From positions 233,293 to 297,292 of the forward strand of contig OZ241963.1 of assembly GCA_965204115.1 (NCBI GenBank): 64,000 bases of DNA, written 5' to 3'. Under the pieces are notes generated by a model. That model did not search any database. It was not told the DNA's origin and saw only the letters and a program-made list of their open reading frames with translations. Of the stretch, positions 1 through 64,000 are shown in pieces. The first letter of the stretch is position 1. The number at the start of each line of letters is the position of its first letter. The translations under genes and the position numbers were made by a program. Source of the stretch: Minisyncoccota bacterium. GTDB taxonomy: Bacteria > Patescibacteriota > Minisyncoccia > Phycocordibacterales > JABAAK01.

Positions 1-45
1 GATACACAGCATATCGGGCATGCTGGTGTTGTAATAAACAGTCAT

Positions 46-387
46 TTGGATAACTATAAAATCGTAAAACCGGAAGAGTTAGATAAAAAAATATTGAATA
101 TATGTGAATCAGAAAAGATAATAACTTTCATATTTCTTGCTGATCGTAAATTAACTCAAGAGGTTTTTTGTGAATATATTCATAAAACAATAGCAGGTTA
201 TGTTGAGAAGGTACCAAACGAATTGCATGGAACAAGTATTCCATTAAAAATTGATAAATACGATTCGCTCTTTGCTGTTTCACTGCCATGGAATGAGATG
301 CCGGAAACACCAGTATTTGGTTCTATGACATCTATCTCGATTGACGGATCGCAATTGATGCTGGGAATAAAAAGAAAAACGACTTAA
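46..387 (+). CDS. hypothetical protein (113 aa), first gene of the AT-rich island
   Basis: Intact ORF in the track; AT-rich codon usage matches the neighbouring genes; no recognisable motif. Confidence 0.35.
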   Translation: MDNYKIVKPEELDKKILNICESEKIITFIFLADRKLTQEVFCEYIHKTIAGYVEKVPNELHGTSIPLKIDKYDSLFAVSLPWNEMPETPVFGSMTSISIDGSQLMLGIKRKTT

Positions 388-444
388 ATAAGGGCAGGGA
401 AGGATAAGATAAGTACTGTTTGAAAGTTTCTGCAGAGTGATACA

Positions 445-1020
445 ATGAGCATGAGTATGATTAGGGATAAAAAATTAAAAGAAGCGGCGGAGATGGGAGA
501 AGGAATTGCAAGGGAGTTCAATCCCGAAACAAACATCCCCTTCCCTTTTGAGGAGATAGTAAAAAGGCACAGAGATTTAGAGTTGAGATCTGGAGATTTA
601 AGCAATGCAGGTTCGCCAATTAGTAATGACTTGTCAGGATTAATTTTGTATGACGATAGCGAGAAAAAATTTGTCATTTTGATTGAGGAGAGTAAGCCAA
701 AAAATAGAAAGTATTTCACGATTGCGCATGAATTGGGGCACTATTTCTTGCATAAGGAAGATCTAAAAGAAAAAAGTTTGGTGGTTGATGGAGATGCAAC
801 ACTCTATAGATTGGATAATGGACTGAGTAACATACAAGAATCACAGGCAAATTACTTTGCTGCTTCACTGTTAATGCCGGAGGATAGGGTTAGAAAAGCA
901 TGGAAGGCTTTTAATGAGGATGTCGAAAAATGTGCGGAATTATTTGATGTCTCTCTATCTGCTATGAGTATACGGGTGGATATATTAGACTTGAAGTATG
1001 AGTATGAAGACAGGAGATAA
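445..1020 (+). CDS. ImmA/IrrE-family (COG2856-like) zinc metallopeptidase
   Basis: HEXXH motif in the context FTIAHELGHYFLHKED, typical of ImmA/IrrE peptidases. A TTGAAA-N15-TACAAT promoter-like element overlaps the first ATG, so the real start may be M3 or M5 and the transcript may be leaderless. Confidence 0.55.
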   Translation: MSMSMIRDKKLKEAAEMGEGIAREFNPETNIPFPFEEIVKRHRDLELRSGDLSNAGSPISNDLSGLILYDDSEKKFVILIEESKPKNRKYFTIAHELGHYFLHKEDLKEKSLVVDGDATLYRLDNGLSNIQESQANYFAASLLMPEDRVRKAWKAFNEDVEKCAELFDVSLSAMSIRVDILDLKYEYEDRR

Positions 1021-1357
1021 AACACGCAAAGAACTTATAGACCATTTTCGAGAATTTGGGAAAATGTTTGAAAAGTCAGATGCAGGCTCAGGGAGCTTTG
1101 ACGAGCGAATGCAAGATTTAGGTGTGCAGGAAAAGGAGAGTGTTATAAAGTGGAGGGATAAATTTTCGAAGTTTATGACAAGGTTTTTAATGGCGCAGTA
1201 TTTTTTTATCCTCTTGTTTTTATTTTTGCAAGGATTTAAGATAGCAGGATTTCACTTAGATAACTATATTTTTTATATCCTAATAGGTGGAACTTTGGTA
1301 CAAAGTTATTTTCTAGTTAGAATTATATTTCAATATCTTTTTTCTTCGAAAAAGTAA
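998..1357 (+). CDS. small protein with a C-terminal two-TM hydrophobic region, overlapping the end of the ImmA-like gene
   Basis: ORF overlaps the upstream gene by 23 nt, suggesting translational coupling. The C-terminus YFFILLFLFLQGFKIAGFHLDNYIFYILIGGTLV is strongly hydrophobic. Confidence 0.35.
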   Translation: MSMKTGDKTRKELIDHFREFGKMFEKSDAGSGSFDERMQDLGVQEKESVIKWRDKFSKFMTRFLMAQYFFILLFLFLQGFKIAGFHLDNYIFYILIGGTLVQSYFLVRIIFQYLFSSKK

Positions 1358-1524
1358 TGTGCATCGCATGTCTCACAATACTTTTTCAGACCCAACGCAA
1401 TCCTATCAATGGCACCTGAGAGTATAAACTTCTGCAATCTGCCTGTTTTCGCTTACGCAACACTAGTGAAGTTTGCGAAAACGGCGGATTTCCTTATACG
1501 CACGACCCAATATATTTTTATTGT

Positions 1525-3204
1525 TTAATTTGTATTTCCTCTTTCTTTTAGTCTTTGAAAAAGAAAGCCAAGCACATCGGAATCTAATCTGTGAGGGAAC
1601 ACAGAAAGAAAAAAAGGGATAAATTCAGGAAATCTTTTTATTGAATCTGGAAGTGTTCTGCCATCAGAAGAGTTTGACTCATCAATCAGGTCCTTCCAAC
1701 TTTTTTCTTTTTTAGGGATTTCTGTCCTGCACTCTCCTTTCTCCGATTGCATTAAATAGTAGTCATATTTGTTATCAAAAACAAACTCCTCAAAATATAT
1801 AAATGATATTTCTCTCCATTGGTCAGATATAAAATCTTTTTGATTTAATCGTGCCATCATTTCTATAATAGGTTTTAGATAATGTGAATACTGTTTACTC
1901 TGATGTTCAAAAGGCTCTTGAGGTACGCCAAAAAACCTATTAACTACAAAATTTAAAACAAAATTTAAATCAAAGTATGGAGGAAGTAGTCCAGTTTCGC
2001 TCTCTGCATTTCTACCATTGTATTTAATTATTTCACTTATAGCGTGTTCCACCAAACTAACACCTTCCTCTTTGCTTTCATCAGAACATGTCAACATCAA
2101 CGCAAGAAGTATGAGAGGCAATAATCCTCCTTCGCCATATAAAAATATACTGCCCCTGTATTTATCAATTATGTCTTTTTGTAGAATATCTTTTATTTGA
2201 ATATTTTTTTGACTGATAACTTCAGACACTTTGAGCGAAAATATCATTGATACAGCACCATGATTGCGAAATGGGATTAAGTTTATTTCGGTTTGTGGTA
2301 ACTTAATCTTATCAAAGGTGTCCCCTGAAAGCATGGCAAGTCCCTTGCTTTCCACCTCTAATTCCAATTTTTTTGCTGTACTTAACATGTCCCCCCATAC
2401 AAGGTTATATGATTTTAACCAATATTTTTCTGCAAGATTATATCTATCAACCAAATAAAAAATTAATGAGAGCAATAAGGTCATAACTCTTATCACAGAA
2501 ACATGATTTTCTTTCTCCCTGTATGGTCCGGTGATCATAGTCATATACAAAATTGCAGCGGATACATCTCTTTTTCGTTTTTCTTTTGCCCTTTCCTCAT
2601 TGATGCCAAGTATTTGACATAAGAATGGAAATATCTCTGACAAATCTACAAAACTTGTTCCATCTGCAAAAATTAAATTGCTGAGGGTTTTATATGCCCG
2701 CGCATCTTGAGGTAAAACCTCTACGGCAATTTCTTGGAACCCTTGTAACAAATCTCCTCTTGTAAGAACTCTGAGTGGCGTGTTTTTCCACCTTCCGTTA
2801 TTTAAACCATTTATATCAGCCCTTACGCTATCATCTATATTTCCATTTGTTACTAAAAATGATATGTGCTTCTTGTTTTGATCTATGTTTGGATGAGCAA
2901 TGGGTATTTCAATTAGCACTTCAACTTCTGGCTTAACCTCAGTGCGCCAACGATGCAGATTTATATTTCCACCTTTCAGTTGATATGCACAAGGCGCTCC
3001 ATTAAAGTCAACGGCAACAACATCTTTTCCTTGTTCAAAGTTGGTATTCTTTATTTCATATTTAACAGCATACCCTTGGAATGAAAGCCACTCGCAAAAT
3101 AATGACTGATAGCTGAGTTCGTTTACTGAATCCAGCCAGTGTTCGATAACCCTTTGTAAAAAGGGTTCGTTTGTTTCTTTTTGTTTTACTGTTTTTTTGC
3201 TCAT
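1525..3204 (-). CDS. large hypothetical protein (559 aa) with an N-terminal PD-(D/E)xK nuclease-like motif; last gene of the four-gene defence-like operon
   Basis: N-terminal EWLSFQGYAV ... KDVVAVDFNGAPCAYQLKGG fits the E / hhhD / (E/Q)xK spacing of restriction-endonuclease-fold domains. The remainder has no recognisable motif. Separated by 2 nt from the upstream gene. Confidence 0.4.
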   Translation of the reverse strand: MSKKTVKQKETNEPFLQRVIEHWLDSVNELSYQSLFCEWLSFQGYAVKYEIKNTNFEQGKDVVAVDFNGAPCAYQLKGGNINLHRWRTEVKPEVEVLIEIPIAHPNIDQNKKHISFLVTNGNIDDSVRADINGLNNGRWKNTPLRVLTRGDLLQGFQEIAVEVLPQDARAYKTLSNLIFADGTSFVDLSEIFPFLCQILGINEERAKEKRKRDVSAAILYMTMITGPYREKENHVSVIRVMTLLLSLIFYLVDRYNLAEKYWLKSYNLVWGDMLSTAKKLELEVESKGLAMLSGDTFDKIKLPQTEINLIPFRNHGAVSMIFSLKVSEVISQKNIQIKDILQKDIIDKYRGSIFLYGEGGLLPLILLALMLTCSDESKEEGVSLVEHAISEIIKYNGRNAESETGLLPPYFDLNFVLNFVVNRFFGVPQEPFEHQSKQYSHYLKPIIEMMARLNQKDFISDQWREISFIYFEEFVFDNKYDYYLMQSEKGECRTEIPKKEKSWKDLIDESNSSDGRTLPDSIKRFPEFIPFFLSVFPHRLDSDVLGFLFQRLKERGNTN

Positions 3205-3206
3205 AA

Positions 3207-3809
3207 TTAATCAATAATTTTTCTTGATTTGACATCTGCCATGTGTTCTTCAAATTTTTTATCTAGTATCTCTTCTTTTTTTCTATCAAATTCAGCTTTT
3301 TCCTGAGGTGTTTGTTTCTTTTCTATCTCCATAAGCCTCTTAGAGACGGTTGGGTGTACAATTAATGACTGTTCGGATGGTTTATTCCTGTCGTCATTGT
3401 GAAAATAAATTTTTACATTTTCCATTCCCTTAAGGATGATGTCTGGACCAACCTCTGAAACATTTACTATGTTTCCGCTGTCAGCCATACTCTTTGCTAT
3501 CGCCTGGATCGCATCTCCCTCAATTTGATTTGCCACATCTGCAGACATGTCGGAAAACATGGTAAGTACATCCTCTGAAGACATATTTCTCATTTGCTTA
3601 GAGGAAATTGACATCTTGGATGAAGCTTCGTTTAGGTGTTCTACACTGTGTGTTCCATCCTCATATAAAACTCCCGTTTTATCGCCCTCATATAAGGACT
3701 GTTTAGGAACCATTGCGAGCAGAGGAGATTTTGTTTTTATCTCTTGTCTTATTGAAATATCGACGAAAATCCTTAGTTTTTCTTTTGCTTTTGGAAAATC
3801 TGGTATCAT
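3207..3809 (-). CDS. hypothetical protein (200 aa), third gene of the operon
   Basis: Intact AT-rich ORF, 27 nt downstream of the DUF262-HNH gene and 2 nt upstream of the 559-aa gene; no recognisable domain. Confidence 0.4.
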   Translation of the reverse strand: MIPDFPKAKEKLRIFVDISIRQEIKTKSPLLAMVPKQSLYEGDKTGVLYEDGTHSVEHLNEASSKMSISSKQMRNMSSEDVLTMFSDMSADVANQIEGDAIQAIAKSMADSGNIVNVSEVGPDIILKGMENVKIYFHNDDRNKPSEQSLIVHPTVSKRLMEIEKKQTPQEKAEFDRKKEEILDKKFEEHMADVKSRKIID

Positions 3810-3836
3810 TCTTGTATTTTACCATCTAACTATACT

Positions 3837-4928
3837 TTATTTTCCAGATTTTCTTCGATTACATTCTTTATATAACATCTGACAGTTTTCTGCGACTGTT
3901 TTACCGCCTTCATGCCAAGGGGTGATGTGGTCGGCTTCCATGTCTTCAATTTCAAAATGCTCTTCACACACCGGGCAGATACCTTTTTGTCTTTCGTATG
4001 CTTCACGCTTCATATTGGGAGTAAAGGCACGGATTGAAAGAGATTTCTCTTGGCGAGTTAAAACATATGGGTAGATGCCTGATTTATCCGTGACATCTTC
4101 ATCTTGCATGAGTCTGGTAATTTCGGTTTCCAATTTTTCGGCATTCAGTTTTTTATCTTTGAATTGGTTGTACAAATCGCCCCATTTTACACCTTTCATT
4201 TCATTACGATAGTTAGTGAAAACCTTGCGCACCCATGTAATGACACTTTGAAAATAATCCCAGAGTTCATTTGCATTATTATCATGCTGGTGTTTTGCCA
4301 TATAGTCTGCGACCTCCCCATCATTGATCCACAAAAGAGCGGTTTCCAAGTACTCTTGCCTGATGGGTGAACCTTTTATGAGTGACCCTCCATCATTTGC
4401 TAAAAGATACGCTGCACAACCTGTTTTACTGAATTTTAATTTTGCGTCAGAGAGCCATGGGCCGGTGTAGACCGCGTTTCTGATCTCTTGATCCGTTAAT
4501 TTTTCGCCTGCGATATTAATGGTAAAGAACCAATCCAAACGCTCTTTGTCTGTGCCTTCACAAAAGTAAATCATAAGTTCGTAGTCAAGAATCTGTTTCT
4601 GCTCTTCGGCAGTGAGATTGTGAAAAAAGCGGTCGTTGAGCAAGAAGTCACCATTTACATACTGTCCGATACTGATGGTACGCTGCTGTCCGTCCAACAT
4701 TTCATAGGTGCCATCTCCCTTAACCATCCAGTACATCACATTAAGGGGGAAATTTTGTTTGACGGTCTCAATAACCGCATTGCGCTGTTTGTCGTCATAG
4801 ACAAACTCTCTCTGGTATTTTGGACGAACATCCAATTTGCCATCATAGGCAACAACGCCTTCTTCTTTACTATCTTTATACCCTTTAACCACATCACGAA
4901 CTTTGATTTTCTCTAAGTCAATTTTCAT
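3837..4928 (-). CDS. DUF262 (GmrS/ParB-like NTPase) + C-terminal HNH nuclease fusion; GmrSD-like / type IV restriction-like protein
   Basis: DUF262 signatures KYQREFVY and DGQQRT. C-terminal HNH: CPVCEEHF...DHITPWHEGGKTVAENCQMLYKECNRRK. Confidence 0.7.
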   Translation of the reverse strand: MKIDLEKIKVRDVVKGYKDSKEEGVVAYDGKLDVRPKYQREFVYDDKQRNAVIETVKQNFPLNVMYWMVKGDGTYEMLDGQQRTISIGQYVNGDFLLNDRFFHNLTAEEQKQILDYELMIYFCEGTDKERLDWFFTINIAGEKLTDQEIRNAVYTGPWLSDAKLKFSKTGCAAYLLANDGGSLIKGSPIRQEYLETALLWINDGEVADYMAKHQHDNNANELWDYFQSVITWVRKVFTNYRNEMKGVKWGDLYNQFKDKKLNAEKLETEITRLMQDEDVTDKSGIYPYVLTRQEKSLSIRAFTPNMKREAYERQKGICPVCEEHFEIEDMEADHITPWHEGGKTVAENCQMLYKECNRRKSGK

Positions 4929-4929
4929 A

Positions 4930-5979
4930 CTATTTTTTGTTTTTGATTAAGATACGCTTAAACTTCTTTTTTCCACTGATGTAAATTGCATTTGCAAACG
5001 AATATACACCGTCCGCTCCAACCGATCCTACATGACCAATGATTTCAAATTGTTTGGGGTTGTATTTGTCCACAAAGGTTACAGGCACACCCATTACACC
5101 ACTATAATCCATCGGGATGTCAGTATATTTGTCTATATTGATTGCATCATAGTTATCATATTTTGGATATTCTTTTGGAGTGTATTTTTTATATAGAGTC
5201 AATTCCTCGTGACGCTTGGCGACATCTAAATTGGTAAACCATAAGATGCTGCCCATACTGAAGTACTTAATACCGTCCTCAACTTTGATTCTGGATTCGG
5301 TTTGAATGTCGTAATCCTCAGGCACTTGAAACCATTTGGTTCCGCCGTTATCGTACCCCAACCATAATCGGTTTTCCTTGATAAACTTAAAAATTTCTTT
5401 GTAAGTAATGGCGTTTTGATTCCCTAGGATCAAAAATTCCTTTTGGTGTTCCATTAGTTGTGCAACATAGTCTCGAAAAAGCGAAAACGGTGGATTGGTT
5501 ACCACTATATCTGCCTGTTTAAGCAGGCTGATACACTCATCGCTGCGAAAATCTCCATCACCTTTAAGCGGTGTGGCAACATTGGCGTCTTGTCTTAGTA
5601 ATTGCTTAACATCTCCTAAACTAACCGCTCCGTCATTATTGAGGTCTTTAACTTCGTTAATCTCAATTCTAAATGGCTCTTTTCCTTCTGGCTTCAATCC
5701 TTCTATCTCAACGAGTGGTAATTGCCCGCCAGCAATTGGTGATCTTATGTAGCTTGTGGCAATGAGTTTTTTAAGTCCTAAGGCATTAAAACTGGCAGCA
5801 AAATACTTGAAGAAATTACTTTCATAAGGGTCATCGCAGTTACAATATACAACCTTACCGCGGAACTGCTCTTTATAGTGTCTTAGTTCTTTTTCAATGT
5901 CAACAAGTTGAGTGTAAAACTCATCCTTTTTTGCCTTAGCTGCCTGGTGAAGACCTGTATTGTTCACTTTTGTATCCAT
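4930..5979 (-). CDS. N6-adenine DNA methyltransferase (NPPF catalytic motif IV)
   Basis: IVVTNPPFSLFRDY is motif IV ((D/N)PP(Y/F)) of amino-MTases. N-terminal DEFYTQ and CNCDDPYES resemble the EcoRI-methylase-like adenine MTase family. Stop lies 1 nt before the next gene. Confidence 0.65.
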   Translation of the reverse strand: MDTKVNNTGLHQAAKAKKDEFYTQLVDIEKELRHYKEQFRGKVVYCNCDDPYESNFFKYFAASFNALGLKKLIATSYIRSPIAGGQLPLVEIEGLKPEGKEPFRIEINEVKDLNNDGAVSLGDVKQLLRQDANVATPLKGDGDFRSDECISLLKQADIVVTNPPFSLFRDYVAQLMEHQKEFLILGNQNAITYKEIFKFIKENRLWLGYDNGGTKWFQVPEDYDIQTESRIKVEDGIKYFSMGSILWFTNLDVAKRHEELTLYKKYTPKEYPKYDNYDAINIDKYTDIPMDYSGVMGVPVTFVDKYNPKQFEIIGHVGSVGADGVYSFANAIYISGKKKFKRILIKNKK

Positions 5980-6175
5980 ACATTAATATGGTACATTGCT
6001 TTTACTTGTTTTTATTATTCCGCATTGAACATATAAAGCAGTAGCGCCCCTTGTGGGGCCTGGTTCGTATTTGGGAGCATGAATTAAAAGGAGACGGCAA
6101 AACCGCCACAAGAAAAATCTAAAAGTTTTTCAAGTATTAGCTGCTTATTCACCCTCACATTATTTGTTCAAGTCT

Positions 6176-6772
6176 TTACCTTTCTGGCGGACGAGGATGC
6201 AAACTACTTACAGGTATGTTTTTTTCTCCCAGTACGACATCCCTTAATCCTATTGCCATTATCACAGCAAATTGCTCAACCTCCCTTCCTTCACTAAACA
6301 GGTATTCTTTTATTTTCTTTAACTCGGGTGAAGCGTCATTTTTACTTTTTAATATTTCTTTCACAATATCTTTTGATTTTTCCTGTATATCAAAAGCACC
6401 GTCAACATTTTTAAACTTTTCTATCAGGATGTCCTTATTTTTTTTAATGTAGTCTTCAGCACCACTGTTACGAAAAGTTTCCTTTCCAACATCAGTGAGG
6501 GACAGAGGGCTTTGGGTTGCAACTTCTTGCCTTCCTTTCATTTGATTTAACTCTTTTGAGTTTTCTTTTACATCATCCTCAAGGGTTTTTATTTTTTTGT
6601 CCGCATTTTCCAAATTTGTCTCAAGTACACTTAATTTTACTTTCATTGTTACTAACGCAACAACAAGTGCTATAGCTGCAGACACTCCGAGGTCAATAAG
6701 CGAAGGCAGAGAGTTGGTATTACTGGCAGCAGATTCAGAGGTAGATTGAGCTATTACTTCAATAGGAATCAT
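6176..6772 (-). CDS. membrane-anchored coiled-coil protein, hypothetical
   Basis: N-terminal TM helix (LGVSAAIALVVALVTM) followed by a K/E-rich heptad-like sequence. Confidence 0.35.
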   Translation of the reverse strand: MIPIEVIAQSTSESAASNTNSLPSLIDLGVSAAIALVVALVTMKVKLSVLETNLENADKKIKTLEDDVKENSKELNQMKGRQEVATQSPLSLTDVGKETFRNSGAEDYIKKNKDILIEKFKNVDGAFDIQEKSKDIVKEILKSKNDASPELKKIKEYLFSEGREVEQFAVIMAIGLRDVVLGEKNIPVSSLHPRPPER

Positions 6773-6983
6773 ATGTTCAGTTTAACATAAACCAATTGAT
6801 TATACAAGAATATGTGGACACTGGTGACATGATTGATATGTTGAGTACATGATGCTGGATAACCTATAAATGGCGGGTTAATTAAAGTCTATATTTCTGC
6901 TACCCTGTTGCACGGAGCGGAGCGGAGATGGTGCAGTGTTTGTGTACACAATCGCTGCACTGTTTTGAATGGGCGAGGAGGGT

Positions 6984-7673
6984 TTATAAAATAGATGTAA
7001 ATAGGTTGTGGTATTTATCAAGATAGTGAGACAATTCTTTTCTCTTGTACTGCATGATGTAGCGTGGGTGTTCTAATGAATGCACCCTGTTGAACCATTT
7101 GTACTCTTCATTCAGTTCGGTAAAAAATTTATAATTTTTTCCGGATCCGAGAATGATGACGGCATCACTTCTGACACCACATTCAAACTGTGCAAGCAGT
7201 GAATTGACAATAAACGGCTTAAGCATTGTCTGCATTTCTATGCTGTCATAGTAATTATAGTTCTTGCCATGCTGTGTGAAGCCAATTGGCGACACTGCGG
7301 TGAGAAAAAAATTGCTGTAAAATGTTTCTGCTCCTCCGAATTTTTCAATAAAGGTGTACAGGAACTTTGATGAGAGTTCACGACGCTCCTTAAATGTGTT
7401 TGGAATATCACAGTGCTCAGAGAGTGCGATTGGATCGGTGAAAGGGATTCCGGTAACACCTGATCCGAATCTCCCCGGGTTAATACCCAGAACAAAAACC
7501 CTTTCATTGGTATCGTAAAAATACTTTTTTAAAAACATCTTTACATACTTAAAAATTTCCCCATCTTTATGCGGCTCTATTGCTTCAACACCACTTATCG
7601 TGATTTCAGGGACACATACATTTTCGAAGAAGTCAATAATTTTGTCATAGAAAGTTTTTTGGCTTGATAACAT
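6984..7673 (-). CDS. uracil-DNA glycosylase superfamily protein, SMUG-like
   Basis: LGINPGRFGSGVTGIPFTDP closely matches the SMUG1 catalytic motif GMNPGPFGMAQTGVPFGE. A second His-containing motif (HPRY) lies near the C-terminus. Confidence 0.55.
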   Translation of the reverse strand: MLSSQKTFYDKIIDFFENVCVPEITISGVEAIEPHKDGEIFKYVKMFLKKYFYDTNERVFVLGINPGRFGSGVTGIPFTDPIALSEHCDIPNTFKERRELSSKFLYTFIEKFGGAETFYSNFFLTAVSPIGFTQHGKNYNYYDSIEMQTMLKPFIVNSLLAQFECGVRSDAVIILGSGKNYKFFTELNEEYKWFNRVHSLEHPRYIMQYKRKELSHYLDKYHNLFTSIL

Positions 7674-7837
7674 GTCATTCCTCCGTGTTCACAATGATCA
7701 AGTGTTTTATAGCAAAAACACTCCACACCTCATTTTATCACACAGATAAATCTTTCAGAGAGACGGTTTGTCCAACTTGTTTACCTATTCCCTAAAACAT
7801 AACAAGGGGCAGCCGATGGCTGCCCCCATAAATTTGT

Positions 7838-8230
7838 TTATGCTTCTACACCTTCATCATCTTCGGACGACTCATCCTGCTCATCATATCCTACTTTCCA
7901 TAGAGAAAATATCCAGGGAAGGAATAAAAATATCATTATTATGTGAATATAGTAGGCACCATACTTACTCATTTCATGAAGGCCTCTCGGATCAAGCGAT
8001 TCGCCAGACATGTCAATGAATATCACAGGAGGTAATCCGAAAACTATAATCACATAATGCAGTGCTAACGGTATCCAAGATATGACAAGGAAATGATTAA
8101 TCAGCCATCCAGCAAAACGACCGAGTTTGGAGGACGGGTATCTTGATGTCGTGATAGCATAGCATGCAACACCGACCGCAAACAAGATGTACAACTCTTG
8201 TGGTGCAAAGTGGTACTTCACACTTTCCAT
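7838..8230 (-). CDS. integral membrane protein, hypothetical (130 aa)
   Basis: Multiple hydrophobic helices with an acidic C-terminal tail. Confidence 0.35.
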   Translation of the reverse strand: MESVKYHFAPQELYILFAVGVACYAITTSRYPSSKLGRFAGWLINHFLVISWIPLALHYVIIVFGLPPVIFIDMSGESLDPRGLHEMSKYGAYYIHIIMIFLFLPWIFSLWKVGYDEQDESSEDDEGVEA

Positions 8231-8232
8231 AA

Positions 8233-8430
8233 TTAAATACCCTTACCTTTTTTGAAAAAACGCTCATAGATCCATTCGACAAAGGGATCGTTTGCAGCCA
8301 TGATTGTCACGACAACGCATGACAATACAAATATTCCTCCAATCGTATTTGTAACTGGCAAAATAAACAAAAGCACTATTACACAAGGTACCCCAATAAA
8401 TACATATGTCATCCATTTAAAGCGCTTCAT
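8233..8430 (-). CDS. small membrane protein, hypothetical (65 aa)
   Basis: Two hydrophobic helices; 2 nt upstream of the 7838..8230 gene, operon-like. Confidence 0.3.
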   Translation of the reverse strand: MKRFKWMTYVFIGVPCVIVLLFILPVTNTIGGIFVLSCVVVTIMAANDPFVEWIYERFFKKGKGI

Positions 8431-8619
8431 TGGATAATACCTCCTTTTAAGAGATTAAATGTAGTACATAGAAATGAACATACTAGTAATAGTATACACT
8501 GTTATGCTAAAATGCCTTATTTTGTCATATTATGAATCTGTCAGAGAAAAAGATTGGCTGATTTTTCAGGACATCATTTTTTATTATGAGATAGTGGTAT
8601 ATACTATACTTTGTCTATT

Positions 8620-8691
8620 GGCCCCATCGTCTAGCGGCTAGGACGCCGCCCTTTCACGGCGGAAACCGGGGTTCGATTCCCCGTGGGGTCA
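8620..8691 (+). tRNA. tRNA-Glu (anticodon TTC)
   Basis: Manual cloverleaf: acceptor GGCCCCA/TGGGGTC, D-arm GTCT-AGCGGCTA-GGAC, anticodon stem CCGCC/GGCGG with loop CTTTCAC, T-arm CGGGG-TTCGATT-CCCCG, discriminator A. CCA is not encoded. Confidence 0.8.
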
Positions 8692-8737
8692 CATTTTGGT
8701 GGTGTTATGGTTATCGTGTTGTACGACACCTACTCTG

Positions 8738-8818
8738 TTCGGTTTCCGCCTACGGCGGTCTGATAGTCAGGTTTTTGTCAAAGCCAAAAACAGGGGGTTC
8801 GATTCCCCGTGGGGTCAC
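8738..8818 (+). pseudogene. tRNA-Glu-derived remnant: near-identical T-arm, 3' acceptor and trailer, anticodon stem with a 3-nt loop, no 5' acceptor
   Basis: GGTTCGATTCCCCGTGGGGTCACATTT.GGTGGTGT at 8671-8720 recurs at 8790-8840. The CCGCC-TAC-GGCGG stem is retained, but there is no D-arm or 5' acceptor strand. Confidence 0.4.
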
Positions 8819-8851
8819 ATTTCGGTGGTGTGGTGGCTGTGGTGTTGCTCA

Positions 8852-10000
8852 TTATTGCAGCGGCAGGCGGATTATTTTGTCGTCTCTGGGTTGGGTTGTG
8901 CCTCTGCCGTCGGTGTTGCTGGTTGTTATGTAGAGCATGGCATCCGGACCGATGATGGTGGTGCGGATTCTTCCGAATTGTTTGTGATGGTATCTTTGTA
9001 TTTCCGTTATTGTTGTGCCGTTTAGTACTGCTTTGTATACTGCTTCTCCGCGCAATCCTCCGAAGTAGATACTTCCGTTGTGGTATGCGGCACCTGCCGG
9101 TGCCCAGGTGATATTTGCACCGGAGTGTGCTTTCGGTCCTTCGGTTCCCTGCTTCACTTCGTCACCCTGGCTGTCAGGCCATCCATAGTTGCTGCCTGCG
9201 GTGATGAGGTTGACTTCATCAAGACCTGAGCGTATGCCTGAGCGTCCATGTTCGGTGCTCCATAAGTTCCCTTCTGAATCCCAGGTTATTCCCTGCGGGT
9301 TGCGGTGTCCGTATGAGTAGATTGGTGAGTTGGGAAAAGGGTTATCGTTCGGAATGGAGCCGTCATCGCGTAGGCGCAGTATTTTTCCCGCGAGTGAGTT
9401 GGTGTCTTGCGCGAGGTTTGGTTTGCCCGCGTCTCCGGTGGTTATGTATAGGTGGGTGTCGGGGCCGAATGCAATGCGACCGCCGTCATGGTATCGGGCG
9501 CCGGGAATGTCGTCTATGATAACCAGTGGCCCTGTGAGTGTTTCATCTTGGTAGGTGTAGCGTTCGACTTTGTTTTTTGTTGTGCCGTCGGGGAGTGCCT
9601 GATAGGTGTAGTACAGGTATAGGTAGTTATTTTCTGTAAATTTCGGATGTAGGGTCATGCCGAGCAGTCCGCCTTCTCCGCTTTCATACGAGCCGACTGT
9701 ATGTATCTGTCGTTTTTCAGTTTCTGTAATTAGCAAGATGTTGCCACTTCTCTCACTGACAAGCATGGCACCATTCGGTAAAAACACGATATCCCAGGGG
9801 ACATGTAAGTTATCAGCGATGATCTGCGGTGCTTGCTGTGTTTCATCAGTATCTGCGGCGGTATCTACGGCTGTGGTGTCATTTGTAACCGTGTTTATAT
9901 TGGTAGATTCCGGTTCTGGCAATACAAAAAGATTGGCGCGCGGAAGTATGAAATATAGCACGAGCGCACAGAGGATGCCTATACCGAGTAACCGTTTCAT
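8852..10000 (-). CDS. secreted PQQ-dependent glucose/sorbosone dehydrogenase-family beta-propeller protein
   Basis: Signal peptide. IADNLHVPWDIVFLPNGAMLVSERSG and repeated G-rich blades are typical of the soluble aldose sugar dehydrogenase (YliI/GSDH) family. Confidence 0.55.
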   Translation of the reverse strand: MKRLLGIGILCALVLYFILPRANLFVLPEPESTNINTVTNDTTAVDTAADTDETQQAPQIIADNLHVPWDIVFLPNGAMLVSERSGNILLITETEKRQIHTVGSYESGEGGLLGMTLHPKFTENNYLYLYYTYQALPDGTTKNKVERYTYQDETLTGPLVIIDDIPGARYHDGGRIAFGPDTHLYITTGDAGKPNLAQDTNSLAGKILRLRDDGSIPNDNPFPNSPIYSYGHRNPQGITWDSEGNLWSTEHGRSGIRSGLDEVNLITAGSNYGWPDSQGDEVKQGTEGPKAHSGANITWAPAGAAYHNGSIYFGGLRGEAVYKAVLNGTTITEIQRYHHKQFGRIRTTIIGPDAMLYITTSNTDGRGTTQPRDDKIIRLPLQ

Positions 10001-10064
10001 ATCTCTCTTACTATACCACTAACCAGATGCACATGTCGGGAGTGCTACACTACCTATATACTCT

Positions 10065-10640
10065 ATGCGCGGATCATATCCTATACTCACCACCGATGCG
10101 TTTATCGTGCATACTCGCGGGATTGGTGAGGCGGATCGGGTTGTCACTGCGCTGACTCGGCGGCATGGGATGATGGAGGTGTATGCGCGGAGTGTTCGTA
10201 AGGAGGGCGCGAAGATGCGCGGTGATACGAAGCCGTATGCGCGGGTGTCGCTGTCTCTGGTGCTTGGTAAGCGCAGTATTTTAAAAGACATTACCATCAC
10301 CGACACGCTGGATGCGATATGGGGGTGCGAGGAAAAGTACACGGCGTTTGTTATGCTCTTACAGCATCTTCGGGTGTTTGTTCCGATTACTGAATCGTAT
10401 GATGAAACTCTGTTTGCCACGATTGAGGCGGCGGTGCAGCTTTTCCGGGAATCAGATCCGACATATGCGCAGCACATCCTTTTGATTGGGCAGGTGATGC
10501 TGCTTGCCGCGCTCGGCTATGTGTCCGATCAGGATATCGTGCCGGCGCGTTTTGCAGATATACTCACCGAAACAGCAGACAGTCCGCAGCAGCAAAAGGT
10601 AATGCAGCAGTACCTTCGGGATGCCCTGCACTACCAATAG
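10065..10640 (+). CDS. recO: DNA repair protein RecO (short form)
   Basis: N-terminal OB-fold pattern (DAFIVHTRGIGEADRVVTALTRRHGMMEVYARSVRK...) matches the RecO N-domain; divergent from ileS, as is common. Confidence 0.5.
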   Translation: MRGSYPILTTDAFIVHTRGIGEADRVVTALTRRHGMMEVYARSVRKEGAKMRGDTKPYARVSLSLVLGKRSILKDITITDTLDAIWGCEEKYTAFVMLLQHLRVFVPITESYDETLFATIEAAVQLFRESDPTYAQHILLIGQVMLLAALGYVSDQDIVPARFADILTETADSPQQQKVMQQYLRDALHYQ

Positions 10641-10645
10641 CAGCG

Positions 10646-13600
10646 TTATACAATGTCCGCGACAATTTTTGCGGTCAGTTCGTCACTCTCTATGGTAAAT
10701 TCAGTGCCCTCCTCCGGACTTGTCGCAACATAGGCGACGCTGCGTACCCGCACCTCCTGTTTTATTTTCTCTTCGTGTGCCTGTATATGTTTTAACTGCT
10801 CGGTAGGTATGTGTACCGACAGTGTGTCTGCTGTTCGTGTCGGTGAAAACCCTTTTTCTTTTCGTATTTTTTGGATATTGCGAACATACTCGCGTACGAA
10901 TCCTTCGGCGCGCAGTTCGTCTGTCAGCGTGGTGCTGAGCTCAATTGGCTTGGCAGCGGCAGGGTCAACAACCACCTCTTTCACATTCACCTCATCCCGA
11001 ATCAGTGCCTGCTGCTCCTCGTCAACTTCCTGCTGCACGATGACTTTCTGCAATGGCTGCCGCACCTTGATTCCCGCTTCCGCCCGCTGTTCGTGTGCCA
11101 CCGATACAATATCCCGCACCACAGCTGTTTTTTCTATCGCGTCTCTTTGAAACCACATTTTTTGCGGCCACTTTGTGAGGTGGACACTGTCCGGCAAAAA
11201 CATTTTTTGCGGATGGTGCTTTCGCATCTCTGAGAATAGGTGCTCGGCGTAGAATGGCGCGACCGGCGCGAGGCATTTTGCAAACTCGGTCAGGATGAAC
11301 CGCAGGGTCTCCCGCGCTTCCGCACCGTCGTCCGTTCGGTTCTTTATCCTGTCTCGTGAGCGGCGGATGTACCAGGTTGATAAGTCCTCCACAAATGCGC
11401 CGATTGGCGCGACTGCTTCGTCGATGTGGTACGACTCAAGCCCTTTCGTCATTGCATCCCGCATTTCAGCAAATCGGGAGCAGATATACTCGTCCAATAA
11501 GCTTCTGCCGCCCCGCTTGTGTGGTAGGTGCGCGTATATTAAATAGAATTTGAGGCAGTTATGCAGCCGCGCGTACACTTTTTTGTATACCTCATCAACC
11601 TGCTCATCCCGAAAATCAAGATCTTCTCCGCGCACCACCGGCGAGCCGAGGAGGTAGTGTCGCAGTGAATCCGCACCGTATCGATTAATGATCTGCATTG
11701 GGTCGGTGTAGTTTTGCAAACTCTTGCTCATCTTTTTACCGTCCGCGGCGCGAATTAAGCCGGTTACCACCACCTGCCGGTACGGCGACCGATCAAACGC
11801 TCCGACCGCGATCGTCATCAAACTGTAAAACCATCCTCGTGTTTGATCCAGCCCCTCACAGATGAAATCTGCCGGAAATCCGCGGCGCAGCAGCGGGTTA
11901 AAGATTCGCTTGTTCTCAAACGGATAGTGGTGTGATCCGTACGGCATCGCCCCTGATTCAAACCAGCAGTCAAATACCTCTTTTGTGTGGTACGCCGGGT
12001 TGCCGTCTGCGTCATTGAGCACCACCTCATCAATGTACGGTCGGTGCAGGTCAACCTCGCCGTTTTCATCCCGCCTCACATGCACATAGCGAATGGGGCA
12101 CACGCTCGCGTTGGCAAGCGGTTTTAAGATGGTGGTTTTTCTGTAGTTTTTTTGAAACTGTGCTTTGGTCGGCGCGATGGAGCGTGCCGTGTTGACAACC
12201 GCCCGATGGGTAACCACCACGATGTTCGCATCCTGATACTCTCTGTCCACTTTTTCAAAAAATCGCAGGATTCGTCCGTAGATGTCTAAAAATGATTCAC
12301 CGCCATCAATGGACTTGCTCATATCACGAAATGCGCCGACTTCGCGGATTGCCCGCCATAGCTCCTGCACCGGTCGATTATGTAAATTCGGCACCTGTAG
12401 TTCGGTCAACAGCGGCTCTTCAATCATTCTCGCGTCGGTCTCTTTTGCAATGTACTCTGCTGTTTCTTTCGTGCGGGTGAGCGGTGAATGAAAAATGATG
12501 GTCGGTTTCATGGGCTTCAGTTTCTGCGCCGTCTTTGCTGCCTGCTCTCTTCCCTTTTCGGTTAAGCCATCCCCCGGTTCTTTTTGACAGTTCAAAACAT
12601 TTTTTTCATTACTCACCGACTGCCCGTGTCGCACAAAGAAATAGCGGTTTCTCGGACGCATTTTTGCGTACATCTCTTCCAGCGAGCCGACGATGATGTG
12701 CTCTCCTGTCTTCTCCACCTTCCACGCCGGTATCGGCGCGCCCCAGAAGCGGTTTCGCGATACCGCCCACTCCCGCGCTCCGGCAAGCCAATTGCCGAAC
12801 CGTCCGTCCCGAATATGCCCCGGTACCCACTTGACCTTTTTGTTCTCGGCAACCATGCGATCTTTGATTTGTTCCGAATGCACAAACCACGAATCGGTGG
12901 CATAGTTCAGCAGCGGTGTTGTGCATCGCCAGCACACCGGGTAGGCGTGCTCTATCGGCTCGCTGTGCAGTAGCAGACCTTTGTTCTGTAAATCTTGGAG
13001 TATTTTTTCGTCCACTGTTTTTGTGTTGCCCGCTTCTTTCGGACGCAAGCCGGCATACTCTTCCAGCTGCGGCACAAACACGCCGTCTTTCGTCACATGG
13101 TGTCGAATCGGCAGTCCCTCCTTCTCCGCGGTTTCCATGTCGTCGGCTCCGTATGCCGGTGCGAGGTGTACAATGCCGGTGCCGACCCCCTGCTCAATAT
13201 ATGGCACCCGCTGCACGCGCCATAGTTTCTTTTTTACCTGCGCATCGTCTTTGGCGTAGAGGTGGTCGAAGGGTGGTGTGTACTCTTTTCCGACCAGTTC
13301 GGAACCCTTTTTTGTCCCTGTGGCTGTGCCGCCGTCCACGATGTGTGCTGCGTCCTGATGCAGGATATATTTCTTTCCTTCCCGCTCGACGACCGCATAC
13401 TCCATACTCTCGTCCACACCGAGTGCGACATTGCCGAACAGTGTCCATGGCGTTGTTGTCCACGCAACGAGACAGGTGTTCGGATCATCTTTCAGCGGAA
13501 ATAGCACATACACTGCCGTGTCGGTCAGCGGCTCATAGCTATCCGCGACCTCTGCGTTGGAGATGACCGTCGAGCAGCGCGGACACAGGTGTAGTGACTT

Positions 13601-14167
13601 GAAGCCATTGCTCACCAAGCCCCGCCGGTGCAGCCGATGAAAGACTGACCACACCGATTCCATATATGGTGTGTTGAGCGTGCGATAGTCGTTCTCCATG
13701 TCCACCCACCGACCGATCCGCGGAATAATCTGTTTCCACTCGTCCACATAGGTAAAGATGGTGTCGCGAATACCGCGGTTAAATTTTTCTATGCCGTATT
13801 CTTCAATGTCCCGCTTTGTCTTTGTCCCGATTTTTTTCTCCATTTCCACCTCAGGCGGCAGTCCGTGGCAATCCCATCCCCACCGACGCAGCACCTGATA
13901 CCCCCGCATCGTCTTATACCGCGGCACCACATCTTTCACGATGCTCGCCAAAATGTTGCCGAAATGCGGCAGTCCCGTCGCGAATGGCGGGCCGTCGTAC
14001 ATAATAAATTGTCTTTTCGGGATGAGTTTTTGTGTTATTCGCTGCAAAAAGCTTTTTTTCTCCCGCCCCTCACTCTTTTCAAAAATGCTGTTTTCCCGCC
14101 AAAACCGTAGCACCCGTTCCTCCCGACCGGCAACCGTTTCCCGTTTTTCGCCTCCCTTTTCAGCCAT
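10646..14167 (-). CDS. ileS: isoleucyl-tRNA synthetase, type 2, carrying an inserted histidine-phosphatase-like domain
   Basis: PPFATGLPHFGNIL (HIGH region), WAVSRNRFWGAPIP, DLHRPYIDE and KMSKS are present. 1173 aa is ~130-150 aa longer than typical type-2 IleRS, due to the RHGQ...VVVTHRAVV block between the PIPAW and DLHRPYID segments. Confidence 0.9.
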   Translation of the reverse strand: MAEKGGEKRETVAGREERVLRFWRENSIFEKSEGREKKSFLQRITQKLIPKRQFIMYDGPPFATGLPHFGNILASIVKDVVPRYKTMRGYQVLRRWGWDCHGLPPEVEMEKKIGTKTKRDIEEYGIEKFNRGIRDTIFTYVDEWKQIIPRIGRWVDMENDYRTLNTPYMESVWSVFHRLHRRGLVSNGFKSLHLCPRCSTVISNAEVADSYEPLTDTAVYVLFPLKDDPNTCLVAWTTTPWTLFGNVALGVDESMEYAVVEREGKKYILHQDAAHIVDGGTATGTKKGSELVGKEYTPPFDHLYAKDDAQVKKKLWRVQRVPYIEQGVGTGIVHLAPAYGADDMETAEKEGLPIRHHVTKDGVFVPQLEEYAGLRPKEAGNTKTVDEKILQDLQNKGLLLHSEPIEHAYPVCWRCTTPLLNYATDSWFVHSEQIKDRMVAENKKVKWVPGHIRDGRFGNWLAGAREWAVSRNRFWGAPIPAWKVEKTGEHIIVGSLEEMYAKMRPRNRYFFVRHGQSVSNEKNVLNCQKEPGDGLTEKGREQAAKTAQKLKPMKPTIIFHSPLTRTKETAEYIAKETDARMIEEPLLTELQVPNLHNRPVQELWRAIREVGAFRDMSKSIDGGESFLDIYGRILRFFEKVDREYQDANIVVVTHRAVVNTARSIAPTKAQFQKNYRKTTILKPLANASVCPIRYVHVRRDENGEVDLHRPYIDEVVLNDADGNPAYHTKEVFDCWFESGAMPYGSHHYPFENKRIFNPLLRRGFPADFICEGLDQTRGWFYSLMTIAVGAFDRSPYRQVVVTGLIRAADGKKMSKSLQNYTDPMQIINRYGADSLRHYLLGSPVVRGEDLDFRDEQVDEVYKKVYARLHNCLKFYLIYAHLPHKRGGRSLLDEYICSRFAEMRDAMTKGLESYHIDEAVAPIGAFVEDLSTWYIRRSRDRIKNRTDDGAEARETLRFILTEFAKCLAPVAPFYAEHLFSEMRKHHPQKMFLPDSVHLTKWPQKMWFQRDAIEKTAVVRDIVSVAHEQRAEAGIKVRQPLQKVIVQQEVDEEQQALIRDEVNVKEVVVDPAAAKPIELSTTLTDELRAEGFVREYVRNIQKIRKEKGFSPTRTADTLSVHIPTEQLKHIQAHEEKIKQEVRVRSVAYVATSPEEGTEFTIESDELTAKIVADIV

Positions 14168-14240
14168 AATACCAGTATTGTACCATAACCACCCTGCTGC
14201 TTGCGGTCTAAAAGGTCGGCACGAAATCGGTAGCTATGCC

Positions 14241-16808
14241 TTATTGAGAGGTTTTACTGAGGTCTCCGATGGCGACCCAGCCCTCTTCGTAGCTTACGGG
14301 TGGTGCCTGTTTTTCTCTCTTTGGTGCGACTTTGAGATCTTTTTGTAGGCCGGTTGATTTTGTTGATTTTACTAAATCACCCAATCCGCCGCTGATGTTT
14401 GGGCGTGGTTGCGGTTGCTGTTTTTTTGGTGCTTCCTGCTGTTTGTTTTCTGTATCCGGCTTTGTGACCGACTGCTCGGTCGGTGGTGGCGCTGCCATAC
14501 TGCGTGCAATGGTTCCGGTGATCACGCCGTTTGGTCGGCGGACGGTGTCGGGTTCCTGCTGCTGCCTTTCCTGCCTTCTTCGCTGAGTCAATCTTTCATT
14601 TTTTGCTAATCTGTTTCTCTCTTGCTTTGTTTGTGCGATTGGCTTGTGCGAAGGTGTCTGCCTTTGTGTGTTCTGCCGGGGGTGTTGTGGCCTTTCCGAC
14701 TGCTGGCGCCTGTCCAGTGCAGGAGTTCTACCTCTCTGCCTTTCAGTGTTTCTGTGCTGCTGCGGTTTGCGTTGCTCGGGTCGCTCAGGTCGCTGTCTAC
14801 TGTTGTTGTGGCGTGTGTCATTTCTTTCTCTTTGGGAGGGGCGCTTGTTTCTTAGTTCGCGCGGCCTTTCAGGAGCGGCATCTCGTGTGCGCTGTGGCGC
14901 AGTGTTTCTTGGTTCACGCTCCTGCCGTCTTTCGTTTCTTTTGCGGTCGGTGCGCTGTGGTTTCTGTATGTCCGCTTTGCGAGTATCTCTTTGTATATTC
15001 ATACCATCGTCTTTCTTTTCGGACACAGCAGGCGTGATGGGGTACTCTTTTTTCTCTTTTGGTTCGTGTGCTGTCTTCTGTGCCGGTGTTGGGGTTGGCG
15101 CTGCTTCAGTACTTTCTGTATCTGACACCGGCTCCGGCTCCGGTTGATTTCGTTTGAAAATTCCTTTGAGTAGCGGCGCGCGCTTTTTTTCAGTGCTTGC
15201 TGCATCTGCTCTCTCATCTCTGCTGTCTGCTTTGCTGTCTGTCTTAACGATAGGGACCGACTTGGCATCTTGTTTTTCTGCCTTGGCTTTGCTGTCGTCT
15301 TGTGCGGTTTGTTTTTTCGGCTTTTCTGTTTTTTGTTTTTCGGTATTCGTCTGTCCGCTGCCGTGTTGCTGTATCTGTTGCACTAATCCTTTCAGCGGGG
15401 TGTGCGTCTCGTTTCCTTTTTGGCCGCCCTGTTTCTTTCTATCAGAGCCCTGCTGTTTGCCGCCTTTCCCTGTTTTTTCTTTTGCCTTTTCATCCTCCGC
15501 CAAGTTATCCGCGACTATTTTTTCTATCACATCCCGGTCAACGCCGTAGGTGTCCATTGTCCGCTGCACCACCTCTTCTTCCATTGAATCTTCAGTCGGC
15601 GGCGGCTCAAAGAAAGTTCGCGCAGAAAACGGCACAGACCCCGCGCCGTCAATGTTCAAGGTGAGGTAGATGTGGTATCGTGGCAGCGCGACTAAGTCCT
15701 CCTCCGCGATGTCCGGCGCGAATTGCTTTGAGATAATTTCCGCGTCAACCGGACCAACCCGAAACGATACAAAGGTGCCGACATTGCCGAACACTGCATC
15801 CCGAATCGCGTCTCCTCCGCCGGTGTCATCGGTATACAGCTGCCCTAAATACTGGTGCGCCATCACCAAATTCAGCTTGTACTTCCGCGCCTCGGATAGG
15901 ATGTCGGAAAAAGAGGAGTTTGCGAATGATTGGAACTCGTCAACGAAAAAGTTGCACGGGTTTGCTGCTTCCAGATGGGCGCGATCCAGATCGCTCCGTG
16001 ATAGTGCGGCGAGGTAGATTTTGGTCGTGAACAACACGCCGAGCATGCGCGCGTTGTTCTCGCCGACCTGCCCTTTTGAAAGGTTTACCAGCAGTATCTT
16101 CCCTTCATCCATAATCTCCCGAAAATTAAACGCTGACTTTTCCTGCCCGATGATGTTTCGCATCAGCGGGTTGGAGGTGAACTGTCCGAGCTTGTTTTGG
16201 ATGGATGGTGTCGCCTCCTGTGCGTACCGCTCGGTATAGTTTGCGTATTCCTCAACCCAGTATTTCCGCACCTGCGGGTCTTTCAGGTTGGCAACCACCT
16301 TTTCACGAAAATCTTTGCTGGAATACATCCGCCCCACATCAAGCAGCGTTGTTCCCGGATACTCAATCAACGCCAACAGTGTGTTCTGTAAAATGTACGC
16401 CATTCGATCCGACCAAGTTCCCGCTCCCCAAATCTTTTCAAATGAGGCCATTAAGCTGCTTACCACCAAATGCCGTTTATCGTATCCGATGTCCTCCATA
16501 ATGTTCAGCCCAATCGGTTTTTCCTGGTAGTGCGGTGCGAAGTAGATGATCTTGTCCAGATGCTCCGGTGTCACATACTTCAGCAGTGCCTCAACGGATT
16601 GACCGTGCGGATCCATAAATATCAGCCCGGTGCCGTTGCGAATGTCCTGCATCGCCAGCATTTCTAACAGCGTTGACTTTCCGGTTCCTGTCTGCCCGAT
16701 GACATAGATATGCCGTGACCGATCCTTTTCCTTAATGCCGAAGCGCACGGTATTCCCCCGCTTTTCTAATTCTCCCACTTGTACTATTCTTTCAGGATCG
16801 TATGCCAT
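14241..16808 (-). CDS. TraD/TraG/VirD4-family type IV coupling-protein-like ATPase (cytoplasmic, no N-terminal TM) with a long charged low-complexity C-terminal tail
   Basis: Walker A YVIGQTGTGKST and Walker B NFFVDEFQSF. The AAA-like fold resembles T4SS DNA-transfer ATPases. Residues ~438-830 are K/E/R/Q/P-rich and disordered. Confidence 0.5.
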   Translation of the reverse strand: MAYDPERIVQVGELEKRGNTVRFGIKEKDRSRHIYVIGQTGTGKSTLLEMLAMQDIRNGTGLIFMDPHGQSVEALLKYVTPEHLDKIIYFAPHYQEKPIGLNIMEDIGYDKRHLVVSSLMASFEKIWGAGTWSDRMAYILQNTLLALIEYPGTTLLDVGRMYSSKDFREKVVANLKDPQVRKYWVEEYANYTERYAQEATPSIQNKLGQFTSNPLMRNIIGQEKSAFNFREIMDEGKILLVNLSKGQVGENNARMLGVLFTTKIYLAALSRSDLDRAHLEAANPCNFFVDEFQSFANSSFSDILSEARKYKLNLVMAHQYLGQLYTDDTGGGDAIRDAVFGNVGTFVSFRVGPVDAEIISKQFAPDIAEEDLVALPRYHIYLTLNIDGAGSVPFSARTFFEPPPTEDSMEEEVVQRTMDTYGVDRDVIEKIVADNLAEDEKAKEKTGKGGKQQGSDRKKQGGQKGNETHTPLKGLVQQIQQHGSGQTNTEKQKTEKPKKQTAQDDSKAKAEKQDAKSVPIVKTDSKADSRDERADAASTEKKRAPLLKGIFKRNQPEPEPVSDTESTEAAPTPTPAQKTAHEPKEKKEYPITPAVSEKKDDGMNIQRDTRKADIQKPQRTDRKRNERRQEREPRNTAPQRTRDAAPERPRELRNKRPSQRERNDTRHNNSRQRPERPEQRKPQQHRNTERQRGRTPALDRRQQSERPQHPRQNTQRQTPSHKPIAQTKQERNRLAKNERLTQRRRQERQQQEPDTVRRPNGVITGTIARSMAAPPPTEQSVTKPDTENKQQEAPKKQQPQPRPNISGGLGDLVKSTKSTGLQKDLKVAPKREKQAPPVSYEEGWVAIGDLSKTSQ

Positions 16809-16813
16809 AGGTA

Positions 16814-17008
16814 TTATTCTTTGGTAGCGTGCTCTGCTTCGTCTTCTTCTCTTTTCTCAGCAATATGCCGTGTGCCGCTGTACACCGAGTAGATAAAGAA
16901 TAAAGCTCCTAATCCAAATGCTACCCATCGCATCCACTCCGACGGCACTCCCACAAACGGAAACGACAGCAGCACAACACTCGCGACAAATATGAGACGG
17001 TATATCAT
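16814..17008 (-). CDS. small two-TM membrane protein (64 aa)
   Basis: Two hydrophobic helices; 6 nt downstream of the ATPase gene. Confidence 0.3.
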   Translation of the reverse strand: MIYRLIFVASVVLLSFPFVGVPSEWMRWVAFGLGALFFIYSVYSGTRHIAEKREEDEAEHATKE

Positions 17009-17033
17009 ATAGTTTTAGTATACAGCACGCATT

Positions 17034-17966
17034 CTATGCCGCTTTTCTTCCGCTAATGTGTGACTCCGGGTCGCAGATGATGAGTGAGGCAATGTCCTCC
17101 TCGAAGTTTGTTGCGTTACTTTCCTCCCTCATCGCCCTCCCTCTTTCATAGAGGTGCAGAGAAATACTCTTTCCGTCTTCGTGTTCGGCAATAAATTTTT
17201 CTGTCGCATCCGGTCCTATGCCGTACTGCTTGACATCCATGATGTACACATCATCTCCCACAATAACCGCCTCTGTGTAGATAGATTTGGTGGTGGTTGC
17301 CGTGTCATGCACACTCCCCCAGTGGGGAATTTCTTCTCCCCACTTGTCTTTATCGCTCTGAATAATGTCTGAGTATTTTCTCGGCGGCTCTTCGGTTATA
17401 TGTATCTCTTTCGGTCGCACATAATATGTTTCTTTTACTCTTTCCAGAATTTTTTGTTTCAGCATCTCTGCTCTTTCTTTTCGCATTTGTTCCTTAATCT
17501 CTTCTCTTTTCAATCTTTCCCTCTCTTTGCGATCAGATTCCACTATCGCTGCAAGCTCCGGGCTAATCAACTCCTCTTTCTGTAATATGAGGAAAAAAAC
17601 ATTGTTGTCAAAATGCTCGCTTTGGATATCGTCATCGTCAAAGTGCTCATTTTGAATGAGGGGTTCCAAAGTGTCAAGAAGGTTCGGGACATTTTTCATC
17701 CATCGGGGAAATTGATTCAGGAGGTCTCTCGCCTCTGCCTTGCTTTCTTTGTATTTTTCACGGGCAGAATACCATCTTCCTTTCACGGTCAGAAAGCCGT
17801 CCAGTGTCAGACGGGCGGCTTTGTCATCATCTTCCAGGAAAAATTTTCCCACCCCTTCCCGGTTTCTGTGCCTAAACTCATTCTTCTTCGGGCTAAACTT
17901 CCGTCTGTGTTCTGCGTTGACTCTTATTCTCTTCATACAGTGATAGTATCGCCTGTGTCCTATCAC
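17034..17966 (-). CDS. hypothetical protein (310 aa), basic N-terminus with an acidic/coiled-coil middle
   Basis: Intact ORF with genome-typical composition; no recognisable motif. The start may be an internal Met. Confidence 0.35.
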   Translation of the reverse strand: MIGHRRYYHCMKRIRVNAEHRRKFSPKKNEFRHRNREGVGKFFLEDDDKAARLTLDGFLTVKGRWYSAREKYKESKAEARDLLNQFPRWMKNVPNLLDTLEPLIQNEHFDDDDIQSEHFDNNVFFLILQKEELISPELAAIVESDRKERERLKREEIKEQMRKERAEMLKQKILERVKETYYVRPKEIHITEEPPRKYSDIIQSDKDKWGEEIPHWGSVHDTATTTKSIYTEAVIVGDDVYIMDVKQYGIGPDATEKFIAEHEDGKSISLHLYERGRAMREESNATNFEEDIASLIICDPESHISGRKAA

Positions 17967-17987
17967 TTATCAAAACTTTTGCACGCC

Positions 17988-18686
17988 TTACTTTTGTTTC
18001 TGCAAACTGGAGATGATAAGTACGATTTCGCCGCGTACTTTGTCCGAGTGTGTCGTGTAGTATGCCAGCACCTCTTCTGCGGTTCCGCTGACGATTTGCT
18101 CGTGCACCTTTGTCATTTCACGGGCAACGATGACTTCTCGCACAGGGTCAAGGTGTTCTCGGAGCGCGCCCAATGTTTTGAGCAGTCGGTGCGGTGCTTC
18201 GTAGCACACGACAGTTCGCTTTTCATCGGCGATTTCCTGAAACAGCGTGTTTCGTCCTTTCTTGCGCGGGAGAAACCCAAGAAACAAAAATGATGAGCTC
18301 GGCGCGCCGGAGGCGGATAGCGCGGCAGTAACTGCGGATGCGCCCGGCACCGTGCGGATGTCCGCCGTCTCCCCTAACTCCTCGCGAACACGCCGGACAA
18401 ACTTCACTCCAGGATCAGAGATGGTCGGCGTGCCGGCATCAGACACCAGCGCGATGGATTTCCCCTTTTGCAAGAGTGTGATCGCCCGCGCGATTTTTCC
18501 GAACCCGCTGTATGAATGGTACGATACGCAGTTTGTGTCAATCGCATAGTGTGCCAGCAATTTTTTTGTCACCCGTGTGTCTTCACAAAATATAGTGTCC
18601 GCTGCCCGTAGAGTTTCAATGGCGCGATATGACATATCGGCAAGATTGCCGATTGGCGTTGCGACGACGAAAAGCGTTCCATACAT
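17988..18686 (-). CDS. rsmI: 16S rRNA (cytidine1402-2'-O)-methyltransferase RsmI
   Basis: LFVVATPIGNLADMSYRAIETLRAADTIFCEDTRVTKKLL plus the tetrapyrrole-methylase-like fold signature. Confidence 0.8.
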   Translation of the reverse strand: MYGTLFVVATPIGNLADMSYRAIETLRAADTIFCEDTRVTKKLLAHYAIDTNCVSYHSYSGFGKIARAITLLQKGKSIALVSDAGTPTISDPGVKFVRRVREELGETADIRTVPGASAVTAALSASGAPSSSFLFLGFLPRKKGRNTLFQEIADEKRTVVCYEAPHRLLKTLGALREHLDPVREVIVAREMTKVHEQIVSGTAEEVLAYYTTHSDKVRGEIVLIISSLQKQK

Positions 18687-18738
18687 TACCTACAGTGTAA
18701 CAACATTCCCCTTTTTGTGCTACACTGCAAAAAAAGAT

Positions 18739-19089
18739 ATGGAGGGAACAGTAAAATCATTTGAGGAGTATCATACGAAGACCGACGCAACCGCTATCTA
18801 TGATCGCGGTGATGCAATCAGAGAATTGTCATACCTTTCTCTCGGCTTAAACGGCGAGGCAGGTGAAGTTGCTGACAAGGTGAAGAAAGTTATTCGCGAT
18901 GATGGCGGCAACCTCTCTTCCGAGCACAAAGATGCTCTGGCGAAAGAGCTCGGTGATGTGCTGTGGTACCTCACACAACTTTCCCGAGCAATCGGCACCT
19001 CGCTTGAAGCGGTGGCGACTATGAATATCAAAAAGCTTGCGGAACGCAAGAAGGGCAACACTTTGCGCGGCTCCGGGGATGATCGCTGA
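18739..19089 (+). CDS. MazG-like nucleotide pyrophosphohydrolase (small NTP-PPase)
   Basis: EAGEVAD....ELGDVLWYLTQLS matches the MazG/NTP-PPase EExGE...E..D signature. The track ORF starts at 18577 inside rsmI; the first sensible ATG (MEGTVKSF) is at 18739. Confidence 0.55.
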   Translation: MEGTVKSFEEYHTKTDATAIYDRGDAIRELSYLSLGLNGEAGEVADKVKKVIRDDGGNLSSEHKDALAKELGDVLWYLTQLSRAIGTSLEAVATMNIKKLAERKKGNTLRGSGDDR

Positions 19090-19129
19090 AAACCTGACCA
19101 TAGCCCTATAGCAGCGCTCACCTTAAGCG

Positions 19130-19324
19130 CTACTTGGTTTCCTTGTAGGTGGTATGTTTGCGGAGTTTTTGGTTATATTTATTCAGCACAAGCGGATCCG
19201 GGTTTTGCTTCCGGTTTTTACGGGTAACATAATGGATATCCCCGGTCTCCTCACATTTCATCCTTATTAGGTTATCTTGTGACATATGTGCTTTAGTATA
19301 CCACACTGTCGCATTATTTTTCAA
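19130..19324 (-). CDS. rpmG: 50S ribosomal protein L33 (zinc-ribbon-less C- form)
   Basis: HYVTRKNRKQNPDPLVLNKYNQKLRKHTTYKETK matches the bL33 C-terminal consensus. Only one Cys remains. The start is probably an internal Met. Confidence 0.65.
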   Translation of the reverse strand: MKNNATVWYTKAHMSQDNLIRMKCEETGDIHYVTRKNRKQNPDPLVLNKYNQKLRKHTTYKETK

Positions 19325-19347
19325 AAAAGTGGTATACTCACTTCATC

Positions 19348-19433
19348 GCGTCGGTGGCAGAGTGGTCAAATGCAGTGGGCTGTAAACCCGCCGCCTTCGG
19401 GCTTCGCAGGTTCGAATCCTGCCCGGCGCACCA
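19348..19433 (+). tRNA. tRNA-Tyr (anticodon GTA), long variable arm, CCA encoded
   Basis: Acceptor GCGTCGG/CCGGCGC, anticodon loop CTGTAAA, variable arm CGCCTTCGGGCTTC, T-arm GCAGG-TTCGAAT-CCTGC, ACCA end. Confidence 0.85.
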
Positions 19434-19505
19434 GGCAGTTCTGTGGTGTGTACCGAGGATTGTGTATTAGTAAAAATGTGAAGCAGATATGGTATACTTT
19501 TGTTA

Positions 19506-19676
19506 ATGAGTAAAAAGAGGAAAAAAAATAAGGGGTACACCTATGATACGCCCGTTAGCACTCTTGCAAAAGATCATGGTATCAATTTTGATGTTCCACC
19601 TGATACAAAACTTGGTGATTTTTTCAAAGGTACGGAACTTGACGGTCTCGCGCGGTTCTTAAAGTGGAAGATATGA
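19506..19676 (+). CDS. small ORF (56 aa, MSKKRKKNKGYTYDTPVSTLAKDHGINFDVPPDTKLGDFFKGTELDGLARFLKWKI), overlaps the downstream HEPN-like gene in an ATATGA junction
   Basis: Read directly from the sequence; below the 60-aa cutoff of the ORF track. AT-rich like its downstream partner. Protein-like composition. Confidence 0.3.
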   Translation: MSKKRKKNKGYTYDTPVSTLAKDHGINFDVPPDTKLGDFFKGTELDGLARFLKWKI

Positions 19677-20197
19677 AGAATTTTGACTTTGTCGACGATC
19701 CTCCGTTGCGGGAGAGAGTTGAAGGGGTGCGGAATGATGTTGCTACACTCGGAGTATTACTGAGGGAGCAAAACAAGCCAGAGGTAAAAAGTTGTCTTAG
19801 GAAAACGATGATTATTTACATTGCATCAATTATAGAAGCACTATTGCTTTGGAAATTGAAAAAAGAAATTGCATCAGACAAGGTGGTCTTGAGTAGTGAA
19901 TGGAAGTATCTTGATCTCAAGAAATTTTATAAAACTGACGAGTTTGAGCTGATTGCCGGTAAACGAAAACAAGAGGTTAAGAAAATTGATGATCTGGATT
20001 TTAACCGCGCGATAGATGTGTGTGAGAAGCATCGAGCCGTGAAGAGTACAAGACTTATTAAAGATTTGCACAAGGTAAGAAAGTTAAGAAATGAGCTGCA
20101 CATTGGTGGCATTGCAGCTATTAGAAAAACATACACGCGGAATGATTTAACATTTGTTTTTGACACCTTGGAAAAAACGATGTTGTCAATGAAATGA
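19673..20197 (+). CDS. HEPN-like (Abi/RiboL-PSP-like) protein, hypothetical
   Basis: C-terminal VRKLRNELHIGG fits the HEPN Rx4-6H / RNxxH motif seen in Abi-type HEPN proteins. GC is markedly lower than the flanks. The track ORF begins at a GTG at 19664; the first ATG is 19673. Confidence 0.4.
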   Translation: MKNFDFVDDPPLRERVEGVRNDVATLGVLLREQNKPEVKSCLRKTMIIYIASIIEALLLWKLKKEIASDKVVLSSEWKYLDLKKFYKTDEFELIAGKRKQEVKKIDDLDFNRAIDVCEKHRAVKSTRLIKDLHKVRKLRNELHIGGIAAIRKTYTRNDLTFVFDTLEKTMLSMK

Positions 20198-20219
20198 TTT
20201 TTATGCTGCGGGTCTGTTC

Positions 20220-22928
20220 CTACGCCAACATCTCTTCGCGTTTCTTTGTTTTTGCTTTCGCTTTTTTGGTGGCGGTGCGTTTTTTGGTGGTGTCAAATTT
20301 GTATTCGCCGTTCTCAATGCAGATGTTGACGCTTGAACCCTTGCCGAGGTTGCCCTCAATGATGGCGTTGGCGAGTGGGTTGAGGAGGTCGGTTTGGACT
20401 TTTCTGCGGAGCGGGCGGGCACCGTATTCGGCGTGATAGCCCTCCTTGCCGATTTTTTCGTAGACCGCGCGGTCAACGGTGATGGTAATTTCTCGTTCGG
20501 CGAGGCGCTGTATTGCCTCGTCTACTACCAACGTTACCACTTTTCTGATACTCGTCTTATCAAGCGGCTTGAAGACGATTATTTCATCCAATCGGTTTAA
20601 AAATTCCGGCCTGAATGATTTTTGCAAAGTTTCCATCACTCTATTTCGAACCTCGTCATACTGTCTTGATCGCTCTTCGGATTTTTTCACCGCCTCTTCA
20701 AACCCAATTTGGTTCATATTGATCAGTTTCTCAGAGCCGACATTAGAGGTGAGAATGACCACCGTGTTTTTAAAGTTTACCACCCGCCCCTTACTGTCGG
20801 TGAGGCGGCCGTCATCCAGCACCTGCAGCAGCACATTGAACACATCAGGGTGCGCTTTCTCCACTTCGTCAAACAATACGATGGAGTACGGTCGGTGGCG
20901 AACTGCCTCGGTCAATTTCCCCGCTTCTTCATAGCCGACATAGCCGGGAGGCGCGCCGAGTATTTTAGACACCGTGTGTCGCTCCATATATTCAGACATA
21001 TCAAGTCGTATTAATGCCCTTTCGTCATCAAATAGATACTGCGCGAGTTGCTTTGTCAGCTCGGTTTTTCCGACCCCGGTCGGACCGAGAAACAGGAATG
21101 AGCCGACCGGTCGGTTTGGGTTTGCTATGCCGGCGCGTGACCGCTTAATTGCCGCGGCGATTTTTTCTATAGATTCATCCTGTCCGATAATACGCTTTTT
21201 TAATTCTGCTTCCATTCTGGTCAATTTTTTCGCCTCGCTCTCAAGCATTTTTGTCGCCGGAACGCCTGTCCACCGCGCGATCACATGCGCGATGTCTTCT
21301 TCGGTCACCTCTTCCCGCAGTATCTTTCTGTTCTTTTGTAATCGCTTCAGTCGTGCTTGTGCCCGCTTAAACTTGCTCTCAATCTGCGGAATGTCCTTGT
21401 ACCGAATTTCTGCTGCCTGGGTAAAGTCGGCCTTACTCTCTGCCTCTTCGCCGGCATAGCGTTTCTGCTCAAGGTCGGACTGCATCTCCTTAATCTGCTC
21501 GATGGTTTCTTTCTCATTCTTCCAACGCACTTCCAACTCCCTGCTTTCCTCCTTTACATCGGCGATTTCTTTTTCCAGCTGCTTCATTCGCTCTTTGGAA
21601 CCTTCATCCTTTGTTGCTTCGTGGTCTTTTTTCACCGCCTCCATCTCAATCTCCAGCTGCATAATTTTGCGATGCGCCGAATCCAGTTCAGGCGGCTTGT
21701 TCTCAAGCGACACCCGTATCAGGGAAGCCGCTTCGTCCACCAAGTCAATCGCCTTGTCCGGCAAAAATCGTTCAGTGATATATCGACTGCTTAGCTGCGC
21801 TGCCGCCACGATTGCCGCGTCAGTAATGCGTACCCCGTGGTACACCTCGTACCGTTCCCGCAAACCGCGCAGAATAGAAATTGCGTCTTCAACGGACGGT
21901 TCAGATACATACACCGGTTGAAACCGTCGTGTCAGTGCACCGTCTTTTTCAATGTGCCGCTGATACTCTTTTAAGGTGGTTGCGCCGACCATGCGCATTT
22001 GCCCCCGAGCAAGTGCCGGCTTTAGGATATTCGCGGCGTCCATCGTCCCTTCAGCATTTCCGGTGCCGACCAGTGAGTGTATTTCATCCACGAACAGAAT
22101 ATATTTATCCCCTGCGTCTTCCACTTCTTTCATCACTTTTTTCAGACGATCTTCAAACTCTCCCCGAAACTTTGTCCCGGCGAGCATAGACACCACATCC
22201 AAACTGTACAGCTCCTTTGAGCGCATAGATTCCGGCACATCACCGGAGACAATTCGCTGTGCTAACCCCTCACCGATCGCGGTTTTACCGGTTCCCGCCT
22301 CACCGATGAGAATCGGGTTGTTTTTTGTCCTGCGCGATAGTATCTGGATAACCCGCGCGGTTTCCTCATCCCGCCCGATAACCGGGTCCAGTTTATTTTC
22401 CCGCGCCATCTGTGTGAGGTTGCGTCCGTATTTTTCTAAACTTTTTGCTTTTGGGTTCTGCACCTCCTCCTTGCTTTCCTTTCGCAGCTGTACGATTGTT
22501 TCGTGGACTTCTTTGGCGTGCAGTCCGTACCCTTCCAGCAAATTGCGCAGGATACCCGGCTTTTCAAGCACTGCTAAAAATAGGTGTTCAGTTGAGATGT
22601 GCTTTTCTTTCATTGCGCTCGCAATTTTACCTGAATGCTCAAGCACGATGGCAAGCTCCGGTGTCGGGTAGAGCTGCACAATCGGTGACCCCTCTATATC
22701 AAATGATGAAGCGCGGGATTCTAACAGCCCAATCGCCTGGTTGTATAGCGCGTAGGGGTCAATGTTTAATTTTTGCAGCACCGGCTGCACAATACCGTCT
22801 TCCTGCCCGACCAATGCGGTGAATAAATGTACCGGGCTGATATTTTGATGTCCGTTATCAACGGCAAGTTCCTGCGCCATCCGAAAGGCCTCTTTCGCTT
22901 TCGCGGTAAATTGCTGGAACGATGACAT
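20220..22928 (-). CDS. clpB: ATP-dependent chaperone ClpB
   Basis: Clp N-domain, two AAA modules ([15 protein letters not shown]; [15 protein letters not shown]), long coiled-coil M-domain between NBD1 and NBD2, and a Lys-rich C-terminal tail. The start is probably MSSFQQF at 22928 rather than 22946. Confidence 0.85.
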
Positions 22929-22985
22929 ATATGGATATGGTAGCACACCCTTTCGGCGGTTTCAACCACTTTACACTCCCCTGAT

Positions 22986-23876
22986 TTATGGCGCTATCGG
23001 AGGTGTTGCCACAGGGATAGCTTCCGTTGCTGTTTCGATATTTGTTTTCGTCTCTTTGCCCTGTATTGCCTGTATCGCCTCGGTAATGAAAACACTACCG
23101 GGCAGCCGTACCCAATCCGAATACGGTCGCGCAAATCCGACAAAAGTATTTTCAACGAACACAACTGATATATCGGTAATGTCTGATGCGTTGACTGAAA
23201 TGCGGAACGACTCAACCTCACCTGCTGCTGTTTCCCGCTGCGAGATAACGCCCGTGTGCAGTCGCGCATTGTTCCCTGATCCACTGAATACCACCACCGC
23301 CTGTCCGAGCAGCACTTCCGCACTGCGCTCCAACGGCACATAGTGCTGCACGGTATGCGCTTCGGCTTCCACCGGTGCCAGCAGTGAATACTCTTTCCCG
23401 CTGTGCAGTGTTGAGAAGAACATCGGATTCCCCGTCTCATCAAGCACGCTGTATCGTCGCTGCGCATCCAGCACCTCTGCCGCGAGGATATGTCCGTCCG
23501 CTGAGACATACATGCCCTCGGCAAATGGCTGCGAGCCAAAGTAGAGCTGCACCAATGACTGCTCAATCATTTCTAAGGTAAGCGCAGTATCCACTGCGCT
23601 TGACACTTCCCGCACACTTGTGATAATGGACTCTGGCGATGAGAATGTCGGCTCCCGCTCAATAATTCGGTTGATGGTCTGCCGAATCACCGTCGGCTGC
23701 GCCTCCGCTTCGCCACCCACCTCCAGTGCCAGCCGCTCATACACCACCGACAGTGTCGCCACTGCCGTCGCCGCAGACACCACCAGCGAAATCAATAGCA
23801 CCAACAGTACCAATTGCGAATTACTTATCTTGTCTACATGGATGTCGCTCATATAGTGGTAGTATATCGTATACAT
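22986..23876 (-). CDS. membrane-anchored hypothetical protein (N-terminal TM, extracytoplasmic domain)
   Basis: The single N-terminal helix LVLLVLLISLVVSAATAVATLSVV is the only recognisable feature. Confidence 0.4.
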   Translation of the reverse strand: MYTIYYHYMSDIHVDKISNSQLVLLVLLISLVVSAATAVATLSVVYERLALEVGGEAEAQPTVIRQTINRIIEREPTFSSPESIITSVREVSSAVDTALTLEMIEQSLVQLYFGSQPFAEGMYVSADGHILAAEVLDAQRRYSVLDETGNPMFFSTLHSGKEYSLLAPVEAEAHTVQHYVPLERSAEVLLGQAVVVFSGSGNNARLHTGVISQRETAAGEVESFRISVNASDITDISVVFVENTFVGFARPYSDWVRLPGSVFITEAIQAIQGKETKTNIETATEAIPVATPPIAP

Positions 23877-23968
23877 ATGGCAAGGTAGTTCCTTGTTTGT
23901 TTATAAAAAGTAGCGGGGCAGGTGCTTCGCACCTGCCCGCCAAGAATGTCCATTATTGTTTTACCTCA

Positions 23969-25150
23969 TCAACTATCCATCTTCCACCCATATGTCTTAT
24001 AGTAGGCGCGCATTCTCGCCTGCGCCCAGACGAAGTATGAGTAGAAGCGCTTGGTGTACCCTTTCCCTAGACCACTAAAGGCGTTTTTGGGTCCGGCGAA
24101 GTATGCACCGGTCGCATACTTCGGTCGGTTGACTATGCCGCTCTCTTTCATTATGAGAGCACCGGCTGTCAAGGACACAACCGGATCCCAAGGGTTGTGA
24201 GGTCCGGGTACTCCGAGGGTCTTTGCGATTTGATCTCTTCCTGGATGGTAGGTCAGTTTATATCCCCCTTGAACCGTAAAGAGGGTCTTCACAAACCCTG
24301 CGTCCCTAATGCGGCTTGCCAGGTCTTTTGGCATGTGTTTCCTTTTTATCGTCTTTCGAAAGTACTTCACCAGCCACCTGTTGGTGTTCGGACCAGGCAT
24401 CCCATCAACCGCCACCACCTTGCGCTTGAAGTATCGATTCAGTTTCCTCTGAATATAAACCAAATCTTTACCTTTCGCGTCATAGGACTTATGGCAGTTG
24501 GAAAATATCTTCTTGAACTTAAGTTCCCAACCACCCAGCCGAATATGGTTCGACGGAAGCACTTGTGCGCCACCAGAAGCGGACCCGTACCCACTTCCGG
24601 CGCTTTTTGAGGACTTTACTTCAGATGCGTTGTGCCCGAAGTGGTCTGCTAACGCATACGATGCGACACCGTCTCTATTGACGTGCGCATCCGCCAGTCC
24701 TTTTCCGGGTCTCCCGATATTCCTGAACATCTTACTCTCTTCTGAGAGCAGGCACATCAAGTATTCGGAAGGCACTCCGGTCTTACTGGCGACGAAGGCC
24801 ACCAAGTCCTCAATGGCGTACCAATCCATCTCCAGAATGTTCTTCACATTTCGGTACTGAATTGGCAGCACCTTGAAGATGTCACCCTCGCCCCACTTCT
24901 TGGGGTATGGCGTCGGCAGCAGGCCACCCTTCTTTCCCTTTTTCCCATTTACCGTTATGGTAGGTAGAGTGAAGGAGTGGGTGACCCGCTTGGTGGTCAC
25001 AGCCTGGTACCTCCTCTCCACATTAACAACCCTATACTTCGGCTGCCGTGTGAAGATTTCTTCCAAGAGGCCTGGGTTGGTTCCTTGGGTCAAGAGCCCT
25101 ATCCCAACCAGCATCATACATAGGGTGAAAAAAAATTTCAAAATTTTCAT
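23969..25150 (-). CDS. secreted protein with a putative peptidoglycan-binding (PG_binding_1-like) segment, possible cell-wall hydrolase
   Basis: Signal peptide MKILKFFFTLCMMLVGIGLL. KRKVVAVDGMPGPNTNRWLVKYF resembles the PG_binding_1 consensus. No catalytic motif could be confirmed. Confidence 0.4.
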   Translation of the reverse strand: MKILKFFFTLCMMLVGIGLLTQGTNPGLLEEIFTRQPKYRVVNVERRYQAVTTKRVTHSFTLPTITVNGKKGKKGGLLPTPYPKKWGEGDIFKVLPIQYRNVKNILEMDWYAIEDLVAFVASKTGVPSEYLMCLLSEESKMFRNIGRPGKGLADAHVNRDGVASYALADHFGHNASEVKSSKSAGSGYGSASGGAQVLPSNHIRLGGWELKFKKIFSNCHKSYDAKGKDLVYIQRKLNRYFKRKVVAVDGMPGPNTNRWLVKYFRKTIKRKHMPKDLASRIRDAGFVKTLFTVQGGYKLTYHPGRDQIAKTLGVPGPHNPWDPVVSLTAGALIMKESGIVNRPKYATGAYFAGPKNAFSGLGKGYTKRFYSYFVWAQARMRAYYKTYGWKMDS

Positions 25151-25367
25151 GGGGCAGAGCCCTCCTTTCCCCTTTCGAGGTTAGATTTTTTTAAGAATTA
25201 CGAAAAAATACAAGTATATTATAGCGAAAATTTGCTTAAATGTCAACCTTATTGCTCAAAAAACTCTTGTAAAATAAGGGTTTATTCTGGTGAGATCCTT
25301 ATATTCACCAAAATACCCCAAAAATCCCCCTATTTCGCTATATGTTGGTATACTGGTTATATTGCCT

Positions 25368-26861
25368 ATGACACAAACCAGGCCCCCAATTATTGCCGTA
25401 GTGGGTCATATAGACCACGGTAAATCAACCCTCCAACACGCCCTTCGCAAGGCGGATAGTGAGTTGTCTGAAGCAGGTGATATCACCCAGCATATCGGGG
25501 CGTATGAGCTCCACGCCCAGTACGAGGGAGCGGAGCGCAGAGCGACTATTATAGACACCCCCGGACACGAGGCGTTTTCCATGGTGCGGGAGCACGGACT
25601 TGATCTTGCCGATATTGCCCTCCTCGTCGTCTCCGCGGAAGAGGGCTGGAAAGAGCAGACCGCAGAGGCGTATAAAACGATACAGGAGAAGCAGCTGCCA
25701 CATATCATCGTCTTCACCATGCTTGATAAACCACAGGCGAATATAGAGCGGGCAAAACAAACCGTTATGCAGGAAGGAATACTCCTTGAGGGACTCGGCG
25801 GCTCGGTGCCGTGGATTGGTGTCTCATCAGTCACCGGCGAAGGCATCAGTGATTTGATAGAACTCATATTCCTCACGACTGATGTGTATGAAATCATAGA
25901 AGACCGCAAAGACGGCTCGGTCGGCATTCTTGTGGAGGCAGTGGTTGACCCGAAAATCGGCATTACCGGTGCGGTCATTGTGCTGCAAGGCGTGCTGGAG
26001 CAGAGCAAGTATGTTCGTGTCGGCGACACTATCGCCCCGCTGCGCATTATGAAAGACGACCGAGGTAAAACTGTTTCAGAGGCACGACCATCTATGCCGG
26101 TGCAGGTTGCCGGATTCAGTGCTATCCCACCGGTCGGCAGCCCGGTGTTCCTGCATGACACAAAAAAAGAGGCAGCGGAAGCAGCGATAGAGCAGCGGTC
26201 GCTCGGCAGCCAAAATCAAAACAGAGTGGCAGACAGCGCAGAAAAAATTGTCATCCCCCTTGTCCTGCGCTCAGACACTGCGTCCGGGCTCTCTTCCATA
26301 CAGCAGGCGATTGATGCCGTCACCTCTGACGGCGTGCAGTTCACCGTCATCAAAAGCAGTGTCGGCGACATCACCGAAGAAGATGTTCGTCTTGCCCTTG
26401 CCCAAAACGGCGGGCAGGTACTCGGCTTTCACACCAATGCCGATCAGCGGGCAAAGCAGCTCGCTGAACGCAGCGCTATCAGTTTGCATCTCTTCCCCAC
26501 CATCTACGAGGTGACCAAATGGGCAACCGCGCTCTCCACGCAGCAGCGAGAAGCACATGAGATGCAAAACCCAACCGGCACCGCAGAAATTATCCGTATT
26601 TTTGAAGAGCAGCCCACACAGCATATCCGCATTGTCGGTGCGCAGATACAGGATGGCTCTTTTGCCGTGGAACAGATTATTGCCATTATCAGAAACAAAC
26701 AAACCGTCGGGCGGTTTGCCATTGAATCCATTGAACAGCGAAACAGTACCCAGGAAACCGCGTCTGGTGAAAAAACACAGTTCGCGATGCGTGTTCGTGG
26801 TGATGGTGAGATAAAGACCGGTGACACTGCGCTTGCGCTGCCAAAAACACCAACGCTATAA
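25368..26861 (+). CDS. infB: translation initiation factor IF-2 (short form lacking the long N-terminal region)
   Basis: G-domain AVVGHIDHGKSTL, DTPGHEAF, and the beta-barrel and C-terminal domains are present. The track ORF starts 26 codons earlier; ATG at 25368 (MTQTRPPIIAVVGH) is the likely start. Confidence 0.85.
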   Translation: MTQTRPPIIAVVGHIDHGKSTLQHALRKADSELSEAGDITQHIGAYELHAQYEGAERRATIIDTPGHEAFSMVREHGLDLADIALLVVSAEEGWKEQTAEAYKTIQEKQLPHIIVFTMLDKPQANIERAKQTVMQEGILLEGLGGSVPWIGVSSVTGEGISDLIELIFLTTDVYEIIEDRKDGSVGILVEAVVDPKIGITGAVIVLQGVLEQSKYVRVGDTIAPLRIMKDDRGKTVSEARPSMPVQVAGFSAIPPVGSPVFLHDTKKEAAEAAIEQRSLGSQNQNRVADSAEKIVIPLVLRSDTASGLSSIQQAIDAVTSDGVQFTVIKSSVGDITEEDVRLALAQNGGQVLGFHTNADQRAKQLAERSAISLHLFPTIYEVTKWATALSTQQREAHEMQNPTGTAEIIRIFEEQPTQHIRIVGAQIQDGSFAVEQIIAIIRNKQTVGRFAIESIEQRNSTQETASGEKTQFAMRVRGDGEIKTGDTALALPKTPTL

Positions 26862-26867
26862 CCGCTT

Positions 26868-27164
26868 ATGCAAAAGAACCCATTTCGCACCGGTAGAGCA
26901 CACACCATACTGCATCAGGCAATTGCCCAGTTCCTCAAAGAAAACGCCAATACTGAGCCGTTCATCACCATATCTTATATTGATCTTAATAAAGCAGGGA
27001 CTACCGTCACGGCCTGTTGTTCTGTCTTCCCGAAAGAGCAGCAGGAACAGGCACTTACTTTCCTCAAACGCAAAGAATCCCACTGCCGCGTGTACCTCAA
27101 AAAACACACCGCGCTTCGCGTAGTCCCCACCGTCCGCTTCACTCTCGCGAAAGAAGTTTATTGA
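26868..27164 (+). CDS. rbfA: ribosome-binding factor A
   Basis: KH-like RbfA pattern (R..R....I...FITISYIDLNKAGTTVTACCSV), immediately downstream of infB as in the canonical operon. Confidence 0.7.
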   Translation: MQKNPFRTGRAHTILHQAIAQFLKENANTEPFITISYIDLNKAGTTVTACCSVFPKEQQEQALTFLKRKESHCRVYLKKHTALRVVPTVRFTLAKEVY

Positions 27165-27225
27165 CATATACTACCGAATATGGCATACTCTGCTTGCGCT
27201 GGAGAAGCGCGAAGGAGGGATACAT

Positions 27226-27343
27226 TTTGGAAACGCTGATTCTGTCAATGTGTGCCTTTTTGATGGTCGTCGCAGGTGTCGCCACGCCAAGGTTGGTGGC
27301 TTGGCTGGTGAATAGGCCGATCACTGACATTAGCAAACAGTAA
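27226..27343 (+). CDS. small hydrophobic peptide (39 aa, TTG start) with a strong RBS
   Basis: GGAGG at 27214-27218, 7 nt before the TTG. Product LETLILSMCAFLMVVAGVATPRLVAWLVNRPITDISKQ contains one TM helix. Confidence 0.25.
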
Positions 27344-27453
27344 ATCCCCAAGCATTATAATCCGCATGCCTCACAACGGCGTGCGGATTTTCTTTTCCTT
27401 GATTCGCACTGTCTTACCCTTTCTGTTTTGTGTGGCAGAATATCAATAACCCA

Positions 27454-27525
27454 GGCGTGGTAGCCAAGTGGTAAGGCAGGGGTTTGCAAAACCTCTATAC
27501 GCGGGTTCGATTCCCGCCCACGCCT
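27454..27525 (+). tRNA. tRNA-Cys (anticodon GCA)
   Basis: Acceptor GGCGTGG/CCACGCC, D-arm GCC-AAGTGGTAA-GGC, anticodon loop TTGCAAA, T-arm GCGGG-TTCGATT-CCCGC. Confidence 0.8.
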
Positions 27526-27592
27526 CTTTATAATAGCGATATCTGCTATACTGGTGTAGGATTAATCTCTCTAGAAAAGGAGGAATATTCTG

Positions 27593-27901
27593 ATGAAGCG
27601 TTTGATTTCATTTTTTGCTGTGACCGCACTCCTCATCACGATAGGGTGTGCCGGTACTTCTTCACTCTGGTCAACAGCGCAGATGCATGGGCAGAACCGT
27701 GTTTTCTCCGTTAATATCGGCGGAAAAATGCAGCGGGCTGTCTGGACCTCTGCTGTGGGTCATCCGGAGCAGGTTGCGCGGCACCGTGCGCATCAGCAAG
27801 GGCTTCGCCTGCTGGGCAGCAATGCGTATGATGTGGATGTCAAAGTCACCCACAGGAGTGACGGACAATGCCGTGTTGATATGCTAATGACCGTGCCGTA
27901 A
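27593..27901 (+). CDS. lipoprotein, hypothetical (102 aa)
   Basis: Signal peptide with lipobox LITIGC; followed by a hairpin terminator. Confidence 0.45.
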   Translation: MKRLISFFAVTALLITIGCAGTSSLWSTAQMHGQNRVFSVNIGGKMQRAVWTSAVGHPEQVARHRAHQQGLRLLGSNAYDVDVKVTHRSDGQCRVDMLMTVP

Positions 27902-27923
27902 AATTTCTTATTGAATGAGTTAA

Positions 27924-27955
27924 GCGAGGTGTGTAACAGCACCTCGCTTTTTTTG
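27924..27955 (+). terminator. rho-independent terminator
   Basis: GCGAGGTG-TGTAACAG-CACCTCGC hairpin followed by TTTTTTTG. Confidence 0.45.
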
Positions 27956-27964
27956 TGCTTTATG

Positions 27965-28047
27965 TGCCGGAGGTGGGACTTGAACCCACATATCTTGCGA
28001 TACACGATTTTAAGTCGTGCGCGTATACCAAATTCCGCCACTCCGGC
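27965..28047 (-). tRNA. tRNA-Leu (anticodon TAA), long variable arm
   Basis: The reverse complement folds with acceptor GCCGGAG/CTCCGGC, anticodon loop CTTAAAA, variable arm TATCGCAAGATATGT and T-arm GTGGG-TTCAAGT-CCCAC. Confidence 0.8.
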
Positions 28048-28118
28048 TCTTGCTCAGTATAGCAAATGTACAGAGATTTTAAACAGTTTTTACGGTATAC
28101 TGGAGGTGCCTGCTCACT

Positions 28119-28191
28119 CCGCCCATAGCTCAGTTGGTAGAGCAACCGGCTCTTAACCGGTAGGTCCTAGGTTCGAGCCCTAGTGGGCGGA
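28119..28191 (+). tRNA. tRNA-Lys (anticodon CTT)
   Basis: Acceptor CCGCCCA/TGGGCGG, D-arm GCTC-AGTTGGTA-GAGC, anticodon stem ACCGG/CCGGT with loop CTCTTAA, T-arm CTAGG-TTCGAGC-CCTAG. Confidence 0.8.
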
Positions 28192-28195
28192 CATC

Positions 28196-28279
28196 GCCGA
28201 GGTGGCGGAATTGGTAGACGCACTGGTCTTAGGAACCAGCGGGGTAAAACCCATGGAGGTTCAAGTCCTCTCCTCGGCA
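28196..28279 (+). tRNA. tRNA-Leu (anticodon TAG), long variable arm
   Basis: Acceptor GCCGAGG/CCTCGGC, anticodon stem CTGGT/ACCAG with loop CTTAGGA, variable arm CGGGGTAAAACCCATGG, T-arm with TTCAAGT loop. Confidence 0.8.
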
Positions 28280-28315
28280 CAAACAATTCCGCCACCTCGG
28301 TGGCGACTAGTTAGT

Positions 28316-28409
28316 CAGCACCAATCGGAGATTGGCGGCACGGGTAGACGCACTGGTCTTAGGAACCAGCGGGGTAAAACCCATGGAGGTTCAAGTCCTC
28401 TCCTCGGCA
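28316..28409 (+). pseudogene. partial duplicate of tRNA-Leu(TAG): 67 nt identical from D-loop to 3' end, with a non-pairing 5' acceptor
   Basis: GGTAGACGCACTGGTCTTAGGAACCAGCGGGGTAAAACCCATGGAGGTTCAAGTCCTCTCCTCGGCA is repeated exactly. The upstream TCGGAGA cannot pair with CCTCGGC (3 mismatches). An inverted copy of the tRNA 5' end (CAATTCCGCCACCTCGG, 28284-28300) lies between the two copies. Confidence 0.45.
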
Positions 28410-28528
28410 CCTTGCGTTTCGCTATGTGTTGTGTTTGATGTCTTGTATTAAAAACAAAATTGGGTTCCGTTTCCTGCTATACCGTATATGGTAAAGAGAA
28501 AACGAAACCCAATTGTAATGATCAAGTG

Positions 28529-29503
28529 CTAGTAGTCGTACTCAACTGATTCCCAGTAGCACTCCTGGGAGCCAACGAAGTGGGAACCGCTACCACCGCC
28601 CCCGCCAAAGTTGTAGTAGTTGTTGTACACAGGGCCTCTATACTGGTCGCCCCCGATGAAGTCGCGACCGACTTCCTCAACTTTGACGCCTGAATTTTTT
28701 GCGATTGCCTCGAGCAATCGCATCTGATTCCCCAGTAGATAGCCTTGGTGGTTCAAGGTGTCTACGAGGGCTATAAGTTGCTCAAACTCCTGGGTACCGT
28801 TCTCCCGTATGGCATCAATCAGCTTATTGGCCATCTCGTTCGCGCTGTTCATAGCGCTTATAAGGGCCGCATTCTTCTGATTGAGTTGGAACTGTAGCCA
28901 GGCTTCCCGCTCCTCCAGATCCTCGAGTCGTTGAGTGGAGGCCGGTCTTAGTAGGGAAAGTAGTTCTTTGTTGTACACTACTGTCCCTCTTTTGTTCAAG
29001 AACTCCCAGATCATTGCCTGATATTCCAGGGTTAGCCGCTTTTCATTTAGCTGTGCCTGAAACTCCGTTTGCTGCGCGGATGGGAGTGTCTGCGCAAACG
29101 GATTGAGGACGCTCTGCGGCGTCTGGGCGTTTCCAGGAGGTGTCGTTGTGGCAGTGCCTCCACCGCCTGTCCACGCTGGGTCTATGCGGCTCAGGCGAAC
29201 GATTGCCTTTTGCCCTTCTTTGATCGCGGGTGTCGGCGTTACTGACGCCGGGTTAACGAGGAACAGTGTGTAGCGTGCGGTGTCGCCGCCGCGTTTCAAT
29301 TCTGCTATCTGGGTGGTAGTCACCCCGCCGTTTGCATCAATGAATATCTGATTCTGCTGCACCCATTGCAGGATCTCTGTGCCTGTTCCTATTTTTCGGC
29401 CTTCGGGACATTGTTCAAGCCCGGTGACCAGGGTTATCTCTGCCGTTGCTGTTGTCGTTGCGAATGTGAAGATTGCTAATATTACTATTGCTGCGAATTT
29501 CAT
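28529..29503 (-). CDS. secreted hypothetical protein (324 aa)
   Basis: N-terminal signal peptide MKFAAIVILAIFTFATTTATA, Thr/Gly-rich linker, Gly-rich C-terminus. Confidence 0.45.
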   Translation of the reverse strand: MKFAAIVILAIFTFATTTATAEITLVTGLEQCPEGRKIGTGTEILQWVQQNQIFIDANGGVTTTQIAELKRGGDTARYTLFLVNPASVTPTPAIKEGQKAIVRLSRIDPAWTGGGGTATTTPPGNAQTPQSVLNPFAQTLPSAQQTEFQAQLNEKRLTLEYQAMIWEFLNKRGTVVYNKELLSLLRPASTQRLEDLEEREAWLQFQLNQKNAALISAMNSANEMANKLIDAIRENGTQEFEQLIALVDTLNHQGYLLGNQMRLLEAIAKNSGVKVEEVGRDFIGGDQYRGPVYNNYYNFGGGGGSGSHFVGSQECYWESVEYDY

Positions 29504-29562
29504 TTTTTCTCCTTTTTACGAGGAGGTGTGCAGCGACGCTGCAACACCTCTCTCTCTGTTAT

Positions 29563-31491
29563 CTATCGGTGCCCTCCCCTCACGAAGCGTCTCTTCTTTT
29601 TGTCGGAGGAGGGTTGTTCGGTTGTGATAAACTCAAAATCAATAGATGTCTCTGTACGACCGGACCGTGGCAGTAGGTATTCGGTGGTTGTTATCACCAC
29701 TTTGTACCCTGTTGCCGTTGGATTGGCCGACAGAAACTCTTGCTGTGCTGCCGCCATCTTCCGCATATGTGGATTGCGGAGGTACTGCTGGTACTCCGCC
29801 TTGCTCAGGAGGTCAGCGGCCGAAACGGTGATTGACGTCGGTTCTCCGATGAGAACCCTTTCTTCAGAAGAAGTTTCGGCGCTGTCATTGGTGTCGGTGT
29901 CCGTTGCTTCGCCACTTGCGTCTGGGGTCTCTGGTTTTGGCTGCCCCAGGAGTGCGAACCGGATCTTCGGCCCCAGTTCAGGGGTCCGGTCAAAAATCAC
30001 CTGAAAAGGTTTCTCTTTGAACGGATAGGCCTTGTGGTCCGTTATCTCGATCTTCATTTCATTTTTTGCCCACCATACAAGGCGGTCAAAGAATTCCTGA
30101 GGATCGAAATGATCCGTTTTGTCGGCAAAGTACACCAACTCGGTGAGTGATGTGATGTTCGCTCTGTCCGCTCCCGGCTCAAATCGCACCTTCTTGCCGG
30201 TCTCCCCTTCCTCTATGAAATAGATGATGGGGAAATCGTTTTCAGTGATTTGTCCTGGGTGTTTCCCTAATCCCTCGCCGATCAGGGTGAATAGCTCTAA
30301 GCTGGTTAGGTCTACGCTGTGCTTCTGTCTGAGCGTGTTCACCCGCAGAGATACGATGTCCTCGTACCTCTGAACGGTGTCACGGACTGCCGTTATGACC
30401 CGTTCGACCTCCATCGCACCTTCCGGGGTCAGGGTGTCGTATCGGATGATAACCGAGCGCTTCCACTTCCCGCCTTTTTCAGGGCGGTGTAGGAGCCCGT
30501 TATTCGAACGGAGGAAGCCGTACACCCTTTCGGGCTCAATACCCCACTCTTCGGCAACCTTAAGTGCCTCAAAGTCGGTATTGATTGGTTTGCTCTCCTT
30601 GTATCGCTTTTTGAACGCAACGGACACTTTTCCTTCTGCGTCTCGCCATTGGTAGACGATAAACTCAGGAAGAGGTTCCTCTGGTGAGACCTCCAATACC
30701 TCGTACAAGTTCTCTAAGCCGGCGGTCCAGTTCTCAACCTTTACGCCGTTTTTACTGAGGTAGGCAAGCGCCTTCTCCGTACTGGTGAACGGTTTCGGCT
30801 TGATTTTGATTTCTTCCGGCGTGGGTGGGGGCGCTGGGGCCTTATACCACTTCGGCGGGAATACATACAACGATGGTTTCCCGTCGGGGCCGAGGAATGG
30901 TCTGCCAGTTGTCGGGTCAAGGTTGACTGCGATTGACATCCGGTAGTCCGTGACTCGTTTCTTGCCAGCAAAGTATTTGCTGGACAAGATTTGTGACATC
31001 ACGAAACTCTGCGGCTCTGATACACTGAGCTCGCTGCCAACCCATTCAACGAATTCGTTGAAATGGGAGCGACTCTTGATCTCATTTGCATGGATCAAGC
31101 TGAATTCGAAGTCAGCAGAGTTCTCATCAATCCTCGATGCCGTTGCGTCTCCCGGAATAGTGACCATTATTTTGACCGCTCCCTCGCCCTGTTCAGGGAC
31201 GGGGACGATTTGGGCCACGACTGGTGGGTACACTCCGTCCTTGAACCGCACTGAGTGTTGTTCCTTTGCGGCAGCTTCAAATGCGGCAGGGTTTACCAAC
31301 ACCGCCTTGAATTTTTCGATCTTCTCCCATGTGTCGAGCGTTTGTGGGAGATCCGGGTTCATTCCCCTTGCTGTTAGTTCAGTCAAGATGGATGAATCTA
31401 ATACGCCGATCCCAATTAACGCGAGACCTGTTACTCCCCCGATTAAGAGGAGTAGCCCTATGACGAACAAGAACTTTTTCATCTTTTGCAC
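29563..31491 (-). CDS. large secreted or membrane-anchored hypothetical protein (642 aa)
   Basis: N-terminal hydrophobic signal/anchor FLFVIGLLLLIGGVTGLALIGIGVL; no enzymatic motif recognised. Preceded by a consensus sigma70-like promoter. Confidence 0.45.
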   Translation of the reverse strand: MQKMKKFLFVIGLLLLIGGVTGLALIGIGVLDSSILTELTARGMNPDLPQTLDTWEKIEKFKAVLVNPAAFEAAAKEQHSVRFKDGVYPPVVAQIVPVPEQGEGAVKIMVTIPGDATASRIDENSADFEFSLIHANEIKSRSHFNEFVEWVGSELSVSEPQSFVMSQILSSKYFAGKKRVTDYRMSIAVNLDPTTGRPFLGPDGKPSLYVFPPKWYKAPAPPPTPEEIKIKPKPFTSTEKALAYLSKNGVKVENWTAGLENLYEVLEVSPEEPLPEFIVYQWRDAEGKVSVAFKKRYKESKPINTDFEALKVAEEWGIEPERVYGFLRSNNGLLHRPEKGGKWKRSVIIRYDTLTPEGAMEVERVITAVRDTVQRYEDIVSLRVNTLRQKHSVDLTSLELFTLIGEGLGKHPGQITENDFPIIYFIEEGETGKKVRFEPGADRANITSLTELVYFADKTDHFDPQEFFDRLVWWAKNEMKIEITDHKAYPFKEKPFQVIFDRTPELGPKIRFALLGQPKPETPDASGEATDTDTNDSAETSSEERVLIGEPTSITVSAADLLSKAEYQQYLRNPHMRKMAAAQQEFLSANPTATGYKVVITTTEYLLPRSGRTETSIDFEFITTEQPSSDKKKRRFVRGGHR

Positions 31492-31571
31492 TCCTTGTAT
31501 TTGCTCCTCCGATGTGTCGAGGGCAAAAAAATTGTTGTTTGGTTGTTATTGGACAGATAAAGTCCATTGCA

Positions 31572-31600
31572 ATTATACCATTTTGCTATTGTTTTGTCAA
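31572..31600 (-). promoter_or_regulatory. sigma70-type promoter for the 642-aa secreted-protein gene (TTGACA-N17-TATAAT with extended TG)
   Basis: On the minus strand this reads TTGACAaaacaatagcaaaaTGgTATAAT, ~75 nt upstream of the ATG at 31491. Confidence 0.5.
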
Positions 31601-31721
31601 GGCACCACAGCGACACCTTTGCTGTCTGTGAGTATAGTAGCATAGGTGCTTTTTTTCCTTTTTTTTACGGGATATTTTGTGTGATTAGTGAGTTCTAAAA
31701 ATAGGTGTATTGGGGGGTTGT

Positions 31722-31756
31722 TTTAAAACAGAAGAAGGGACGGCTGGGCCGTCCCT
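31722..31756 (-). terminator. hairpin terminator downstream of the 31797..32777 gene (possibly bidirectional)
   Basis: GGGACGG-CTGGG-CCGTCCC stem-loop with a U-run on the minus strand (ttcttctgtttt). Confidence 0.4.
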
Positions 31757-31796
31757 TCTAACGAACATTACATTAATACAGTTGAGCGAGCTTGTG

Positions 31797-32777
31797 CTAT
31801 TTCAGTTCAACTTTTCCTTCGCCGCCTTCTTCAGATCCGTTATTCCCTTCCTGAAGCTTGTTCGCCTGCGCAATCGCTTCGGCGAGCTGACTTGTTTTCT
31901 TGTCACGGCGCTTGCCCCAGAAGCCCTTCACGCCATCTTTCGTTTCCGTAAAAATGACTTTATAGGCCTTGAAGCCATAGAATAAGACCAAGGGGAGCAG
32001 GATGATTACCGCACCAATCAGCCACCAGTTTATACCGTTGTCGTCGTGGACGACGGTGGTGGTTGAACCGTGGTTACCGTTGTGGGTTTCATCAGCAGCT
32101 GGAGGAGCCGAGCTGGACGGGCTGTAAGCGGTTGTTGCAACCAGGCCGTCGGCGATGAGCAAAGGCAAAATGTCCTGATTGGCCTTCATACTGCCAACGG
32201 TGTTGGCGGCCAACAGATACATCTCTTGGACATGGTCGCGATAAGCTTTCCACGCTTCCAGATTTGCACCTGCTTCCGGCACTGTAATTTCTTGGGCCAT
32301 ATCGTTTGCCGCAACCATCATGTCGAATGCGAGCTCTCGTTCTGCCTTGGTCGTTGCGCTCCCAGAGCTTGCAACCACCATTGCTGCTTTGATTTTCTCT
32401 TTCGCAGCTTCGGCTTCGCGTTTTGCGACGCGGGCAGCCTGCATGTCCTCGAACTTCTGTTTTGTAATCTTGTACCCGTACTCAGAGTCCGGGACGAAGA
32501 TTGCGTCTTTCTCAATTGTTCCTTGGAAAACAAACGCTTGGTCAATTAACCTACGCGCTGCGTGCGTCCCGCCGCGAATGTTATTCACGCGGGTTTGGGG
32601 AGACGCGTTTTCGTTTGGCTCCGCCGGGTTGTCTAAACTGCGGGGGGCGTCATGGATTGGCGGTACCGTTCCTGCGGTTCCTCCGCCTTCTCCTGGTTGG
32701 CGAAACTGTGCGTCTGCAGCAAACACTGTCATCAAAACTGTCAAAACTGTTAATGTGAAAATTCTAATGCGGGTCAT
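31797..32777 (-). CDS. secreted hypothetical protein with a C-terminal TM anchor (326 aa)
   Basis: Signal peptide MTRIRIFTLTVLTVLMTVFAADA. C-terminal WLIGAVIILLPLVLFYGF helix followed by a charged tail. Confidence 0.45.
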   Translation of the reverse strand: MTRIRIFTLTVLTVLMTVFAADAQFRQPGEGGGTAGTVPPIHDAPRSLDNPAEPNENASPQTRVNNIRGGTHAARRLIDQAFVFQGTIEKDAIFVPDSEYGYKITKQKFEDMQAARVAKREAEAAKEKIKAAMVVASSGSATTKAERELAFDMMVAANDMAQEITVPEAGANLEAWKAYRDHVQEMYLLAANTVGSMKANQDILPLLIADGLVATTAYSPSSSAPPAADETHNGNHGSTTTVVHDDNGINWWLIGAVIILLPLVLFYGFKAYKVIFTETKDGVKGFWGKRRDKKTSQLAEAIAQANKLQEGNNGSEEGGEGKVELK

Positions 32778-32921
32778 TGTGGGTGACTCCTTTTTATAAG
32801 ATATTTGTAGGTTGGGGGCCTACGAAAAATGAAGATTCACCCAATCTGTGTTCCGATTATCATAATAGCGAAAAAAAATAATTTGTCAACCCTTTAGGGT
32901 ATTTTGGCATATCTCTTTTCA

Positions 32922-32980
32922 GTATTAAAAATAAGTCGGGCACCTCTCACTTATCACTACTGTGCTATGTGAGGGTGCCC
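32922..32980 (-). terminator. rho-independent terminator downstream of the lipoprotein gene
   Basis: GGGCACCCTCACATAG...GTGAGAGGTGCCC hairpin with a U-run on the minus strand. Confidence 0.4.
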
Positions 32981-33031
32981 TTCTTTAAGATTGATCATTG
33001 AAAAATTGAATGAGCTAAAAAATTGAAAGAG

Positions 33032-33751
33032 CTACTGGATCGGGACCAGTTTATAGGGGATCGTTGGGAGACCGCCTTCACTGGACGCCGAAGTTGCGGA
33101 TGGGCTCGGGTAGACTACGAGTGCCCCGGACTTGATCCGGGCATCTTCGCCAACACGAACACTGTTTAAGATCATGGAAAACGCTGCCATTTCTGAGGCT
33201 TCTACGCTCCCGTATTCACCAACCGGTAACAAGTTCGTCGGAATTCCAGTGGCATTGAGCTCATTGATGTGCTCGGACGTCAGTCCCTCAGTGGCGACCC
33301 GCTGTGCGGTCTCGCTATCAACGACATTGTACTTGAAGGACGACGGTATGCCGCCTTCAGATGTCGCGGAAGTCGCGGACGGGCTTGGGTATACAACGAG
33401 AGCCCCGGATTCCAGGACAGATTCTTTGCCCAGTGTGGTGCTTGCGAGTACCATTGAAAATGCTGCTTTCCCGCTTGGGTCAGTGACGATCACATTCCCT
33501 GCCTCGATCCCGCCCTGCTTGCCATCCTTCAGGAGTGCTGCAAGCTGGGCGTTTGCGATGCGGGCGTTTAGCTCGGTTTCTGCCGGATCGGCGTCAACAG
33601 TAGTGTTATCGGTTTCGGACGGGGCGACCTCTTGGTGTGCCTGCATTTGGTGCGGCACCGTCGTACTCAGGCATCCGGAAATGGTGCCAATGATGAGCAG
33701 TGCGCACACGACCAATCCGACTCTTTTCGCGTTCAAAATCATCGCTTTCAT
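33032..33751 (-). CDS. lipoprotein with an internal tandem duplication
   Basis: Lipobox LIIGTISGC. The segment SGALVVYPSPSATSA(T/S)SEGG(I/L)P occurs twice, each time preceded by an AAFSM(V/I)L-like segment. Confidence 0.45.
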   Translation of the reverse strand: MKAMILNAKRVGLVVCALLIIGTISGCLSTTVPHQMQAHQEVAPSETDNTTVDADPAETELNARIANAQLAALLKDGKQGGIEAGNVIVTDPSGKAAFSMVLASTTLGKESVLESGALVVYPSPSATSATSEGGIPSSFKYNVVDSETAQRVATEGLTSEHINELNATGIPTNLLPVGEYGSVEASEMAAFSMILNSVRVGEDARIKSGALVVYPSPSATSASSEGGLPTIPYKLVPIQ

Positions 33752-33894
33752 GGAAATATACCTCTCTGGTTAGTCTGGTTAGTTAGTCAAAAAAATAAGA
33801 TGGTTCCTGGTACTGGTATGTGTAATGTTCGTCGTTAGAGAACTAGCCTTACGGCAAGTTTCCAGAGAAAGTGTACCAAAAAAAAGAGGTTGTG

Positions 33895-34194
33895 TCAACT
33901 GTAGATGGTTTCTGCGAGGTGCTGGAGAGAGGTCTGGATATCTCTTTCCGCTAACCTACTGACAAAGGCAATGATAGTCCAGACGGAGGCGATAATGAAG
34001 ATGCCGAAAATACTCCAGCCGAGTTTGGTGAAGAGGTCTTTCCTTTCGGTTGATTCTGCGCCGGCTATGAGCTTGATGGCAATGATGATAAAAAAGAGGA
34101 TGGCGATGAAGAGCATCCCTGCCATTAATGGGTTTACGATATGATCAAACAGGTTGTCGGCGATCTCTTTGGCTGAAAGGGCAAAGGCGAGCAT
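33895..34194 (-). CDS. small two-TM membrane protein, member 1 of a five-paralog family (VirB2/TrbC-pilin-like topology)
   Basis: Shares the core ...(K/R)..(L/M)G(W/Y)S(I/L)(F/I)G(I/L)F(I/V)..SVW.II with ORFs 34216-34611, 34608-35363, 36604-36951 and 36970-37353. Confidence 0.4.
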   Translation of the reverse strand: MLAFALSAKEIADNLFDHIVNPLMAGMLFIAILFFIIIAIKLIAGAESTERKDLFTKLGWSIFGIFIIASVWTIIAFVSRLAERDIQTSLQHLAETIYS

Positions 34195-34215
34195 ATAGGT
34201 TTAGTATACAGGGGT

Positions 34216-34611
34216 TTATTGGGCCGGAGCGATTGATTCCACTTTTCGAAATTCTATATCCGGATTGCCCGGTCCGGCTGTGCCGAGAATGGCAGTTTGA
34301 AGGAGGGATACCAATCCCCAGACGCTGACCAGCACGAAAATGCCGATGATCCCCCATCCCATCCGCTTTTTTGCGTCTGTATTGGCTTCATTCTTACGGA
34401 TATAGTCCACCAAACCCCAGAAAAAAAGGAGGAATGCTATGGTAGCAGCGATGCCGATACATACTGCGATAAGCGGAGGGATATCAGCGACAAGACCTAA
34501 AATCCTATTAATCTCTTGTTCGGCAGGACCCTCTGCAAATGCAATGCCGGCGCCGGAATAAAAAAGTAGTGGGCAATAGGGTGCGTGTTGTGTGAATCTC
34601 TTCATTGTCAA
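34216..34611 (-). CDS. small two-TM membrane protein, paralog 2
   Basis: IAFLLFFWGLVDYIRKNEANTDAKKRMGWGIIGIFVLVSVWGLVSLL: two helices separated by a basic loop. Overlaps the next gene by 4 nt. Confidence 0.4.
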   Translation of the reverse strand: MTMKRFTQHAPYCPLLFYSGAGIAFAEGPAEQEINRILGLVADIPPLIAVCIGIAATIAFLLFFWGLVDYIRKNEANTDAKKRMGWGIIGIFVLVSVWGLVSLLQTAILGTAGPGNPDIEFRKVESIAPAQ

Positions 34612-35363
34612 CTGCAGTCAAAAGTTAGAAGGCGGCTTTTATTTGTATCGGCTGGGCAGTCACCAGAAACAAGGTCACATTTGTCTGTTGAACCCGTAAC
34701 GCCGTCTGCTTTCTTACACTTTGTGTACCCCTTCTTTTCCGTAGTTTGGTTTTTGCAACAAGGGCTTTTTAGATCTGATTCCTTTACACAAGTTGCTGAG
34801 TTTCCATCAGCATTTCTTGCAGGTCTTCCTTCGCTGTTTATATAACGAATACTCACGCTGCCCCCTCCACATCTCTGACTCCCCACTTCCGGCAGTGCAA
34901 TATTGTTGACCTGCTCTTCGCCGACTCCGACCCCAAGCACTCCACGGATAAATCCGATGATGCCCCATAAGGTTACAATCACAAAAATAGCCCCTAAAGA
35001 GTAGCCCATTTTGGTTTTTGCCTCCTCTTTCCCCTCCTCATCTCGGATATACTTGACCAGATTCCAGAAGAAGTAGAAAAAAGCGGCTGTAACCACAATT
35101 CCCACAAGAAGTCTCAACAGACCGGCAAACAAATTGCTCGCATCAAACAGTTGTGCAATCGGGTAAGAAATACTTCCCGGGCACACCTCTTTTGTGCCTC
35201 CGGGTGGTATGATGCATTCTTCGGATCCTTGCGCATCTGCCGGCAGTGAAACGAGGGAGAGGGTTGCGAAACTGAGGAAAAGCGCTGCCCCGATTATTGC
35301 AATATACAGGGTCTTTCGTATAAAAATTTGCTTTGGAGTCATGTGGTTATTATTATATATCAT
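34608..35363 (-). CDS. paralog 3: two-TM core plus a Cys-rich extracellular C-terminal extension
   Basis: FFYFFWNLVKYIRDEEGKEEAKTKMGYSLGAIFVIVTLWGIIGFI core. The C-terminal ~100 aa are Cys/Lys/Gly-rich (CCKNQTTEKKGYTKCKKADG...CDLVSGDC). Confidence 0.4.
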   Translation of the reverse strand: MIYNNNHMTPKQIFIRKTLYIAIIGAALFLSFATLSLVSLPADAQGSEECIIPPGGTKEVCPGSISYPIAQLFDASNLFAGLLRLLVGIVVTAAFFYFFWNLVKYIRDEEGKEEAKTKMGYSLGAIFVIVTLWGIIGFIRGVLGVGVGEEQVNNIALPEVGSQRCGGGSVSIRYINSEGRPARNADGNSATCVKESDLKSPCCKNQTTEKKGYTKCKKADGVTGSTDKCDLVSGDCPADTNKSRLLTFDCS

Positions 35364-35463
35364 TTTCTATGAAAAATCGTGTTGTTTGTGTGGAAAAGAT
35401 TTGGGTAGGAAAAATCCTATATTTTGTGTATTTTACTCCAATTTGTGTAACTACACCAGAGGG

Positions 35464-35493
35464 TTGACAAATACCCAAAATCAATGCTATAGT
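35464..35493 (+). promoter_or_regulatory. sigma70-type promoter (TTGACA-N18-TATAGT), ~500 nt upstream of the amidase gene
   Basis: Read directly: TTGACAaatacccaaaatcaatgcTATAGT. No ORF of 60 aa or more lies between it and the GTG start at 35995. Confidence 0.5.
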
Positions 35494-35994
35494 GTAATCA
35501 GCAGTTAGGGTAAGAGCCCTGGCGGTTCCTTATCTTAAGTAGTTAGAAAACTGTTGAGTGAGAATCTTGGGAGTGACCCTTTTTGGGGATTAAAGAGCCC
35601 GGAAGTAGTCTGAGGTGGTAGCGTCTGGGAAACGTTTACTATTCTTGGGCTGGCCGGTAGGGCATTCTGCTCCTAGACACAGGTTTAGTGCCAGCTGAAC
35701 CGAGTGAAATTTTAATCTTAATAGTTTTTGCCCTAATCTCAGGAGTGTGAGGCTTATCCAGTAACTCTGGATGAGAGAAATCCGAGCACGGATTAGGGAA
35801 GATATCGTCGGCATACCTTGGTTGGTCAGTTTTAACTGCTGTTTCTGCAGTTACCACTTTAGACCTTCCTTCGTACTCAATCTGTTTCCAGGTCTATGAT
35901 GTCTTGTTCTTTCCTGGCTTAAGCGCTCACACTTATCTTCGGATTTGTTTGAGCGCTTATTCTATATGTAACAAGATACTAAAGGAGGATAAAG

Positions 35995-36546
35995 GTGATT
36001 AAAAAAATTATTGCACTCTTGTTTGTCAGCGCATGTATCTCACTGTATGGTTGCGGTGGTGGTGTTCGCGGTTCCGGAGGCGGCTCGTTGCTTGATGGTG
36101 CCGGCAGACCGGTAACGACCGTTGTCGTGCATCATACTGCCGGTATGGCGAGCAACGACATCAAGCAGGTCGTCTCCGGAATCAACCGCCTGCATGCGCG
36201 AAAGTTTCGGAAGATGGGCAAGAGCTTGGGCCTTACCATTGCGTATCATTATTTGATTACACCGGATGGCAAGGTGTGGCGGACGCGGGACTTACAAGAT
36301 GTCGGCTACCACGCCGGTGACTGGGATGTGAACCTTCATTCCATTGGCGTCTGCTTGGTTGGTGATTTTACAAAATATCGTCCGACTAGGCCGCAGGTGC
36401 GGTCACTTGATCGGTTGGTGCGGCGACTGCGGAGTGAGCGGAATATCTCGAAAGTTATTCCTCACTCTTACTGTCGGGCAACGCTCTGTTGCGGAGAGTA
36501 CCTCAAGCGGGAAGTCCGCAAGCTTTCGTGGGGGAAGCACTTTTGA
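35995..36546 (+). CDS. N-acetylmuramoyl-L-alanine amidase (Amidase_2/PGRP domain), lipoprotein
   Basis: VVHHTAG...AYHYLITPDGKVWRTRDLQDVGYHAGDWDVNLHSIGVCLVGDF matches the zinc-amidase_2 signature. Lipobox LLFVSACISLYGC. GTG start preceded by AAGGAGG. Confidence 0.7.
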   Translation: MIKKIIALLFVSACISLYGCGGGVRGSGGGSLLDGAGRPVTTVVVHHTAGMASNDIKQVVSGINRLHARKFRKMGKSLGLTIAYHYLITPDGKVWRTRDLQDVGYHAGDWDVNLHSIGVCLVGDFTKYRPTRPQVRSLDRLVRRLRSERNISKVIPHSYCRATLCCGEYLKREVRKLSWGKHF

Positions 36547-36603
36547 TGAACATTACTTTTACATAAATACCTGACACTGTCGCTGTGTCAGGTATTTTCT
36601 TTT

Positions 36604-36951
36604 TTATCCGGTGAAGAGGTTGCGAAGGAGGTAGACAATGCCCCAGAGGGAGAAGACAGCGAAGAGGATGATGATGCCATAGAGGAGGCGCTTTTTGGCA
36701 AAATCGGCGAGGTTGCCGTCACCTTTGCTGGCGGCGCGCATATAGAGGACAATGCCGTAGATGAATAAGAAGAAGAGGATGATCACGGCGAGCGGGATCA
36801 GAACTCCGCTGAGTGCCTGAATGCCAAGATCAACGACACCTTTGAGGGAGAGTGTCTCCCAGGTCGGCTGGGCGGATGCACTGCCGGCACTGACGGTTGC
36901 GATGAGTAGTGCGGGCAGGAGTATTGTTTTTGCGTGGCGATGTGTTTTCAT
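36604..36951 (-). CDS. small two-TM membrane protein, paralog 4 (with signal peptide)
   Basis: IPLAVIILFFLFIYGIVLYMRAASKGDGNLADFAKKRLLYGIIILFAVFSLWGIVYLL. Confidence 0.4.
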   Translation of the reverse strand: MKTHRHAKTILLPALLIATVSAGSASAQPTWETLSLKGVVDLGIQALSGVLIPLAVIILFFLFIYGIVLYMRAASKGDGNLADFAKKRLLYGIIILFAVFSLWGIVYLLRNLFTG

Positions 36952-36969
36952 ACTGTATTTTAATGCGTG

Positions 36970-37353
36970 TTAGTTTTCGGTAACGGTCTCTACTTGATAG
37001 TCACTCTCCACCAACTCATTGACCGTGTTTTGAATGACAAAGAGAATACCGCGAGTGCCGAGTACGAGAAAGAGTCCGATGAGCGACCAGCCGAATGCGT
37101 TTTTCCATTTTGTGTAGTCGGCGGTTTTCTCTCTGCCGGCGAGCACCATCTGGAAGCCGATATAGGTGATGGAAAGGACGATGATAGGCATCAGGATGAG
37201 GGTAGCGCCATTTGTCACGCCGATGATGAGGTCGCTGACACTGCAGTATTTTATCGGATTGCAGAAGATTGCGTCGGATGGGCACCCGCAATCTGCGTAC
37301 ACAACAGTAGGAGTGAGCGCGGTGAGGAGTGAGAGTATGGCAGCGTACAACAT
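36970..37353 (-). CDS. small two-TM membrane protein, paralog 5 (Cys-containing N-terminal region)
   Basis: LILMPIIVLSITYIGFQMVLAGREKTADYTKWKNAFGWSLIGLFLVLGTRGILFVI. N-terminal CGCPSDAIFCNPIKYC. Confidence 0.4.
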   Translation of the reverse strand: MLYAAILSLLTALTPTVVYADCGCPSDAIFCNPIKYCSVSDLIIGVTNGATLILMPIIVLSITYIGFQMVLAGREKTADYTKWKNAFGWSLIGLFLVLGTRGILFVIQNTVNELVESDYQVETVTEN

Positions 37354-37416
37354 ATATATTCACTATAGTATACCACCACTGCTTCTGTTGCGGTGTCGTA
37401 TAGCAGTCATGGTTGT

Positions 37417-38760
37417 CTACTTAAACAAATTTTCTATAACCCTTGTTTCCTGCCTCGTGGTGCGGACTCCGATGATCACATTCTTCAGTGCGGTGAGTAT
37501 GGCTGCTCGTTTCTCCGGCACAAGGGGTATATTCCTGCCGGCAAAGAGGGCGTTAAGGAACACTTCTTCTGTTGCGGTTATGGTGTTGAAGAATGCCTCT
37601 ATGTTCCTGACTTCCCCGTCTGTGTTCGCCAGCGCGGTTCTTGTTTCGCGGTCAAAGCCGTTGATCGGCGGCGGCATGGCGATTGCGTTAAAAATCTCCA
37701 AAGGAAATTGTTGCAGCACCGCTGCCATATCAAACACAACCTGATGTGCCGATGCAGCGCGCGTGCCTTTCCATGGGATGGCAAGGGTGTATATTTTTGT
37801 CGGTACGACTGTCGTGCTGTCGGCGGCGAGCTGCGGTAATGGTGCGGCCTGCATGACAACGTTTGGGTTCGCCCGCTGCAGGTCCCGGTACTCACTGACA
37901 AACCCCGGGTAAAAGAGCAGTTTGTTTCCGATAAACATACTTCGCGCCGGCAATAGGGATTCACTCCATGTCTGCACCGGTGATCGGAGTGAGGCGAAGT
38001 TGGTGTAGAACGAGATGAGGTCTGTCGTCGGTGGTGCCGCGCCGCCGAATTCTCGCGCTTGCAGCATCAGTGCTGCGAACAGATACGGTGCATTGGCATA
38101 ATTACCGTATGCCCCGAACGGGATAATCGCTTTGTCGCTTTCTCGGTATGCCTTTGCGATGTCTTGATACTCTCTTTCAGTGAAATCTTTCCACACCGTC
38201 GGCAGTTGGCGCAGGTCATGCTGCCGGCGCAGACCTTCATTGTAGTAGAGCACTAAACTGTCTGCCAATATCGGCAGTGCGATATACCCGCCCGACCGCA
38301 AAAAGATATCCGCTGTTTGTATAAACATATACTGATAATCTGCGACGGTCGTAACCGGGTAGTGTCCGAACGGAATGATTCTCAGTGCGGCCGCGTTCTC
38401 AAACGCGGGTATTTCAGCTGACTCCAGCAGCAGCAAGTCAGGTACCCGCTCGTCATAGGCAACTGCCCGGGCAAACTCACCTTCTATGGTGTCGGCATTT
38501 TTTTCTTCATAGCGGATGGTATCATACCCTTTGTCCACCCCGCCCCGCAAGTTTCTAAAGATAAGGTTTGCTTTGTCGGCGTCCAGTGTTCCCCACACAA
38601 CTATCTCAATTTTTTCCCGCCCTTGTGACGAACCGGACCCTGTGGATGGTGATTGTTTATTCTTTGCCAGCAAGCCGTACAGCGCTAAGCTGCCGAAACC
38701 GACAAGGATAAGAAAGCCGAATACAGCGTAGATAATAATTTGAAAATTTTGCTTGTTCAT
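37417..38760 (-). CDS. membrane-anchored extracellular solute-binding-protein-like protein
   Basis: N-terminal TM anchor, then IEIVVWGTLDADKANLIF..., typical of family-1 periplasmic solute-binding proteins. Immediately downstream of gyrA. Confidence 0.4.
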   Translation of the reverse strand: MNKQNFQIIIYAVFGFLILVGFGSLALYGLLAKNKQSPSTGSGSSQGREKIEIVVWGTLDADKANLIFRNLRGGVDKGYDTIRYEEKNADTIEGEFARAVAYDERVPDLLLLESAEIPAFENAAALRIIPFGHYPVTTVADYQYMFIQTADIFLRSGGYIALPILADSLVLYYNEGLRRQHDLRQLPTVWKDFTEREYQDIAKAYRESDKAIIPFGAYGNYANAPYLFAALMLQAREFGGAAPPTTDLISFYTNFASLRSPVQTWSESLLPARSMFIGNKLLFYPGFVSEYRDLQRANPNVVMQAAPLPQLAADSTTVVPTKIYTLAIPWKGTRAASAHQVVFDMAAVLQQFPLEIFNAIAMPPPINGFDRETRTALANTDGEVRNIEAFFNTITATEEVFLNALFAGRNIPLVPEKRAAILTALKNVIIGVRTTRQETRVIENLFK

Positions 38761-38773
38761 ACGCTCCTGACAA

Positions 38774-41221
38774 TCACTGCACCATAGTGCTTGCTGTCAG
38801 TATATCATCCCCTTTTAGTTTCATAACCCGCACTCCCTGCGTCTGTCGCCCGCGATCAGGTATTTCATCCGTTGCCATCCGTACTATCTGCCCTTTTTTT
38901 GACATGGTTATGAGCTCATCATTTGATTCTTCCAAGAGTATGTGGATACCGACAACTTTGCCGGTCTTTGTGGTTACCTCGGCAGCTTTAATGCCGCTTC
39001 CGCCCCGTTTCTGTATTTTAAATGATCCCACTTTCGTCTGCTTGCCGTACCCTTTTTCGCTGATGGTCAGCAGGCGTCCGGTCGCTTTTGCGTTTTCCTG
39101 TATCACTAATGCGCCGATGACATGGTCGTCTTTTCCGAGTCGTATTCCGCGTACCCCTTTTGCGGATCGTCCGGATGCCCGCACCTCTTTTGCGGTAAAT
39201 CGAATCGCCTTGCCGTCCCGACTTACCAGAATAATCGTGTCCTCATTCGCACAGAACATCGTATTTACCAATTGATCTCCTCTATCAAGGGATACGGCGA
39301 TGATGCCGGTTTTGCGGATATTTTCAAACTGATCTATCGCGACTTTTTTTATCGTGCCGTTTTGTGTGACAAAGAAGAGGTATGAATTTTTCTTCGTGCC
39401 TTGTGCCACCGGCACAATAGAAGTTACCCGCTCGTCTGCGTCTACCGCTATGAAGTTAACGAGCGCGCGTCCGGTGCTTGTCCGTTTTGCCTCCGGTATC
39501 TCGTATGCTTTCAGCTGGTATACTTTCCCCTTATCGGTGAAAAAGTAGAGCATGTCGTGTGAGCTGGCAGCGGTGGAAATGGTAGTGAAATCCTCTTCTT
39601 TGAGCTCCGCCCCTTTGGTGCCGACACCGCCCCGCCGCTGTCGCTTATACTCATCGTTTGTTGTGCGCTTGATGTACCCGCCGCCGGTGATCATGATGAC
39701 GCATTGTTTTTCGGGAATGAGATCTTCATTGGAAACCGCGTTGTGTGCCTGACTCACAATTTTTGTGCGACGGTCATCCCCGAACAACTCTCGCGCTTCC
39801 TGTATTCCCTTTTTCACCTCCTCGTCAATCTTTTTCTTGCTCTGCAGGATGCCCTCCAGTCGCTTAATGGTTTTCTGCAGTGCTTCCAGTTCATCTTCTA
39901 CTTTTTTCCGTTCCAGCCCTGCTAATTTTTGTAATCGCATCTCCAAAATAGCGTTTGCCTGCACTTCAGAAAACTTGAATGCCTGCATCAGTGCTTTTCG
40001 CGCATCGCTTACTTCCCGCGATTTTCGGATAAGTGCGATAATTTTATCTATGTGGTCTAACGCTTTCTTCAGCCCTTCCACAATATGTGCGCGCTCTTTT
40101 GCCCGAGCAAGATCAAACTTAATTGCCCGTTCAATAATTACCCGCCGGTGATCTATGTAGGCCTGCAGGAGTTGATGCAGAGTCAGGGTCTGCGGCACGC
40201 CGTCAAGCAGTCCGACAATGTTGTAGTGATAGGTTTCCTCAAGCTGCGTATGTTTGTACAGCGCGTTCTGAAGCCGGTGTGGCTGTGCGTTTGACTTTAA
40301 TTCGATAACAATCCGTATATCATCTGTTGATTCATCGCGCAGGTCTTTAATGCCTTCTATTTTTTTGTTGCGCACCAGTTCGCCGATCTTCTCAATTAGC
40401 CGCGCTTTGTTCACCCGATATGGAATGGAGCTGATGACTAACCGCACACTTCTCTTATCTTCTACAATTTCAACTTCACCCCGCACCAGCACACCACCGC
40501 GTCCGGTCGCGTACGCTTGCGCTATCGCGTTGGTATCGTAGGCAATCGCGCCCATCGGAAAGTCGGGTCCCTTGATGTGCTGCAAGAGGTCTCCTGTGGC
40601 GGCATCAGGATTTTCAATGAGATGCGTGAGCGCGTCACACACCTCCCGCAGGTTGTGCGGCGGAATGTCGGTTGCCATACCGACGGCGATACCGAGTGTT
40701 CCATTCACCAATAGGTTCGGCACTCGGGCCGGCAGTACGGTCGGCTCTTCAATGGTGTTTTCATAGTTTGGAGCAAAGCTCACGGTTTTCTTTTCAATAT
40801 CTTCCAGCATTTTTTCCGCGTATGCGGACATTTTTGCCTCGGTGTACCGTTCTGCGGCGGGCGGATCGCCATCTATGGAACCAAAGTTCCCCTGCCCGGT
40901 AACCAGCGGATATCGCGTGACAAATTCCTGGGTCATTTTTGCCATTGCTTCGTACACCGCCAGGTTGCCGTGCGGATGGTACTTACCAAGTGTCTCACCG
41001 ACCACCGTCGCAGATTTACGGGTCTTCGCAGAATTTCGCAATCCCATACCGAACATCGCGTAGAGGATGCGCCGCTGTACCGGCTTGAGGCCGTCCCGTA
41101 CATCAGGCAGCGCCCGTGCTGTGATGACAGACATCGCATAGTCCAGATACGCACTGCGCATCTCTTCGGTAATATCCTTACTAAAAATCTTTGACGGCTG
41201 CTTTGCGGTGTCCTCTGCCAT
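38774..41221 (-). CDS. gyrA: DNA gyrase subunit A
   Basis: [16 protein letters not shown] (active-site region), [10 protein letters not shown], and C-terminal GyrA-box-type beta-pinwheel repeats. Confidence 0.9.
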
Positions 41222-41242
41222 ATACCTTGTTAGTATAGCATG

Positions 41243-41428
41243 TTATCCGTTCGGCACGATGTCCTGCTGTGTCTCTTGTGCCTCTTTTTCAAACAGCAGC
41301 GCGGGTTGATACAGGAAGAGGGCGATCGGTATCCATATCACGCATACGACAATGCAGGTAATAAGGGTGCGCCGCTTCTTTTTTTCGTTTCGTTCTTTTT
41401 GCTGTTGGAGAAACTCTTCGGGGTGCAT
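41243..41428 (-). CDS. small single-TM protein (61 aa) upstream of gyrA
   Basis: Basic N-terminus followed by the helix LITCIVVCVIWIPIALFLY; may be spurious. Confidence 0.25.
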   Translation of the reverse strand: MHPEEFLQQQKERNEKKKRRTLITCIVVCVIWIPIALFLYQPALLFEKEAQETQQDIVPNG

Positions 41429-41449
41429 AGCACCCTCTATTGTATCTCA

Positions 41450-42055
41450 TTATATGAAGAGAATAACGCTCGCCTTCCCTTCCAGCAGTGTCTTTTTCTT
41501 GAGTACATACTTACCGGCTATTTCTTCGGTGGCACCGAACTCTTTCGCCAGCTTTTTTTTCAGCGTGTCATTGTCGCCAATCGGGACGATGCGCTGCGCC
41601 TGTGCCTCGGCAGCGATGCCGGCAATACCGGTCGCGTCTAATCGTTTGTCTTTTGTTGTGCCGCAAAATACAATCAGCACATCAATATCGTTGACCTCGG
41701 AGACCACCTGCATTGCCTCTTTCCGTTCGGCGATATCACCCAATATCAATACCCGCATACCTTCTGCGTCAATGCACCACGAGGTTGTTTGCACGCGCAT
41801 TCCCTGCACAGTCGTTTCGGTACCGAACCCTCGGATGTAGATACTATCTTTCTCGTACTCACCGGCAGTGCGGAAATGCGCCTGCTCCTCGCCCTCTGTT
41901 GCGAATGCGCTCATCCAGCCACCAACCGGTACCGGGTAGGTGGAGAGGATGATGGTGGGCATTGACCCCTTATTGTTATCAGGAGGATTCACCGTAACAG
42001 TGCCTTCAGAAAATTTTAAAGCAACGCCGGTGGGGGCTGTCTGATGGATTTCCAT
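41450..42055 (-). CDS. hypothetical protein (201 aa)
   Basis: Intact ORF with genome-typical composition. A metallo-beta-lactamase fold was considered and dropped because no HxHxDH motif is present. Confidence 0.4.
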   Translation of the reverse strand: MEIHQTAPTGVALKFSEGTVTVNPPDNNKGSMPTIILSTYPVPVGGWMSAFATEGEEQAHFRTAGEYEKDSIYIRGFGTETTVQGMRVQTTSWCIDAEGMRVLILGDIAERKEAMQVVSEVNDIDVLIVFCGTTKDKRLDATGIAGIAAEAQAQRIVPIGDNDTLKKKLAKEFGATEEIAGKYVLKKKTLLEGKASVILFI

Positions 42056-42284
42056 ATCGTCAATAGTATAGTATCAGCATAGCACAGTTATTACAGAGCA
42101 TTACACACCTTACTACTCACACTATAGCAAATTTTTGCATATACGCAACCTTGACAGAGCAGCGAACATCTTACAGTTCTCTCGTACCGATGGTGTATGG
42201 GTTTCGTGATGGAAAAAATATGCGGTATACTATTTTCGACGGTTGTCGTCAAAATTATTATACTGATAAATCATAGAAACTATT

Positions 42285-43427
42285 ATGTCAACAGCAACTA
42301 CAACAAGCACAGAAAAAACAGTGGCGAAAACACCCGAGACCCACGGTGTCGGTGATGTTGTAGATGGGGTGGTTGTTGCTGTTGACCGATCAGTGGTGTA
42401 TGTGGACCTCTCCCCTATCGGTACCGGCATTATCTACGGCAGAGAGTTTTCTGTTGCGAAAGACATTCTGCGCAAGACCCATGTCGGTGATGCCATCTCG
42501 GCACAGATTATCGCACTGGAAACACCTGACGGCTATATTGACCTCTCGCTGAAAGAGGCGCGTAAGGCGTTCATCTGGAGTGAAGCAGAGGAGTCGCTGC
42601 AGAGTAAACGGGTTTACGAGGTGACGGTGAAAAATGCAAATCGTGGCGGTCTGGTGATAGAGTGGAATGGTGTCCGTGGCTTTCTGCCGGCTTCACAGCT
42701 CACGGAGGAAAAATATCCGAAGGTGTTGAGCCGTGATAAAGATAGCATTCTGAACGAGCTCAAAAAATTTGTGGATACTAAGTTGATGGTGACGATAGAG
42801 AGCGTTGATCAGGAAAATGATACCATTATTTTTTCAGAGCACAAAGATGGCGTGGCACAGAGCAAACCTGTTGGTGAATCAAAGCCGGCGAATGAGTACC
42901 GAGTTGGTGATGTTAAAAACGGTATTGTGACCGGTGTGGTTGACTTCGGTGTTTTTGTGACCATTGACAATGCAATTGAGGGGTTGGTACACATTTCTGA
43001 AATGGACTGGGGACTGGTTGATGATCCGAGAAAGTTCTGCACAGTCGGTAATCAGGTACAGGTAAAGATTATTGACATTGAGGACGATAAGTATTCGTTT
43101 TCATTCAAAGAGCTGCATAAGAATCCGTGGGAAGAGATTCACGAACGACATAAGACCGGTGATACCGTTTCCGGTGTGGTTATCAAGTACGGTGCGTTTG
43201 GTGCGTTTGCTTCGATCAAAGCCGGTGTATCGGGCTTGGTGCACATTTCAAACTTTGCCGACGAAGCTGATTTGCGCAACGCATTAGAAATCGGCAAGAC
43301 ATATGAATTTGTTATTACCAATCTTGAGCCGCGCGAACAAAAACTCACGCTTGTCCCTGAAGACCGTCATAATGCAGAAGCGGTGCCGAACAATCAATCA
43401 GCAGAAGTGTCTGACGCAGGAGCATAG
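42285..43427 (+). CDS. rpsA: 30S ribosomal protein S1 (four S1 domains)
   Basis: Repeated S1 OB-fold signatures (GDVVDGVVVAV..., GVVDFGVFVTIDNAIEGLVHISEM, GVVIKYGAFGAFASIKAGVSGLVHISNF). Confidence 0.8.
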   Translation: MSTATTTSTEKTVAKTPETHGVGDVVDGVVVAVDRSVVYVDLSPIGTGIIYGREFSVAKDILRKTHVGDAISAQIIALETPDGYIDLSLKEARKAFIWSEAEESLQSKRVYEVTVKNANRGGLVIEWNGVRGFLPASQLTEEKYPKVLSRDKDSILNELKKFVDTKLMVTIESVDQENDTIIFSEHKDGVAQSKPVGESKPANEYRVGDVKNGIVTGVVDFGVFVTIDNAIEGLVHISEMDWGLVDDPRKFCTVGNQVQVKIIDIEDDKYSFSFKELHKNPWEEIHERHKTGDTVSGVVIKYGAFGAFASIKAGVSGLVHISNFADEADLRNALEIGKTYEFVITNLEPREQKLTLVPEDRHNAEAVPNNQSAEVSDAGA

Positions 43428-43975
43428 TCCGCCGCCGCTTTCTGTGTGTGCCGTGTTACTTGTGACGGCAACTGTTTGAGGATGATGTCCGGCAATAGTT
43501 TGTGGACGGTGCCGGTGATTGTCTGCATGTCAACAGTCGGCACCCTTTCTAGTACATACTCCTTGAGGTCACCGCTGTTCTTTCCGACCCCTATTCGCAA
43601 ACGAAAAAATGCGTTTGTCTCCAGCGTTTCGGCAACTGAGGCGACGCCATTATGTCCGCCCGGACTTTTGTTATATGATAGACGAATTTCACCGACCGGC
43701 AGCGCGATGTCATCGTGCACTACCACTAATCGCGTCGGGTCAATTTCCAGCAGTGCCTCCCGCATATCCTGCCCTGTTTCATTCATAAACCCATCAGACA
43801 CCATGCAGGCAACATGCTGCGGACCAAGCAGAAGTGAGGTGACCCGACCGCCGGCAACCTGGTGCCATGCACACTTGTCTTCGCACGCCAACCCCTCAAC
43901 CAGATCTTTTCCGACATTATGCCGCGTTCCCCGATATTTCGGTGGATTACCTAAGCCGAGAAACAAGAAGTCCAT
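43394..43975 (-). CDS. pth: peptidyl-tRNA hydrolase
   Basis: FLGLGNPPKYRGTRHNVG matches the Pth N-terminal motif (LGNPG.KY..TRHN.G). The 3' end overlaps rpsA convergently by 34 nt. Confidence 0.8.
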   Translation of the reverse strand: MDFLFLGLGNPPKYRGTRHNVGKDLVEGLACEDKCAWHQVAGGRVTSLLLGPQHVACMVSDGFMNETGQDMREALLEIDPTRLVVVHDDIALPVGEIRLSYNKSPGGHNGVASVAETLETNAFFRLRIGVGKNSGDLKEYVLERVPTVDMQTITGTVHKLLPDIILKQLPSQVTRHTQKAAADYAPASDTSAD

Positions 43976-44171
43976 ACACTGAATAGTATAGTATTCTTTT
44001 TACCCCTAACCTGCTGCTATGGCATCTGTATTGCCGATAGCACAATAACAATACCATCACCATGCTGATTTGTCATAAGTGAAGGCACTGTTTTTGCTCT
44101 ATGATGTTCCACAACTTGACAGAAGCGGCCATGTAGGGTGATTGTTGTGATATACTGGTATTTGTTTACTG

Positions 44172-44822
44172 GTGTATATGAACAAAGTAATACAAAACAA
44201 TGACACGGTAAAAAAAGTAAAACAGGAAAAGATGGATACAGCTCAGATGGTTGTTATGGCTGTTGGTATCTTGTCTGCGCTGTTTGTGTGGTTTTTTGGT
44301 TTCCGCCCTTTTTTGGTGAACGGTATATCAATGTACCCCTCTTTTAACGCTTCTTTTGCTGATACCACTAAGTCGTCGCTTATAGCGGGTGATTATCTTA
44401 TTATTGACGCATTTTCCTACCGTTTTTTGGAAGATCCGCAGCGGTTTGATGTCATAGTTGCAGAAAGCCCGATAGAGTCGGGAAAGCACCTTTTGAAGCG
44501 AATAATAGGGCTCCCGAACGAGCAAATCCACTTTTCTGATACGGCGATTGAAGTCACCGCTGCCGACAAAACCTCTTTTACCCTGGATGAGCCGTACCTC
44601 AATCGGGAACAATCGCCGTTGTATAAAAACCAGACCATACAACTCAATGAAGGTCAATACCTCATTCTCGGTGATAATCGAATGAACAGTTTGGACTCCC
44701 GAGCATGGGGGGCGCTGACAAAAGAGCGCATCATTGGTCGTGTTGTGCTGCGTCTGTATCCGTTTGATGAGGTGACGGTTCTGCCGGGAAGTGTTGACCA
44801 GAGTCCTTCTAATGTGTTATAA
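44172..44822 (+). CDS. lepB: signal peptidase I
   Basis: Catalytic Ser region GISMYPSF, Lys region KRIIGLP, and GDNRMNSLDSRAWG (box E). Confidence 0.75.
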   Translation: MYMNKVIQNNDTVKKVKQEKMDTAQMVVMAVGILSALFVWFFGFRPFLVNGISMYPSFNASFADTTKSSLIAGDYLIIDAFSYRFLEDPQRFDVIVAESPIESGKHLLKRIIGLPNEQIHFSDTAIEVTAADKTSFTLDEPYLNREQSPLYKNQTIQLNEGQYLILGDNRMNSLDSRAWGALTKERIIGRVVLRLYPFDEVTVLPGSVDQSPSNVL

Positions 44823-44833
44823 TATATTGTATT

Positions 44834-46012
44834 ATGCGATCCTTTACTATCACACCTGAGAAATTTTTTGATAAGGCGCACAAGATCGCCGGTCTCTACG
44901 GTTTTGGACCGATCAATGAGGTGTTTAAGGATTACAAACAGATGAAACGCACAAAAATTACGGCGTATAAAAAGCCGGAGGATAAGCACTTGCAGCATCT
45001 TTCTGTCATACTGCGATTCTATTTTGAACGATCGCTCCATACCTACGAGTATGAGCCGATGTTCCTCTTCCACAGCAACATAGATAAAGAAACTAAATCA
45101 GCAATCACTACTTCAAAGAAACCATCAGACACCTATTTCACCCTGACAGTCGTCGGTGTGCGTGATCCGTATGCTGAAGCCCTGCTGCTTGCCTGCGCTA
45201 ATCACATATTCCGCGCGCTGAAGTCGGACACCCCGCTTATTCGTATCAATTCAATGGGTACTGCTGACGATTCGCGGCTCTACTTTACCAAGCTGGCAAA
45301 GACCTTGCGCAAAGTGCGGAGAAACATAGACCCCGAGTGTCAAAAACTCCTCCGGGAAGATAAGCTCTGCGAAGCACATCCATTACTGCATGATGCCGGG
45401 CATGCCGGTGTGTCGGAGTACATCACCCCGACCCTGCGGCTTCTTTCAGAGAAAGCGCGCCAACACTTTGAGCATGTCATAGAGTATCTGGAGGCACACC
45501 AGTTGCCATATGAGCTTGCGCCCGATGTGATTGAGTTGACCCGATACGGTGTCCACACTGCTTTTGAAATTAACGATGAGAACTCACTCCTCTATGCCCG
45601 TGGCGCACGCTACGACTCACTGCCCCACCATATTTATCGCCGCAGAATACCGACCACCTCTATCACTATTACTCTCCCGGCAAAAGCAGCCGGCAACCAT
45701 GAATCAAAATCTCGCCCGAAGCGGCCACGGGCGTTCTTTTTTCACACTGGGGAGACGGCGCGCCTTCGATCACTCAGGGTTATCTCTCAGCTATATGATG
45801 CAAACATCCCTGTCGCTCACCGCTTGCACTATGTCCGTGTTGCCGATCAGCTCAACGATGAGGCACGATCCTACCCCTACACCATCGTTTTTGGGCAGGA
45901 AGAGGCCGAAAATAATAGGGTTTGTATCCGAAAAACTGACACAAAAGCTTCCAGAATGGTAGATTTAACCGAGGAATCCCTTGAATCTGCCCGAGATTTC
46001 CTTAAAAAATAA
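44834..46012 (+). CDS. histidyl-tRNA synthetase-like protein (class II core + anticodon-binding domain), divergent; catalytic motif 2 not recognisable
   Basis: GARYDSL matches HisRS motif 3 (GGRYD). The C-terminal YTIVFGQEEAENNRVCIRKTD resembles the class II anticodon-binding domain. The N-terminal half aligns loosely to HisRS but lacks the RPE/FRHE motif-2 arginines. Confidence 0.45.
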   Translation: MRSFTITPEKFFDKAHKIAGLYGFGPINEVFKDYKQMKRTKITAYKKPEDKHLQHLSVILRFYFERSLHTYEYEPMFLFHSNIDKETKSAITTSKKPSDTYFTLTVVGVRDPYAEALLLACANHIFRALKSDTPLIRINSMGTADDSRLYFTKLAKTLRKVRRNIDPECQKLLREDKLCEAHPLLHDAGHAGVSEYITPTLRLLSEKARQHFEHVIEYLEAHQLPYELAPDVIELTRYGVHTAFEINDENSLLYARGARYDSLPHHIYRRRIPTTSITITLPAKAAGNHESKSRPKRPRAFFFHTGETARLRSLRVISQLYDANIPVAHRLHYVRVADQLNDEARSYPYTIVFGQEEAENNRVCIRKTDTKASRMVDLTEESLESARDFLKK

Positions 46013-46186
46013 GGGTTTTTTAGTAACAATAAAGGTTGCAGAATGCTTGTTTTTATGGTATAGTAGTAATATGTATAATTTGTAATAGGTGTTTTTCTTT
46101 AACACCTCGAACATTACAAATTATCAAAAAACTTGAAGAAAAAGTTTGAATTTCAACTTCCAAAACCCTTAAAGGAGGGTCTTACA

Positions 46187-47719
46187 ATGGAAATTAGAAA
46201 AGTTTTAGCAACCCTATGGCTCATTTCGATAGCGGTGGTGGCTTTATTTGTTTTTGACTACGAGCCTGTCACCCCCTTTTATGGACCCGTAACCACGCAA
46301 ACGCAACCTACCACTACCACCGAAACACCTGCGGCAGTGCCGCAAATGATTGTGGTTAACCAAAAGGCGATCGACGCGGCGAAGAGCTCTGCCCTTTACA
46401 CGCAGACACTTACTGCACTGATATTGCTGTTGGGCAGCGCGGTTTTGATGTTCGCTCGCAAGTATGAGCGTCCATTTATTCCGCGGCTTGCTGCCGGAGT
46501 GATCGGCATTGCGGCTTTGGGTTTTTCTGCCGGGCTGCTCGCAATGAGTTTGGTGCCCTCACAGGAGTTCCCCGCCTACATCGCTTTGCCTGCTATTTGT
46601 GCGGCGGCACTGGGGCCGGTGCTTGCTCTTCTTGCTCCGGGTCGGCAAACCATCGAGATGGTTGGCGAGGCCGCTGGGCAGATCAACGGCCTCGTAGCCG
46701 CCCAGAAAGAGGACAAGCAGAGGATTAAAGAGCTCGAAAAGGACTTGGGCGAGGAGCAATCTGCCCATGAAAAAACCTTTGAAGAGCTTGAAGCCGTGAC
46801 TGATGAAAGAGAATCTGCGGTTTCTGAGGTCTCTTCTCTGAAAGAGGATCTTGAGCTGGTGCAGGTTCGAGCCGCAAAGGCCGAGTTTACCTCGCTTGCC
46901 GGATCGGCACAGGTCGTCCTCGCGCAGAAGCAGTGTGAATATGATGAAGCCACTGATGTGCTTAGCCGTTTTGATGAAAACACTCCGGCGATTGCCGCTG
47001 GAAAACGAGCGAGCGTTAGTGAGCTCGCACTGCTTGCAAACAGGCTTTCCGATGTCGCAAGAGAGTCTGCGCAGAAGGTCGTCGTTTTGCAGTATGTTGC
47101 TCCAGGCAGCGATGAGCTTTCTTCTGCTGAAGCAACGGCGGCATCAGATAAGAAGGCAGCAGAGCGGGCAGTGGGTGTTGCCTACCTTGCTGACCTTGAT
47201 GCCCAGGCGGCAGAACGCCGAGCAAAACGCTTTGCTGAAGCACAGCGTCTCGCGCAGGACGCGACGGCAGCCCTTGAAGAGGCAAGGGTTGACGCAGTGG
47301 CCGAGGCCCGTCGATGTGAGATTGTTGCCAACGCTGAGATTAAGTTCTCTGAGGCAACGCGTTTGAGTGAGACCGCTGAAGCCCAAATCCGTGAAGCCAA
47401 GCGGATTATCTCACTGGTTAAAGTGGGCGAGACAGACGGGGCGGAATTGTACAGTCCGACATTGTCCATGCCACAGACGGACACGATTCATGTCGTCATG
47501 AAGGCCAGCGGAGGGTCGGACAGTGCACTTCATCGCACGATCGAGCCCGGAGAAGAGACTGCGGATGCGGTTGAAATACCGAAAAGGCTTAACATCACGT
47601 TGGAAGTCGTTGATGTGTCAATGGTCAACATGACCGACACCTATCGTCAGCGGCATGGGTTACCAGCCATCTTACCGCCTTATGGAGTGGGCGACGAATC
47701 AATTGTGACGATTAACTAA
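46187..47719 (+). CDS. polytopic membrane protein with a long C-terminal coiled-coil domain, hypothetical
   Basis: Four hydrophobic helices (residues ~20-160 of the track ORF), then an Ala/Glu-rich heptad-like sequence. AAAGGAGGG RBS before the ATG at 46187; the track ORF starts upstream at 46133. Confidence 0.4.
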   Translation: MEIRKVLATLWLISIAVVALFVFDYEPVTPFYGPVTTQTQPTTTTETPAAVPQMIVVNQKAIDAAKSSALYTQTLTALILLLGSAVLMFARKYERPFIPRLAAGVIGIAALGFSAGLLAMSLVPSQEFPAYIALPAICAAALGPVLALLAPGRQTIEMVGEAAGQINGLVAAQKEDKQRIKELEKDLGEEQSAHEKTFEELEAVTDERESAVSEVSSLKEDLELVQVRAAKAEFTSLAGSAQVVLAQKQCEYDEATDVLSRFDENTPAIAAGKRASVSELALLANRLSDVARESAQKVVVLQYVAPGSDELSSAEATAASDKKAAERAVGVAYLADLDAQAAERRAKRFAEAQRLAQDATAALEEARVDAVAEARRCEIVANAEIKFSEATRLSETAEAQIREAKRIISLVKVGETDGAELYSPTLSMPQTDTIHVVMKASGGSDSALHRTIEPGEETADAVEIPKRLNITLEVVDVSMVNMTDTYRQRHGLPAILPPYGVGDESIVTIN

Positions 47720-47736
47720 ACTCTATTGAACTTTCT

Positions 47737-47768
47737 GAAGGAGGGACCTTGTCCCTCCTTCTTTTGTG
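47737..47768 (+). terminator. rho-independent terminator
   Basis: GAAGGAGGGAC-CTT-GTCCCTCCTTC hairpin followed by TTTTGTG. Confidence 0.5.
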
Positions 47769-47911
47769 TCTTATGAAAATTGACAATACAGGAAATTATG
47801 ATATTTCCTTATTTTGTTGCGAAATATAGTGTTTTATGGTATGATGTATGGTAAATGTACATTTCTCCGCTTGGAGAATTATTATGAATTCAGAGAAGAG
47901 AGGTATACACC

Positions 47912-48538
47912 ATGAACAAAGAACAGAGAGAAGCAGCGATTGATGTGATGGTTCCTGCCGTTCGGAATATGGTCAAAGATGTCGTCGATGGTATAGACAT
48001 TGGCGACGAGGAACTTGATCAGATGATTCGAGAAACCCTCCTTAATCTGGGCGAAAACGCTTCGGCCAGCGATGTGGCGGATGCGATGAAAAAACGCTTT
48101 GAGGAAGCTTTTCCGGGCGCCAAGATAAAGGATCCTGAGTCTGGGAACTCTCAACCGTCTGTTGTGTCTGTGCAGGAGGAGTCCGAGCAAGAATCTCCTG
48201 AAAGGCCTCAACTGCCCACTATTTCCTTAAAACGGGTTGGGGAGAATAAAAAGAAGGGAACAGTGCGTGTTGCCCTGGTACTGGAGGGGGACCCTTTGGA
48301 GTACGATGTTTTTGGCCGGGTGCAGGCAAGCGGGGGATCGGACTCACGCCCCGCACGCCGGATCAATGCCGGCTCTAACGAGTCCCATCCGATTTCTGTT
48401 CCGAAGGGACACGACATTCACCTTGAATTACTCGCCTACAATCAATGTAATTTTTCCCCGGATACTCGGAAGCAAGTTAGATCTCCGAAAAAGATTCCGA
48501 TTTACCGAATTGGGAAAAAACACCTGCACATTGAATAA
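47912..48538 (+). CDS. hypothetical protein (208 aa)
   Basis: Intact ORF; acidic N-terminal half; no motif recognised. Confidence 0.4.
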   Translation: MNKEQREAAIDVMVPAVRNMVKDVVDGIDIGDEELDQMIRETLLNLGENASASDVADAMKKRFEEAFPGAKIKDPESGNSQPSVVSVQEESEQESPERPQLPTISLKRVGENKKKGTVRVALVLEGDPLEYDVFGRVQASGGSDSRPARRINAGSNESHPISVPKGHDIHLELLAYNQCNFSPDTRKQVRSPKKIPIYRIGKKHLHIE

Positions 48539-48567
48539 TATATCGGGGGCATAACTACTTAATACTA

Positions 48568-48600
48568 GGGAGGAACGCAGGTGTCCTCCCTTTTTCTTTT
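48568..48600 (+). terminator. rho-independent terminator
   Basis: GGGAGGA-ACGCAGGTG-TCCTCCC hairpin followed by TTTTTCTTTT. Confidence 0.5.
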
Positions 48601-48636
48601 GCATACACACATTTTTCCTGCTATACTATATACACT

Positions 48637-48876
48637 ATGGCAGATAGTATTATAATGACAAAACATGATAACGAAGGGGCGCCGTCTTTGTATCGTCGCT
48701 TCGTGAAGCATTTTCGGTCGTCGGGTATTCAAACAGCGGCGAAGCAGAAACGATTTCATGGGCGTAAGCTGTCAAAGAATATTCGGCGGAAAGATTGTTT
48801 GAATCGTTTGACCAAGCGGGTGGCGTATGAAAAGGCGTTTCGTGAGGGGAAGATACCGACATCACATACTAATTAA
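48637..48876 (+). CDS. rpsU: 30S ribosomal protein S21
   Basis: LYRRFVKHFRSSGIQTAAKQKRFHGRKLSKNIRRKD matches the bS21 consensus (RRF...G.....R.FYEKPS..RKR). Confidence 0.7.
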   Translation: MADSIIMTKHDNEGAPSLYRRFVKHFRSSGIQTAAKQKRFHGRKLSKNIRRKDCLNRLTKRVAYEKAFREGKIPTSHTN

Positions 48877-48887
48877 CTACCGCACCG

Positions 48888-49271
48888 ATGGTACACACAC
48901 TCCATATTTTTAATGAAACCAGTGTCCGAATGCCGCGGAAGGCAATGACCGTTGTGTACACTGACCTGCTTAAAAAAACCTGCTCCCTCAATGTTATCGG
49001 CATCGGTAATGTGCGGGCACAAAAACTAAACAAAACCTATCGAGGGAAGGATGTGCCGGCGAATGTGCTTACCTTTCCCCCGAATGATGATGGTGTTGCC
49101 GAGCTCTATGTCAATACTGCAATAGCCGCAAATATGGCAAAAGAACACCACACCTCGCTGAAGCAGGAGATACTCTTCTTCTATGTCCACGGCATACTGC
49201 ATTTACTCGGTTATCGGCATGGTGCGCAAATGGAGATGTTGGAGGATCGGTATATTACAATGTATACATAA
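48888..49271 (+). CDS. ybeY: endoribonuclease YbeY
   Basis: HGILHLLGYRHG matches the YbeY zinc-binding H3xH5xH motif (HGxLHLxGYDH). Confidence 0.75.
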   Translation: MVHTLHIFNETSVRMPRKAMTVVYTDLLKKTCSLNVIGIGNVRAQKLNKTYRGKDVPANVLTFPPNDDGVAELYVNTAIAANMAKEHHTSLKQEILFFYVHGILHLLGYRHGAQMEMLEDRYITMYT

Positions 49272-49284
49272 CTGAAAACATTGT

Positions 49285-50487
49285 ATGAAGCAACGAGAAA
49301 GAAACATCGTTTCGATGGATGTGGGGAATGTGCATATAAAAGTGCTGGTTGGTTCGTATAATGAGCCGGTGCGCATGGCGAAGCCATTTTTTGAACTGCA
49401 GGGCGCGATGGTGCCTGCACGGGGTATATCAAAGCAGGGGGTTATTACCCATAAAAAAAATCTCACGCATACGATGCACCGAGCACTGGATGCACTGACC
49501 TCGTTTTCGGGATATGATATTGACGAAATTCTGCTGTCCTATACCCACCCGAATCTCTCCTTTTTTAAAAAAACAATCGGTTTGACGGACATCAGTAACA
49601 AAAACGGTATTTACATCACCGAGCAGTGGTTGGATGCGCAGAAAGAAAAAATACAAGAACGCATACACCACAATCATCGGCACCGACGGTGTGCTTATTT
49701 CGCTATTGTTTCTCTTGTTGCAGACGGTGAAGAAATTCTCTACGATCCGTATGAATTTACTGCGACAAAATCACTGCACCTGACCTATGTATACCTTTTA
49801 GTGCCGGCGGCATTTTTGGGTGCACTTTTGGAGAGTGCCGAGCATATAGCGGCAGTTCGTGCGGCGCAGCCGGCAGCCGTGGTCAATGGCGCGCTCCTGT
49901 CAGACCGACAGAAAGAGCAGGGTATTGTGGTGTGTGATATCGGCACCGAATTTACCAATGTGACGGTGTATAAGGATGGGGTACTGGCGGGTATCTGTGT
50001 CCTACCATTCGGCGGCAATACTATCACTAATGCGATAGCGCTTTTAAAAAATGTCTCGCCGGAGGAGGCGGAGCAGTACAAGATGGGGCTCGCTATTGAC
50101 GACTCGCCGCTGAAAAAAAAGGATATTCAAAGTATTAACAAAAAAATTGTTCTTGCGCTTAAAAAACATCTCCTTCCTTATCTTAAAGAGATAGACCTGA
50201 AAAAAGATTTTCCCGCAGGCATCATGCTGCTCGGGAAAGGGTCGCTCTACCCCGATTTGTACACGCTGGTGGAAAAGGCGGTTGACCTGCATTCATTCCA
50301 TGCGAAAACACCCTACCATATCCAAAGTCAGCAGCATACCCATCAAACAGCGTGGCATACCGCATATGCAACGCTGTGCAGCGCCCTCGCCCGTCAGGAT
50401 TATGGGAGCATAGATGACTATGAAAAATCCTCTTTTTGGCGGCGATTGGTCAGCTTTTTATACGCAATAACAAAGATATTGCGGTGA
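49285..50487 (+). CDS. ftsA: cell division protein FtsA (actin-like ATPase)
   Basis: N-terminal VSMDVGNVHIKVLVG phosphate-1-like and IVVCDIGTEFTNVTVY phosphate-2-like segments; position immediately upstream of ftsZ. Confidence 0.65.
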   Translation: MKQRERNIVSMDVGNVHIKVLVGSYNEPVRMAKPFFELQGAMVPARGISKQGVITHKKNLTHTMHRALDALTSFSGYDIDEILLSYTHPNLSFFKKTIGLTDISNKNGIYITEQWLDAQKEKIQERIHHNHRHRRCAYFAIVSLVADGEEILYDPYEFTATKSLHLTYVYLLVPAAFLGALLESAEHIAAVRAAQPAAVVNGALLSDRQKEQGIVVCDIGTEFTNVTVYKDGVLAGICVLPFGGNTITNAIALLKNVSPEEAEQYKMGLAIDDSPLKKKDIQSINKKIVLALKKHLLPYLKEIDLKKDFPAGIMLLGKGSLYPDLYTLVEKAVDLHSFHAKTPYHIQSQQHTHQTAWHTAYATLCSALARQDYGSIDDYEKSSFWRRLVSFLYAITKILR

Positions 50488-50542
50488 TGCAAGGTGCGTG
50501 ATTTGATGTTTTTGTTGTGTCGGTGTATAGTATTAATACACT

Positions 50543-51790
50543 ATGAAGAAAGTCATCCCGCCGGAGAGTGAAACTTTTGCCAGAATCCGTGTCATCGGTA
50601 TCGGTGGTTCAGGGAAGAATGCGACCAATCACATGATCAAGGTTGGTATACCGGGTGTTGAGTTCATTGTCGCAAATACCGATTCGCAGGACCTGCAGCA
50701 GTCAAAGGCGGATCGGCAGGTGCACCTCGGCAAGCGCTCAACGCAGGGACTCGGCACCGGCATGAACCCAATGCTCGGCAGATCATCGGCGGAAGAGTCG
50801 CTTTCTGAAATCAGCGAGGTGATTAAGGGTGCGGATATGATTTTCATCGCCTGCGGCATGGGTGGCGGTACCGGCACCGGAGCGGCACCGGTTGTCGCGA
50901 AAGCAGCGCAGGATCTTGGCATCCTCACTGTTTCGGTGGTTACGAAACCATTCACCTTTGAGGGGGGTAAACGGAAACAGATTGCTCAAGAGGGGCTTCA
51001 GGAACTGGCACAGACCACCGACGCAATGGTGACCATACCGAATGACAATATCCTCGCTGCTGCAGCCGACGATACCACTATGGCAGATGCGTTTATGCTG
51101 AGTGATGAGATTCTGTCTCAGGCGGTGAGCGGTATCGCTCAGCTGATTACAAAGCCGGGAGATATTAATATAGATTTTGCTGATGTGCGGGCAATTCTTG
51201 AGAATTCAGGCGCGTCATTGCTTGGTCTCGGATCAGGGCGGGGCGCGAACAAAGCGGAGATAGCGGTTACTCGGGTTGTCTCTTCACCGCTCCTGGAGGT
51301 GTCTATCAATGGTGCGCAGCGGGTCCTTTTCTCTATTGCATCCCGCACCCGATCGGAGGTAACCATGCGTGAAGTGCAGACCATTGCCGAGCAGATATCA
51401 GAAGCGGTTGACCCGAATGCAAAGATTATTTTCGGCACTTCTACGGATAAGGACATGAAGCAGGGAGAGTTGCGTATCACCTTGATAGCAACCGATTTCA
51501 AAGAGTCGGAACCGGAACCGGAGCAGCAAGCACCCACCACTGCTGAAGCAAGCACAGAGCAGGTTGCGACGACACCGGCACCTGAATCACCAAGAAAAAT
51601 TGTGCCGATACAAACGCCGGCAGCGGATATGGGTCATGAACGCCTGAGTGACTATGCTCCGGCGAGTGCCTCGGACACCTTAGACACTAACACTTCAGAT
51701 GATGGTATACTGCTTGATGACGAGTATGTGATGGATAATGAGCAAGATACTAAAAAAACAGGATGGAGAAAACTTTGGGACAAGCATTAG
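50543..51790 (+). CDS. ftsZ: cell division protein FtsZ
   Basis: GIGGSGKNA, GGGTGTGAAPVVA tubulin signature, NTDAQ-like NTDSQDL, and an acidic C-terminal tail. Confidence 0.9.
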   Translation: MKKVIPPESETFARIRVIGIGGSGKNATNHMIKVGIPGVEFIVANTDSQDLQQSKADRQVHLGKRSTQGLGTGMNPMLGRSSAEESLSEISEVIKGADMIFIACGMGGGTGTGAAPVVAKAAQDLGILTVSVVTKPFTFEGGKRKQIAQEGLQELAQTTDAMVTIPNDNILAAAADDTTMADAFMLSDEILSQAVSGIAQLITKPGDINIDFADVRAILENSGASLLGLGSGRGANKAEIAVTRVVSSPLLEVSINGAQRVLFSIASRTRSEVTMREVQTIAEQISEAVDPNAKIIFGTSTDKDMKQGELRITLIATDFKESEPEPEQQAPTTAEASTEQVATTPAPESPRKIVPIQTPAADMGHERLSDYAPASASDTLDTNTSDDGILLDDEYVMDNEQDTKKTGWRKLWDKH

Positions 51791-52701
51791 AAGTCGTAAT
51801 TATTGGCGGTGGTCCTGCGGGTACCGCAGCGGGTGTGTATGCCGCGCGAAAACAGCTGAAAACCGCGCTGGTTGCTGAGTCGTTTGGCGGGCAGAGCGTC
51901 GTCTCCGCTGATGTCAAAAACTGGATCGGCACCCCGAGTATCAGCGGCACTGACCTCGCTGAGTCATTTAAAAACCACCTGCAAGAATATGCCAGTGATC
52001 AATTTTCTATTATTGAAACACGGGTGGAAGCGATAGCAGAGAAAGGCGACATATTTACGGTCACGCTGGCAAACAGTACTACCCTCTCAACGAAAACTGT
52101 TTTTCTCGCTACCGGCTCCACCAGACGAAAACTTGCTGTGCCGGGCGCTGACACCTTTGAGCATAAAGGGCTCACCTATTGCGCCTCCTGTGATGGTCCG
52201 CTTTTCGCAGGTAAGGATGTCGTCGTTATTGGTGGCGGTAATGCCGGCTTTGAAACTGCCGCACAGCTCCTTGCCTATGCAAAAAGTGTCACCCTTCTCC
52301 ACCGCAGTGCTGAGTATACCAAAGCTGACGCGATCACGGTTGAAAAAGTACTCTCTCATCCGAACATGACCGGCATCACGAACGCGCAGACCACTACTGT
52401 CTTTGGCGAAAAATTGGTGCAGGGGCTCACCTATGAAAAAGACGGTAAGGAGCACACCCTCGCTGTTGAAGGCATCTTTGTTGAAATTGGTCTCATCCCG
52501 TCAACAGATATCATCAAAGACCTCGTCTCATTAGACCCGGTCGGCAGGGTTTCCGTTGACCAAAAAACCCAGCAATCATCACACGCCCGCATCTGGGCAG
52601 CCGGCGATTGCACTGATGGACTCTTCCACCAAAACAACATCGCTGCCGGCGATGCCGTTAAAGCCATAGAACACATGTACCTCACGCTTCATACGCAATA
52701 A
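51763..52701 (+). CDS. trxB: thioredoxin-disulfide reductase
   Basis: FAD site VVIIGGGPAGTAAGVYAAR, redox-active CASCDG, NAD(P) site VVVIGGGNAGFETAAQL. Overlaps the ftsZ 3' end by 28 nt. Confidence 0.75.
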   Translation: MEKTLGQALEVVIIGGGPAGTAAGVYAARKQLKTALVAESFGGQSVVSADVKNWIGTPSISGTDLAESFKNHLQEYASDQFSIIETRVEAIAEKGDIFTVTLANSTTLSTKTVFLATGSTRRKLAVPGADTFEHKGLTYCASCDGPLFAGKDVVVIGGGNAGFETAAQLLAYAKSVTLLHRSAEYTKADAITVEKVLSHPNMTGITNAQTTTVFGEKLVQGLTYEKDGKEHTLAVEGIFVEIGLIPSTDIIKDLVSLDPVGRVSVDQKTQQSSHARIWAAGDCTDGLFHQNNIAAGDAVKAIEHMYLTLHTQ

Positions 52702-52723
52702 CACTCAATCCTATGCACAAACA

Positions 52724-54355
52724 CTATTTTTCAAGACGGTATAGGACACGGGCGAGGGTGATGAGTGAGTAGTCGTATTGTTCGTTGCAGTATTCAAAGA
52801 GTGGTTTGAGGTATTCGTCGGTGTGCTGCTCGATTGCCGCGCATACATCGTTATATATCACATCCCAGTTTTTTGGGAGGAGGTGTGCGATATCGGCACG
52901 GCTGAGTTTGCCGTTCTCTGCCAATGTTTCTATATGGCCGCGTACTGTCCCCTCTTGGATGTCGCGCTCGGCGGCAATTTCTTCTAAGACCTTCCCTTCC
53001 TGCAACAGTTCCAGAGTGATGGTGTAGGTGTCTTTCCTTGGTGAGCTGATAGGTCGCATGACGGTTGCTGCCCTATCTTTTTGTATCGCTTCGGGCACTA
53101 CCCCGGCAAATGCCGCCTGTGCTTGTTCGCCCGCTTGTTTAAATATTTTGTCCTGCTCCTGTATGACTGGCGAGACCGCAAGTGATCTTGAGTTTATACC
53201 GCCGACCAGTCGCAACCCCGCTAAACTTCGCACCCGGGAAAGCGCGACATACCCCTGCCCTTCCACGAATACGCGGGAGAGGTTTATTTCCGCCGCGTCC
53301 AGCGACGCTCCCTGACTCTTATGTATGGTGATAGACCAAGCGAGCCGCAATGGTACCTGTCGGAGGGCGGCTATCCGCTCGCCGCCATCGTGCATTTCCC
53401 ACAGCATCTGCCCGGCGATGATTTTCCTGCCGTCAAAGGTCTCCACCATCGGTAATCCTTCTTGGTCAAACCCCGTCACCGTACCCAGCGTTCCGTTGAC
53501 AAATGCCTGCTGAGGATCATTCTTGGTAAACATCACCACCGCTCCTTCTTTTATCGCCAGCACTTCCGGTGATATGCACCCTTTCACCATCGCTTCAACC
53601 GCCGCTTTCGGTCCTTCTTTTTCCATAGTGAACACCCGCTGCTCACCCGGTAGCGCATCAAGCCGAGCTGTGTTGTCCTGATCCACTTCACGGTTGTGCG
53701 AGTGGAGGATTGTTGGTTCTTGCCCGCTGTTTGTAATACTGTCCTGCACTTGTAGGAGTGTGTAATGCTCTTCTGTTAGTGCGCCATTTCGGATTGCGCG
53801 CAGGAGATCAAGAAATGCATCATCTTCCTGCCGGTACTGCTCGGTGAGATAGCTCACCTGCAGATCCGCCCGATCCCATACCTCTGACTGAAACGCATAC
53901 GGCACATTGTTGTCGCGGGATATTGGCGGCAGCTGAAAAAAATCGCCGACCAACACCACCTGCATACCACCGAACGGGCGAGTGTCTAACCGCACAGCAC
54001 GAAACAGCGCATCCAACGAATCAAGTATTTGCCCGTTCAGCATGGATATTTCATCAATAATCAGCACATCGGTGTCGCTGATCCGCCGAGCGCTTTTCCC
54101 CCGCTGAATAATCTGTGCAATATCTTCCTGCCCCAACACATCTCGCACACCAATCCCGCTCCATGAGTGTATTGTTCTGCCGCCTAAGTGACTCGCCGCG
54201 ATGCCGGTGGAGGCAGTAACCGCGACCTCCTTCCCTTTTTCCTGCAGCCATGCGATGTAGTCGCCGATGGTGTGTGTTTTTCCTGCCCCGGGTTCACCGG
54301 TCAAAAAAACATTGCTGCCTGACTGTAATACTGCCATCGCACATTGTTGGTCCAT
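52724..54355 (-). CDS. Pif1/RecD-family ATP-dependent DNA helicase with a C-terminal HTH domain
   Basis: Walker A FLTGEPGAGKTHT, Walker B LIIDEISML, downstream SF1B motifs, and a C-terminal helix-turn-helix-like segment. Confidence 0.65.
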   Translation of the reverse strand: MDQQCAMAVLQSGSNVFLTGEPGAGKTHTIGDYIAWLQEKGKEVAVTASTGIAASHLGGRTIHSWSGIGVRDVLGQEDIAQIIQRGKSARRISDTDVLIIDEISMLNGQILDSLDALFRAVRLDTRPFGGMQVVLVGDFFQLPPISRDNNVPYAFQSEVWDRADLQVSYLTEQYRQEDDAFLDLLRAIRNGALTEEHYTLLQVQDSITNSGQEPTILHSHNREVDQDNTARLDALPGEQRVFTMEKEGPKAAVEAMVKGCISPEVLAIKEGAVVMFTKNDPQQAFVNGTLGTVTGFDQEGLPMVETFDGRKIIAGQMLWEMHDGGERIAALRQVPLRLAWSITIHKSQGASLDAAEINLSRVFVEGQGYVALSRVRSLAGLRLVGGINSRSLAVSPVIQEQDKIFKQAGEQAQAAFAGVVPEAIQKDRAATVMRPISSPRKDTYTITLELLQEGKVLEEIAAERDIQEGTVRGHIETLAENGKLSRADIAHLLPKNWDVIYNDVCAAIEQHTDEYLKPLFEYCNEQYDYSLITLARVLYRLEK

Positions 54356-54400
54356 AGCACTTATAGTATACAGACGCAGTTAAAAACCAGCAAGCGCTGT

Positions 54401-55750
54401 TTAGTAGCTCTCCAGCTTTTTTAGTTCGGTGTGTGTCCGGAGTTTCTCAAGAGCGCGGGACTCAATTTGCCGTACCCGTTCTCGGGTGACACCGAGTGCC
54501 ACGCCGATTTGCTCTAGGGTGTGCTGTATCCCGTCCTGCAAACCATGCCGCATTTCTATCACTTGCCGCTCCCGCTGGGAGAGGTCCTTAAGAATACCCT
54601 GCACCTGATCTTTCAGGATGTCTTTCGCGACCATTTTTTCTTGCGTTTCCTGGTCGTGATCCTCAACGGTATCGGAGATACGGGTGTTCCCCTCCTCATC
54701 ACTGCCGCCCAATGGTCGCTCTAATTGTACAATGTCTTGCGATATCCTTCGTATCATATATACCTTTTCCGGATCAATACCGAGCTCGGTTGCCACCTCC
54801 TGCACCGTCGGTGTGCGTCCTAAGTCTTTTTCCAGTTGCACCATTGCTTTCTGGTAACGCTGGGTTGTCTCGGACATATGCACCGGTATGCGGATGGTTC
54901 GTGATTTATCCGCCAGACCCCGAACGATTGACTGCTTAATCCACCAGGTCGCATAGGTTGAAAATTTGAAACCGCGCTGCGGCTCAAACTTATCTACTGC
55001 CTTATACAAACCCTCTGATCCTTCCTGCACCAAATCAAGCAAGCTGAGATCGCGGCTTCTGCCGGCGTAGTTTTTCGCGATAGAAACGACCAACCGCAAA
55101 TTAGCAGTCGCCAGTTTATTACGCGCCTCAAGCCCCTCTTCTAATATCTTCTTTTCTTTTGCCGGAGTCAGCCGCTTTCTGTTCCTCTTCTCTACTATAT
55201 CCCGCCTTGCCATTATCTTTTTTCCGAGCTCCTGCTCCTCTTTCGCGTTTAACAGCGGATACTTTCCGATATCCCGCAAGTACATCTGTATGGAGTCATA
55301 TGAAGAGGAATCAAATTCAGGGAATCTCGGATCCGATTCTAAGCTCACCTCTTGTAATAATCCTTCATTCTCCACCAAATCGACACAGCTTGTTTTTAGC
55401 ACGCCTTCAATGCAGCCCCATATATCGCCGGTGTTATCACACTCCTCTAGCCCGATATACTCTAATACCTCTTCTGAGGTCACATACCCCTTGCTCTTAC
55501 ACTTGCTGATCATGCTCTTGATTTTTTTCCGGTACTTGTTCGGAATTGATTCATACAACTTCTTCTCGTGCTGCGCACTGTCAATTAAATCCTCAAGTGT
55601 TTCCACCGGCTTGGTATGCTGCTTTTTTACCGCTTTTTTTACTTTCTTTGCCGTGCGCTTCTTTTTCACACCCACCGAACGCTTCTTTTTTACTGTTCGT
55701 GTTTTCTTCTTCGCAGCCGGCTTTCTTTTTTTACTCGCTTTTTTTTTCAT
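54401..55750 (-). CDS. rpoD: RNA polymerase sigma-70 factor RpoD with a Lys-rich N-terminal tail
   Basis: Region 1.2 YLRDIGKYPLL, region 2 TYATWWIKQSI, region 4 LEQIGVALGVTRERVRQIESRAL. The first ~45 residues are K/R-rich. Confidence 0.85.
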   Translation of the reverse strand: MKKKASKKRKPAAKKKTRTVKKKRSVGVKKKRTAKKVKKAVKKQHTKPVETLEDLIDSAQHEKKLYESIPNKYRKKIKSMISKCKSKGYVTSEEVLEYIGLEECDNTGDIWGCIEGVLKTSCVDLVENEGLLQEVSLESDPRFPEFDSSSYDSIQMYLRDIGKYPLLNAKEEQELGKKIMARRDIVEKRNRKRLTPAKEKKILEEGLEARNKLATANLRLVVSIAKNYAGRSRDLSLLDLVQEGSEGLYKAVDKFEPQRGFKFSTYATWWIKQSIVRGLADKSRTIRIPVHMSETTQRYQKAMVQLEKDLGRTPTVQEVATELGIDPEKVYMIRRISQDIVQLERPLGGSDEEGNTRISDTVEDHDQETQEKMVAKDILKDQVQGILKDLSQRERQVIEMRHGLQDGIQHTLEQIGVALGVTRERVRQIESRALEKLRTHTELKKLESY

Positions 55751-56129
55751 TATCTTCTCTTAAAAGTCCGTTACAAATATGTAGATTTATTGTATCATAT
55801 TCACTCCTACCACGCAGACATCATTTCTGGAAAACTTCTGGAAAACCCCTCCCGCCCACATTATCAAAAAACTCCTACCTCACTTGACATCTATACATTT
55901 TATAGCATGCTACGAGCAACTCAAACTTGGTTTTTATACGGTCACTAAAAATTATTTTCATTATGTAAAAAAGAAAATCCCCTCGGCTGACCGAGGTTGT
56001 TCGTAATAAATTATTAGAACTCTCTTTGTCTAACCGAGGGGTTGTGAGAACACCCTCTGATGTTACTTTCTCTTTTGAGAAAGATAGAGAGTGCATAAAG
56101 AATATTGCTGCTGCCCCTGAGCAGTTAAT

Positions 56130-56525
56130 TCTTCAAGTGGCTTTCGGCCACCACAAAACAGCGTAAGCTGTCTGACAACACGAGGCTGTCGTATAGAGTA
56201 ACTACAATGAGTTACTACAAACGGGGTAAACTGTTCGGCAACACGAGGTCGCCGGTAGTATCGTGGCTTTCGACCACGAGCAGTATAGAGCCGCTTAACA
56301 GCACCGAGGTGTTTTTGATCATTATGGTTTTGAATCACAATGACAGGGTAAGTTATTTCAGCAACGCAAGGTTTCTTCTCTCATGGCTTTCACCACGAAG
56401 TGCTTACCGTCCATTGAGATAACACGAGGTTATCTGAATGTCGTGGCTTTTTAGAACCACGAACAGCTAACTGTCTGACAGCAGATGACTGCCGTCTTAT
56501 CATTGCGGCTTTCGGCCACACGGTA
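56130..56525. repeat. array of at least 5 imperfect tandem repeat units, each with a GTGGCTTTCG(G/A)CCAC-type hairpin and an upstream (A)ACACGAGG box
   Basis: Hairpins at 56137-56151, 56263-56279, 56383-56399, 56442-56462, 56506-56520. ACACGAGG-like boxes at ~56180, ~56243, ~56303, ~56365, ~56423. Spacing is irregular (~60 or ~125 nt). Confidence 0.5.
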
Positions 56526-57098
56526 ACAGAATAAATCTTGTTACCCAGTAACAGTAGTGTGTTGTACACTTCAAATTTTTTGAAGTGCTGTTGTTGTTGT
56601 GTTACATCATAAAACTAATTATAATGTTAATGTGAAAGAACAGTTTGCAAGAGAAAGAAAATTTTTCTTGCAAAGGATCAATTGCAGGGTAAGCAGGCTC
56701 CACCCATCCGGCGTTACGCCGACGTTATGGTGGATGCGTGCGCTTATTGTGTTGTACCCGTTTATCGCAATCAAGTACTTAATTATATATAAGTGCTTGT
56801 GCAGCATGGTTGCTTTTTGCAATCTCTTGCTGCGAATAATTGTGATTTTTTCCAGGCAACTTTTACATTCCCTGTCTGATAAATATATTAAACCATATAT
56901 CACCTGCCTGACAACTCTATGTGGAAAACGGTGCCTACCGCCGAAAGCAACTCAAAAATACCGTGTAATTATGGATGATTTTTACCTCTATCTCCGCATG
57001 GTCATTACCCTTCACTTATACCCTGTTGCAGGTCGCCGGAGGATGCCATGATTCGGGTCCTCATTATATGTATAAAAATATGCAATACTACACACACC

Positions 57099-57171
57099 GC
57101 CATCTTAGCTCAGTCGGTAGAGCACTCCCATGGTAAGGGAGAGGTCGCCGGTTCAAATCCGGCAGATGGCT
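57099..57171 (+). tRNA. tRNA-Thr (anticodon GGT)
   Basis: Acceptor GCCATCT/AGATGGC, D-arm GCTC-AGTCGGTA-GAGC, anticodon stem CTCCC/GGGAG with loop ATGGTAA, T-arm GCCGG-TTCAAAT-CCGGC. Confidence 0.8.
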
Positions 57172-57221
57172 CAACGCTGTCGGCAGCTTGTGGTATACTG
57201 AATGCACTTACAGAAAGTAGT

Positions 57222-57455
57222 ATGAGTATTCAATTTGTTATACAGGCAGTTCAGGTTACCAGTGCGATCTTGCTGATCATTGCTGTGCTTTTGCAGCGAG
57301 GGGAGGCGAATGTTGGGAGTGCGTTTGGTGGTGGTGATATTTCTGAGACCGGCAATGCAAAGCGACGAGGGTCGGAGAGAGTTGTGTTCATAGCAACATT
57401 TGTTATTGCGATAATCTTTGTTGCCAGTATCATCTTCCCATTCATTGTCGGTTAG
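57222..57455 (+). CDS. secG: preprotein translocase subunit SecG
   Basis: ILLIIAVLLQRGEANVGSAFGGGD matches the SecG LLQ.GKG.G...FGGG signature; a second TM helix follows. The track ORF starts at 57048 and overlaps the tRNA; ATG at 57222 is the likely start. Confidence 0.65.
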   Translation: MSIQFVIQAVQVTSAILLIIAVLLQRGEANVGSAFGGGDISETGNAKRRGSERVVFIATFVIAIIFVASIIFPFIVG

Positions 57456-57546
57456 CTGACGATGCATCATAATCCGTTTGTAGGTGCGGTATACTGCAAG
57501 AGCAGATGGATTTATTGACCCCTTATTGTTAATGCGCATTAGCACA

Positions 57547-59304
57547 ATGAAAAAGTCATTCATAGCATTTCGCCCATACCCGGGCATGTACAAAAAAGTA
57601 CCGCCGTCAGACGCCTGCCTGTTGCTCATTTTAATGAGCGTTCTTTTTGTGCAGATTGTGTTTCTTCTCACCGCTCTTAACAAAACTTTTTTGCATGAGT
57701 CAACAGTGCGTCGCGGAGAAATTAATGAGGGCGTTGTCGGTGTGCCGGTATACAAAAATCCTCTCTATGCGGATAACGCCGCTGAAAAAGATATCGCGGC
57801 ATTGATGCACGCCGGATTACTGAAGCGCACTATCGCCGGCGACTTCATGCCGCACCTTGCAAAAACATGGAAGCAGGCAAGCCCGACTAAGTACACATTT
57901 ACCCTGAGAGAAAATATTTCGTTTCACGACGGTTCCCTTATCACGACAGCGGATGTTCTGTACACCATTGATATGATTCAGCGAGAACAAAAATACAAAA
58001 ACTATTATCACGAAGCATGGGAAGGGGTGACTGTGGAAGCTGTGGATGATATCACCCTTTCGGTCACCATTCCGGAGGACAACCTCCACTTCCCCGAACA
58101 GTTCACTGCCCCAATTCTTCCTGAACATATTTGGAAAAAAATACCGACCGACAAGCAGCGCAACTATAACGGCTCAGGTGTGCACATCGGCGCGGGGCCG
58201 TATAAGTATAGCCGGGAGACGATAACGCTGGATGAGCGTCCGACAAATATAACTCTTGAAGAATTTTCCGGTTATGTCCTCGGCAGGCCATTTATCAAAA
58301 AAATCACCCTTCATTTTTTTGTTGATGTTGTCAACCTCTTGCAGGCGTATCAGGTCGGTATTATTGACAGTGTCTACGGCATTGCCGGCGGCGAGGCGGC
58401 GACCCTGCTGAAGCAGAAGAGAGAAGAGCGAATTAAGCTGCACACCATTAACACCAACCGTGTCTTTGGTGTATTTTTCAATGCTGAAGACGGTCGTATC
58501 CTGCAGGACTCTTTTCTTCGCAGTATTCTTTCTCACCTGGTTAAGCGTGAATATATTACCACGCAGATATTTAATGCTCACGCCACGCCAATACAGCACC
58601 CACTCCCGGCTGATACTGACATAAAAGAGCAGGACATAACGCCGGAAGTCATTAACCAGACACTGGATGACATTGGTTGGGATTTTGAATCCGCCGCCGG
58701 TCGCCGTGAGCAGGATGGTGTTCCGCTCAAAATTTTATTTGTCATTCCGGATATCAAAGAGGCGCGGGACATAGCAGACACCCTCAGCAAAGGGTGGCAG
58801 CGGCTTGGTATTGCAGTCACTATACAAGCTGTTCCGGAAGAAGACATCCCTGAAACTATTCAAGCGAAGAAGTTTGATGCGATACTCTATGGCTATGAAG
58901 CGAATACTGCGAAAGATTTGGTTGCACTGTGGAAATCCGGCGATCGCGAAAACCTCGCGTCAATCACCAGTTTCGGCAGCCCGACTCTTAATAACCTCCT
59001 TACTGATTTAGAGCAAATAGTCCCGCCAGACCGCCTTATTGAGCAGTTATCCCAGCCCTCTGATGACATTTGGCAAAATATAGTGTATGATGCTATTAAG
59101 GTAGAGATGATGAAAAATGTTCCGGCAATTTTCCTTTATTCGCCTCACTTTCTCTATATACTGCCCGAGAGTGTCAGTGGAGTAGGGCTGCAAAAAGAAC
59201 AGCAACCTCTCGGTAGAATAACAGACCCGAGTGACAGATTTATAAATGTGCATAAATGGCATATGCAGCAGGAGAAGGTTTGGAGACCCTTCATTGAGAA
59301 TTAA
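57547..59304 (+). CDS. ABC-transporter substrate-binding protein, family 5 (Opp/Dpp-like), membrane-anchored
   Basis: N-terminal TM anchor, then AKTWKQASPTKYTFTLRENISFHDGSLITTADVLYTI typical of SBP_bac_5. Start taken at MKKSFIAF (57547). Confidence 0.55.
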   Translation: MKKSFIAFRPYPGMYKKVPPSDACLLLILMSVLFVQIVFLLTALNKTFLHESTVRRGEINEGVVGVPVYKNPLYADNAAEKDIAALMHAGLLKRTIAGDFMPHLAKTWKQASPTKYTFTLRENISFHDGSLITTADVLYTIDMIQREQKYKNYYHEAWEGVTVEAVDDITLSVTIPEDNLHFPEQFTAPILPEHIWKKIPTDKQRNYNGSGVHIGAGPYKYSRETITLDERPTNITLEEFSGYVLGRPFIKKITLHFFVDVVNLLQAYQVGIIDSVYGIAGGEAATLLKQKREERIKLHTINTNRVFGVFFNAEDGRILQDSFLRSILSHLVKREYITTQIFNAHATPIQHPLPADTDIKEQDITPEVINQTLDDIGWDFESAAGRREQDGVPLKILFVIPDIKEARDIADTLSKGWQRLGIAVTIQAVPEEDIPETIQAKKFDAILYGYEANTAKDLVALWKSGDRENLASITSFGSPTLNNLLTDLEQIVPPDRLIEQLSQPSDDIWQNIVYDAIKVEMMKNVPAIFLYSPHFLYILPESVSGVGLQKEQQPLGRITDPSDRFINVHKWHMQQEKVWRPFIEN

Positions 59305-59313
59305 TGAACGAGT

Positions 59314-61095
59314 ATGGCAATACAAAAAAGAAACTATAAACGATCACAGCAAACACGATCAAGAGGCAAAACAGCTTCTGTAAAAAAACCAAAAAAAGTA
59401 TTTATTCCGAAACCGAGCAGAGGTGAGATTCGCACGCTTATATTCGGCGGCATATCAGAAATCGGTAAAAATATGTACGCTATTGAGTACAACAACAATA
59501 TCATTATATTGGAGTGCGGCACCATGTTCGGCGAGCGCAGTACCCCGGGTATTAGTGCGATTATGCCGAATATCCAATACCTCAAAAACAGAAAGCAGGA
59601 TGTTAAGGCGCTCATTGTCACCGACGCTTCAATGAAGCACATCGGTGCTATTCCTTATGCTATTCAGGATGTGGGCAGTCCGACTATATATACCAGAAAG
59701 CTCACTAAGGCGATTATAGAGAACCACCAAAAAACTCTCCGCAAAAAGCCGACTACAACATTCCATGAAGTTGAGGAAGCGGAGTCAGTTACTATCAACG
59801 ATGAAATCACGCTTCACTTCTTTGGTGTCACCAATGATGCGCCGAGTACTCTCGGTGTTCTTATAGAGACCCCTGTTGGCTGCATCGCCTACACCGGCAA
59901 CCTGAAGGTGAGCCACAATAAAGAGGTCATTCGCGCTGAAGAGGAGAAAGTGTTCAAAGCGGCGAAAGAGAAGGAGGTTGTTCTCTCTCTTGCTGACTCC
60001 GTCGGCTCAGAGCGCCCCGGCTTTGCTATCACTGACCAGGAGATCGCTGAAGAAATTGAACAGATGATACAAGAGGCGCCGTACCGCGTTATGACCTCTC
60101 TCTTCCCTTCCCAGATAAAAAGGAACGCGATGATACTGGAAAAAGCTCTCAAAGCCGGCAAGAAGACCTATATAGAAGGCGCACTTCTGTTGGAAAACCT
60201 CCAGACCGCCTGTGACCTCGGGATCGTGCAAGTGCCGAGAGAAGTGCTCATTCCCATACAGGAGATGAAAAAGGAGGAGGATGACGCTGAAAAAGTATTC
60301 ATCGCTTTTACCGCTGAAGAGAATGAAATCTGTGAAGCATTAGAGAGCATCTCTCGGGAAAGTTATCGATATACCTCCGTCATCACGAAAGATACTGTCA
60401 TATTTCCCTCACCGATGATTCCCGCGAATGCGCAGGCAATACAAAATCTCAAAGACCGTCTCTCTCGCCTCGGTGCGATAACCCGCTCGTATGACACAAG
60501 CGATGTCAGGGGCAGCGGACATGCTAACAAGAGCGAGCTCCGCTGGATGCACCAGCTCCTTGACGCGACATTCTTCATTCCTTTGCAGGGCTATCACTAT
60601 ATGCTTAATGCGCACACGCACATCCTTCGTGAACTTGGTATGGCACAGGACTCATTCGTTATACCTGAAAATGGTGTCATAATAGATATTAGCCCTGACG
60701 GTAAGGTCATCAAAAAACAAAAACAGCGGATGGAGACAACTGCAGTATCTGTTGACGGGCACACCCTCGCCCCGATACAGGAGGTTGTGGTGCAGGATCG
60801 TAATACACTTTCACAGGAAGGTATATTTATCATCATTGTCTTTGTTGACCGTAAAACACTTGAAGTTAAAAAATCCCCTGATATTATCTCTCGCGGTTTT
60901 ATATACTTGCGGGAATCACAGGACCTCATCGCGCGTGTCCGCATTGTCATTAAAAAAGCCGCTGAAAAAGAAATGAAAGAGACCGGTAAAATAGAAATTG
61001 ATAAAATGAAGAAAGCAATACAGAAAGAAGTGCAGACCTTTTTGGTGAATGAGACCAACAAACGACCGATTATTGTTCCGGTTATATTCACCTAA
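59314..61095 (+). CDS. RNase J paralog with a degenerate metallo-beta-lactamase active site (HxHxDH replaced by TDASMKH)
   Basis: Full RNase J architecture (MBL, beta-CASP with SGHAN, C-terminal domain). Aligned against the downstream copy, SHAHLDHIGG becomes TDASMKHIGA. Confidence 0.7.
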   Translation: MAIQKRNYKRSQQTRSRGKTASVKKPKKVFIPKPSRGEIRTLIFGGISEIGKNMYAIEYNNNIIILECGTMFGERSTPGISAIMPNIQYLKNRKQDVKALIVTDASMKHIGAIPYAIQDVGSPTIYTRKLTKAIIENHQKTLRKKPTTTFHEVEEAESVTINDEITLHFFGVTNDAPSTLGVLIETPVGCIAYTGNLKVSHNKEVIRAEEEKVFKAAKEKEVVLSLADSVGSERPGFAITDQEIAEEIEQMIQEAPYRVMTSLFPSQIKRNAMILEKALKAGKKTYIEGALLLENLQTACDLGIVQVPREVLIPIQEMKKEEDDAEKVFIAFTAEENEICEALESISRESYRYTSVITKDTVIFPSPMIPANAQAIQNLKDRLSRLGAITRSYDTSDVRGSGHANKSELRWMHQLLDATFFIPLQGYHYMLNAHTHILRELGMAQDSFVIPENGVIIDISPDGKVIKKQKQRMETTAVSVDGHTLAPIQEVVVQDRNTLSQEGIFIIIVFVDRKTLEVKKSPDIISRGFIYLRESQDLIARVRIVIKKAAEKEMKETGKIEIDKMKKAIQKEVQTFLVNETNKRPIIVPVIFT

Positions 61096-61112
61096 ATACA
61101 TTTACACTGCTT

Positions 61113-63044
61113 ATGCCAGAAAAAAGAAAAGTTACAACAAAAAAAACAATAGAGCGTACCGATAAGGATGCGGTCAATAAGAGTAAAAGTGCTCCTGCAA
61201 AAAAGAGTGCGTCAAAAAAAGCGACGAAGAAGCGACCGGATGCGCCGAAGAAAAAGGTGCCGTCAGGGCTCTATCAAAAACCCCTTCGCCGTCAGGGCGG
61301 ACTCATCGGCTCTCGAGAACTCACCGGCGGATTTGATGCTGAATCAACCTTGAATATACCACGACAAGAAAAAGGAGCCATCCGTGTTCTCTTCTTTGGC
61401 GGTGTCGGAGAAATCGGTAAAAATATGTACGGGATTGAGTATGAGGATGAGATCGTGCTCCTGGACTGTGGCATGAAATTTGCCCAGAACGACACTCCCG
61501 GCATTGACTTTATTGTTCCGAATATTCAATACCTTGAAGAACGGAAAGAGAAAATAAAAGGGCTTGTTATCTCTCACGCCCACCTTGATCACATCGGCGG
61601 TATTTCAGTTGTTATGAACAGGATCGGCAACCCGCCGATTTTCTCCCGCAAACTCAGCATAGAACTTATCAGGAATAGGCAGGGCGAATTTGAAAACAAA
61701 GAGGCGATTAAGTACCATGAGGTGGAGAAGAGTACTGTACTGAAGCTTAGCGATAATCTCACCCTCACCTTTTTCTCTGTTACGCACACCATCCCCGACT
61801 CAATGGGTATTGTTATAGACACCCCTGTCGGCGCGATTATCTTTACCGGTGATCTCAAGCTTACTCACGAAGATGGTGTTGTCGGCCCTGAAGAGGTTAA
61901 AGAATTTGCCGCGATTAAAAAGAAAAATGTTCTCTTAACGATGGCAGATTCAACCAATGCGGAACGCCCCGGCTTTTCCCTTCCGGAAAAGCGTGTGGTG
62001 GAAACCATCGGTAAAATAATTAAAGAAACCAAAGGCAGGGTTATCCTTTCCGCGTTTTCAACGCAGATAGAGCGCACCATCAGAGTTATTGAGCATGCCA
62101 TTGAAAATGGCAGAAAGGTAATTGTGCAGGGCAGGTCAATGATTACTAATCTTACCATCGCCTCGGAGTTGGGGCTTCTTAAAATACCACTCACTGCGAT
62201 TATCCCGGCTGAAAAAATGGGAGATTACCCGAAGGAGAAACTTCTCGTCCTTGCAACCGGCGCTCAGGGAGATAATTTTACCGCGATGGACAGGATGTCT
62301 CGCGGCACCCACCGGCATATTAAACTGGACAGTAAAGATACCGTTGTCTTTTCCTCCTCGATTATTCCCGGCAATGAAGAGCCCGTACAAAACCTCAAAG
62401 ACCGCCTTTCCAAACTCGGCGTGGATCTTATCACCTACCAAACAAGTGATGTCCATTCCAGCGGACATGCTAACCGTGATGAGCTTAAATGGATTCACGA
62501 AAACATCGGCGCAAAATTTTTCACCCCTATCCATGGTTACCACTTTATGCTCTCTGCGCATGCCCAAATTCTTCGCGATATCGGTATGCCTGAAGAAAAT
62601 ATCATTATTCCCAACAATGGCTCCATTGTGGATATTAATCCTGATGGGTCAGCAATTACTATGCAGGAGTACACCATGCCCACAGAGGTTATTGTTGTGG
62701 ATGGTAACGCCGTCGGAACTGCGCAAGCCGTTGTTCTTAACGATCGCATAACCCTTAAAGAAGAAGGTATTTTCGTTGTTATTGTTCTTATCAACAAGCG
62801 GCTTAAAAAAGTTAAAAAATCTCCCGATATTATATCCCGTGGCTTTGTCTATCTTAAAGAATCTCAACAGCTTATTAATCGTTCCCGTATGATTGCTCGT
62901 CGCTCTGTAGATCAATCTCTTCGTCGTGGCAGAATGATAAACCTTGACGCAATAAAACGAAACCTCATTCGCGAAACCCAAAATTATCTCTATAACGAAA
63001 CGAAAAAACGCCCGATCATCGTCCCTGTCCTCTTTGTTTCTTAG
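61113..63044 (+). CDS. rnj: ribonuclease J with a Lys-rich N-terminal extension
   Basis: VLFFGGVGEIGKNMY, intact ISHAHLDHIGG motif II, SGHAN beta-CASP motif. The first ~70 residues are K/A-rich. Confidence 0.8.
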   Translation: MPEKRKVTTKKTIERTDKDAVNKSKSAPAKKSASKKATKKRPDAPKKKVPSGLYQKPLRRQGGLIGSRELTGGFDAESTLNIPRQEKGAIRVLFFGGVGEIGKNMYGIEYEDEIVLLDCGMKFAQNDTPGIDFIVPNIQYLEERKEKIKGLVISHAHLDHIGGISVVMNRIGNPPIFSRKLSIELIRNRQGEFENKEAIKYHEVEKSTVLKLSDNLTLTFFSVTHTIPDSMGIVIDTPVGAIIFTGDLKLTHEDGVVGPEEVKEFAAIKKKNVLLTMADSTNAERPGFSLPEKRVVETIGKIIKETKGRVILSAFSTQIERTIRVIEHAIENGRKVIVQGRSMITNLTIASELGLLKIPLTAIIPAEKMGDYPKEKLLVLATGAQGDNFTAMDRMSRGTHRHIKLDSKDTVVFSSSIIPGNEEPVQNLKDRLSKLGVDLITYQTSDVHSSGHANRDELKWIHENIGAKFFTPIHGYHFMLSAHAQILRDIGMPEENIIIPNNGSIVDINPDGSAITMQEYTMPTEVIVVDGNAVGTAQAVVLNDRITLKEEGIFVVIVLINKRLKKVKKSPDIISRGFVYLKESQQLINRSRMIARRSVDQSLRRGRMINLDAIKRNLIRETQNYLYNETKKRPIIVPVLFVS

Positions 63045-63074
63045 TTGCGTGTGCTGTTGCTTGATCTCATTGCG

Positions 63075-63902
63075 CTATGAGCAGCCATTTCCGGAATCTT
63101 TCGCCCGAAATCCGATCAGTCCGGTTCGAAATACATCAATGCTCCGTAAATGCCCTTTTTCTGTAATGAACACTATCCGCACTCCTTCGTATACGCTTGA
63201 CATCCGCGCTGATGCCCCATTCGGCTCTGTGTTTTTGTATTGAGAGGTCTCCTTGTTCCCCGAAATGGTGACTGGCACGACATTTGCGTGCACCTCTCGG
63301 GACGGCTGTTCAATAGAAAGATGAATATCAAAATTATTCTGCGCTGTTTGTGCTGCGTTATACCCTGCTGCCGTCGGGTTTGGCACACTACAGAGCATGG
63401 AGTCAGCCGTACACGCTGTATCATTGTTTACCGTCAGTTGCTTTCGTGTATATCGCGACGCGCCCTCTTCATCAATGAAGCATACATCAACATAGTATTG
63501 CTCAGATGACCCCAGTCGCACTTGTCGTGAGTCCGGCACGACAGAATCACGCCCAAGCGCAAAAACTTCCCCTTCCGCAAAACTCGTGAATACTCCCGGC
63601 GCCTTCTCCAGCCGAAAAAGATCTACCACCCCATTACGCACTTTTAGTCGTACCACCTGAAATCCCCCCGCTGATACTATTGCGCTTCTTGAAAGATTTT
63701 CTGCTGCTCCCGATGATTCCTGCGCAAACCGAATATACTCTCCTACTTCTGCTATCCGCACTCGCAGTAACGACCGACTGGTGAAAGTTCCGTAATTAAT
63801 AAACACCGTCCCGATAATAATCCCCATAATAGCAATAGAAACTACCACTTCCATGAGCGTAAATCCGCTATGATTAAAAGGGGAAAGGTGCGCAGTTCGC
63901 AT
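63075..63902 (-). CDS. type IV pilin / pseudopilin-like protein (prepilin N-terminal cleavage/methylation motif)
   Basis: HSG|FTLMEVVVSIAIMGIIIG is the class III signal-peptide consensus (G|FTLxE plus a hydrophobic helix). Start taken at MRTAHL (63902) rather than 63938. Confidence 0.6.
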   Translation of the reverse strand: MRTAHLSPFNHSGFTLMEVVVSIAIMGIIIGTVFINYGTFTSRSLLRVRIAEVGEYIRFAQESSGAAENLSRSAIVSAGGFQVVRLKVRNGVVDLFRLEKAPGVFTSFAEGEVFALGRDSVVPDSRQVRLGSSEQYYVDVCFIDEEGASRYTRKQLTVNNDTACTADSMLCSVPNPTAAGYNAAQTAQNNFDIHLSIEQPSREVHANVVPVTISGNKETSQYKNTEPNGASARMSSVYEGVRIVFITEKGHLRSIDVFRTGLIGFRAKDSGNGCS

Positions 63903-64000
63903 ATATTCTTTATTATACGCTACCCTTGTTTCACCCAAGCGTCATGCATGCCACTTGTACTACGATGTTCGCAGGAAGGAGTGCTCGGCGATTATGCCGA

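Follow-up and report, generated by a model that had tools for sequence, protein, structure and literature searches.

Olokun is a two-gene system in which the effector, a PD-(D/E)xK nuclease of ~550 aa, forms a complex with a helical partner, and this complex has been reported as a 2:2 assembly of ~278 kDa (bioRxiv 10.1101/2025.07.10.664194); from that mass and stoichiometry we estimate the partner, OloA, to be a large adaptin-like protein. GmrSD, BrxU and SspE combine a ParB-like DUF262 domain, in which the NTP-binding motif DGQQR is intact, with a C-terminal His-Me finger nuclease (PMC10952713, PMC4619093). The M78 zinc-protease domain with its HExxH motif is common to the ImmR-ImmA switches, the CapH-CapP pair of CBASS and RmrA of RosmerTA, and genomic islands associated with tRNA genes combine an atypical GC content, accessory or defence cargo and an edge beside the tRNA gene. 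These systems serve as comparisons for the locus described here, positions 1 to ~8600 of a 64,000-nt stretch of DNA (the window; Table 1). The locus carries an ordinary restriction–modification (R-M) system together with a two-gene nuclease cassette that is widespread but has not been studied, and it is read here, with a probability of about 0.7, as the right-hand portion of a mosaic accessory island gained by horizontal transfer, with an operon of the R-M genes and the cassette at its core.

Table 1. Features of the AT-rich block and of its right-hand border (positions counted from the first base of the window).
Feature	Position	Strand	Basis or characteristics
3′ portion of an ORF	1..387	+	Frame +1 open from base 1; at least 128 aa; GC3 0.26
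Peptidase_M78 (ImmA/IrrE-type zinc metalloprotease), 191 aa	445..1020	+	Pfam PF06114, 75 bits; HELGH at residue 95
119-aa protein	998..1357	+	About two C-terminal hydrophobic segments (hydropathy); no family matches (Pfam, PADLOC, NCBIfam, PHROG)
559-aa protein, large subunit of the cassette	1525..3204	-	N-terminal PD-(D/E)xK nuclease domain (predicted) and all-alpha region of ~400 residues
200-aa mostly helical partner, small subunit of the cassette	3207..3809	-	Stop codon followed after 2 nt by the 559-aa gene
DUF262/GmrSD_N protein with C-terminal HNH, type II restriction endonuclease candidate	3837..4928	-	GmrSD_N 62.5 bits; HNH 47 bits
EcoRI-family N6-adenine DNA methyltransferase	4930..5979	-	PF13651 (EcoRI_methylase), 471 bits, full length; NPPF at residue 162
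198-aa protein (ORF198)	6176..6772	-	Single transmembrane segment at the N-terminus; coiled coil
SMUG2-like UDG-superfamily member	6984..7673	-	Pfam UDG, 47.9 bits; GINPG at residue 63, HPR at residue 202
Small membrane protein, 130 aa	7838..8230	-	ORF and hydropathy
Small membrane protein, 65 aa	8233..8430	-	ORF and hydropathy
AT-rich spacer	8431..8619	.	29-32% GC; contains the right-hand compositional boundary (200-nt profile)
tRNA-Glu, anticodon UUC	8620..8692	+	ARAGORN; Rfam RF00005, 61.9 bits
54-nt direct repeat	8668-8721 / 8794-8847	+	Copies 89% identical, 72 nt apart

The block is compositionally foreign to the DNA that follows it. Its GC content is 0.371 at positions 1-8600 and 0.493 at positions 8601-64000, which bears out the initial annotation that the first ~8.5 kb is the more AT-rich part of the window (37.1% vs 49.3% GC); all 1-kb windows within positions 1-8000 fall at 0.34-0.40, those in the remainder at 0.42-0.55, and in 2-kb windows the gap between the block mean (0.371) and the value elsewhere (0.493 ± 0.027) amounts to ~4.5 SD. 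The AT-rich codon usage ascribed to every ORF of the block was likewise found, GC3 being 0.26-0.42 in all 11 block ORFs and 0.46-0.61 in all 25 core ORFs tested, with disjoint ranges (Mann-Whitney p = 1.3e-6). When the sliding GC and tetranucleotide profile proposed in the annotation was computed, the block was set apart by GC and by its uncorrected tetranucleotide distance from the core (0.038 vs 0.019 ± 0.0026 for core windows, ~7 SD above), whereas the base-composition-normalised signature was only moderately lower and separated the two more poorly (r 0.50-0.66 in the block vs 0.77 ± 0.09 in the core), a few core windows being as low as the block.

At the right edge, the final ORF of the block stops at position 8430 and GC rises from 0.29 at 8400-8599 to 0.52 at 8600-8799 in 200-nt windows. 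This step at ~8600 places the end of the block 20-190 nt from the tRNA-Glu gene, in agreement with the proximity noted earlier; the block adjoins the 5′ (promoter) side of this gene, whose promoter presumably sits in the AT-rich spacer. On the left, frame +1 stays open over bases 1-387, and therefore the first gene and the AT-rich block continue past the window edge, so the possible upstream extension suggested in the annotation was upheld by both the low GC and the first ORF. The partial product of this ORF gave no family match in Pfam, PADLOC, NCBIfam or PHROG and no plasmid match.

The core of the block would be a four-gene minus-strand operon encoding, in order, the methyltransferase, the DUF262-HNH protein, the 200-aa protein and the 559-aa protein. 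The methyltransferase also matches PADLOC MTase_II at 434 bits, and its stop codon abuts the start of the adjacent, same-strand endonuclease gene. The endonuclease gives a full-length match (459 bits) to the PADLOC profile REase_II PDLC03418, shows a ParB-like NTPase domain with DGQQR at residue 79 and an HNH motif (DH...N), and resembles PDB 4h9d in its HNH region. As judged from sequence, the two genes constitute a complete, classical type II R-M pair, in which the EcoRI-family methylase would mark host DNA and the DUF262-HNH nuclease would cut unmarked incoming DNA. The pair is conserved and mobile: homologues at 52-62% identity occur on many plasmids, spread over Bacillota, Bacteroidota, Pseudomonadota and Actinomycetota, where the DUF262-HNH protein is again paired with an EcoRI-family methyltransferase in the order MTase-then-REase. 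The pairs of Sulfitobacter indolifex pDSM14862_g, Aeromonas caviae and Gordonia have the same two families, order and abutting or overlapping gene ends, with full-length matches, whereas the pair described here lies on the chromosome of a CPR bacterium and appears to share a single operon with the 200/559 cassette. Palindrome statistics showed no depletion of AATT-type sites in the genome, and there is thus no independent sign of R-M activity or of the recognition site.

Although the endonuclease shares the DUF262 domain, the DGQQR motif and a C-terminal His-Me finger nuclease with GmrSD, BrxU and SspE, its C-terminus is a classical HNH (PF01844) and not DUF1524, it is half their size, and its own methyltransferase is encoded in the same operon; it would therefore be expected to behave as a type II R subunit and not as a modification-dependent enzyme. 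Classification as a GmrSD-type (type IV) enzyme was rejected on the PF01844 HNH, the lack of a DUF1524 match and the operonic methyltransferase.

Directly downstream of the R-M pair, the 200-aa and 559-aa genes form a translationally coupled pair. By its structural model, the N-terminal domain of the 559-aa protein belongs to the PD-(D/E)xK nuclease superfamily, with a predicted D...QxK active site: the AF2 model (pLDDT 89) matched the nuclease domains of MspJI and NucS with a Foldseek probability of 1.0, MspJI being the best match, and further matches were the PD-(D/E)xK domains of FokI and N.BspD6I. Residues E57, K60, D61 and Q75-L76-K77 are invariant, the E57/D61/Q75xK77 arrangement being kept across 50 homologues. 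MspJI is a modification-dependent enzyme that likewise has a D...QxK site. The likeness to MspJI, EndoMS/NucS, FokI and N.BspD6I is confined to the nuclease domain, at 12-18% identity and with every Foldseek E-value > 0.001, and the C-terminal ~400 residues of the 559-aa protein have no recognisable or solved relative. The model of the 200-aa protein reached a pLDDT of only 71 and gave no solid fold match, and no Pfam domain was found in 24 members of its family. In the mechanism that we propose, the 559-aa protein would be the DNA-cutting effector, its nuclease restrained or targeted by the helical region that follows and by the 200-aa partner.

The cassette family comprises at least 1,475 representative clusters; it corresponds to no family in Pfam, PADLOC, NCBIfam or PHROG and was not found in phage or plasmid collections. 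In each of the 12 contexts examined the two genes lie side by side, with homologues of 198-205 aa directly upstream of the large gene in loci L037-L040, L042-L044, L046 and L048, and with the small gene called shorter in two others, L045 (157 aa) and L047 (158 aa). Where flanks were compared, in five other loci, the cassette has 33-40% GC and stands out from flanks of 46-55% GC in four, the flank of L040 being equal to it (40%). This pair, too, is conserved and mobile. Its neighbours include a HinfI-type R-M system, type III R-M systems, Dam or D12 methylases, Mrr, a QatABCD-like set, DUF262 proteins, a STAND/TIR-like protein, serine recombinases and IS110; in most of the 12 contexts it lies beside defence or mobile genes, L038, L039 and L045 being those with no recognised defence neighbour. 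Since it is found mostly beside R-M, Qat, DUF262, STAND or recombinase genes, the cassette is well placed as a candidate new defence system, a role suggested by its neighbourhood and domain content, and it may represent a self-contained, mobile nuclease-based module of defence (or addiction).

Among described systems, Olokun is likewise made of two genes, with a PD-(D/E)xK nuclease of similar size and a helical partner, but the partner here has 200 aa in place of the large OloA, and the helical bulk forms part of the nuclease polypeptide. The PADLOC profile of OloB was weakly matched by 9 of 50 cassette nucleases (best E 5.4e-6), and in one family representative outside these 50 (P0100), the sole match whose extent was seen, the similarity was co-linear with OloB over ~100 N-terminal residues. 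The 559-aa protein of the window had no OloB match at E <= 1, nor had the 10 most divergent members, and OloA was matched neither by the 200-aa protein nor by the other 23 members of its family.

The edges of the block would be formed by accessory genes: the ImmA-type protease with a small membrane protein on one side, and the SMUG2-like glycosylase with three small membrane proteins on the other. The protease stands alone, without an HTH domain; it matches PADLOC capP at 105 bits (profile positions 3-150 of 242) and RmrA at 47 bits, the latter only at profile positions 178-291, which is the protease part. Compared with the ImmR-ImmA, CapH-CapP and RosmerTA pairs, no HTH domain, CD-NTase or RmrT was detected in positions 1-8600 with Pfam and PADLOC, no ImmA partner is visible in the window, and a small membrane protein lies downstream instead. 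A regulatory pair of the CBASS CapH/CapP or RosmerTA kind was rejected, as only the protease domain matched and neither an HTH partner nor an effector operon was found in positions 1-8600. The gene of the 119-aa membrane protein overlaps that of the protease by 23 nt, and the two are therefore probably co-transcribed. ORF198 had no relatives in the plasmid or viral collections searched; the proteins at 7838-8230 and 8233-8430 are both small multi-TM proteins with no family matches in Pfam, PADLOC, NCBIfam or PHROG, and no homologues of known function were found for the membrane proteins of the block.

All gene calls of the initial annotation were confirmed (M78/ImmA, EcoRI-family methyltransferase, DUF262-HNH, PD-(D/E)xK large protein, SMUG2-like UDG and membrane proteins), and the absence of housekeeping genes held, in that the block has no clearly essential gene. 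Its description of the block as packed with defence-type genes was overstated: in the run of defence models on the ORFs, PADLOC recognised the R-M pair alone as a complete known system (type II R-M), with ImmA as a regulatory component lacking a system of its own. The notion of a horizontally acquired defence island is partly supported: it stands for the foreign composition, the R-M pair and, as a candidate second system, the AT-rich mobile cassette, and does not extend to the remaining genes, which are not demonstrably defensive.

Concerning the origin of the block, vertical inheritance of a native low-GC region is highly improbable. The flanking GSDH dehydrogenase has its best relatives among Patescibacteria MAGs, which assigns the host, on sequence similarity, to a small Patescibacteria (CPR) genome, and the 200-aa protein is recorded on a contig of 661,662 bp; the nearest relatives of this gene in two public collections reach at most 63% identity, and none is syntenic. 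ACGT was observed 0 times in the block against 10-29 expected, and the host genome also nearly bans it, a shared extreme avoidance that, like the only moderately lowered normalised tetranucleotide correlation, would suit a native region. ACGT is banned as well in another CPR genome, the one that holds the closest cassette homologue, and the shared avoidance suggests that the block came from, or has long resided in, Patescibacteria that avoid ACGT. Against native origin are the 12-point GC gap with its step within ~200 nt, the complete GC3 separation, the patchy distribution of both gene pairs across phyla with an R-M pair that is plasmid-borne elsewhere, and the occurrence of the cassette as a low-GC insert in four unrelated genomes. 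Insertion of an acquired block by a tRNA-targeting integrase, with the 54-nt partial tRNA duplication as its attachment-site scar, is unlikely. The closeness of the block to tRNA-Glu agrees with it, as does the anatomy of the repeat, since the copy at 8668-8721 begins exactly at the T-arm and comprises the last 25 nt of the tRNA gene and 29 nt beyond, as is usual for attL/attR at tRNA genes; the repeat occurs just twice in the window (0 expected) and has a tRNA-like fold (z -2.6) and a sub-threshold Rfam tRNA-Sec match (18.7 bits). But classical tRNA-targeted elements lie 3′ of the tRNA gene, whereas here the block is on the 5′ side and unbracketed, both repeat copies lie 3′ of the tRNA and enclose 72 nt of ~50% GC, and no third copy occurs in the window. 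No other significant repeat, and hence no att-type direct repeat bracketing the block, was found in the window; integrase and transposase genes are absent from it, no integrase, recombinase or transposase was detected among the ORFs of positions 1-8600 by Pfam, NCBIfam and PHROGs (the left end of the block lying beyond the window), and the block was found on no viral contig. The link to tRNA-Glu is weaker than annotated and holds as adjacency, tRNA-targeted insertion being improbable: the repeat, which lies outside the AT-rich block, more plausibly represents an att-like scar left by another element that has since been lost, or else a partial duplication of the tRNA gene, and in the acquired accessory island that we favour, the block end may simply happen to coincide with the promoter side of the tRNA gene.

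A further reading, possible but tentative, takes the block as the end of a larger integrative element (a prophage or ICE remnant) that reaches upstream, with the R-M genes and cassette as "moron" cargo, ImmA as part of an ImmR/ImmA-type switch and the membrane and coiled-coil proteins as what is left of a lysis module. Proteases of the ImmA type are characteristic regulators of prophages and ICEs, and the one found here has a PHROG metalloprotease match and matches the phage PHROGs 1914, 2439 and 87; ORF198, with its transmembrane segment and coiled coil, and the two multi-TM proteins are in keeping with a lysis module, both the first ORF and the low GC extend past the left window edge, and the cassette adjoins phage lysis enzymes in L038 and serine recombinases in L040 and L043. 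However, the 8.6 kb hold no structural, replication, integrase or endolysin gene, no DNA match was found in the phage collection, ImmA, ORF198 and the UDG have no IMG/VR relatives, and the spanin (Rz-like, PHROG) and DUF948 (Pfam) matches of ORF198 are both sub-threshold. An integrative element is compatible with an acquired island and would add more on its origin. With regard to function, we consider it doubtful, and slightly more so than an integrative origin, that the cassette is not anti-phage but a selfish toxin–antitoxin or addiction module or an R-M accessory, for example a second, modification-dependent nuclease. The tight coupling of the two genes with the small gene first, the repeated adjacency to methyltransferases or R-M genes (the window, L037, L040, L042 and L043) and the best Foldseek match, the modification-dependent MspJI, argue for it, but the neighbouring R-M types vary (type II HNH, HinfI-type, type III and orphan Dam) and several contexts (L038, L039, L046 and L048) have no R-M genes at all; the cassette is therefore autonomous and not an R-M subunit. 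Toxin–antitoxin and defence functions can also coexist and are not exclusive, and we retain the cassette as a candidate defence system within the acquired island.

The UDG-superfamily protein at the right of the block aligns over its full length with PDB 5h0j/5h0k (residues 6-227 to 5h0j, E 1.5e-57; ~50% identity as estimated by eye from the alignment), with the GINPG and HPR motifs conserved, and SMUG1 structures match more weakly. PDB 5h0j bears the entry title "Uncharacterized protein", and we take it to be SMUG2, a repair-type glycosylase. By similarity and motifs, the protein would belong to the SMUG2 subfamily and is called SMUG2-like here. It has the motifs and full-length likeness in common with SMUG2 of Pedobacter heparinus (Pang et al., 2017, as cited in PMC8307549), whereas its gene lies inside a low-GC island of a CPR genome; it looks like an ordinary repair enzyme.

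The AT-rich block at positions 1 to ~8600 (the island) is read here, with a probability of about 0.7, as acquired accessory DNA that bears a restriction-modification (R-M) pair and contains a mobile nuclease cassette, a pair of genes encoding a 200-aa protein and a 559-aa PD-(D/E)xK protein. Its GC content is 0.371 (1-8600) vs 0.493 in the remainder, or core (8601-64000). In 1-kb windows, all eight from 1 to 8000 lie at 0.34-0.40 and the rest at 0.42-0.55, and in 2-kb windows the island (0.371) falls ~4.5 SD below the rest (0.493 +/- 0.027). The GC3 values of 11 island ORFs (0.26-0.42) and 25 core ORFs (0.46-0.61) are completely separated (Mann-Whitney p = 1.3e-6). By raw tetranucleotide frequencies the island lies 0.038 from the core vs 0.019 +/- 0.0026, and the base-composition-corrected correlation r is 0.50-0.66 vs 0.77 +/- 0.09, a level to which a few core windows also fall; the weaker signal after correction indicates that the difference is mainly a GC and codon effect. 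Therefore, the AT-rich block with AT-rich codon usage in every ORF, which the initial annotation had described, is borne out by a non-uniform profile with a clear break, although its tetranucleotide component weakens once composition is corrected. Shorter and much weaker low-GC patches (0.42-0.43) were also found at 55001-57000, 19001-20000 and 35001-36000, one of which adjoins a tRNA-Thr gene and another a tRNA-Tyr gene.

At the right-hand edge, GC steps sharply from 0.29 (8400-8599) to 0.52 (8600-8799), so that the island end adjoins the tRNA-Glu gene, as had been noted previously. On the left, frame +1 is already open at base 1, indicating that the island runs on upstream of the window, an extension that had been raised as possible. 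The tRNA-targeted integration implied from this adjacency, in contrast, is not upheld: the island sits 5' of the tRNA-Glu gene, it contains no integrase or transposase, and the 54-nt direct repeat found here does not bracket it. The first copy of this repeat comprises the last 25 nt of tRNA-Glu and 29 nt downstream, and both copies lie downstream of the tRNA gene on the non-island side. No other repeat in this region is significant; the window has two copies of it vs none expected by chance, and this att-like block had no match in IMG/VR. The spacer together with the second copy (8722-8822) folds into a tRNA-like cloverleaf (z -2.6); a hidden tRNA was rejected as a called gene, with no ARAGORN call and a sub-threshold Rfam tRNA-Sec score of 18.7 bits. 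The repeat resembles the scar left by a different tRNA-targeting element, since lost, or else a partial or degenerate tRNA duplication.

Features of the island, its tRNA-Glu edge and the flanking DNA
Feature	Position	Strand	Remark
ORF1	1-387	+	open to left edge
Stand-alone M78/ImmA protease	445-1020		HELGH motif; capP 105 bits
559-aa protein gene	1525-3204	-	same operon, 2 nt after 200-aa gene
200-aa protein gene	3207-3809	-	same operon as R-M pair, 27 nt after REase
DUF262/GmrSD_N (intact DGQQR) fused to HNH nuclease (REase)	3837-4928	-	PADLOC REase_II 459 bits, full length
EcoRI-family N6-adenine methyltransferase, full-length	4930-5979	-	PF13651 471 bits; PADLOC MTase_II 434 bits; NPPF motif
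Small membrane protein (ORF198, 198 aa)	6176-6772	-	no informative matches
UDG-superfamily enzyme	6984-7673		full-length match to PDB 5h0j/5h0k, E 1.5e-57, ~50% identity (by eye, from the alignment)
Small membrane protein	7838-8230		no informative matches
Small membrane protein	8233-8430		no informative matches
tRNA-Glu(UUC)	8620-8692	+	
54-nt direct repeat, begins GGGGTTCGATTCCCCGTGGGGTCACATTT	8668-8721 and 8794-8847		copies 89% identical, 72-nt spacer
IleRS-type class I aminoacyl-tRNA synthetase, 1173 aa	10646-14167	-	in-frame His_Phos_1 domain, residues 510-691, 108 bits
HerA/TrwB(VirD4)-like ATPase, 855 aa	14241-16808	-	DUF87, TrwB_AAD_bind, TraG-D_C
tRNA-Tyr	19348-19433		
Five-tRNA cluster	27454-28408		
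tRNA-Thr	57099-57172		

The methyltransferase and the REase constitute a type II R-M module of a known and promiscuous kind. The methyltransferase stop codon abuts the REase gene, the catalytic motifs of both enzymes are intact, and the pairing is conserved: methyltransferase-then-REase pairs with 52-62% identity were found on plasmids of Macrococcoides, Chryseobacterium, Aeromonas, Sulfitobacter, Gordonia, Variovorax and others. A GmrSD-type enzyme was ruled out for the REase, because it lacks a DUF1524 domain and has its own methylase. From what is established for type II R-M systems, the island methylase would mark self DNA by m6A, and its nuclease would cleave unmarked incoming DNA. When the recognition site was sought by palindrome avoidance, GAATTC, CAATTG and AATT were not depleted in the genome, so that no site could be inferred. 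Of the defence-island interpretation in the initial annotation, the part carried by the R-M module and the foreign composition is supported, whereas the integration mechanism implied by the tRNA adjacency is not.

The gene labels proposed for the island were all correct. The M78/ImmA protease matches RmrA over the protease part only, and its gene is overlapped by that of a 119-aa membrane protein. The structures matched by the UDG-superfamily enzyme are probably those of Pedobacter heparinus SMUG2 (Pang et al. 2017, cited in PMC8307549). No match was found for the island DNA in the phage collection, for ORF1 and ORF198 in the plasmid collection, or for the UDG, the ImmA protease and ORF198 in IMG/VR.

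The most interesting content of the island, itself an ordinary kind of object, is the uncharacterised cassette. Neither of its proteins had a match in Pfam, PADLOC, NCBIfam or PHROG, nor did the 559-aa protein in the plasmid or phage collections. A word index returned 69 homologues of the 559-aa protein, and in a profile search of 1.84 billion representatives 1,475 clusters scored E <= 1e-3, of which 692 reached E <= 1e-30; among the 150 best matches, nearly all are 510-570 aa long and align end to end. Twelve genomic contexts were examined, namely the window and 11 other loci (L037-L040 and L042-L048), and in 12/12 a gene lies immediately upstream of the large gene. It is called shorter in L045 (157 aa) and L047 (158 aa), and its homology to the 200-aa protein was established by alignment in L037-L040 and L042 and by profile comparison (probability 99%) in L046. 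In five loci besides the window, the GC content of the cassette was compared with that of its flanks, and in four the cassette is a small AT-rich insert (33-40% vs 46-55%), the exception being L040, in which cassette and flank are both ~40%.

Neighbours of the cassette include a HinfI-type R-M system directly upstream on the same strand (L042), a type III R-M system with a serine recombinase (L043), a Dam methylase (L037), Mrr, a D12 methylase, DUF7690/7687 and a recombinase (L040), HSDR_N and AAA_15 proteins (L044), UvrD and a DUF262 protein (L047), and a STAND/TIR-like protein with IS110 (L048). No recognised defence neighbour was found in three of the 12 contexts (L038, with phage lysis enzymes, L039 and L045). 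A UDG near the L042 cassette is not related to that of the window. L046 (14-9039 of IMG/VR contig IMGVR_UViG_3300050335_000119) carries a divergent copy (198 aa + 535 aa) between a QatABCD-like set (KAP NTPase, QueC-like, TatD) and a DUF262 protein; this contig is classed as viral, yet the cassette stretch looks like a defence island. This is guilt by association as classically seen for mobile defence modules, and it does not hinge on any single neighbouring system.

In the 559-aa protein, E57, K60, D61 and Q75-L76-K77 are invariant across 50 homologues, which defines a D...QxK site, presumably in the arrangement of MspJI. The remaining ~400 residues are all-alpha, with no solved relative by fold or sequence, and profiles of the two cassette families, searched against PDB sequences, gave no match. 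In a weak model, the 200-aa partner shows a recurrent but marginal resemblance to HK97-type capsid and encapsulin shells, which would point to mimicry or sensing of capsids. The PADLOC profile of OloB is weakly matched by 9 of 50 family members (best E 5.4e-6), the window protein not being among them, and a family representative outside those 50 (P0100) is co-linear with OloB over ~100 N-terminal residues. In Olokun, OloB, a PD-(D/E)xK nuclease, acts in a 2:2 complex with the large adaptin-like OloA (bioRxiv 10.1101/2025.07.10.664194). The cassette, in contrast, has no OloA and a partner of only 200 aa. Since OloA is absent and the window protein does not match OloB, Olokun membership was ruled out, and the cassette is at most distantly related to Olokun and differs from it in architecture.

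The 559-aa protein may be a metal-dependent DNA nuclease gated by its own helical region and the co-translated small partner, and the cassette may act as a defence effector or as an addiction module. That it is a true anti-phage system is a tentative reading, held at somewhat below even odds. Equally tentatively, it could be the first example of an anti-phage system that is widespread yet absent from the libraries and papers searched, in which a fusion of a PD-(D/E)xK nuclease and a novel helical domain would be governed by a small partner. Should the cassette prove to be a defence system, its nuclease family would be new, and possibly distantly related to Olokun but with another partner. A compact, conserved and mobile nuclease cassette of constant architecture, with at least 1,475 representative clusters, is missing from the four profile libraries; it is AT-rich wherever measured and usually lies among defence genes.

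The tetranucleotide ACGT is nearly banned from this DNA. The 55.3-kb core contains eight sites (20531, 24681, 29835, 33277, 35632, 37859, 47597 and 56722, which are all those of the window) vs expectations of 214 (base composition) and 92 (Markov model), and the island contains none vs 29 and 10.3, respectively. CTAG, TCGA, GGCC and CATG are likewise depleted. The nearest homologue of the cassette (67% and 52% identity) lies on a CPR contig of 724 kb, other than that of the window, and shows the ban in both cassette and flanks; for the CPR contig of L037 the count is 2 ACGT observed vs 56 expected. Some ACGT sites are kept by cassettes of other hosts. This avoidance suggests long-standing pressure from ACGT-specific restriction in the lineage, and the evidence speaks either for a donor among lower-GC Patescibacteria that avoid ACGT, or among their mobile elements, or for a long stay under the same pressure.

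In CPR genomes each kilobase is costly, and phage defence is little known. The contig on which the 200-aa island protein is recorded measures 661,662 bp, a size that fits a complete CPR genome. The island documents horizontally acquired restriction/defence cargo in an ultra-small (~0.66 Mb) CPR genome. To the right of tRNA-Glu lie genes for a glucose/sorbosone dehydrogenase (GSDH), RecO, the IleRS-type synthetase, the HerA/TrwB-like ATPase, ClpB and RpoD. In genome and metagenome scans, the closest GSDH relatives were Patescibacteria/CPR MAGs with at most 59-63% identity, and in none of the relatives found (<=63% identity) was tRNA-Glu beside the GSDH gene. The histidine-phosphatase domain of the IleRS-type protein splits the catalytic domain parts, an unusual fusion or insertion. 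The adjoining ATPase, with housekeeping neighbours, may act as a coupling protein in conjugation or DNA translocation. Further right, the five-tRNA cluster comprises Cys, Leu-UAA (-), Lys and two Leu-UAG copies ~45 nt apart.

Follow-up and report, generated by a model that had tools for sequence, protein, structure and literature searches.

The window analysed here, a stretch of 64,000 nucleotides from a Minisyncoccota bacterium, carries four closely packed genes on its minus strand (Table 1). An earlier note, made from the sequence alone, had placed four minus-strand genes at positions 1525-5979, spaced 1, 27 and 2 nt apart. The list of open reading frames agrees: the gaps fall at 4929, between the methylase gene and a gene encoding a DUF262+HNH protein, at 3810-3836, before a gene for a 200-aa protein (the small protein), and at 3205-3206, before a gene for a 559-aa protein (the large protein). 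No terminator-like site was seen between the four genes on this strand, and a terminator-like hairpin is present at 6093-6109, upstream of the methylase gene. Given this arrangement of terminator-like sites, co-transcription of the four genes in this genome is plausible.

Table 1. Features of the locus, in window coordinates
Feature	Position	Strand	Remarks
Methylase gene	4930-5979	-	349 aa
DUF262+HNH gene	3837-4928	-	363 aa
Cassette small-subunit gene	3207-3809	-	200 aa
Cassette large-subunit gene	1525-3204	-	559 aa
Predicted Mrr/FokI-type PD-(D/E)xK nuclease domain	2725-3165	-	aa 14-160 of the large protein, N-terminal
Catalytic-type residues E57, D61, Q75, K77	codons within 2974-3036	-	large gene
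Mostly helical C-terminal domain, ~395 aa	1528-2712	-	many invariant residues (R212, N233, E358, W463, P519)
Att-like non-coding element	1399-1495	-	directly downstream of the cassette
Low-GC island with both modules	1-8600	.	composition profile; per-gene GC, GC3

A Type II restriction-modification pair

The product of the first gene matches the Pfam model EcoRI_methylase (PF13651, E=3.1e-141, residues 10-348 against profile positions 2-345 of 345) and the PADLOC model MTase_II (PDLC03297, E=1.3e-130). Its translation contains NPPF, a form of the (D/N)PP(Y/F) catalytic motif of SAM-dependent DNA methyltransferases, which together with the Pfam match confirms the original reading of this protein as an amino-methyltransferase. 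The 363-aa protein aligns with the PADLOC model REase_II over its whole length (PDLC03418, E=3.4e-138, residues 1-363 against profile positions 1-372 of 372), and within it Pfam recognizes GmrSD_N (PF03235, E=7.5e-17) and HNH (PF01844, E=2.5e-12); its PDB matches are likewise to HNH. The proposed fusion of a DUF262 domain (DGQQRT) to an HNH finger is therefore borne out by motifs in the translation and by both Pfam matches. Its description as a GmrSD-like module holds for the DUF262 N-terminus, whereas the C-terminus is an HNH domain rather than DUF1524.

Judged by these matches, the two genes are an ordinary Type II restriction-modification (R-M) pair, formed by an EcoRI-family m6A methyltransferase (M) and a DUF262+HNH endonuclease (R). 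The contention that the architecture matches no canonical R-M system does not survive for this part of the block, as both proteins fit the PADLOC Type II models end to end. The methylase would mark host DNA at adenines, leaving the DUF262+HNH enzyme to cut DNA that lacks the mark. Since the endonuclease is paired with a cognate methylase, it probably behaves as a modification-blocked rather than a modification-dependent enzyme.

This pair recurs in self-contained form on plasmids of several phyla, as well as at two further loci (L036 and L037). Relatives of the endonuclease were found in 121 plasmid records, and an EcoRI-family methyltransferase lies under the same match in 8 of the best 12 of these 121. 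The matches on Gordonia and Variovorax plasmids have both methyltransferase and endonuclease features annotated, and the window shares its M-then-R order with near-zero spacing with copies on Aeromonas and Sulfitobacter plasmids. NCBI lists proteins of this kind as 'adenine-specific methyltransferase EcoRI family protein' and 'DUF262 domain-containing protein'. In a related genome, a copy of the pair with 80% identity lacks the two genes that follow it in the window, and the similarity ends exactly at the endonuclease stop codon. In the closest relative of the pair, a 120-aa gene comes next instead.

An unannotated two-gene cassette

The remaining two proteins had been described as lacking a recognizable family, and scans of Pfam, NCBIfam, PADLOC and PHROGs agree. 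Against PADLOC-DB v2.0.0, neither protein matches a single family at E<=0.1; the proposed PADLOC check of all four genes thus returns Type II R-M models for the first two and no match for the last two. Searches of PDB sequences with both cassette profiles gave nothing usable. Nevertheless, the large protein belongs to a sizeable family, for which 69 homologues were found and which comprises 1,464 cluster representatives, spread patchily over Patescibacteria, Bacteroidota, Myxococcota, Chloroflexota, Acidobacteriota, Clostridia and other groups. No relatives of the large protein were found among PLSDB plasmids, INPHARED phages or IMG/VR, and for a homologue of the small protein (P0078), a phage search with a limit as loose as E<=10 likewise found nothing. 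An exact match to the window's own small protein, sought for further flanking DNA, is not on record.

Related loci were sought with a 19-sequence subset of the 56-sequence large-protein alignment. The small and large genes are adjacent and co-oriented in each of the 29 non-redundant loci examined, which represent approximately 10 phyla. At the loci examined, the large gene always lies directly downstream of the small gene with tight or overlapping spacing, and the two proteins co-diverge (Mantel r=0.86). All-against-all BLAST of the neighbours revealed no third recurrent partner gene. On the strength of these sequence comparisons, the two genes are a self-contained, mobile and previously unannotated cassette. 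Given their close spacing and co-divergence, the small and large proteins most likely form a complex.

Predicted structures of the cassette proteins

The AF2 model of the large protein (pLDDT 90.7, pTM 0.91) places a predicted alpha-beta-beta-beta-alpha-beta PD-(D/E)xK core fold at the N-terminus. An E..D..QxK arrangement compatible with a restriction-endonuclease fold had already been pointed out in this region, and both the residues and the predicted fold hold up. Specifically, all 56 homologues compared carry E57, K60, D61, Q75, L76 and K77, D61 directly precedes strand 62-65 of the model, and Q75-K77 lie within strand 71-77. Among the structures closest to the nuclease domain are two Mrr-cat enzymes, MspJI and AspBHI, as well as LlaBIII, which is of Type ISP, and D..QxK is a variant of the Mrr-cat motif. 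The Pfam Mrr_cat model (PF04471) matches one of the 56 members, with E=0.11, so the relation is at the level of the fold only. For the helical C-terminal domain, no convincing structural or sequence relative was found. Based on the model, the large protein is the predicted DNA nuclease effector of the cassette.

The small protein is tentatively predicted to adopt a truncated HK97 capsid/encapsulin-like fold, with few strands modelled past the long helix. The fold libraries used included BFVD. Its extreme ends are conserved (M-I/L-x-D-F at the N-terminus and R-K-L/I-V-D at the C-terminus). Among 43 small proteins, no Pfam capsid or encapsulin model scores above threshold (for Phage_capsid_4, 2 of the 43 give E=0.084), and PHROG 544 matches with E=1.1e-5 in two members only. 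Matches to Pfam HK97-gp10_like in five of the 43 were dismissed, as they cover one 29-residue helix only.

Genomic context

Both modules reside in an island with a GC content of 0.32-0.41, compared with 0.51-0.54 in the host genes beyond, which ends near a tRNA-Glu gene (8620-8692; tRNA scan). In a related genome, sequence similar to the att-like element next to the cassette spans the final ~20 nt of a tRNA-Ile gene and the DNA downstream of it. Specifically, the element is 83.5% identical over 97 nt (blastn) to positions 10725-10817 of L036, overlapping tRNA-Ile(GAT) at 10798-10877. A second att-like copy occurs in L036 at 9569-9636, just past the next gene after the R-M pair, and the element is single-copy within the window. 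Its folding is no better than that of shuffled sequences (z=-0.38), and positions 1-12000 contain no Rfam families other than tRNA.

In at least 12 of the 29 loci, the cassette is no more than a few genes away from defence or mobile-element genes. The L018 copy lies inside a Type I R-M operon, where hsdS and hsdR flank it on the same strand, and the L017 copy comes directly after Type II R-M genes, as in the window. Most copies are not adjacent to R-M genes, and dependence on an R-M partner is therefore unproven. Insertion sites are very diverse, with no consistently linked recombinase, and some neighbours are housekeeping genes: gyrB, dnaE and RNase HII (L001), RNR (L003) and tsaD (L034 and L035).

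One system or two modules

The earlier note proposed that the products of all four genes, from the methylase and the DUF262/HNH enzyme to the two family-less proteins, would act together as a single undescribed defence system. Such a view can draw on the tight spacing, on a coding strand free of internal terminator-like sites, and on the cassettes of L017 and L018, whose position downstream of R-M genes makes a generic functional coupling to R-M systems conceivable. However, genes packed as closely as an operon within a defence island need not form one system. Among the 29 loci searched for co-occurrence of all four families, the window is the only one where they are found together, and the R-M pair is known without the cassette, with homology that stops where the endonuclease gene stops. 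Furthermore, R-M partners at other loci come from unrelated families (HinfI, Type I, Dam and Type III-like), and GC3 differs between the R-M pair and the cassette pair. This distribution largely refutes the four-gene view, and we regard an integrated system of this kind as highly improbable. What remains of the proposal is the third and fourth genes, a family-less pair that is itself a candidate for an undescribed defence system.

We therefore favour, with somewhat more confidence than doubt, an explanation in which the block consists of two independent mobile modules, both horizontally acquired and now lying head-to-tail in the low-GC island of a bacterium whose genome is small. One would be the R-M pair, and the other the unannotated cassette acting as a nuclease-based anti-phage or anti-mobile-element system.

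Proposed function of the cassette

Our analysis supports the gene structure and the independence of the families, together with the predicted folds and the conserved catalytic motif, as well as distribution and genomic context. Beyond this, we infer complex formation, a defence function and a capsid-sensing step. The large protein would be the effector, with its Mrr/FokI-type PD-(D/E)xK nuclease fused to a large helical domain, and the capsid-fold subunit would hold or direct this nuclease. The small protein would respond to phage capsid-assembly proteins through capsid-like interfaces, and this response would release or localize DNA cleavage late in infection.

A more specific version, which we consider tentative and less likely than not, is that a truncated capsid protein has been domesticated and now forms the core of an immune system, the cassette. 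Its HK97-fold subunit might engage or co-assemble with phage capsid-assembly intermediates, or assemble by itself into a small cage or capsomer, and thereby release the Mrr-type nuclease or deliver it to viral DNA at packaging. Self would then be told from non-self by capsid-protein recognition or by location, and not by DNA sequence or modification.

Several other readings deserve consideration. The cassette could be a toxin-antitoxin-like addiction module in which the nuclease is the toxin, the small protein is the antitoxin, and the pair stabilizes islands without sensing phages directly. The layout, with a small gene placed closely upstream of a larger nuclease gene or overlapping it, would suit such a module, as would the strict co-inheritance of the pair and the location of cassettes at island edges beside the att-like element, a serine recombinase or IS110. 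Yet both proteins are far larger than those of typical type II toxin-antitoxin pairs, the small protein is predicted to be capsid-like and has no recognizable DNA-binding domain, and the conserved 400-aa helical domain suggests sensing or recognition, leaving this reading unlikely. Toxin-antitoxin and abortive-infection functions can coexist. We find it less probable still that the large protein is a restriction endonuclease, either Type IV-like (modification-dependent) or specific for some other DNA feature, whose helical domain reads DNA with the small protein as an accessory. Its structural neighbours MspJI, AspBHI and LlaBIII, its Mrr-cat motif variant and the frequent proximity of R-M systems are all in keeping with this assignment. 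Against it, the C-terminal domain showed none of the known folds that read modified bases (SRA, wH, YTH, etc.), an N-terminal nuclease is a domain order unlike that of Mrr and MspJI, and the obligatory partner with its predicted capsid fold is left unexplained.

About equally improbable is the absence of any defence role, with the cassette serving as a DNA repair or recombination factor or spreading as a selfish mobile element by means of its own nuclease. Such a role would accommodate the loci among housekeeping genes and the diverse insertion sites lacking a linked recombinase, although the defence or mobile-element neighbours at 12 or more loci are at odds with it, and patchy spread over approximately 10 phyla argues against a core repair function in particular. 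We give very little credence to a nanocompartment, in which an encapsulin-like shell or capsomer of the small protein would sequester the nuclease as cargo instead of acting as an immune sensor. The protein is only 200 aa long, with few strands modelled after its long helix, and encapsulin or capsid Pfam matches stay below threshold. In addition, the large-protein ends are variable in the 56-homologue alignment, with no conserved terminal peptide that could serve as a cargo tag, and no encapsulin-style metabolic partner recurs among the scanned neighbours.

If the cassette is a defence system as we propose, then a large family of 1,464 cluster representatives lies wholly outside what annotation and defence-finding libraries currently cover. 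In that event, cells would also have reused the HK97 capsid fold for immunity, and not for compartments or virions, which would bear on how often viral structural proteins become sensors or decoys. Moreover, the cassette is among the few candidate defence systems that are prominent in the small genomes of the candidate phyla radiation.

Comparison with known systems

The R-M pair resembles other Type II pairs (PDLC03297 plus PDLC03418) in models, gene order and spacing, and nothing material differs; in the window, an unrelated cassette comes after the pair, in place of the 120-aa gene of its closest relative. GmrSD, BrxU and SspE are Type IV enzymes that combine DUF262 with DUF1524 (PMC12707154). 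The 363-aa protein shares with them an N-terminal DUF262 domain (ParB-like, DGQQR) and a C-terminal nuclease of the His-Me finger type, but has a classical HNH (PF01844) in place of DUF1524 and a methylase gene directly upstream.

For the cassette, no description of a defence system that pairs a capsid fold with a nuclease was found in the portion of the literature covered. The predicted nuclease domain of the large protein is best compared with Mrr-cat and FokI-type cleavage domains (FokI, R.BspD6I, MspJI, AspBHI, LlaBIII and AF1548), from which the protein differs by its N-terminal nuclease, its unmatched helical domain of ~400 aa and the separate gene for its predicted capsid-fold partner. 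Compared with encapsulins and HK97-type major capsid proteins, the small protein is ~40-60 residues shorter than the matched encapsulin chains, with reduced A/P-domain strands and a long extra terminal helix in the predicted fold, and no significant match to their sequence models; the cassette has neither a known cargo type nor a virus or satellite context.

CapRel, a capsid-sensing immune protein, is reported to be a fused toxin-antitoxin that binds a phage capsid protein (bioRxiv 10.1101/2022.05.30.493996). A likeness to the cassette would be conceptual only, namely an immune effector controlled through a phage capsid protein interaction. There is no homology, the cassette itself would encode the capsid-fold protein, and the sensing step is hypothetical.

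The anticodon nuclease PrrC, which is encoded inside the EcoPrrI Type I locus, is a defence gene embedded in an R-M operon. Although the cassette has no sequence or fold relation to PrrC, its placement is similar, since it lies between hsdS and hsdR in L018 and directly after Type II R-M genes in L017 and in the window.

Composite structure of the four-gene block

As the earlier note observed, the four minus-strand genes are tightly packed (gaps of 1, 27 and 2 nt in the ORF list). A consensus scan for terminator-like sites placed a hairpin upstream of gene 1 and detected none on the coding strand in the gaps of the block, which makes read-through transcription across all four plausible in this genome. 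The proposal that the block is a candidate undescribed defence system holds in part: genes 3 and 4, which encode a small and a large protein, form a cassette that is a reasonable defence candidate, but the four genes are not a single unit.

Comparison with a related genome shows directly that the block is composite. At 90% identity the window REase (gene 2) clusters with a protein encoded on a 451-kb contig of another assembly. In that genome (L036; L037 comes from a second sample) an unrelated 120-aa ORF follows the methylase and REase genes. A 2,221-nt blastn alignment (80% identity) links window positions 3836-6016 to L036 and ends exactly at the REase stop codon; beyond this point, the window continues with genes 3 and 4 and then a 97-nt element. 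L036 carries two copies of this element, one just after the 120-aa gene (9569-9636) and another overlapping the 3' end of tRNA-Ile (10725-10817). Together, these observations indicate that the cassette sits in a slot for variable 'cargo', flanked by the R-M pair on one side and by an att-like tRNA-fragment element on the other. GC3 is 0.38-0.42 in the R-M genes versus 0.28-0.33 in genes 3 and 4. This conserved non-coding element includes a degenerate version of the final ~20 nt of a tRNA-Ile gene; it folds no better than shuffled sequence and is a probable island-boundary marker.

The block lies in a low-GC island (0.32-0.41 for genes from position 1 to ~8.4 kb, versus 0.51-0.54 for host genes beyond) that ends near tRNA-Glu. 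A 54-nt direct repeat (89% identical) has one copy formed by the tRNA-Glu 3' end plus downstream sequence and another 126 nt further on, and looks like a leftover attachment-site duplication after integration or excision at this tRNA. An IrrE/M78 metallopeptidase gene (Pfam E=4e-21; PADLOC CapP E=8e-31) is overlapped by a 119-aa ORF whose C-terminal half is hydrophobic. L036 has a counterpart of this pair at 3807-4751 (81% DNA identity), adjacent to an ASCH-domain gene and flanking the R-M pair on the opposite side. The metallopeptidase has no recognisable HTH partner in the window and may regulate the island's defence genes. The island also holds a uracil-DNA-glycosylase (UDG) superfamily gene (PF03167, E=1.9e-12), and another UDG-family gene is located ~7 kb from the cassette in locus L004 (2245-2976); this may be coincidence. 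Separately, the isoleucyl-tRNA synthetase gene encodes an inserted domain of ~190 aa that carries histidine-phosphatase (phosphoglycerate-mutase-like) RHG...H motifs. Searched by itself, the insert hits phosphoserine phosphatase 1 (4ij5; E=2.7e-10), so the gene is an unusual fusion of synthetase and phosphatase.

Features of the window
Feature	Position	Strand	Size
119-aa ORF	46-387		119 aa
IrrE/M78 metallopeptidase	445-1357	+	
Conserved element	1399-1495		97 nt
Gene 4 (large protein)	1525-3204	-	559 aa
Gene 3 (small protein)	3207-3809	-	200 aa
Gene 2 (REase)	3837-4928	-	363 aa
Gene 1 (methylase)	4930-5979	-	349 aa
Terminator-like hairpin	6093-6109		
UDG superfamily gene	6984-7673	-	
tRNA-Glu	8620-8692		
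Direct repeat, copy 1	8668-8721		54 nt
Direct repeat, copy 2	8794-8847		54 nt
Isoleucyl-tRNA synthetase	10646-14167	-	1,173 aa

The R-M pair

The families proposed earlier for the first two genes were borne out. The gene 1 protein aligns along its entire length with Pfam EcoRI_methylase (E=3e-141) and also matches PADLOC MTase_II (E=1e-130). The gene 2 protein carries GmrSD_N/DUF262 and HNH domains, and its residues 1-363 align with positions 1-372 of the 372-position PADLOC Type II REase model (E=3e-138). With tblastn the REase was located in 121 plasmid records that span many genera, and in 8 of the 12 best-scoring records listed an 'adenine-specific methyltransferase EcoRI family protein' lies under the same match. 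On plasmids of Aeromonas and Sulfitobacter the methylase and REase genes share 1-4 nt and lie amid unrelated neighbours. These full-length matches and recurrent plasmid pairs show that genes 1 and 2 are a known, mobile two-gene unit, an ordinary R-M pair.

Distribution and context of the cassette

The statement that the two downstream genes lack a recognisable family stands: neither protein matched Pfam, PADLOC, NCBIfam or PHROGs. A word-indexed search gave 69 homologues of the large protein, with the query missing among them because it is filed under a 140-aa fragment that represents its cluster in the protein collection. A large-protein profile searched against 1.84 billion cluster representatives gave 1,464 matches at E<=1e-3, 688 of them at E<=1e-30; nearly all measure 510-570 aa and align over their full length. 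The small protein by itself found only two relatives. A ~200-aa gene lies directly upstream on the same strand in every large-homologue neighbourhood viewed; these proteins are alignable, with conserved extreme termini, and their profile retrieved 51 proteins.

A scan of species-representative genomes yielded 22 loci, with hosts in Patescibacteria (several lineages), Bacteroidota, Myxococcota, Thermodesulfobacteriota, Chloroflexota, Acidobacteriota, Gemmatimonadota, Clostridia and Eisenbacteria. HMM searches of all ORFs recovered the pair in every fetched locus, often with the genes 1-6 nt apart or overlapping by 35-45 nt, and four further loci also carry it. The total is 29 non-redundant loci, window included, counting L031 even though its large gene is fragmented. 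L031 (7440-8452, from a Vicinamibacterales MAG) has two short overlapping ORFs in place of an intact large gene, together with a shortened small gene, and is probably a decaying copy. Small- and large-protein identity matrices are strongly correlated (Mantel r=0.86; none of 5,000 permutations as high): the pair is passed on and transferred as a unit. Searches of phage, viral-contig and plasmid collections found no copy.

Neighbours of selected cassette loci
Locus	Surroundings
Window	Directly downstream of Type II R-M genes, same strand
L017	Directly downstream of HinfI REase and N6_N4 MTase (Type II), same strand
L018 (6595-16300)	Between hsdM-hsdS and hsdR of a Type I R-M operon, all one strand (Bacteroidota MAG)
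L010	Divergent from Dam methylase and 381-aa gene
L032	Serine recombinase; Type III-like MTase/Res pair
L007	TIR/STAND proteins; IS110
L005	RT, SLFN/AlbA, DUF6602, CHAT
L027	LmuB/Mad3-like ATPase, GajB-like helicase, STALD-like protein
L025	SNF2 helicase, DrmD/BrxH type
L029	Retron-type PRTase
L022	Match to PADLOC model DitA
L033	HNH, FRG, HSDR_N, AAA_15 proteins

Among 132 scanned neighbours there are also MADS components, PD-Lambda-4_A, further Type I and II R-M genes, integrases and transposases. Thus, at least 12 of the 29 loci have defence or mobile-element surroundings; others lie among housekeeping genes, as expected for a small mobile cassette. The L018 insert also includes a gene of 471 aa that weakly matches the SIR2-type and CasR/Csa3 models of PADLOC. 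The cassette adjoins R-M systems of five different families, the window's own included, which could be a simple island effect or could mean that the cassette backs up restriction, as nucleases within Type I loci do.

Proposed function and alternatives

The analyses support several points that bear on function. In the large protein, the restriction-type nuclease active site is intact and strongly conserved. The small gene is an obligatory partner of the large one and co-diverges with it; the two genes overlap or lie close together, and the small protein is predicted to have a capsid-like fold. The cassette is distributed patchily across phyla, frequently in defence islands. Taken together, they lead us to favour, by a modest degree, a model in which the two proteins would form a complex, with the nuclease as effector, that restricts phages or other mobile DNA. 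A more speculative extension, which we consider rather unlikely, is that the capsid-fold subunit might recognise phage head-assembly proteins through capsid-type interfaces and then free the nuclease or bring it to DNA being packaged.

Several other explanations are less likely. An original four-gene system would suit the close spacing of the block, but an all-against-all comparison of neighbours found no counterpart of the window's methylase or REase beside any other cassette, so the four-gene co-occurrence does not recur, and no other gene family common to the cassette loci. Two genes that travel as a unit could also constitute a toxin-antitoxin-like addiction pair, and the nuclease could be a Type IV-like enzyme assisted by an accessory subunit. 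The predicted fold of the small protein might belong to an encapsulin-like compartment, and loci among housekeeping genes leave room for a non-defence role.

Comparison with known systems

The earlier description of a GmrSD-like module is apt for the DUF262 domain of gene 2. However, unlike GmrSD-type Type IV enzymes, which carry a DUF1524 domain, this REase combines DUF262 with HNH, lacks DUF1524 and is always accompanied by a cognate methylase, so it is not one of them. The R-M pair is a further member of an already known kind. The cassette has no family in the four libraries and no PADLOC model (PADLOC-DB dated 2023), and full-text searches, with incomplete literature coverage, found no published description. 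We rate it as a candidate nuclease-effector defence cassette whose predicted capsid-fold partner would be unprecedented.

What the first reader, a model, noticed from the sequence alone, without database searches (positions are those of the whole stretch)
12053..12661. Histidine-phosphatase (PGAM-like, RHG...H) domain inserted into the catalytic core of IleRS
Between the conserved WGAPIPAW and DLHRPYID segments of a type-2 IleRS, where homologues have only ~20-30 residues, there is a ~200-aa block. It begins YFFVRHGQSVSNEK (the RHG catalytic motif of the histidine phosphatase superfamily) and contains IVVVTHRAVV (the second catalytic His). The ORF is continuous (1173 aa) with no stop or frameshift. 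A phosphatase module fused inside an aminoacyl-tRNA synthetase is not something I know to be described.
Basis: partly seen in the sequence, partly recalled or inferred. Interest (0 to 1): 0.65.

Follow-up and report, generated by a model that had tools for sequence, protein, structure and literature searches.

The report
Phosphatase domain nested inside IleRS
An essential protein-synthesis enzyme (isoleucyl-tRNA synthetase) of a tiny "candidate phyla radiation" bacterium carries a complete, apparently active phosphatase enzyme spliced into one of its surface loops; hundreds of related bacteria share this undescribed design, also in valyl-tRNA synthetase, and its purpose is unknown.

Summary
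ORF 10646..14167 (-) is an uninterrupted 1173-aa type-2 IleRS (TIGR00392 763 bits). About 202 residues (aa 500-701) replace the ~8-residue tip of the CP3 subdomain. The insert is a histidine-phosphatase branch-1 domain (Pfam E=5e-31; AF2 pLDDT 96; closest folds GpgP/PspA/PhoE/CobC). It is not an assembly error: the exact protein lies on a 661-kb contig, near-identical copies occur in other assemblies, all 120 best homologues share the design, and 477 clusters (50% identity) match the junction-spanning query (E<=1e-10). The catalytic set R513/H514/N520/R565/E589/H654 is invariant although the insert is only ~35% identical across the family, so the phosphatase is almost certainly active. The IleRS synthetic and editing motifs are also intact. 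Beyond the finding: Peregrinibacteria IleRS carry a second phosphatase elsewhere in CP3, other IleRS carry one before the anticodon-binding domain, Gracilibacteria/Peregrinibacteria ValRS carry 1-4 copies (mostly in CP3), and some IleRS also nest GNAT or P-loop kinase-like domains. Nine full-text literature searches found no description. The substrate is unknown. My best guess is a tethered small-molecule phosphomonoesterase that is not part of aminoacylation chemistry; coupling to tRNA or nucleotides remains open.

The parts
10646..14167 (-). Complete ileS ORF (1173 aa plus stop): type-2 isoleucyl-tRNA synthetase with a nested phosphatase
   Evidence: ORF. (TIGR00392 762.8 bits, above the 621.4 cutoff). 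(AF2 pLDDT 92.3, pTM 0.86). (TM-score normalised to target 0.84-0.91 against solved type-2 IleRS).
12671..14167 (-). IleRS aa 1-499: first Rossmann half, CP core, CP1 editing domain, CP2, CP2-CP3 linker and first half of CP3 (WGAPIPAW at 12722-12745)
   Evidence: aligns to 8c8u residues 7-474. (domain nomenclature). (coordinates).
13955..13966 (-). HIGH signature in the variant form H-F-G-N (aa 68-71)
   Evidence: the fourth position is H in 91, N in 19 and S in 4 of 114 family members. (coordinates).
13442..13462 (-). Editing-site motif WTTTPWT (aa 236-242), W and T residues invariant, P240 in 110/114
12065..12670 (-). Inserted block, aa 500-701: the nested histidine-phosphatase domain with its short linkers, replacing the ~8-residue CP3 tip
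   Evidence: gap in the alignment to solved IleRS. (enzymes without the insert have GSxxELExLSG(Q/K)K(V/I)xDLHK here). (isolated domain, AF2 pLDDT 95.9).
12095..12640 (-). Pfam His_Phos_1 match, aa 510-691
   Evidence: E=5.3e-31. (Foldseek: GpgP, PspA, PhoE, TIGAR, CobC, TM ~0.75).
12623..12631 (-). RHG motif (R513, H514 the predicted nucleophile, G515)
   Evidence: R and H invariant, G 92%. (coordinates).
12473..12475 (-). R565, second phosphate-binding arginine
   Evidence: invariant.
12401..12403 (-). E589, predicted proton donor
   Evidence: 98% conserved. E in all copies examined except D in L027.
12206..12208 (-). H654, second catalytic histidine (IVVVTH)
   Evidence: invariant.
10649..12064 (-). 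IleRS aa 702-1173: second half of CP3 (DLHRPYID at 12029-12052), second Rossmann half (DCWFESG at 11951-11971), KMSKS (11720-11734), anticodon-binding domain and C-terminal DUF5915 domain
   Evidence: Anticodon_1 at 892-1043, DUF5915 at 1075-1168. (aligns to 8c8u residues 483-855). (within KMSKS, K812 and K815 invariant, M813 106/114, S814 110/114, position 816 variable: S45/R43/K24). (coordinates).

Best explanation
What it is (near certain): a complete, functional-looking type-2 IleRS in which a ~200-aa PhoE/PspA/GpgP-like histidine phosphatase is nested, domain within domain, at the distal tip of the CP3 connective-peptide subdomain. It forms one polypeptide with two independently folded catalytic units. 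How it works (inferred): the phosphatase is catalytically active. His514 would attack a terminal phosphomonoester held by R513, R565 and H654, and E589 would protonate the leaving group. I think it most likely acts on a small phospho-compound as a module that is tethered to and co-expressed with the synthetase but is not a step of aminoacylation or editing. Surface loops of class Ia synthetases, above all CP3, tolerate insertions. In the tiny, regulation-poor genomes of Patescibacteria these loops have repeatedly been used to carry accessory small-molecule enzymes: phosphatases in 1-4 copies, GNAT acetyltransferases and P-loop kinase-like domains. Tethering gives constitutive expression in fixed stoichiometry with the translation apparatus, and possibly local action on nucleotide products or by-products of the synthetase. 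Shown: the architecture, fold, catalytic-residue conservation, distribution and recurrence. Inferred: enzymatic activity. Guessed: substrate class and independence from aminoacylation. The confidence figure refers to the mechanistic part; for the identity part it is above 0.95.
For: Identity. Activity: R513, H514, S561, R565, R632 and H654 are invariant, and N520, E589 and E624 are at least 98% conserved, in 108-114 homologues. The insert as a whole is only 35% identical to the query on average, against 57% for the IleRS core, and its length is held at 197-216 aa. The same residues are intact in every additional copy examined. Small-molecule type: the nearest sequence and structure neighbours are PspA, PhoE, GpgP, TIGAR, the riboflavin-pathway HFP and CobC. 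Independence from aminoacylation chemistry rests on four points. (1) No IleRS-core position is specifically conserved in all insert-bearing enzymes relative to insert-free ones. (2) Insert net charge ranges from -17 to +14, and the segment aa 590-623 between E589 and E624 (the substrate-specificity region in related phosphatases, from general knowledge) is variable, so there is no conserved docking or tRNA-binding surface. (3) The domain occurs at several different positions: IleRS sites A and B in CP3, site C before the anticodon-binding domain, and ValRS CP3 plus an upstream site; copy number varies from 1 to 4. (4) Unrelated enzyme domains (GNAT, P-loop) occupy similar loops. CP3 is a peripheral subdomain whose topology differs among solved IleRS. 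The IleRS remains intact: the invariant residues of HIGH, KMSKS and both editing motifs are kept throughout the family.
Against: Recurrent, independent capture of the same domain family by two paralogous synthetases, mostly in the same subdomain, looks like more than neutral piggy-backing and suggests a functional link to IleRS/ValRS. The evidence for independent capture is that the site-B domain is closer to free-standing phosphatases (108 bits) than to the site-A domain of its own protein (57-73 bits), and that 75 of 88 ValRS domain instances lie in CP3. CP3 starts directly after the linker that lines the tRNA CCA-end pocket, so proximity to the active-site cleft could matter. The pTM of 0.86 for the full-length model suggests a defined rather than floppy placement of the domain. 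I could not test whether other large Patescibacteria proteins also host such domains, which the generic 'permissive scaffold' view predicts. I also could not test whether these genomes lack free-standing phosphatases.
Confidence: 0.4

Rival explanations
1. Product or nucleotide processing coupled to the synthetase. The nested phosphatase would hydrolyse a nucleotide-type compound generated at or near the active site, such as PPi, AMP/ADP, Ap4A-type by-products or an alarmone. This would relieve product inhibition or tie charging activity to nucleotide signalling. IleRS and ValRS are the synthetases with the most ATP-consuming editing cycles.
For: The preferred location in both IleRS and ValRS is CP3, anchored between the CCA-pocket linker and the DxWFxSG core strand. 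One IleRS nests a P-loop nucleotide-kinase-like domain beside the phosphatase, which fits a nucleotide-handling theme. Histidine-phosphatase domains fused to nucleotide or nucleic-acid enzymes exist as curated families: MutT1 Nudix-His_Phos (NF052459) and RNase H/acid phosphatase (NF005567), both weakly matched.
Against: All twenty synthetases make PPi and AMP, yet I found the domain only in IleRS and ValRS, although only these two were searched. Site C and the upstream ValRS site lie at other positions in the sequence. The nearest relatives are sugar-phosphate, phosphoserine and ribazole phosphatases, not nucleotidases. GNAT insertions do not fit this theme.
Confidence: 0.2
2. tRNA- or aminoacyl-tRNA-directed activity. 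The phosphatase, brought to tRNA(Ile) or tRNA(Val) by the synthetase, would remove a 3'-terminal or 2'-phosphate, or a pyrophosphate placed on the CCA end by toxins. This would 'heal' the acceptor end before charging. The nested GNAT and kinase-like domains would be analogous tRNA-end modifiers.
For: The host enzymes are tRNA-binding, and CP3 follows the linker that lines the CCA pocket. A kinase-like plus phosphatase pair in one IleRS (P0261) recalls polynucleotide kinase-phosphatase end-healing enzymes (my own knowledge). GNAT toxins that act on Ile-tRNA(Ile) exist, for example ItaT (PMC7367177, listed). The query's own insert is basic (net +10).
Against: There is no conserved basic surface across the family: median net charge is -2, range -17 to +14. 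No histidine-phosphatase-superfamily RNA-end phosphatase is known to me. The structure papers consulted assign no tRNA contact to CP3. Tandem copies of up to four are hard to rationalise for a single tRNA end. There are no PADLOC defence hits.
Confidence: 0.12
3. Protein phosphatase for self-regulation or protection. The domain would remove phosphoryl groups from IleRS itself or from partner proteins, for example groups placed by HipA-like toxin kinases that inactivate synthetases. This would resemble PGAM5, Sts or SixA.
For: The superfamily includes protein phosphatases. SixA is weakly matched (27.8 bits). Synthetases are known targets of toxin kinases (my own knowledge). Tethering to the substrate protein would make sense.
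Against: The best sequence and fold matches are small-molecule phosphatases. The SixA model is far below its cutoff (27.8 against 74.5). No kinase is conserved in the neighbourhood across 80 loci.
Confidence: 0.1
4. Target-embedded antibiotic defence. Nested modifying enzymes (phosphatase, GNAT, kinase-like) would inactivate natural aminoacyl-adenylate-mimic inhibitors at the very enzyme they target, by analogy with MccE/RimL acetylation of processed microcin C.
For: The three nested domain classes are classic small-molecule resistance-enzyme classes. IleRS is a frequent natural-product target (PMC10485003 and PMC12945691). NCBI curates an 'ileS_w_GNAT' family.
Against: Known IleRS inhibitors carry no phosphomonoester, and adenylate mimics are diesters, phosphoramidates or sulfamates, which are poor substrates for this chemistry (my own knowledge). 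The feature is fixed across whole classes of Patescibacteria as the apparent housekeeping enzyme rather than being patchy and accessory.
Confidence: 0.08
5. Structural or dimerisation module with no catalysis (a pseudo-enzyme), or an artefact of assembly or annotation.
For: Many histidine phosphatases are dimers (my own knowledge), and tandem copies could pair with each other. The CP3 zinc knuckle has been lost in many hosts, including the window protein, so the insert might substitute structurally.
Against: Invariance of exactly the catalytic residues, against a background of ~35% identity, is the signature of retained catalysis. An artefact is excluded by independent assemblies and hundreds of homologues. 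The zinc knuckle coexists with the insert in 15 of 44 Paceibacteria-type enzymes.
Confidence: 0.05

Closest known systems
Type-2 (eukaryote-like) IleRS, e.g. Priestia megaterium IleRS2 (PDB 8c8u/8c8v/8c9d), T. thermophilus IleRS (1ile), yeast and Candida IleRS (8wnd, 7d5c, 6ldk)
   Same: Same enzyme family and domain order: Rossmann fold, CP core, CP1 editing, CP2, CP3, anticodon-binding and C-terminal domains. E~1e-179, TM-score normalised to target 0.84-0.91. The KMSKS and editing motifs are present.
   Different: None of the solved enzymes has anything at the CP3 tip beyond ~8 residues, whereas here there is a 202-aa enzyme domain. The HIGH motif is HFGN, and the CP3 zinc-knuckle cysteines are absent in the window protein.
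Small histidine phosphatases of branch 1: PhoE (1h2e/1ebb), PspA (4ij5), GpgP Rv2419c (4qih/4pz9), mycobacterial hydrolase 1 (6s2q), CobC (6e4b/6nru), TIGAR
   Same: Same fold (TM ~0.73-0.76), same size (~200 aa) and the same catalytic residues R-H-G, N, R, E, H.
   Different: Those are free-standing, often dimeric proteins with defined substrates. This one is nested inside another enzyme, is only 19-25% identical to them, and is below every NCBIfam equivalog cutoff. Its substrate is unknown.
Bifunctional proteins that contain a His_Phos domain: RNase H/acid phosphatase (Rv2228c type, NF005567), MutT1 Nudix-His_Phos (NF052459), 6-phosphofructo-2-kinase/fructose-2,6-bisphosphatase
   Same: A histidine-phosphatase domain covalently joined to an enzyme of nucleic-acid or nucleotide metabolism. 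Both NCBIfam models give weak partial matches to the insert.
   Different: Those are end-to-end fusions. Here the domain is inserted within a subdomain of the partner's catalytic domain, and the partner is an aminoacyl-tRNA synthetase.
NCBIfam NF040702 'isoleucine--tRNA ligase, N-acetyltransferase domain-containing' (ileS_w_GNAT)
   Same: A curated precedent for an IleRS carrying an extra enzymatic domain. Some relatives found here combine GNAT and His_Phos in one IleRS (P0319 and P0247).
   Different: The window protein has no GNAT domain and scores 285 bits against a cutoff of 1999. I could not determine where the GNAT sits in the NF040702 family itself.
Hydrolytic editing domains nested in synthetase catalytic domains (CP1 of IleRS/ValRS/LeuRS, INS of ProRS)
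   Same: The same architectural principle: a separately folded hydrolase inserted into the Rossmann or catalytic fold of a synthetase.
   Different: Editing domains hydrolyse aminoacyl esters and are integral to fidelity. The insert here has a different fold and phosphomonoesterase chemistry, and shows no evident link to fidelity.

Membership tests
Histidine phosphatase superfamily, branch 1 (Pfam PF00300 His_Phos_1) | Profile match above the curated gathering score | tested here: met
   108.2 bits in the full protein and 113 bits for the isolated insert, against a cutoff of 21.7; E=5e-31 and 2e-32.
Histidine phosphatase superfamily, branch 1 (Pfam PF00300 His_Phos_1) | Catalytic core: RHG with nucleophilic His, second Arg, second His, acidic proton donor | tested here: met
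   R513-H514-G515, R565, H654 and E589, plus N520. These are invariant or at least 98% conserved in 108-114 homologues and in all extra copies examined.
Histidine phosphatase superfamily, branch 1 (Pfam PF00300 His_Phos_1) | Alpha/beta fold of the superfamily | tested here: met
   AF2 pLDDT 95.9. Foldseek probability 1.00, TM 0.73-0.76 to GpgP, PspA, PhoE and CobC.
Histidine phosphatase superfamily, branch 1 (Pfam PF00300 His_Phos_1) | Phosphoryl-transfer activity via a phosphohistidine intermediate | not testable with these tools
   Needs enzyme assays on the wild type and an H514A mutant.
Cofactor-dependent phosphoglycerate mutase (dPGM) | Match to the curated mutase models above cutoff | tested here: not met
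   TIGR01258 29.6 against 81.7; NF038349 68.6-73.1 against 225. Mutase structures give a lower TM-score normalised to target (~0.5-0.6) than the small phosphatases.
Alpha-ribazole phosphatase CobC / phosphoserine phosphatase PspA / SixA | Equivalog model above cutoff | tested here: not met
   TIGR03162 80.6-84.7 against 162.9; NF045917 64-68.8 against 350; TIGR00249 27.8 against 74.5. The domain resembles these enzymes but is not a member of any of these orthologous groups.
Isoleucyl-tRNA synthetase (TIGR00392 ileS equivalog) | Equivalog model above cutoff | tested here: met
   762.8 bits against 621.4, despite the interruption.
Isoleucyl-tRNA synthetase (TIGR00392 ileS equivalog) | Class I signature motifs HIGH and KMSKS | tested here: inconclusive
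   KMSKS is canonical. HIGH is H-F-G-N in the window protein and 18 relatives, and HYGH in most of the family. Loss of the second His is unusual, and its effect on activity was not tested.
Isoleucyl-tRNA synthetase (TIGR00392 ileS equivalog) | CP1 editing-site motifs (WTTTPWT; H-x-A-P-x-[YF]-G-x-x-D) | tested here: met
   the W and T residues of WTTTPWT and H334, P337, G340 and D343 are invariant in 114 sequences.
Isoleucyl-tRNA synthetase (TIGR00392 ileS equivalog) | Being the cell's working IleRS (sole copy; charges tRNA-Ile) | not testable with these tools
   Only 64 kb of a genome on a contig of at least 661 kb is available. There is no second ileS in the window. Whole-genome checks and assays are needed.
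Type-2 (eukaryote-like) IleRS | Closer to IleRS2, archaeal and eukaryotic enzymes than to type-1 bacterial IleRS | tested here: met
   E~1e-179 to 8c8u, 1ile, 6ldk and 7d5c, against 7e-77 to 1ffy. TM-score normalised to target 0.84-0.91, against 0.66-0.75 for type 1.
Mupirocin-resistance IleRS MupA/MupB | Exception-model score above cutoff | tested here: not met
   588 and 586 bits against a cutoff of 1900.
NF040702 ileS_w_GNAT | Model above cutoff; presence of a GNAT domain | tested here: not met
   285 bits against 1999; no acetyltransferase domain in the window protein.

The most novel reading that the evidence does not exclude
Class Ia synthetases of Patescibacteria (IleRS and ValRS) are platforms for a previously unrecognised layer of synthetase-coupled chemistry. 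The nested phosphatases, together with the nested GNAT and kinase-like domains seen in relatives, would act on substrates delivered by the synthetase itself: damaged or toxin-modified tRNA acceptor ends, aminoacyl-tRNA, or adenylate and nucleotide by-products. That would make these enzymes combined 'charge-and-repair' or 'charge-and-regulate' machines. The recurrent, independent capture of the same domain in the same subdomain of two paralogous synthetases would then reflect selection for proximity to the active-site cleft.
Probability: 0.3. Interest if true: 0.88.

Novelty: new variant of a known kind. Interest (0 to 1): 0.7.

Why it matters
Aminoacyl-tRNA synthetases are among the best-studied enzymes. 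Their accessory domains (editing domains, WHEP, GST-like, EMAPII and so on) have repeatedly revealed new biology. Here an intact metabolic-type enzyme sits inside the catalytic domain of the apparently housekeeping IleRS of a large part of the Candidate Phyla Radiation. It is conserved over hundreds of divergent clusters, was acquired more than once, is present in up to four copies in ValRS, and is accompanied in some lineages by nested acetyltransferase and kinase-like domains. If the phosphatase is coupled to the synthetase, this would be a new kind of synthetase-linked activity in organisms whose physiology is largely unknown. If it is an independent passenger, it is a striking example of how ultra-small genomes pack enzymes into permissive loops of essential proteins, and a natural demonstration that CP3 tolerates 200-800-residue insertions, which is useful for synthetase engineering. 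There is also a practical consequence: many of these proteins are named only 'class I tRNA ligase family protein', so automated metabolic reconstructions of these genomes may miss both an IleRS and a phosphatase.

Tried and rejected
1. **Assembly chimera or frameshift.** Rejected: the ORF is continuous, there are independent assemblies, and there are hundreds of homologues.
2. **Recent horizontal insertion or mobile element.** GC in the insert is only slightly lower than in the rest of the gene (0.495 against 0.538; GC3 0.554 against 0.625). The junctions are conserved across classes, so the insertion is ancient.
3. **dPGM, CobC, PspA or SixA orthology.** All are below their cutoffs.
4. **Conserved gene neighbours as functional clues.** Clustering the flanking ORFs of 80 GTDB loci gave only RecO-like, ArgRS, GlyRS and a membrane protein. 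These occur next to IleRS genes both with and without the insert. The window neighbours are unrelated housekeeping genes.
5. **Defence-system or phage links.** PADLOC gave only a marginal hit (E=0.004). The insert matches PHROG 12933, a family of unknown function.
6. **IleRS-core positions that co-vary with presence of the insert.** None were found at the 85%/20% thresholds. Pro710 in DLHRPYID marks only the Paceibacteria clade.
7. **A free-standing close relative (P0243, 201 aa).** It is a contig-end fragment with adaptor-derived junk.
8. **A 'relic' insert in L075.** It is masked sequence.
9. **Seeding a genome scan with the insert-only alignment.** This failed because no stretch was conserved enough; the full-length alignment was used instead.
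10. **Geometry of the phosphatase pocket relative to the synthetic and editing sites.** AF2 coordinates are not exposed by the tools, so this could not be tested.
11. **AFDB search for the architecture.** The library was unavailable.
12. **Single versus multiple gain.** The neighbour-joining bootstrap tree of the core cannot decide. All insert-bearing IleRS are monophyletic in 0 of 100 replicates, and the Paceibacteria-type insert-bearers in 56 of 100.


Full report
**1.

The window contains one continuous ORF on the minus strand, 10646..14167, encoding 1173 aa. The stated interval 12053-12661 translates to MRPRNRYFFVRHGQSVSNEK...IVVVTHRAVV...RRDENGEV, which is aa 503-705.

Pfam finds tRNA-synt_1 (E=2.5e-121) interrupted at aa 503. 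It finds His_Phos_1 (PF00300) at aa 510-691 with E=5.3e-31, Anticodon_1 at 892-1043 and DUF5915 at 1075-1168. NCBIfam's ileS equivalog TIGR00392 scores 762.8 bits against a cutoff of 621.4.

Against the solved IleRS2 of Priestia megaterium (8c8u), query 9-499 aligns to chain 7-474 and query 702-1073 to chain 483-855. So about 202 residues stand where the solved enzyme has eight.

In 80 loci from GTDB species representatives, type-2 IleRS without the insert have 22-26 aa between WGxPxPxW and xHRPxxD. Those with it have 218-228 aa. The refined insert is 12065..12670, and all coordinates were checked by translation.

**2. It is not an artefact**

The exact protein is on record on a 661,662-bp contig. 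Two more full-length members of its 90% cluster come from other assemblies. All 120 best homologues (42-97% identity, about 1140-1220 aa) carry PF00300 inside an IleRS. Their source names are Candidatus Kaiserbacteria, Pacebacteria, Taylorbacteria, Parcubacteria and Patescibacteria.

An exhaustive HMMER search of 1.84 billion cluster representatives, using the junction-spanning segment aa 470-745, found 477 clusters at E<=1e-10. Nearly all of the top 150 match flank, insert and flank as one contiguous stretch.

**3. Where it sits**

The published domain boundaries are C. albicans CP3 at 473-534 and yeast CP3 at 459-526. The CP2-CP3 linker ...SRNRYWG lines the pocket for the tRNA CCA end. Combined with the alignments, this places the insertion at the distal tip of CP3. 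CP3 is a peripheral subdomain whose topology differs among solved IleRS.

Enzymes without the insert read GSxxELExLSG(Q/K)K(V/I)xDLHK at this point.

AF2 with a 108-sequence alignment gives pLDDT 92.3 and pTM 0.86, with the insert blocks at 89-97. The IleRS body superposes on solved type-2 IleRS with a TM-score normalised to target of 0.84-0.91. None of the solved IleRS has the extra domain.

**4. What the insert is**

Modelled on its own, it folds with pLDDT 95.9. It matches small phosphomonoesterases of about 200 aa at TM about 0.75: GpgP/Rv2419c, PspA, mycobacterial hydrolase 1, PhoE, TIGAR, the riboflavin-pathway HFP and CobC. Cofactor-dependent mutases fit less well. By sequence the nearest solved relatives are PspA (3e-10), PhoE and CobC. 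Every NCBIfam equivalog (CobC, dPGM, PspA, SixA) is below its cutoff. The domain is therefore a member of the superfamily but of no characterised orthologous group.

**5. It is very probably active, and so is the host**

- Across 108-114 homologues, R513, H514, S561, R565, R632 and H654 are invariant. N520, E589 and E624 are at least 98% conserved.
- The insert as a whole averages only 35% identity to the query, against 57% for the IleRS core. Its length is held at 197-216 aa.
- In the host, the invariant residues of KMSKS (K812, K815) and of both editing motifs are kept throughout the family.
- The HIGH motif is HYGH in most members but HFGN in the window protein and 18 relatives.

**6. The finding is the tip of something larger**

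- **Site B.** Peregrinibacteria/Peribacteria IleRS carry the phosphatase at the same CP3 site (site A). Most carry a second intact copy later in CP3, between DLHKxxVD and DCWFESG.
- **Independent capture.** That second copy is closer to free-standing PhoE-like proteins (108 bits, 38% identity) than to the first copy in its own protein (57-73 bits). It is therefore an independent capture, not an internal duplication.
- **Site C.** Other IleRS carry a copy just before the anticodon-binding domain, either with site A (L045, P0277) or without it (P0356).
- **ValRS.** ValRS of Gracilibacteria/Peregrinibacteria also host the domain. Seventy-one of the 120 proteins listed (the query P0244 included) carry 1-4 copies. 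Of 88 domain instances, 75 lie in CP3 between WWGHRIP and DTWFSS.
- **Other nested enzymes.** Some IleRS also nest GNAT acetyltransferase domains (P0319, P0247) or a P-loop kinase-like domain (P0261). In P0261 and P0319 these lie in a further loop between WFESGSMPYA and FPADFIAEG.
- **Catalytic residues.** They are intact in every copy examined.

**7. History**

I built a neighbour-joining tree of the IleRS core with all phosphatase domains excised. Peregrinibacteria and L027 fall outside a 100%-supported clade. That clade contains both the insert-free CPR enzymes (labelled Falkowbacteria, Uhrbacteria, Nealsonbacteria and others) and the Paceibacteria-type insert-bearers. The Paceibacteria-type insert-bearers are monophyletic in 56% of replicates, and all insert-bearers in none.

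So there was either one ancient gain with later loss or losses, or at least two gains at the identical site. Sites B and C and the ValRS insertions add further independent events.

**8. Function**

No tool result identifies the substrate.

Points that argue against tight mechanistic integration with aminoacylation or a tRNA-binding role:
- No IleRS-core residue is specific to all insert-bearing enzymes.
- Insert net charge ranges from -17 to +14.
- The region of the insert between E589 and E624 is variable.
- The position and copy number of the domain vary.
- Unrelated enzyme domains occupy similar loops.
- Gene neighbourhoods and the defence and phage libraries give no lead.

Points that argue the other way:
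- Two paralogous synthetases repeatedly and independently captured the same domain family, mostly in the subdomain that follows the CCA-pocket linker.
- The high pTM suggests a defined placement of the domain.

These features suggest that association with IleRS/ValRS is itself selected.

I commit, at about 0.4, to a tethered, catalytically active small-molecule phosphomonoesterase that is not a step of aminoacylation. The rivals are nucleotide or product processing (0.2), tRNA-end healing (0.12), protein dephosphorylation (0.1), inhibitor detoxification (0.08) and a non-catalytic role (0.05).

**9. Novelty**

Nine full-text searches of about 8 million papers and preprints found no description. 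The searches combined IleRS or aaRS with histidine phosphatase, His_Phos_1, phosphoglycerate mutase, Patescibacteria, Parcubacteria, CPR and GNAT. Subscription-only literature is not covered.

The proteins are already in public databases, often named only 'class I tRNA ligase family protein'. NCBI curates a related 'ileS_w_GNAT' family.

Both parts belong to known families, and nested domains are a known phenomenon. I therefore rate this as a new variant of a known kind, but an unusually widespread and recurrent one.

Noticed in passing
window 13955-13966 (-), aa 68-71: The class I HIGH signature is H-F-G-N. The second histidine is lost in the window protein and 18 of 114 relatives (S in 4 more), while most of the family has HYGH. 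Altered HIGH motifs in IleRS2 have been linked to mupirocin hyper-resistance (PMC10485003, listed). P0356, a relative with the phosphatase at another site, has a 'GVHH' variant.
   Followed up: partly
L031, L032, L034, L036, L038, L048, L050 (Peregrinibacteria/Peribacteria IleRS; e.g. L031 ORF aa ~548-724 and ~767-928): These IleRS carry two intact histidine-phosphatase domains in CP3. The second lies between DLHKxxVD and DCWFESG. It is closer to free-standing PhoE-like proteins than to the first copy, so it was captured independently.
   Followed up: yes
L045 (DAOMYL010000005.1) ORF aa ~470-651; proteins P0277 (aa 871-1061) and P0356 (aa 733-899): A third insertion site for His_Phos lies directly before the anticodon-binding domain of IleRS. 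In P0356 it is the only copy, with RHT in place of RHG.
   Followed up: partly
P0244 and P0390-P0507 (ValRS of Gracilibacteria/Peregrinibacteria): Valyl-tRNA synthetases also nest 1-4 His_Phos domains. Seventy-five of 88 instances lie in CP3 between WWGHRIP and DTWFSS, and 9 lie upstream of WWGH. About 60% of the 120 proteins listed have at least one copy.
   Followed up: yes
P0261 (aa ~740-870), P0319 (aa ~270-420 and ~960-1060), P0247 (aa 340-461 and 935-1063): Some IleRS that carry the phosphatase also nest other domains. P0261 has a P-loop kinase-like domain (Walker A GACGAGKTT; weak matches to APS, shikimate and guanylate kinases and to PezT). P0319 and P0247 have GNAT acetyltransferase domains. 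P0247 also has an IS200-like Y1 transposase domain within the editing region, which could be a real nesting or an assembly problem.
   Followed up: partly
window aa 484, 487, 719 and 721 of the IleRS (around 12700-12720 and 12005-12015): The CP3 zinc-knuckle cysteines (CxxC...CxC) of T. thermophilus-type IleRS are absent in the window protein. They are retained in 15 of 44 insert-bearing Paceibacteria-type enzymes and in 17 of 22 insert-free CPR enzymes, so the knuckle and the insert can coexist.
   Followed up: partly
window 14241-16808 (-): The 855-aa protein directly upstream of ileS has a VirD4/TraG/HerA-like coupling ATPase N-terminal half (DUF87, TrwB_AAD_bind, TraG-D_C). It is followed by about 450 aa of extremely K/R/Q/E/P-rich low-complexity sequence, which produces a strong AT skew at about 14300-15500.
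   Followed up: no
window 59314-61095 (+) and 61113-63044 (+): There are two adjacent RNase J paralogues. The first lacks a significant metallo-beta-lactamase Pfam match and may be a degenerate or regulatory partner.
   Followed up: no
window 3837-5979 (-): An EcoRI-like adenine methyltransferase (E=3e-141) lies next to a GmrSD_N plus HNH nuclease. This looks like a restriction-modification or modification-dependent restriction pair.
   Followed up: no
homologues listed (e.g. P0002, P0023, P0049, P0055, P0072): NCBI names many of these enzymes only 'class I tRNA ligase family protein' or 'hypothetical protein', presumably because the insertion disturbs model scoring. Automated reconstructions may therefore under-call IleRS and miss a phosphatase in these genomes.
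   Followed up: no
window 12029-12052 (-), aa 706-713: The Paceibacteria-type insert-bearing clade has DLH-R-P-Y-ID (Pro710 in 44 of 44). Insert-free enzymes and Peregrinibacteria enzymes have DLH-K-H/E-x-V-D. This is either a clade marker or an adaptation of the strand that follows the insert.
   Followed up: partly
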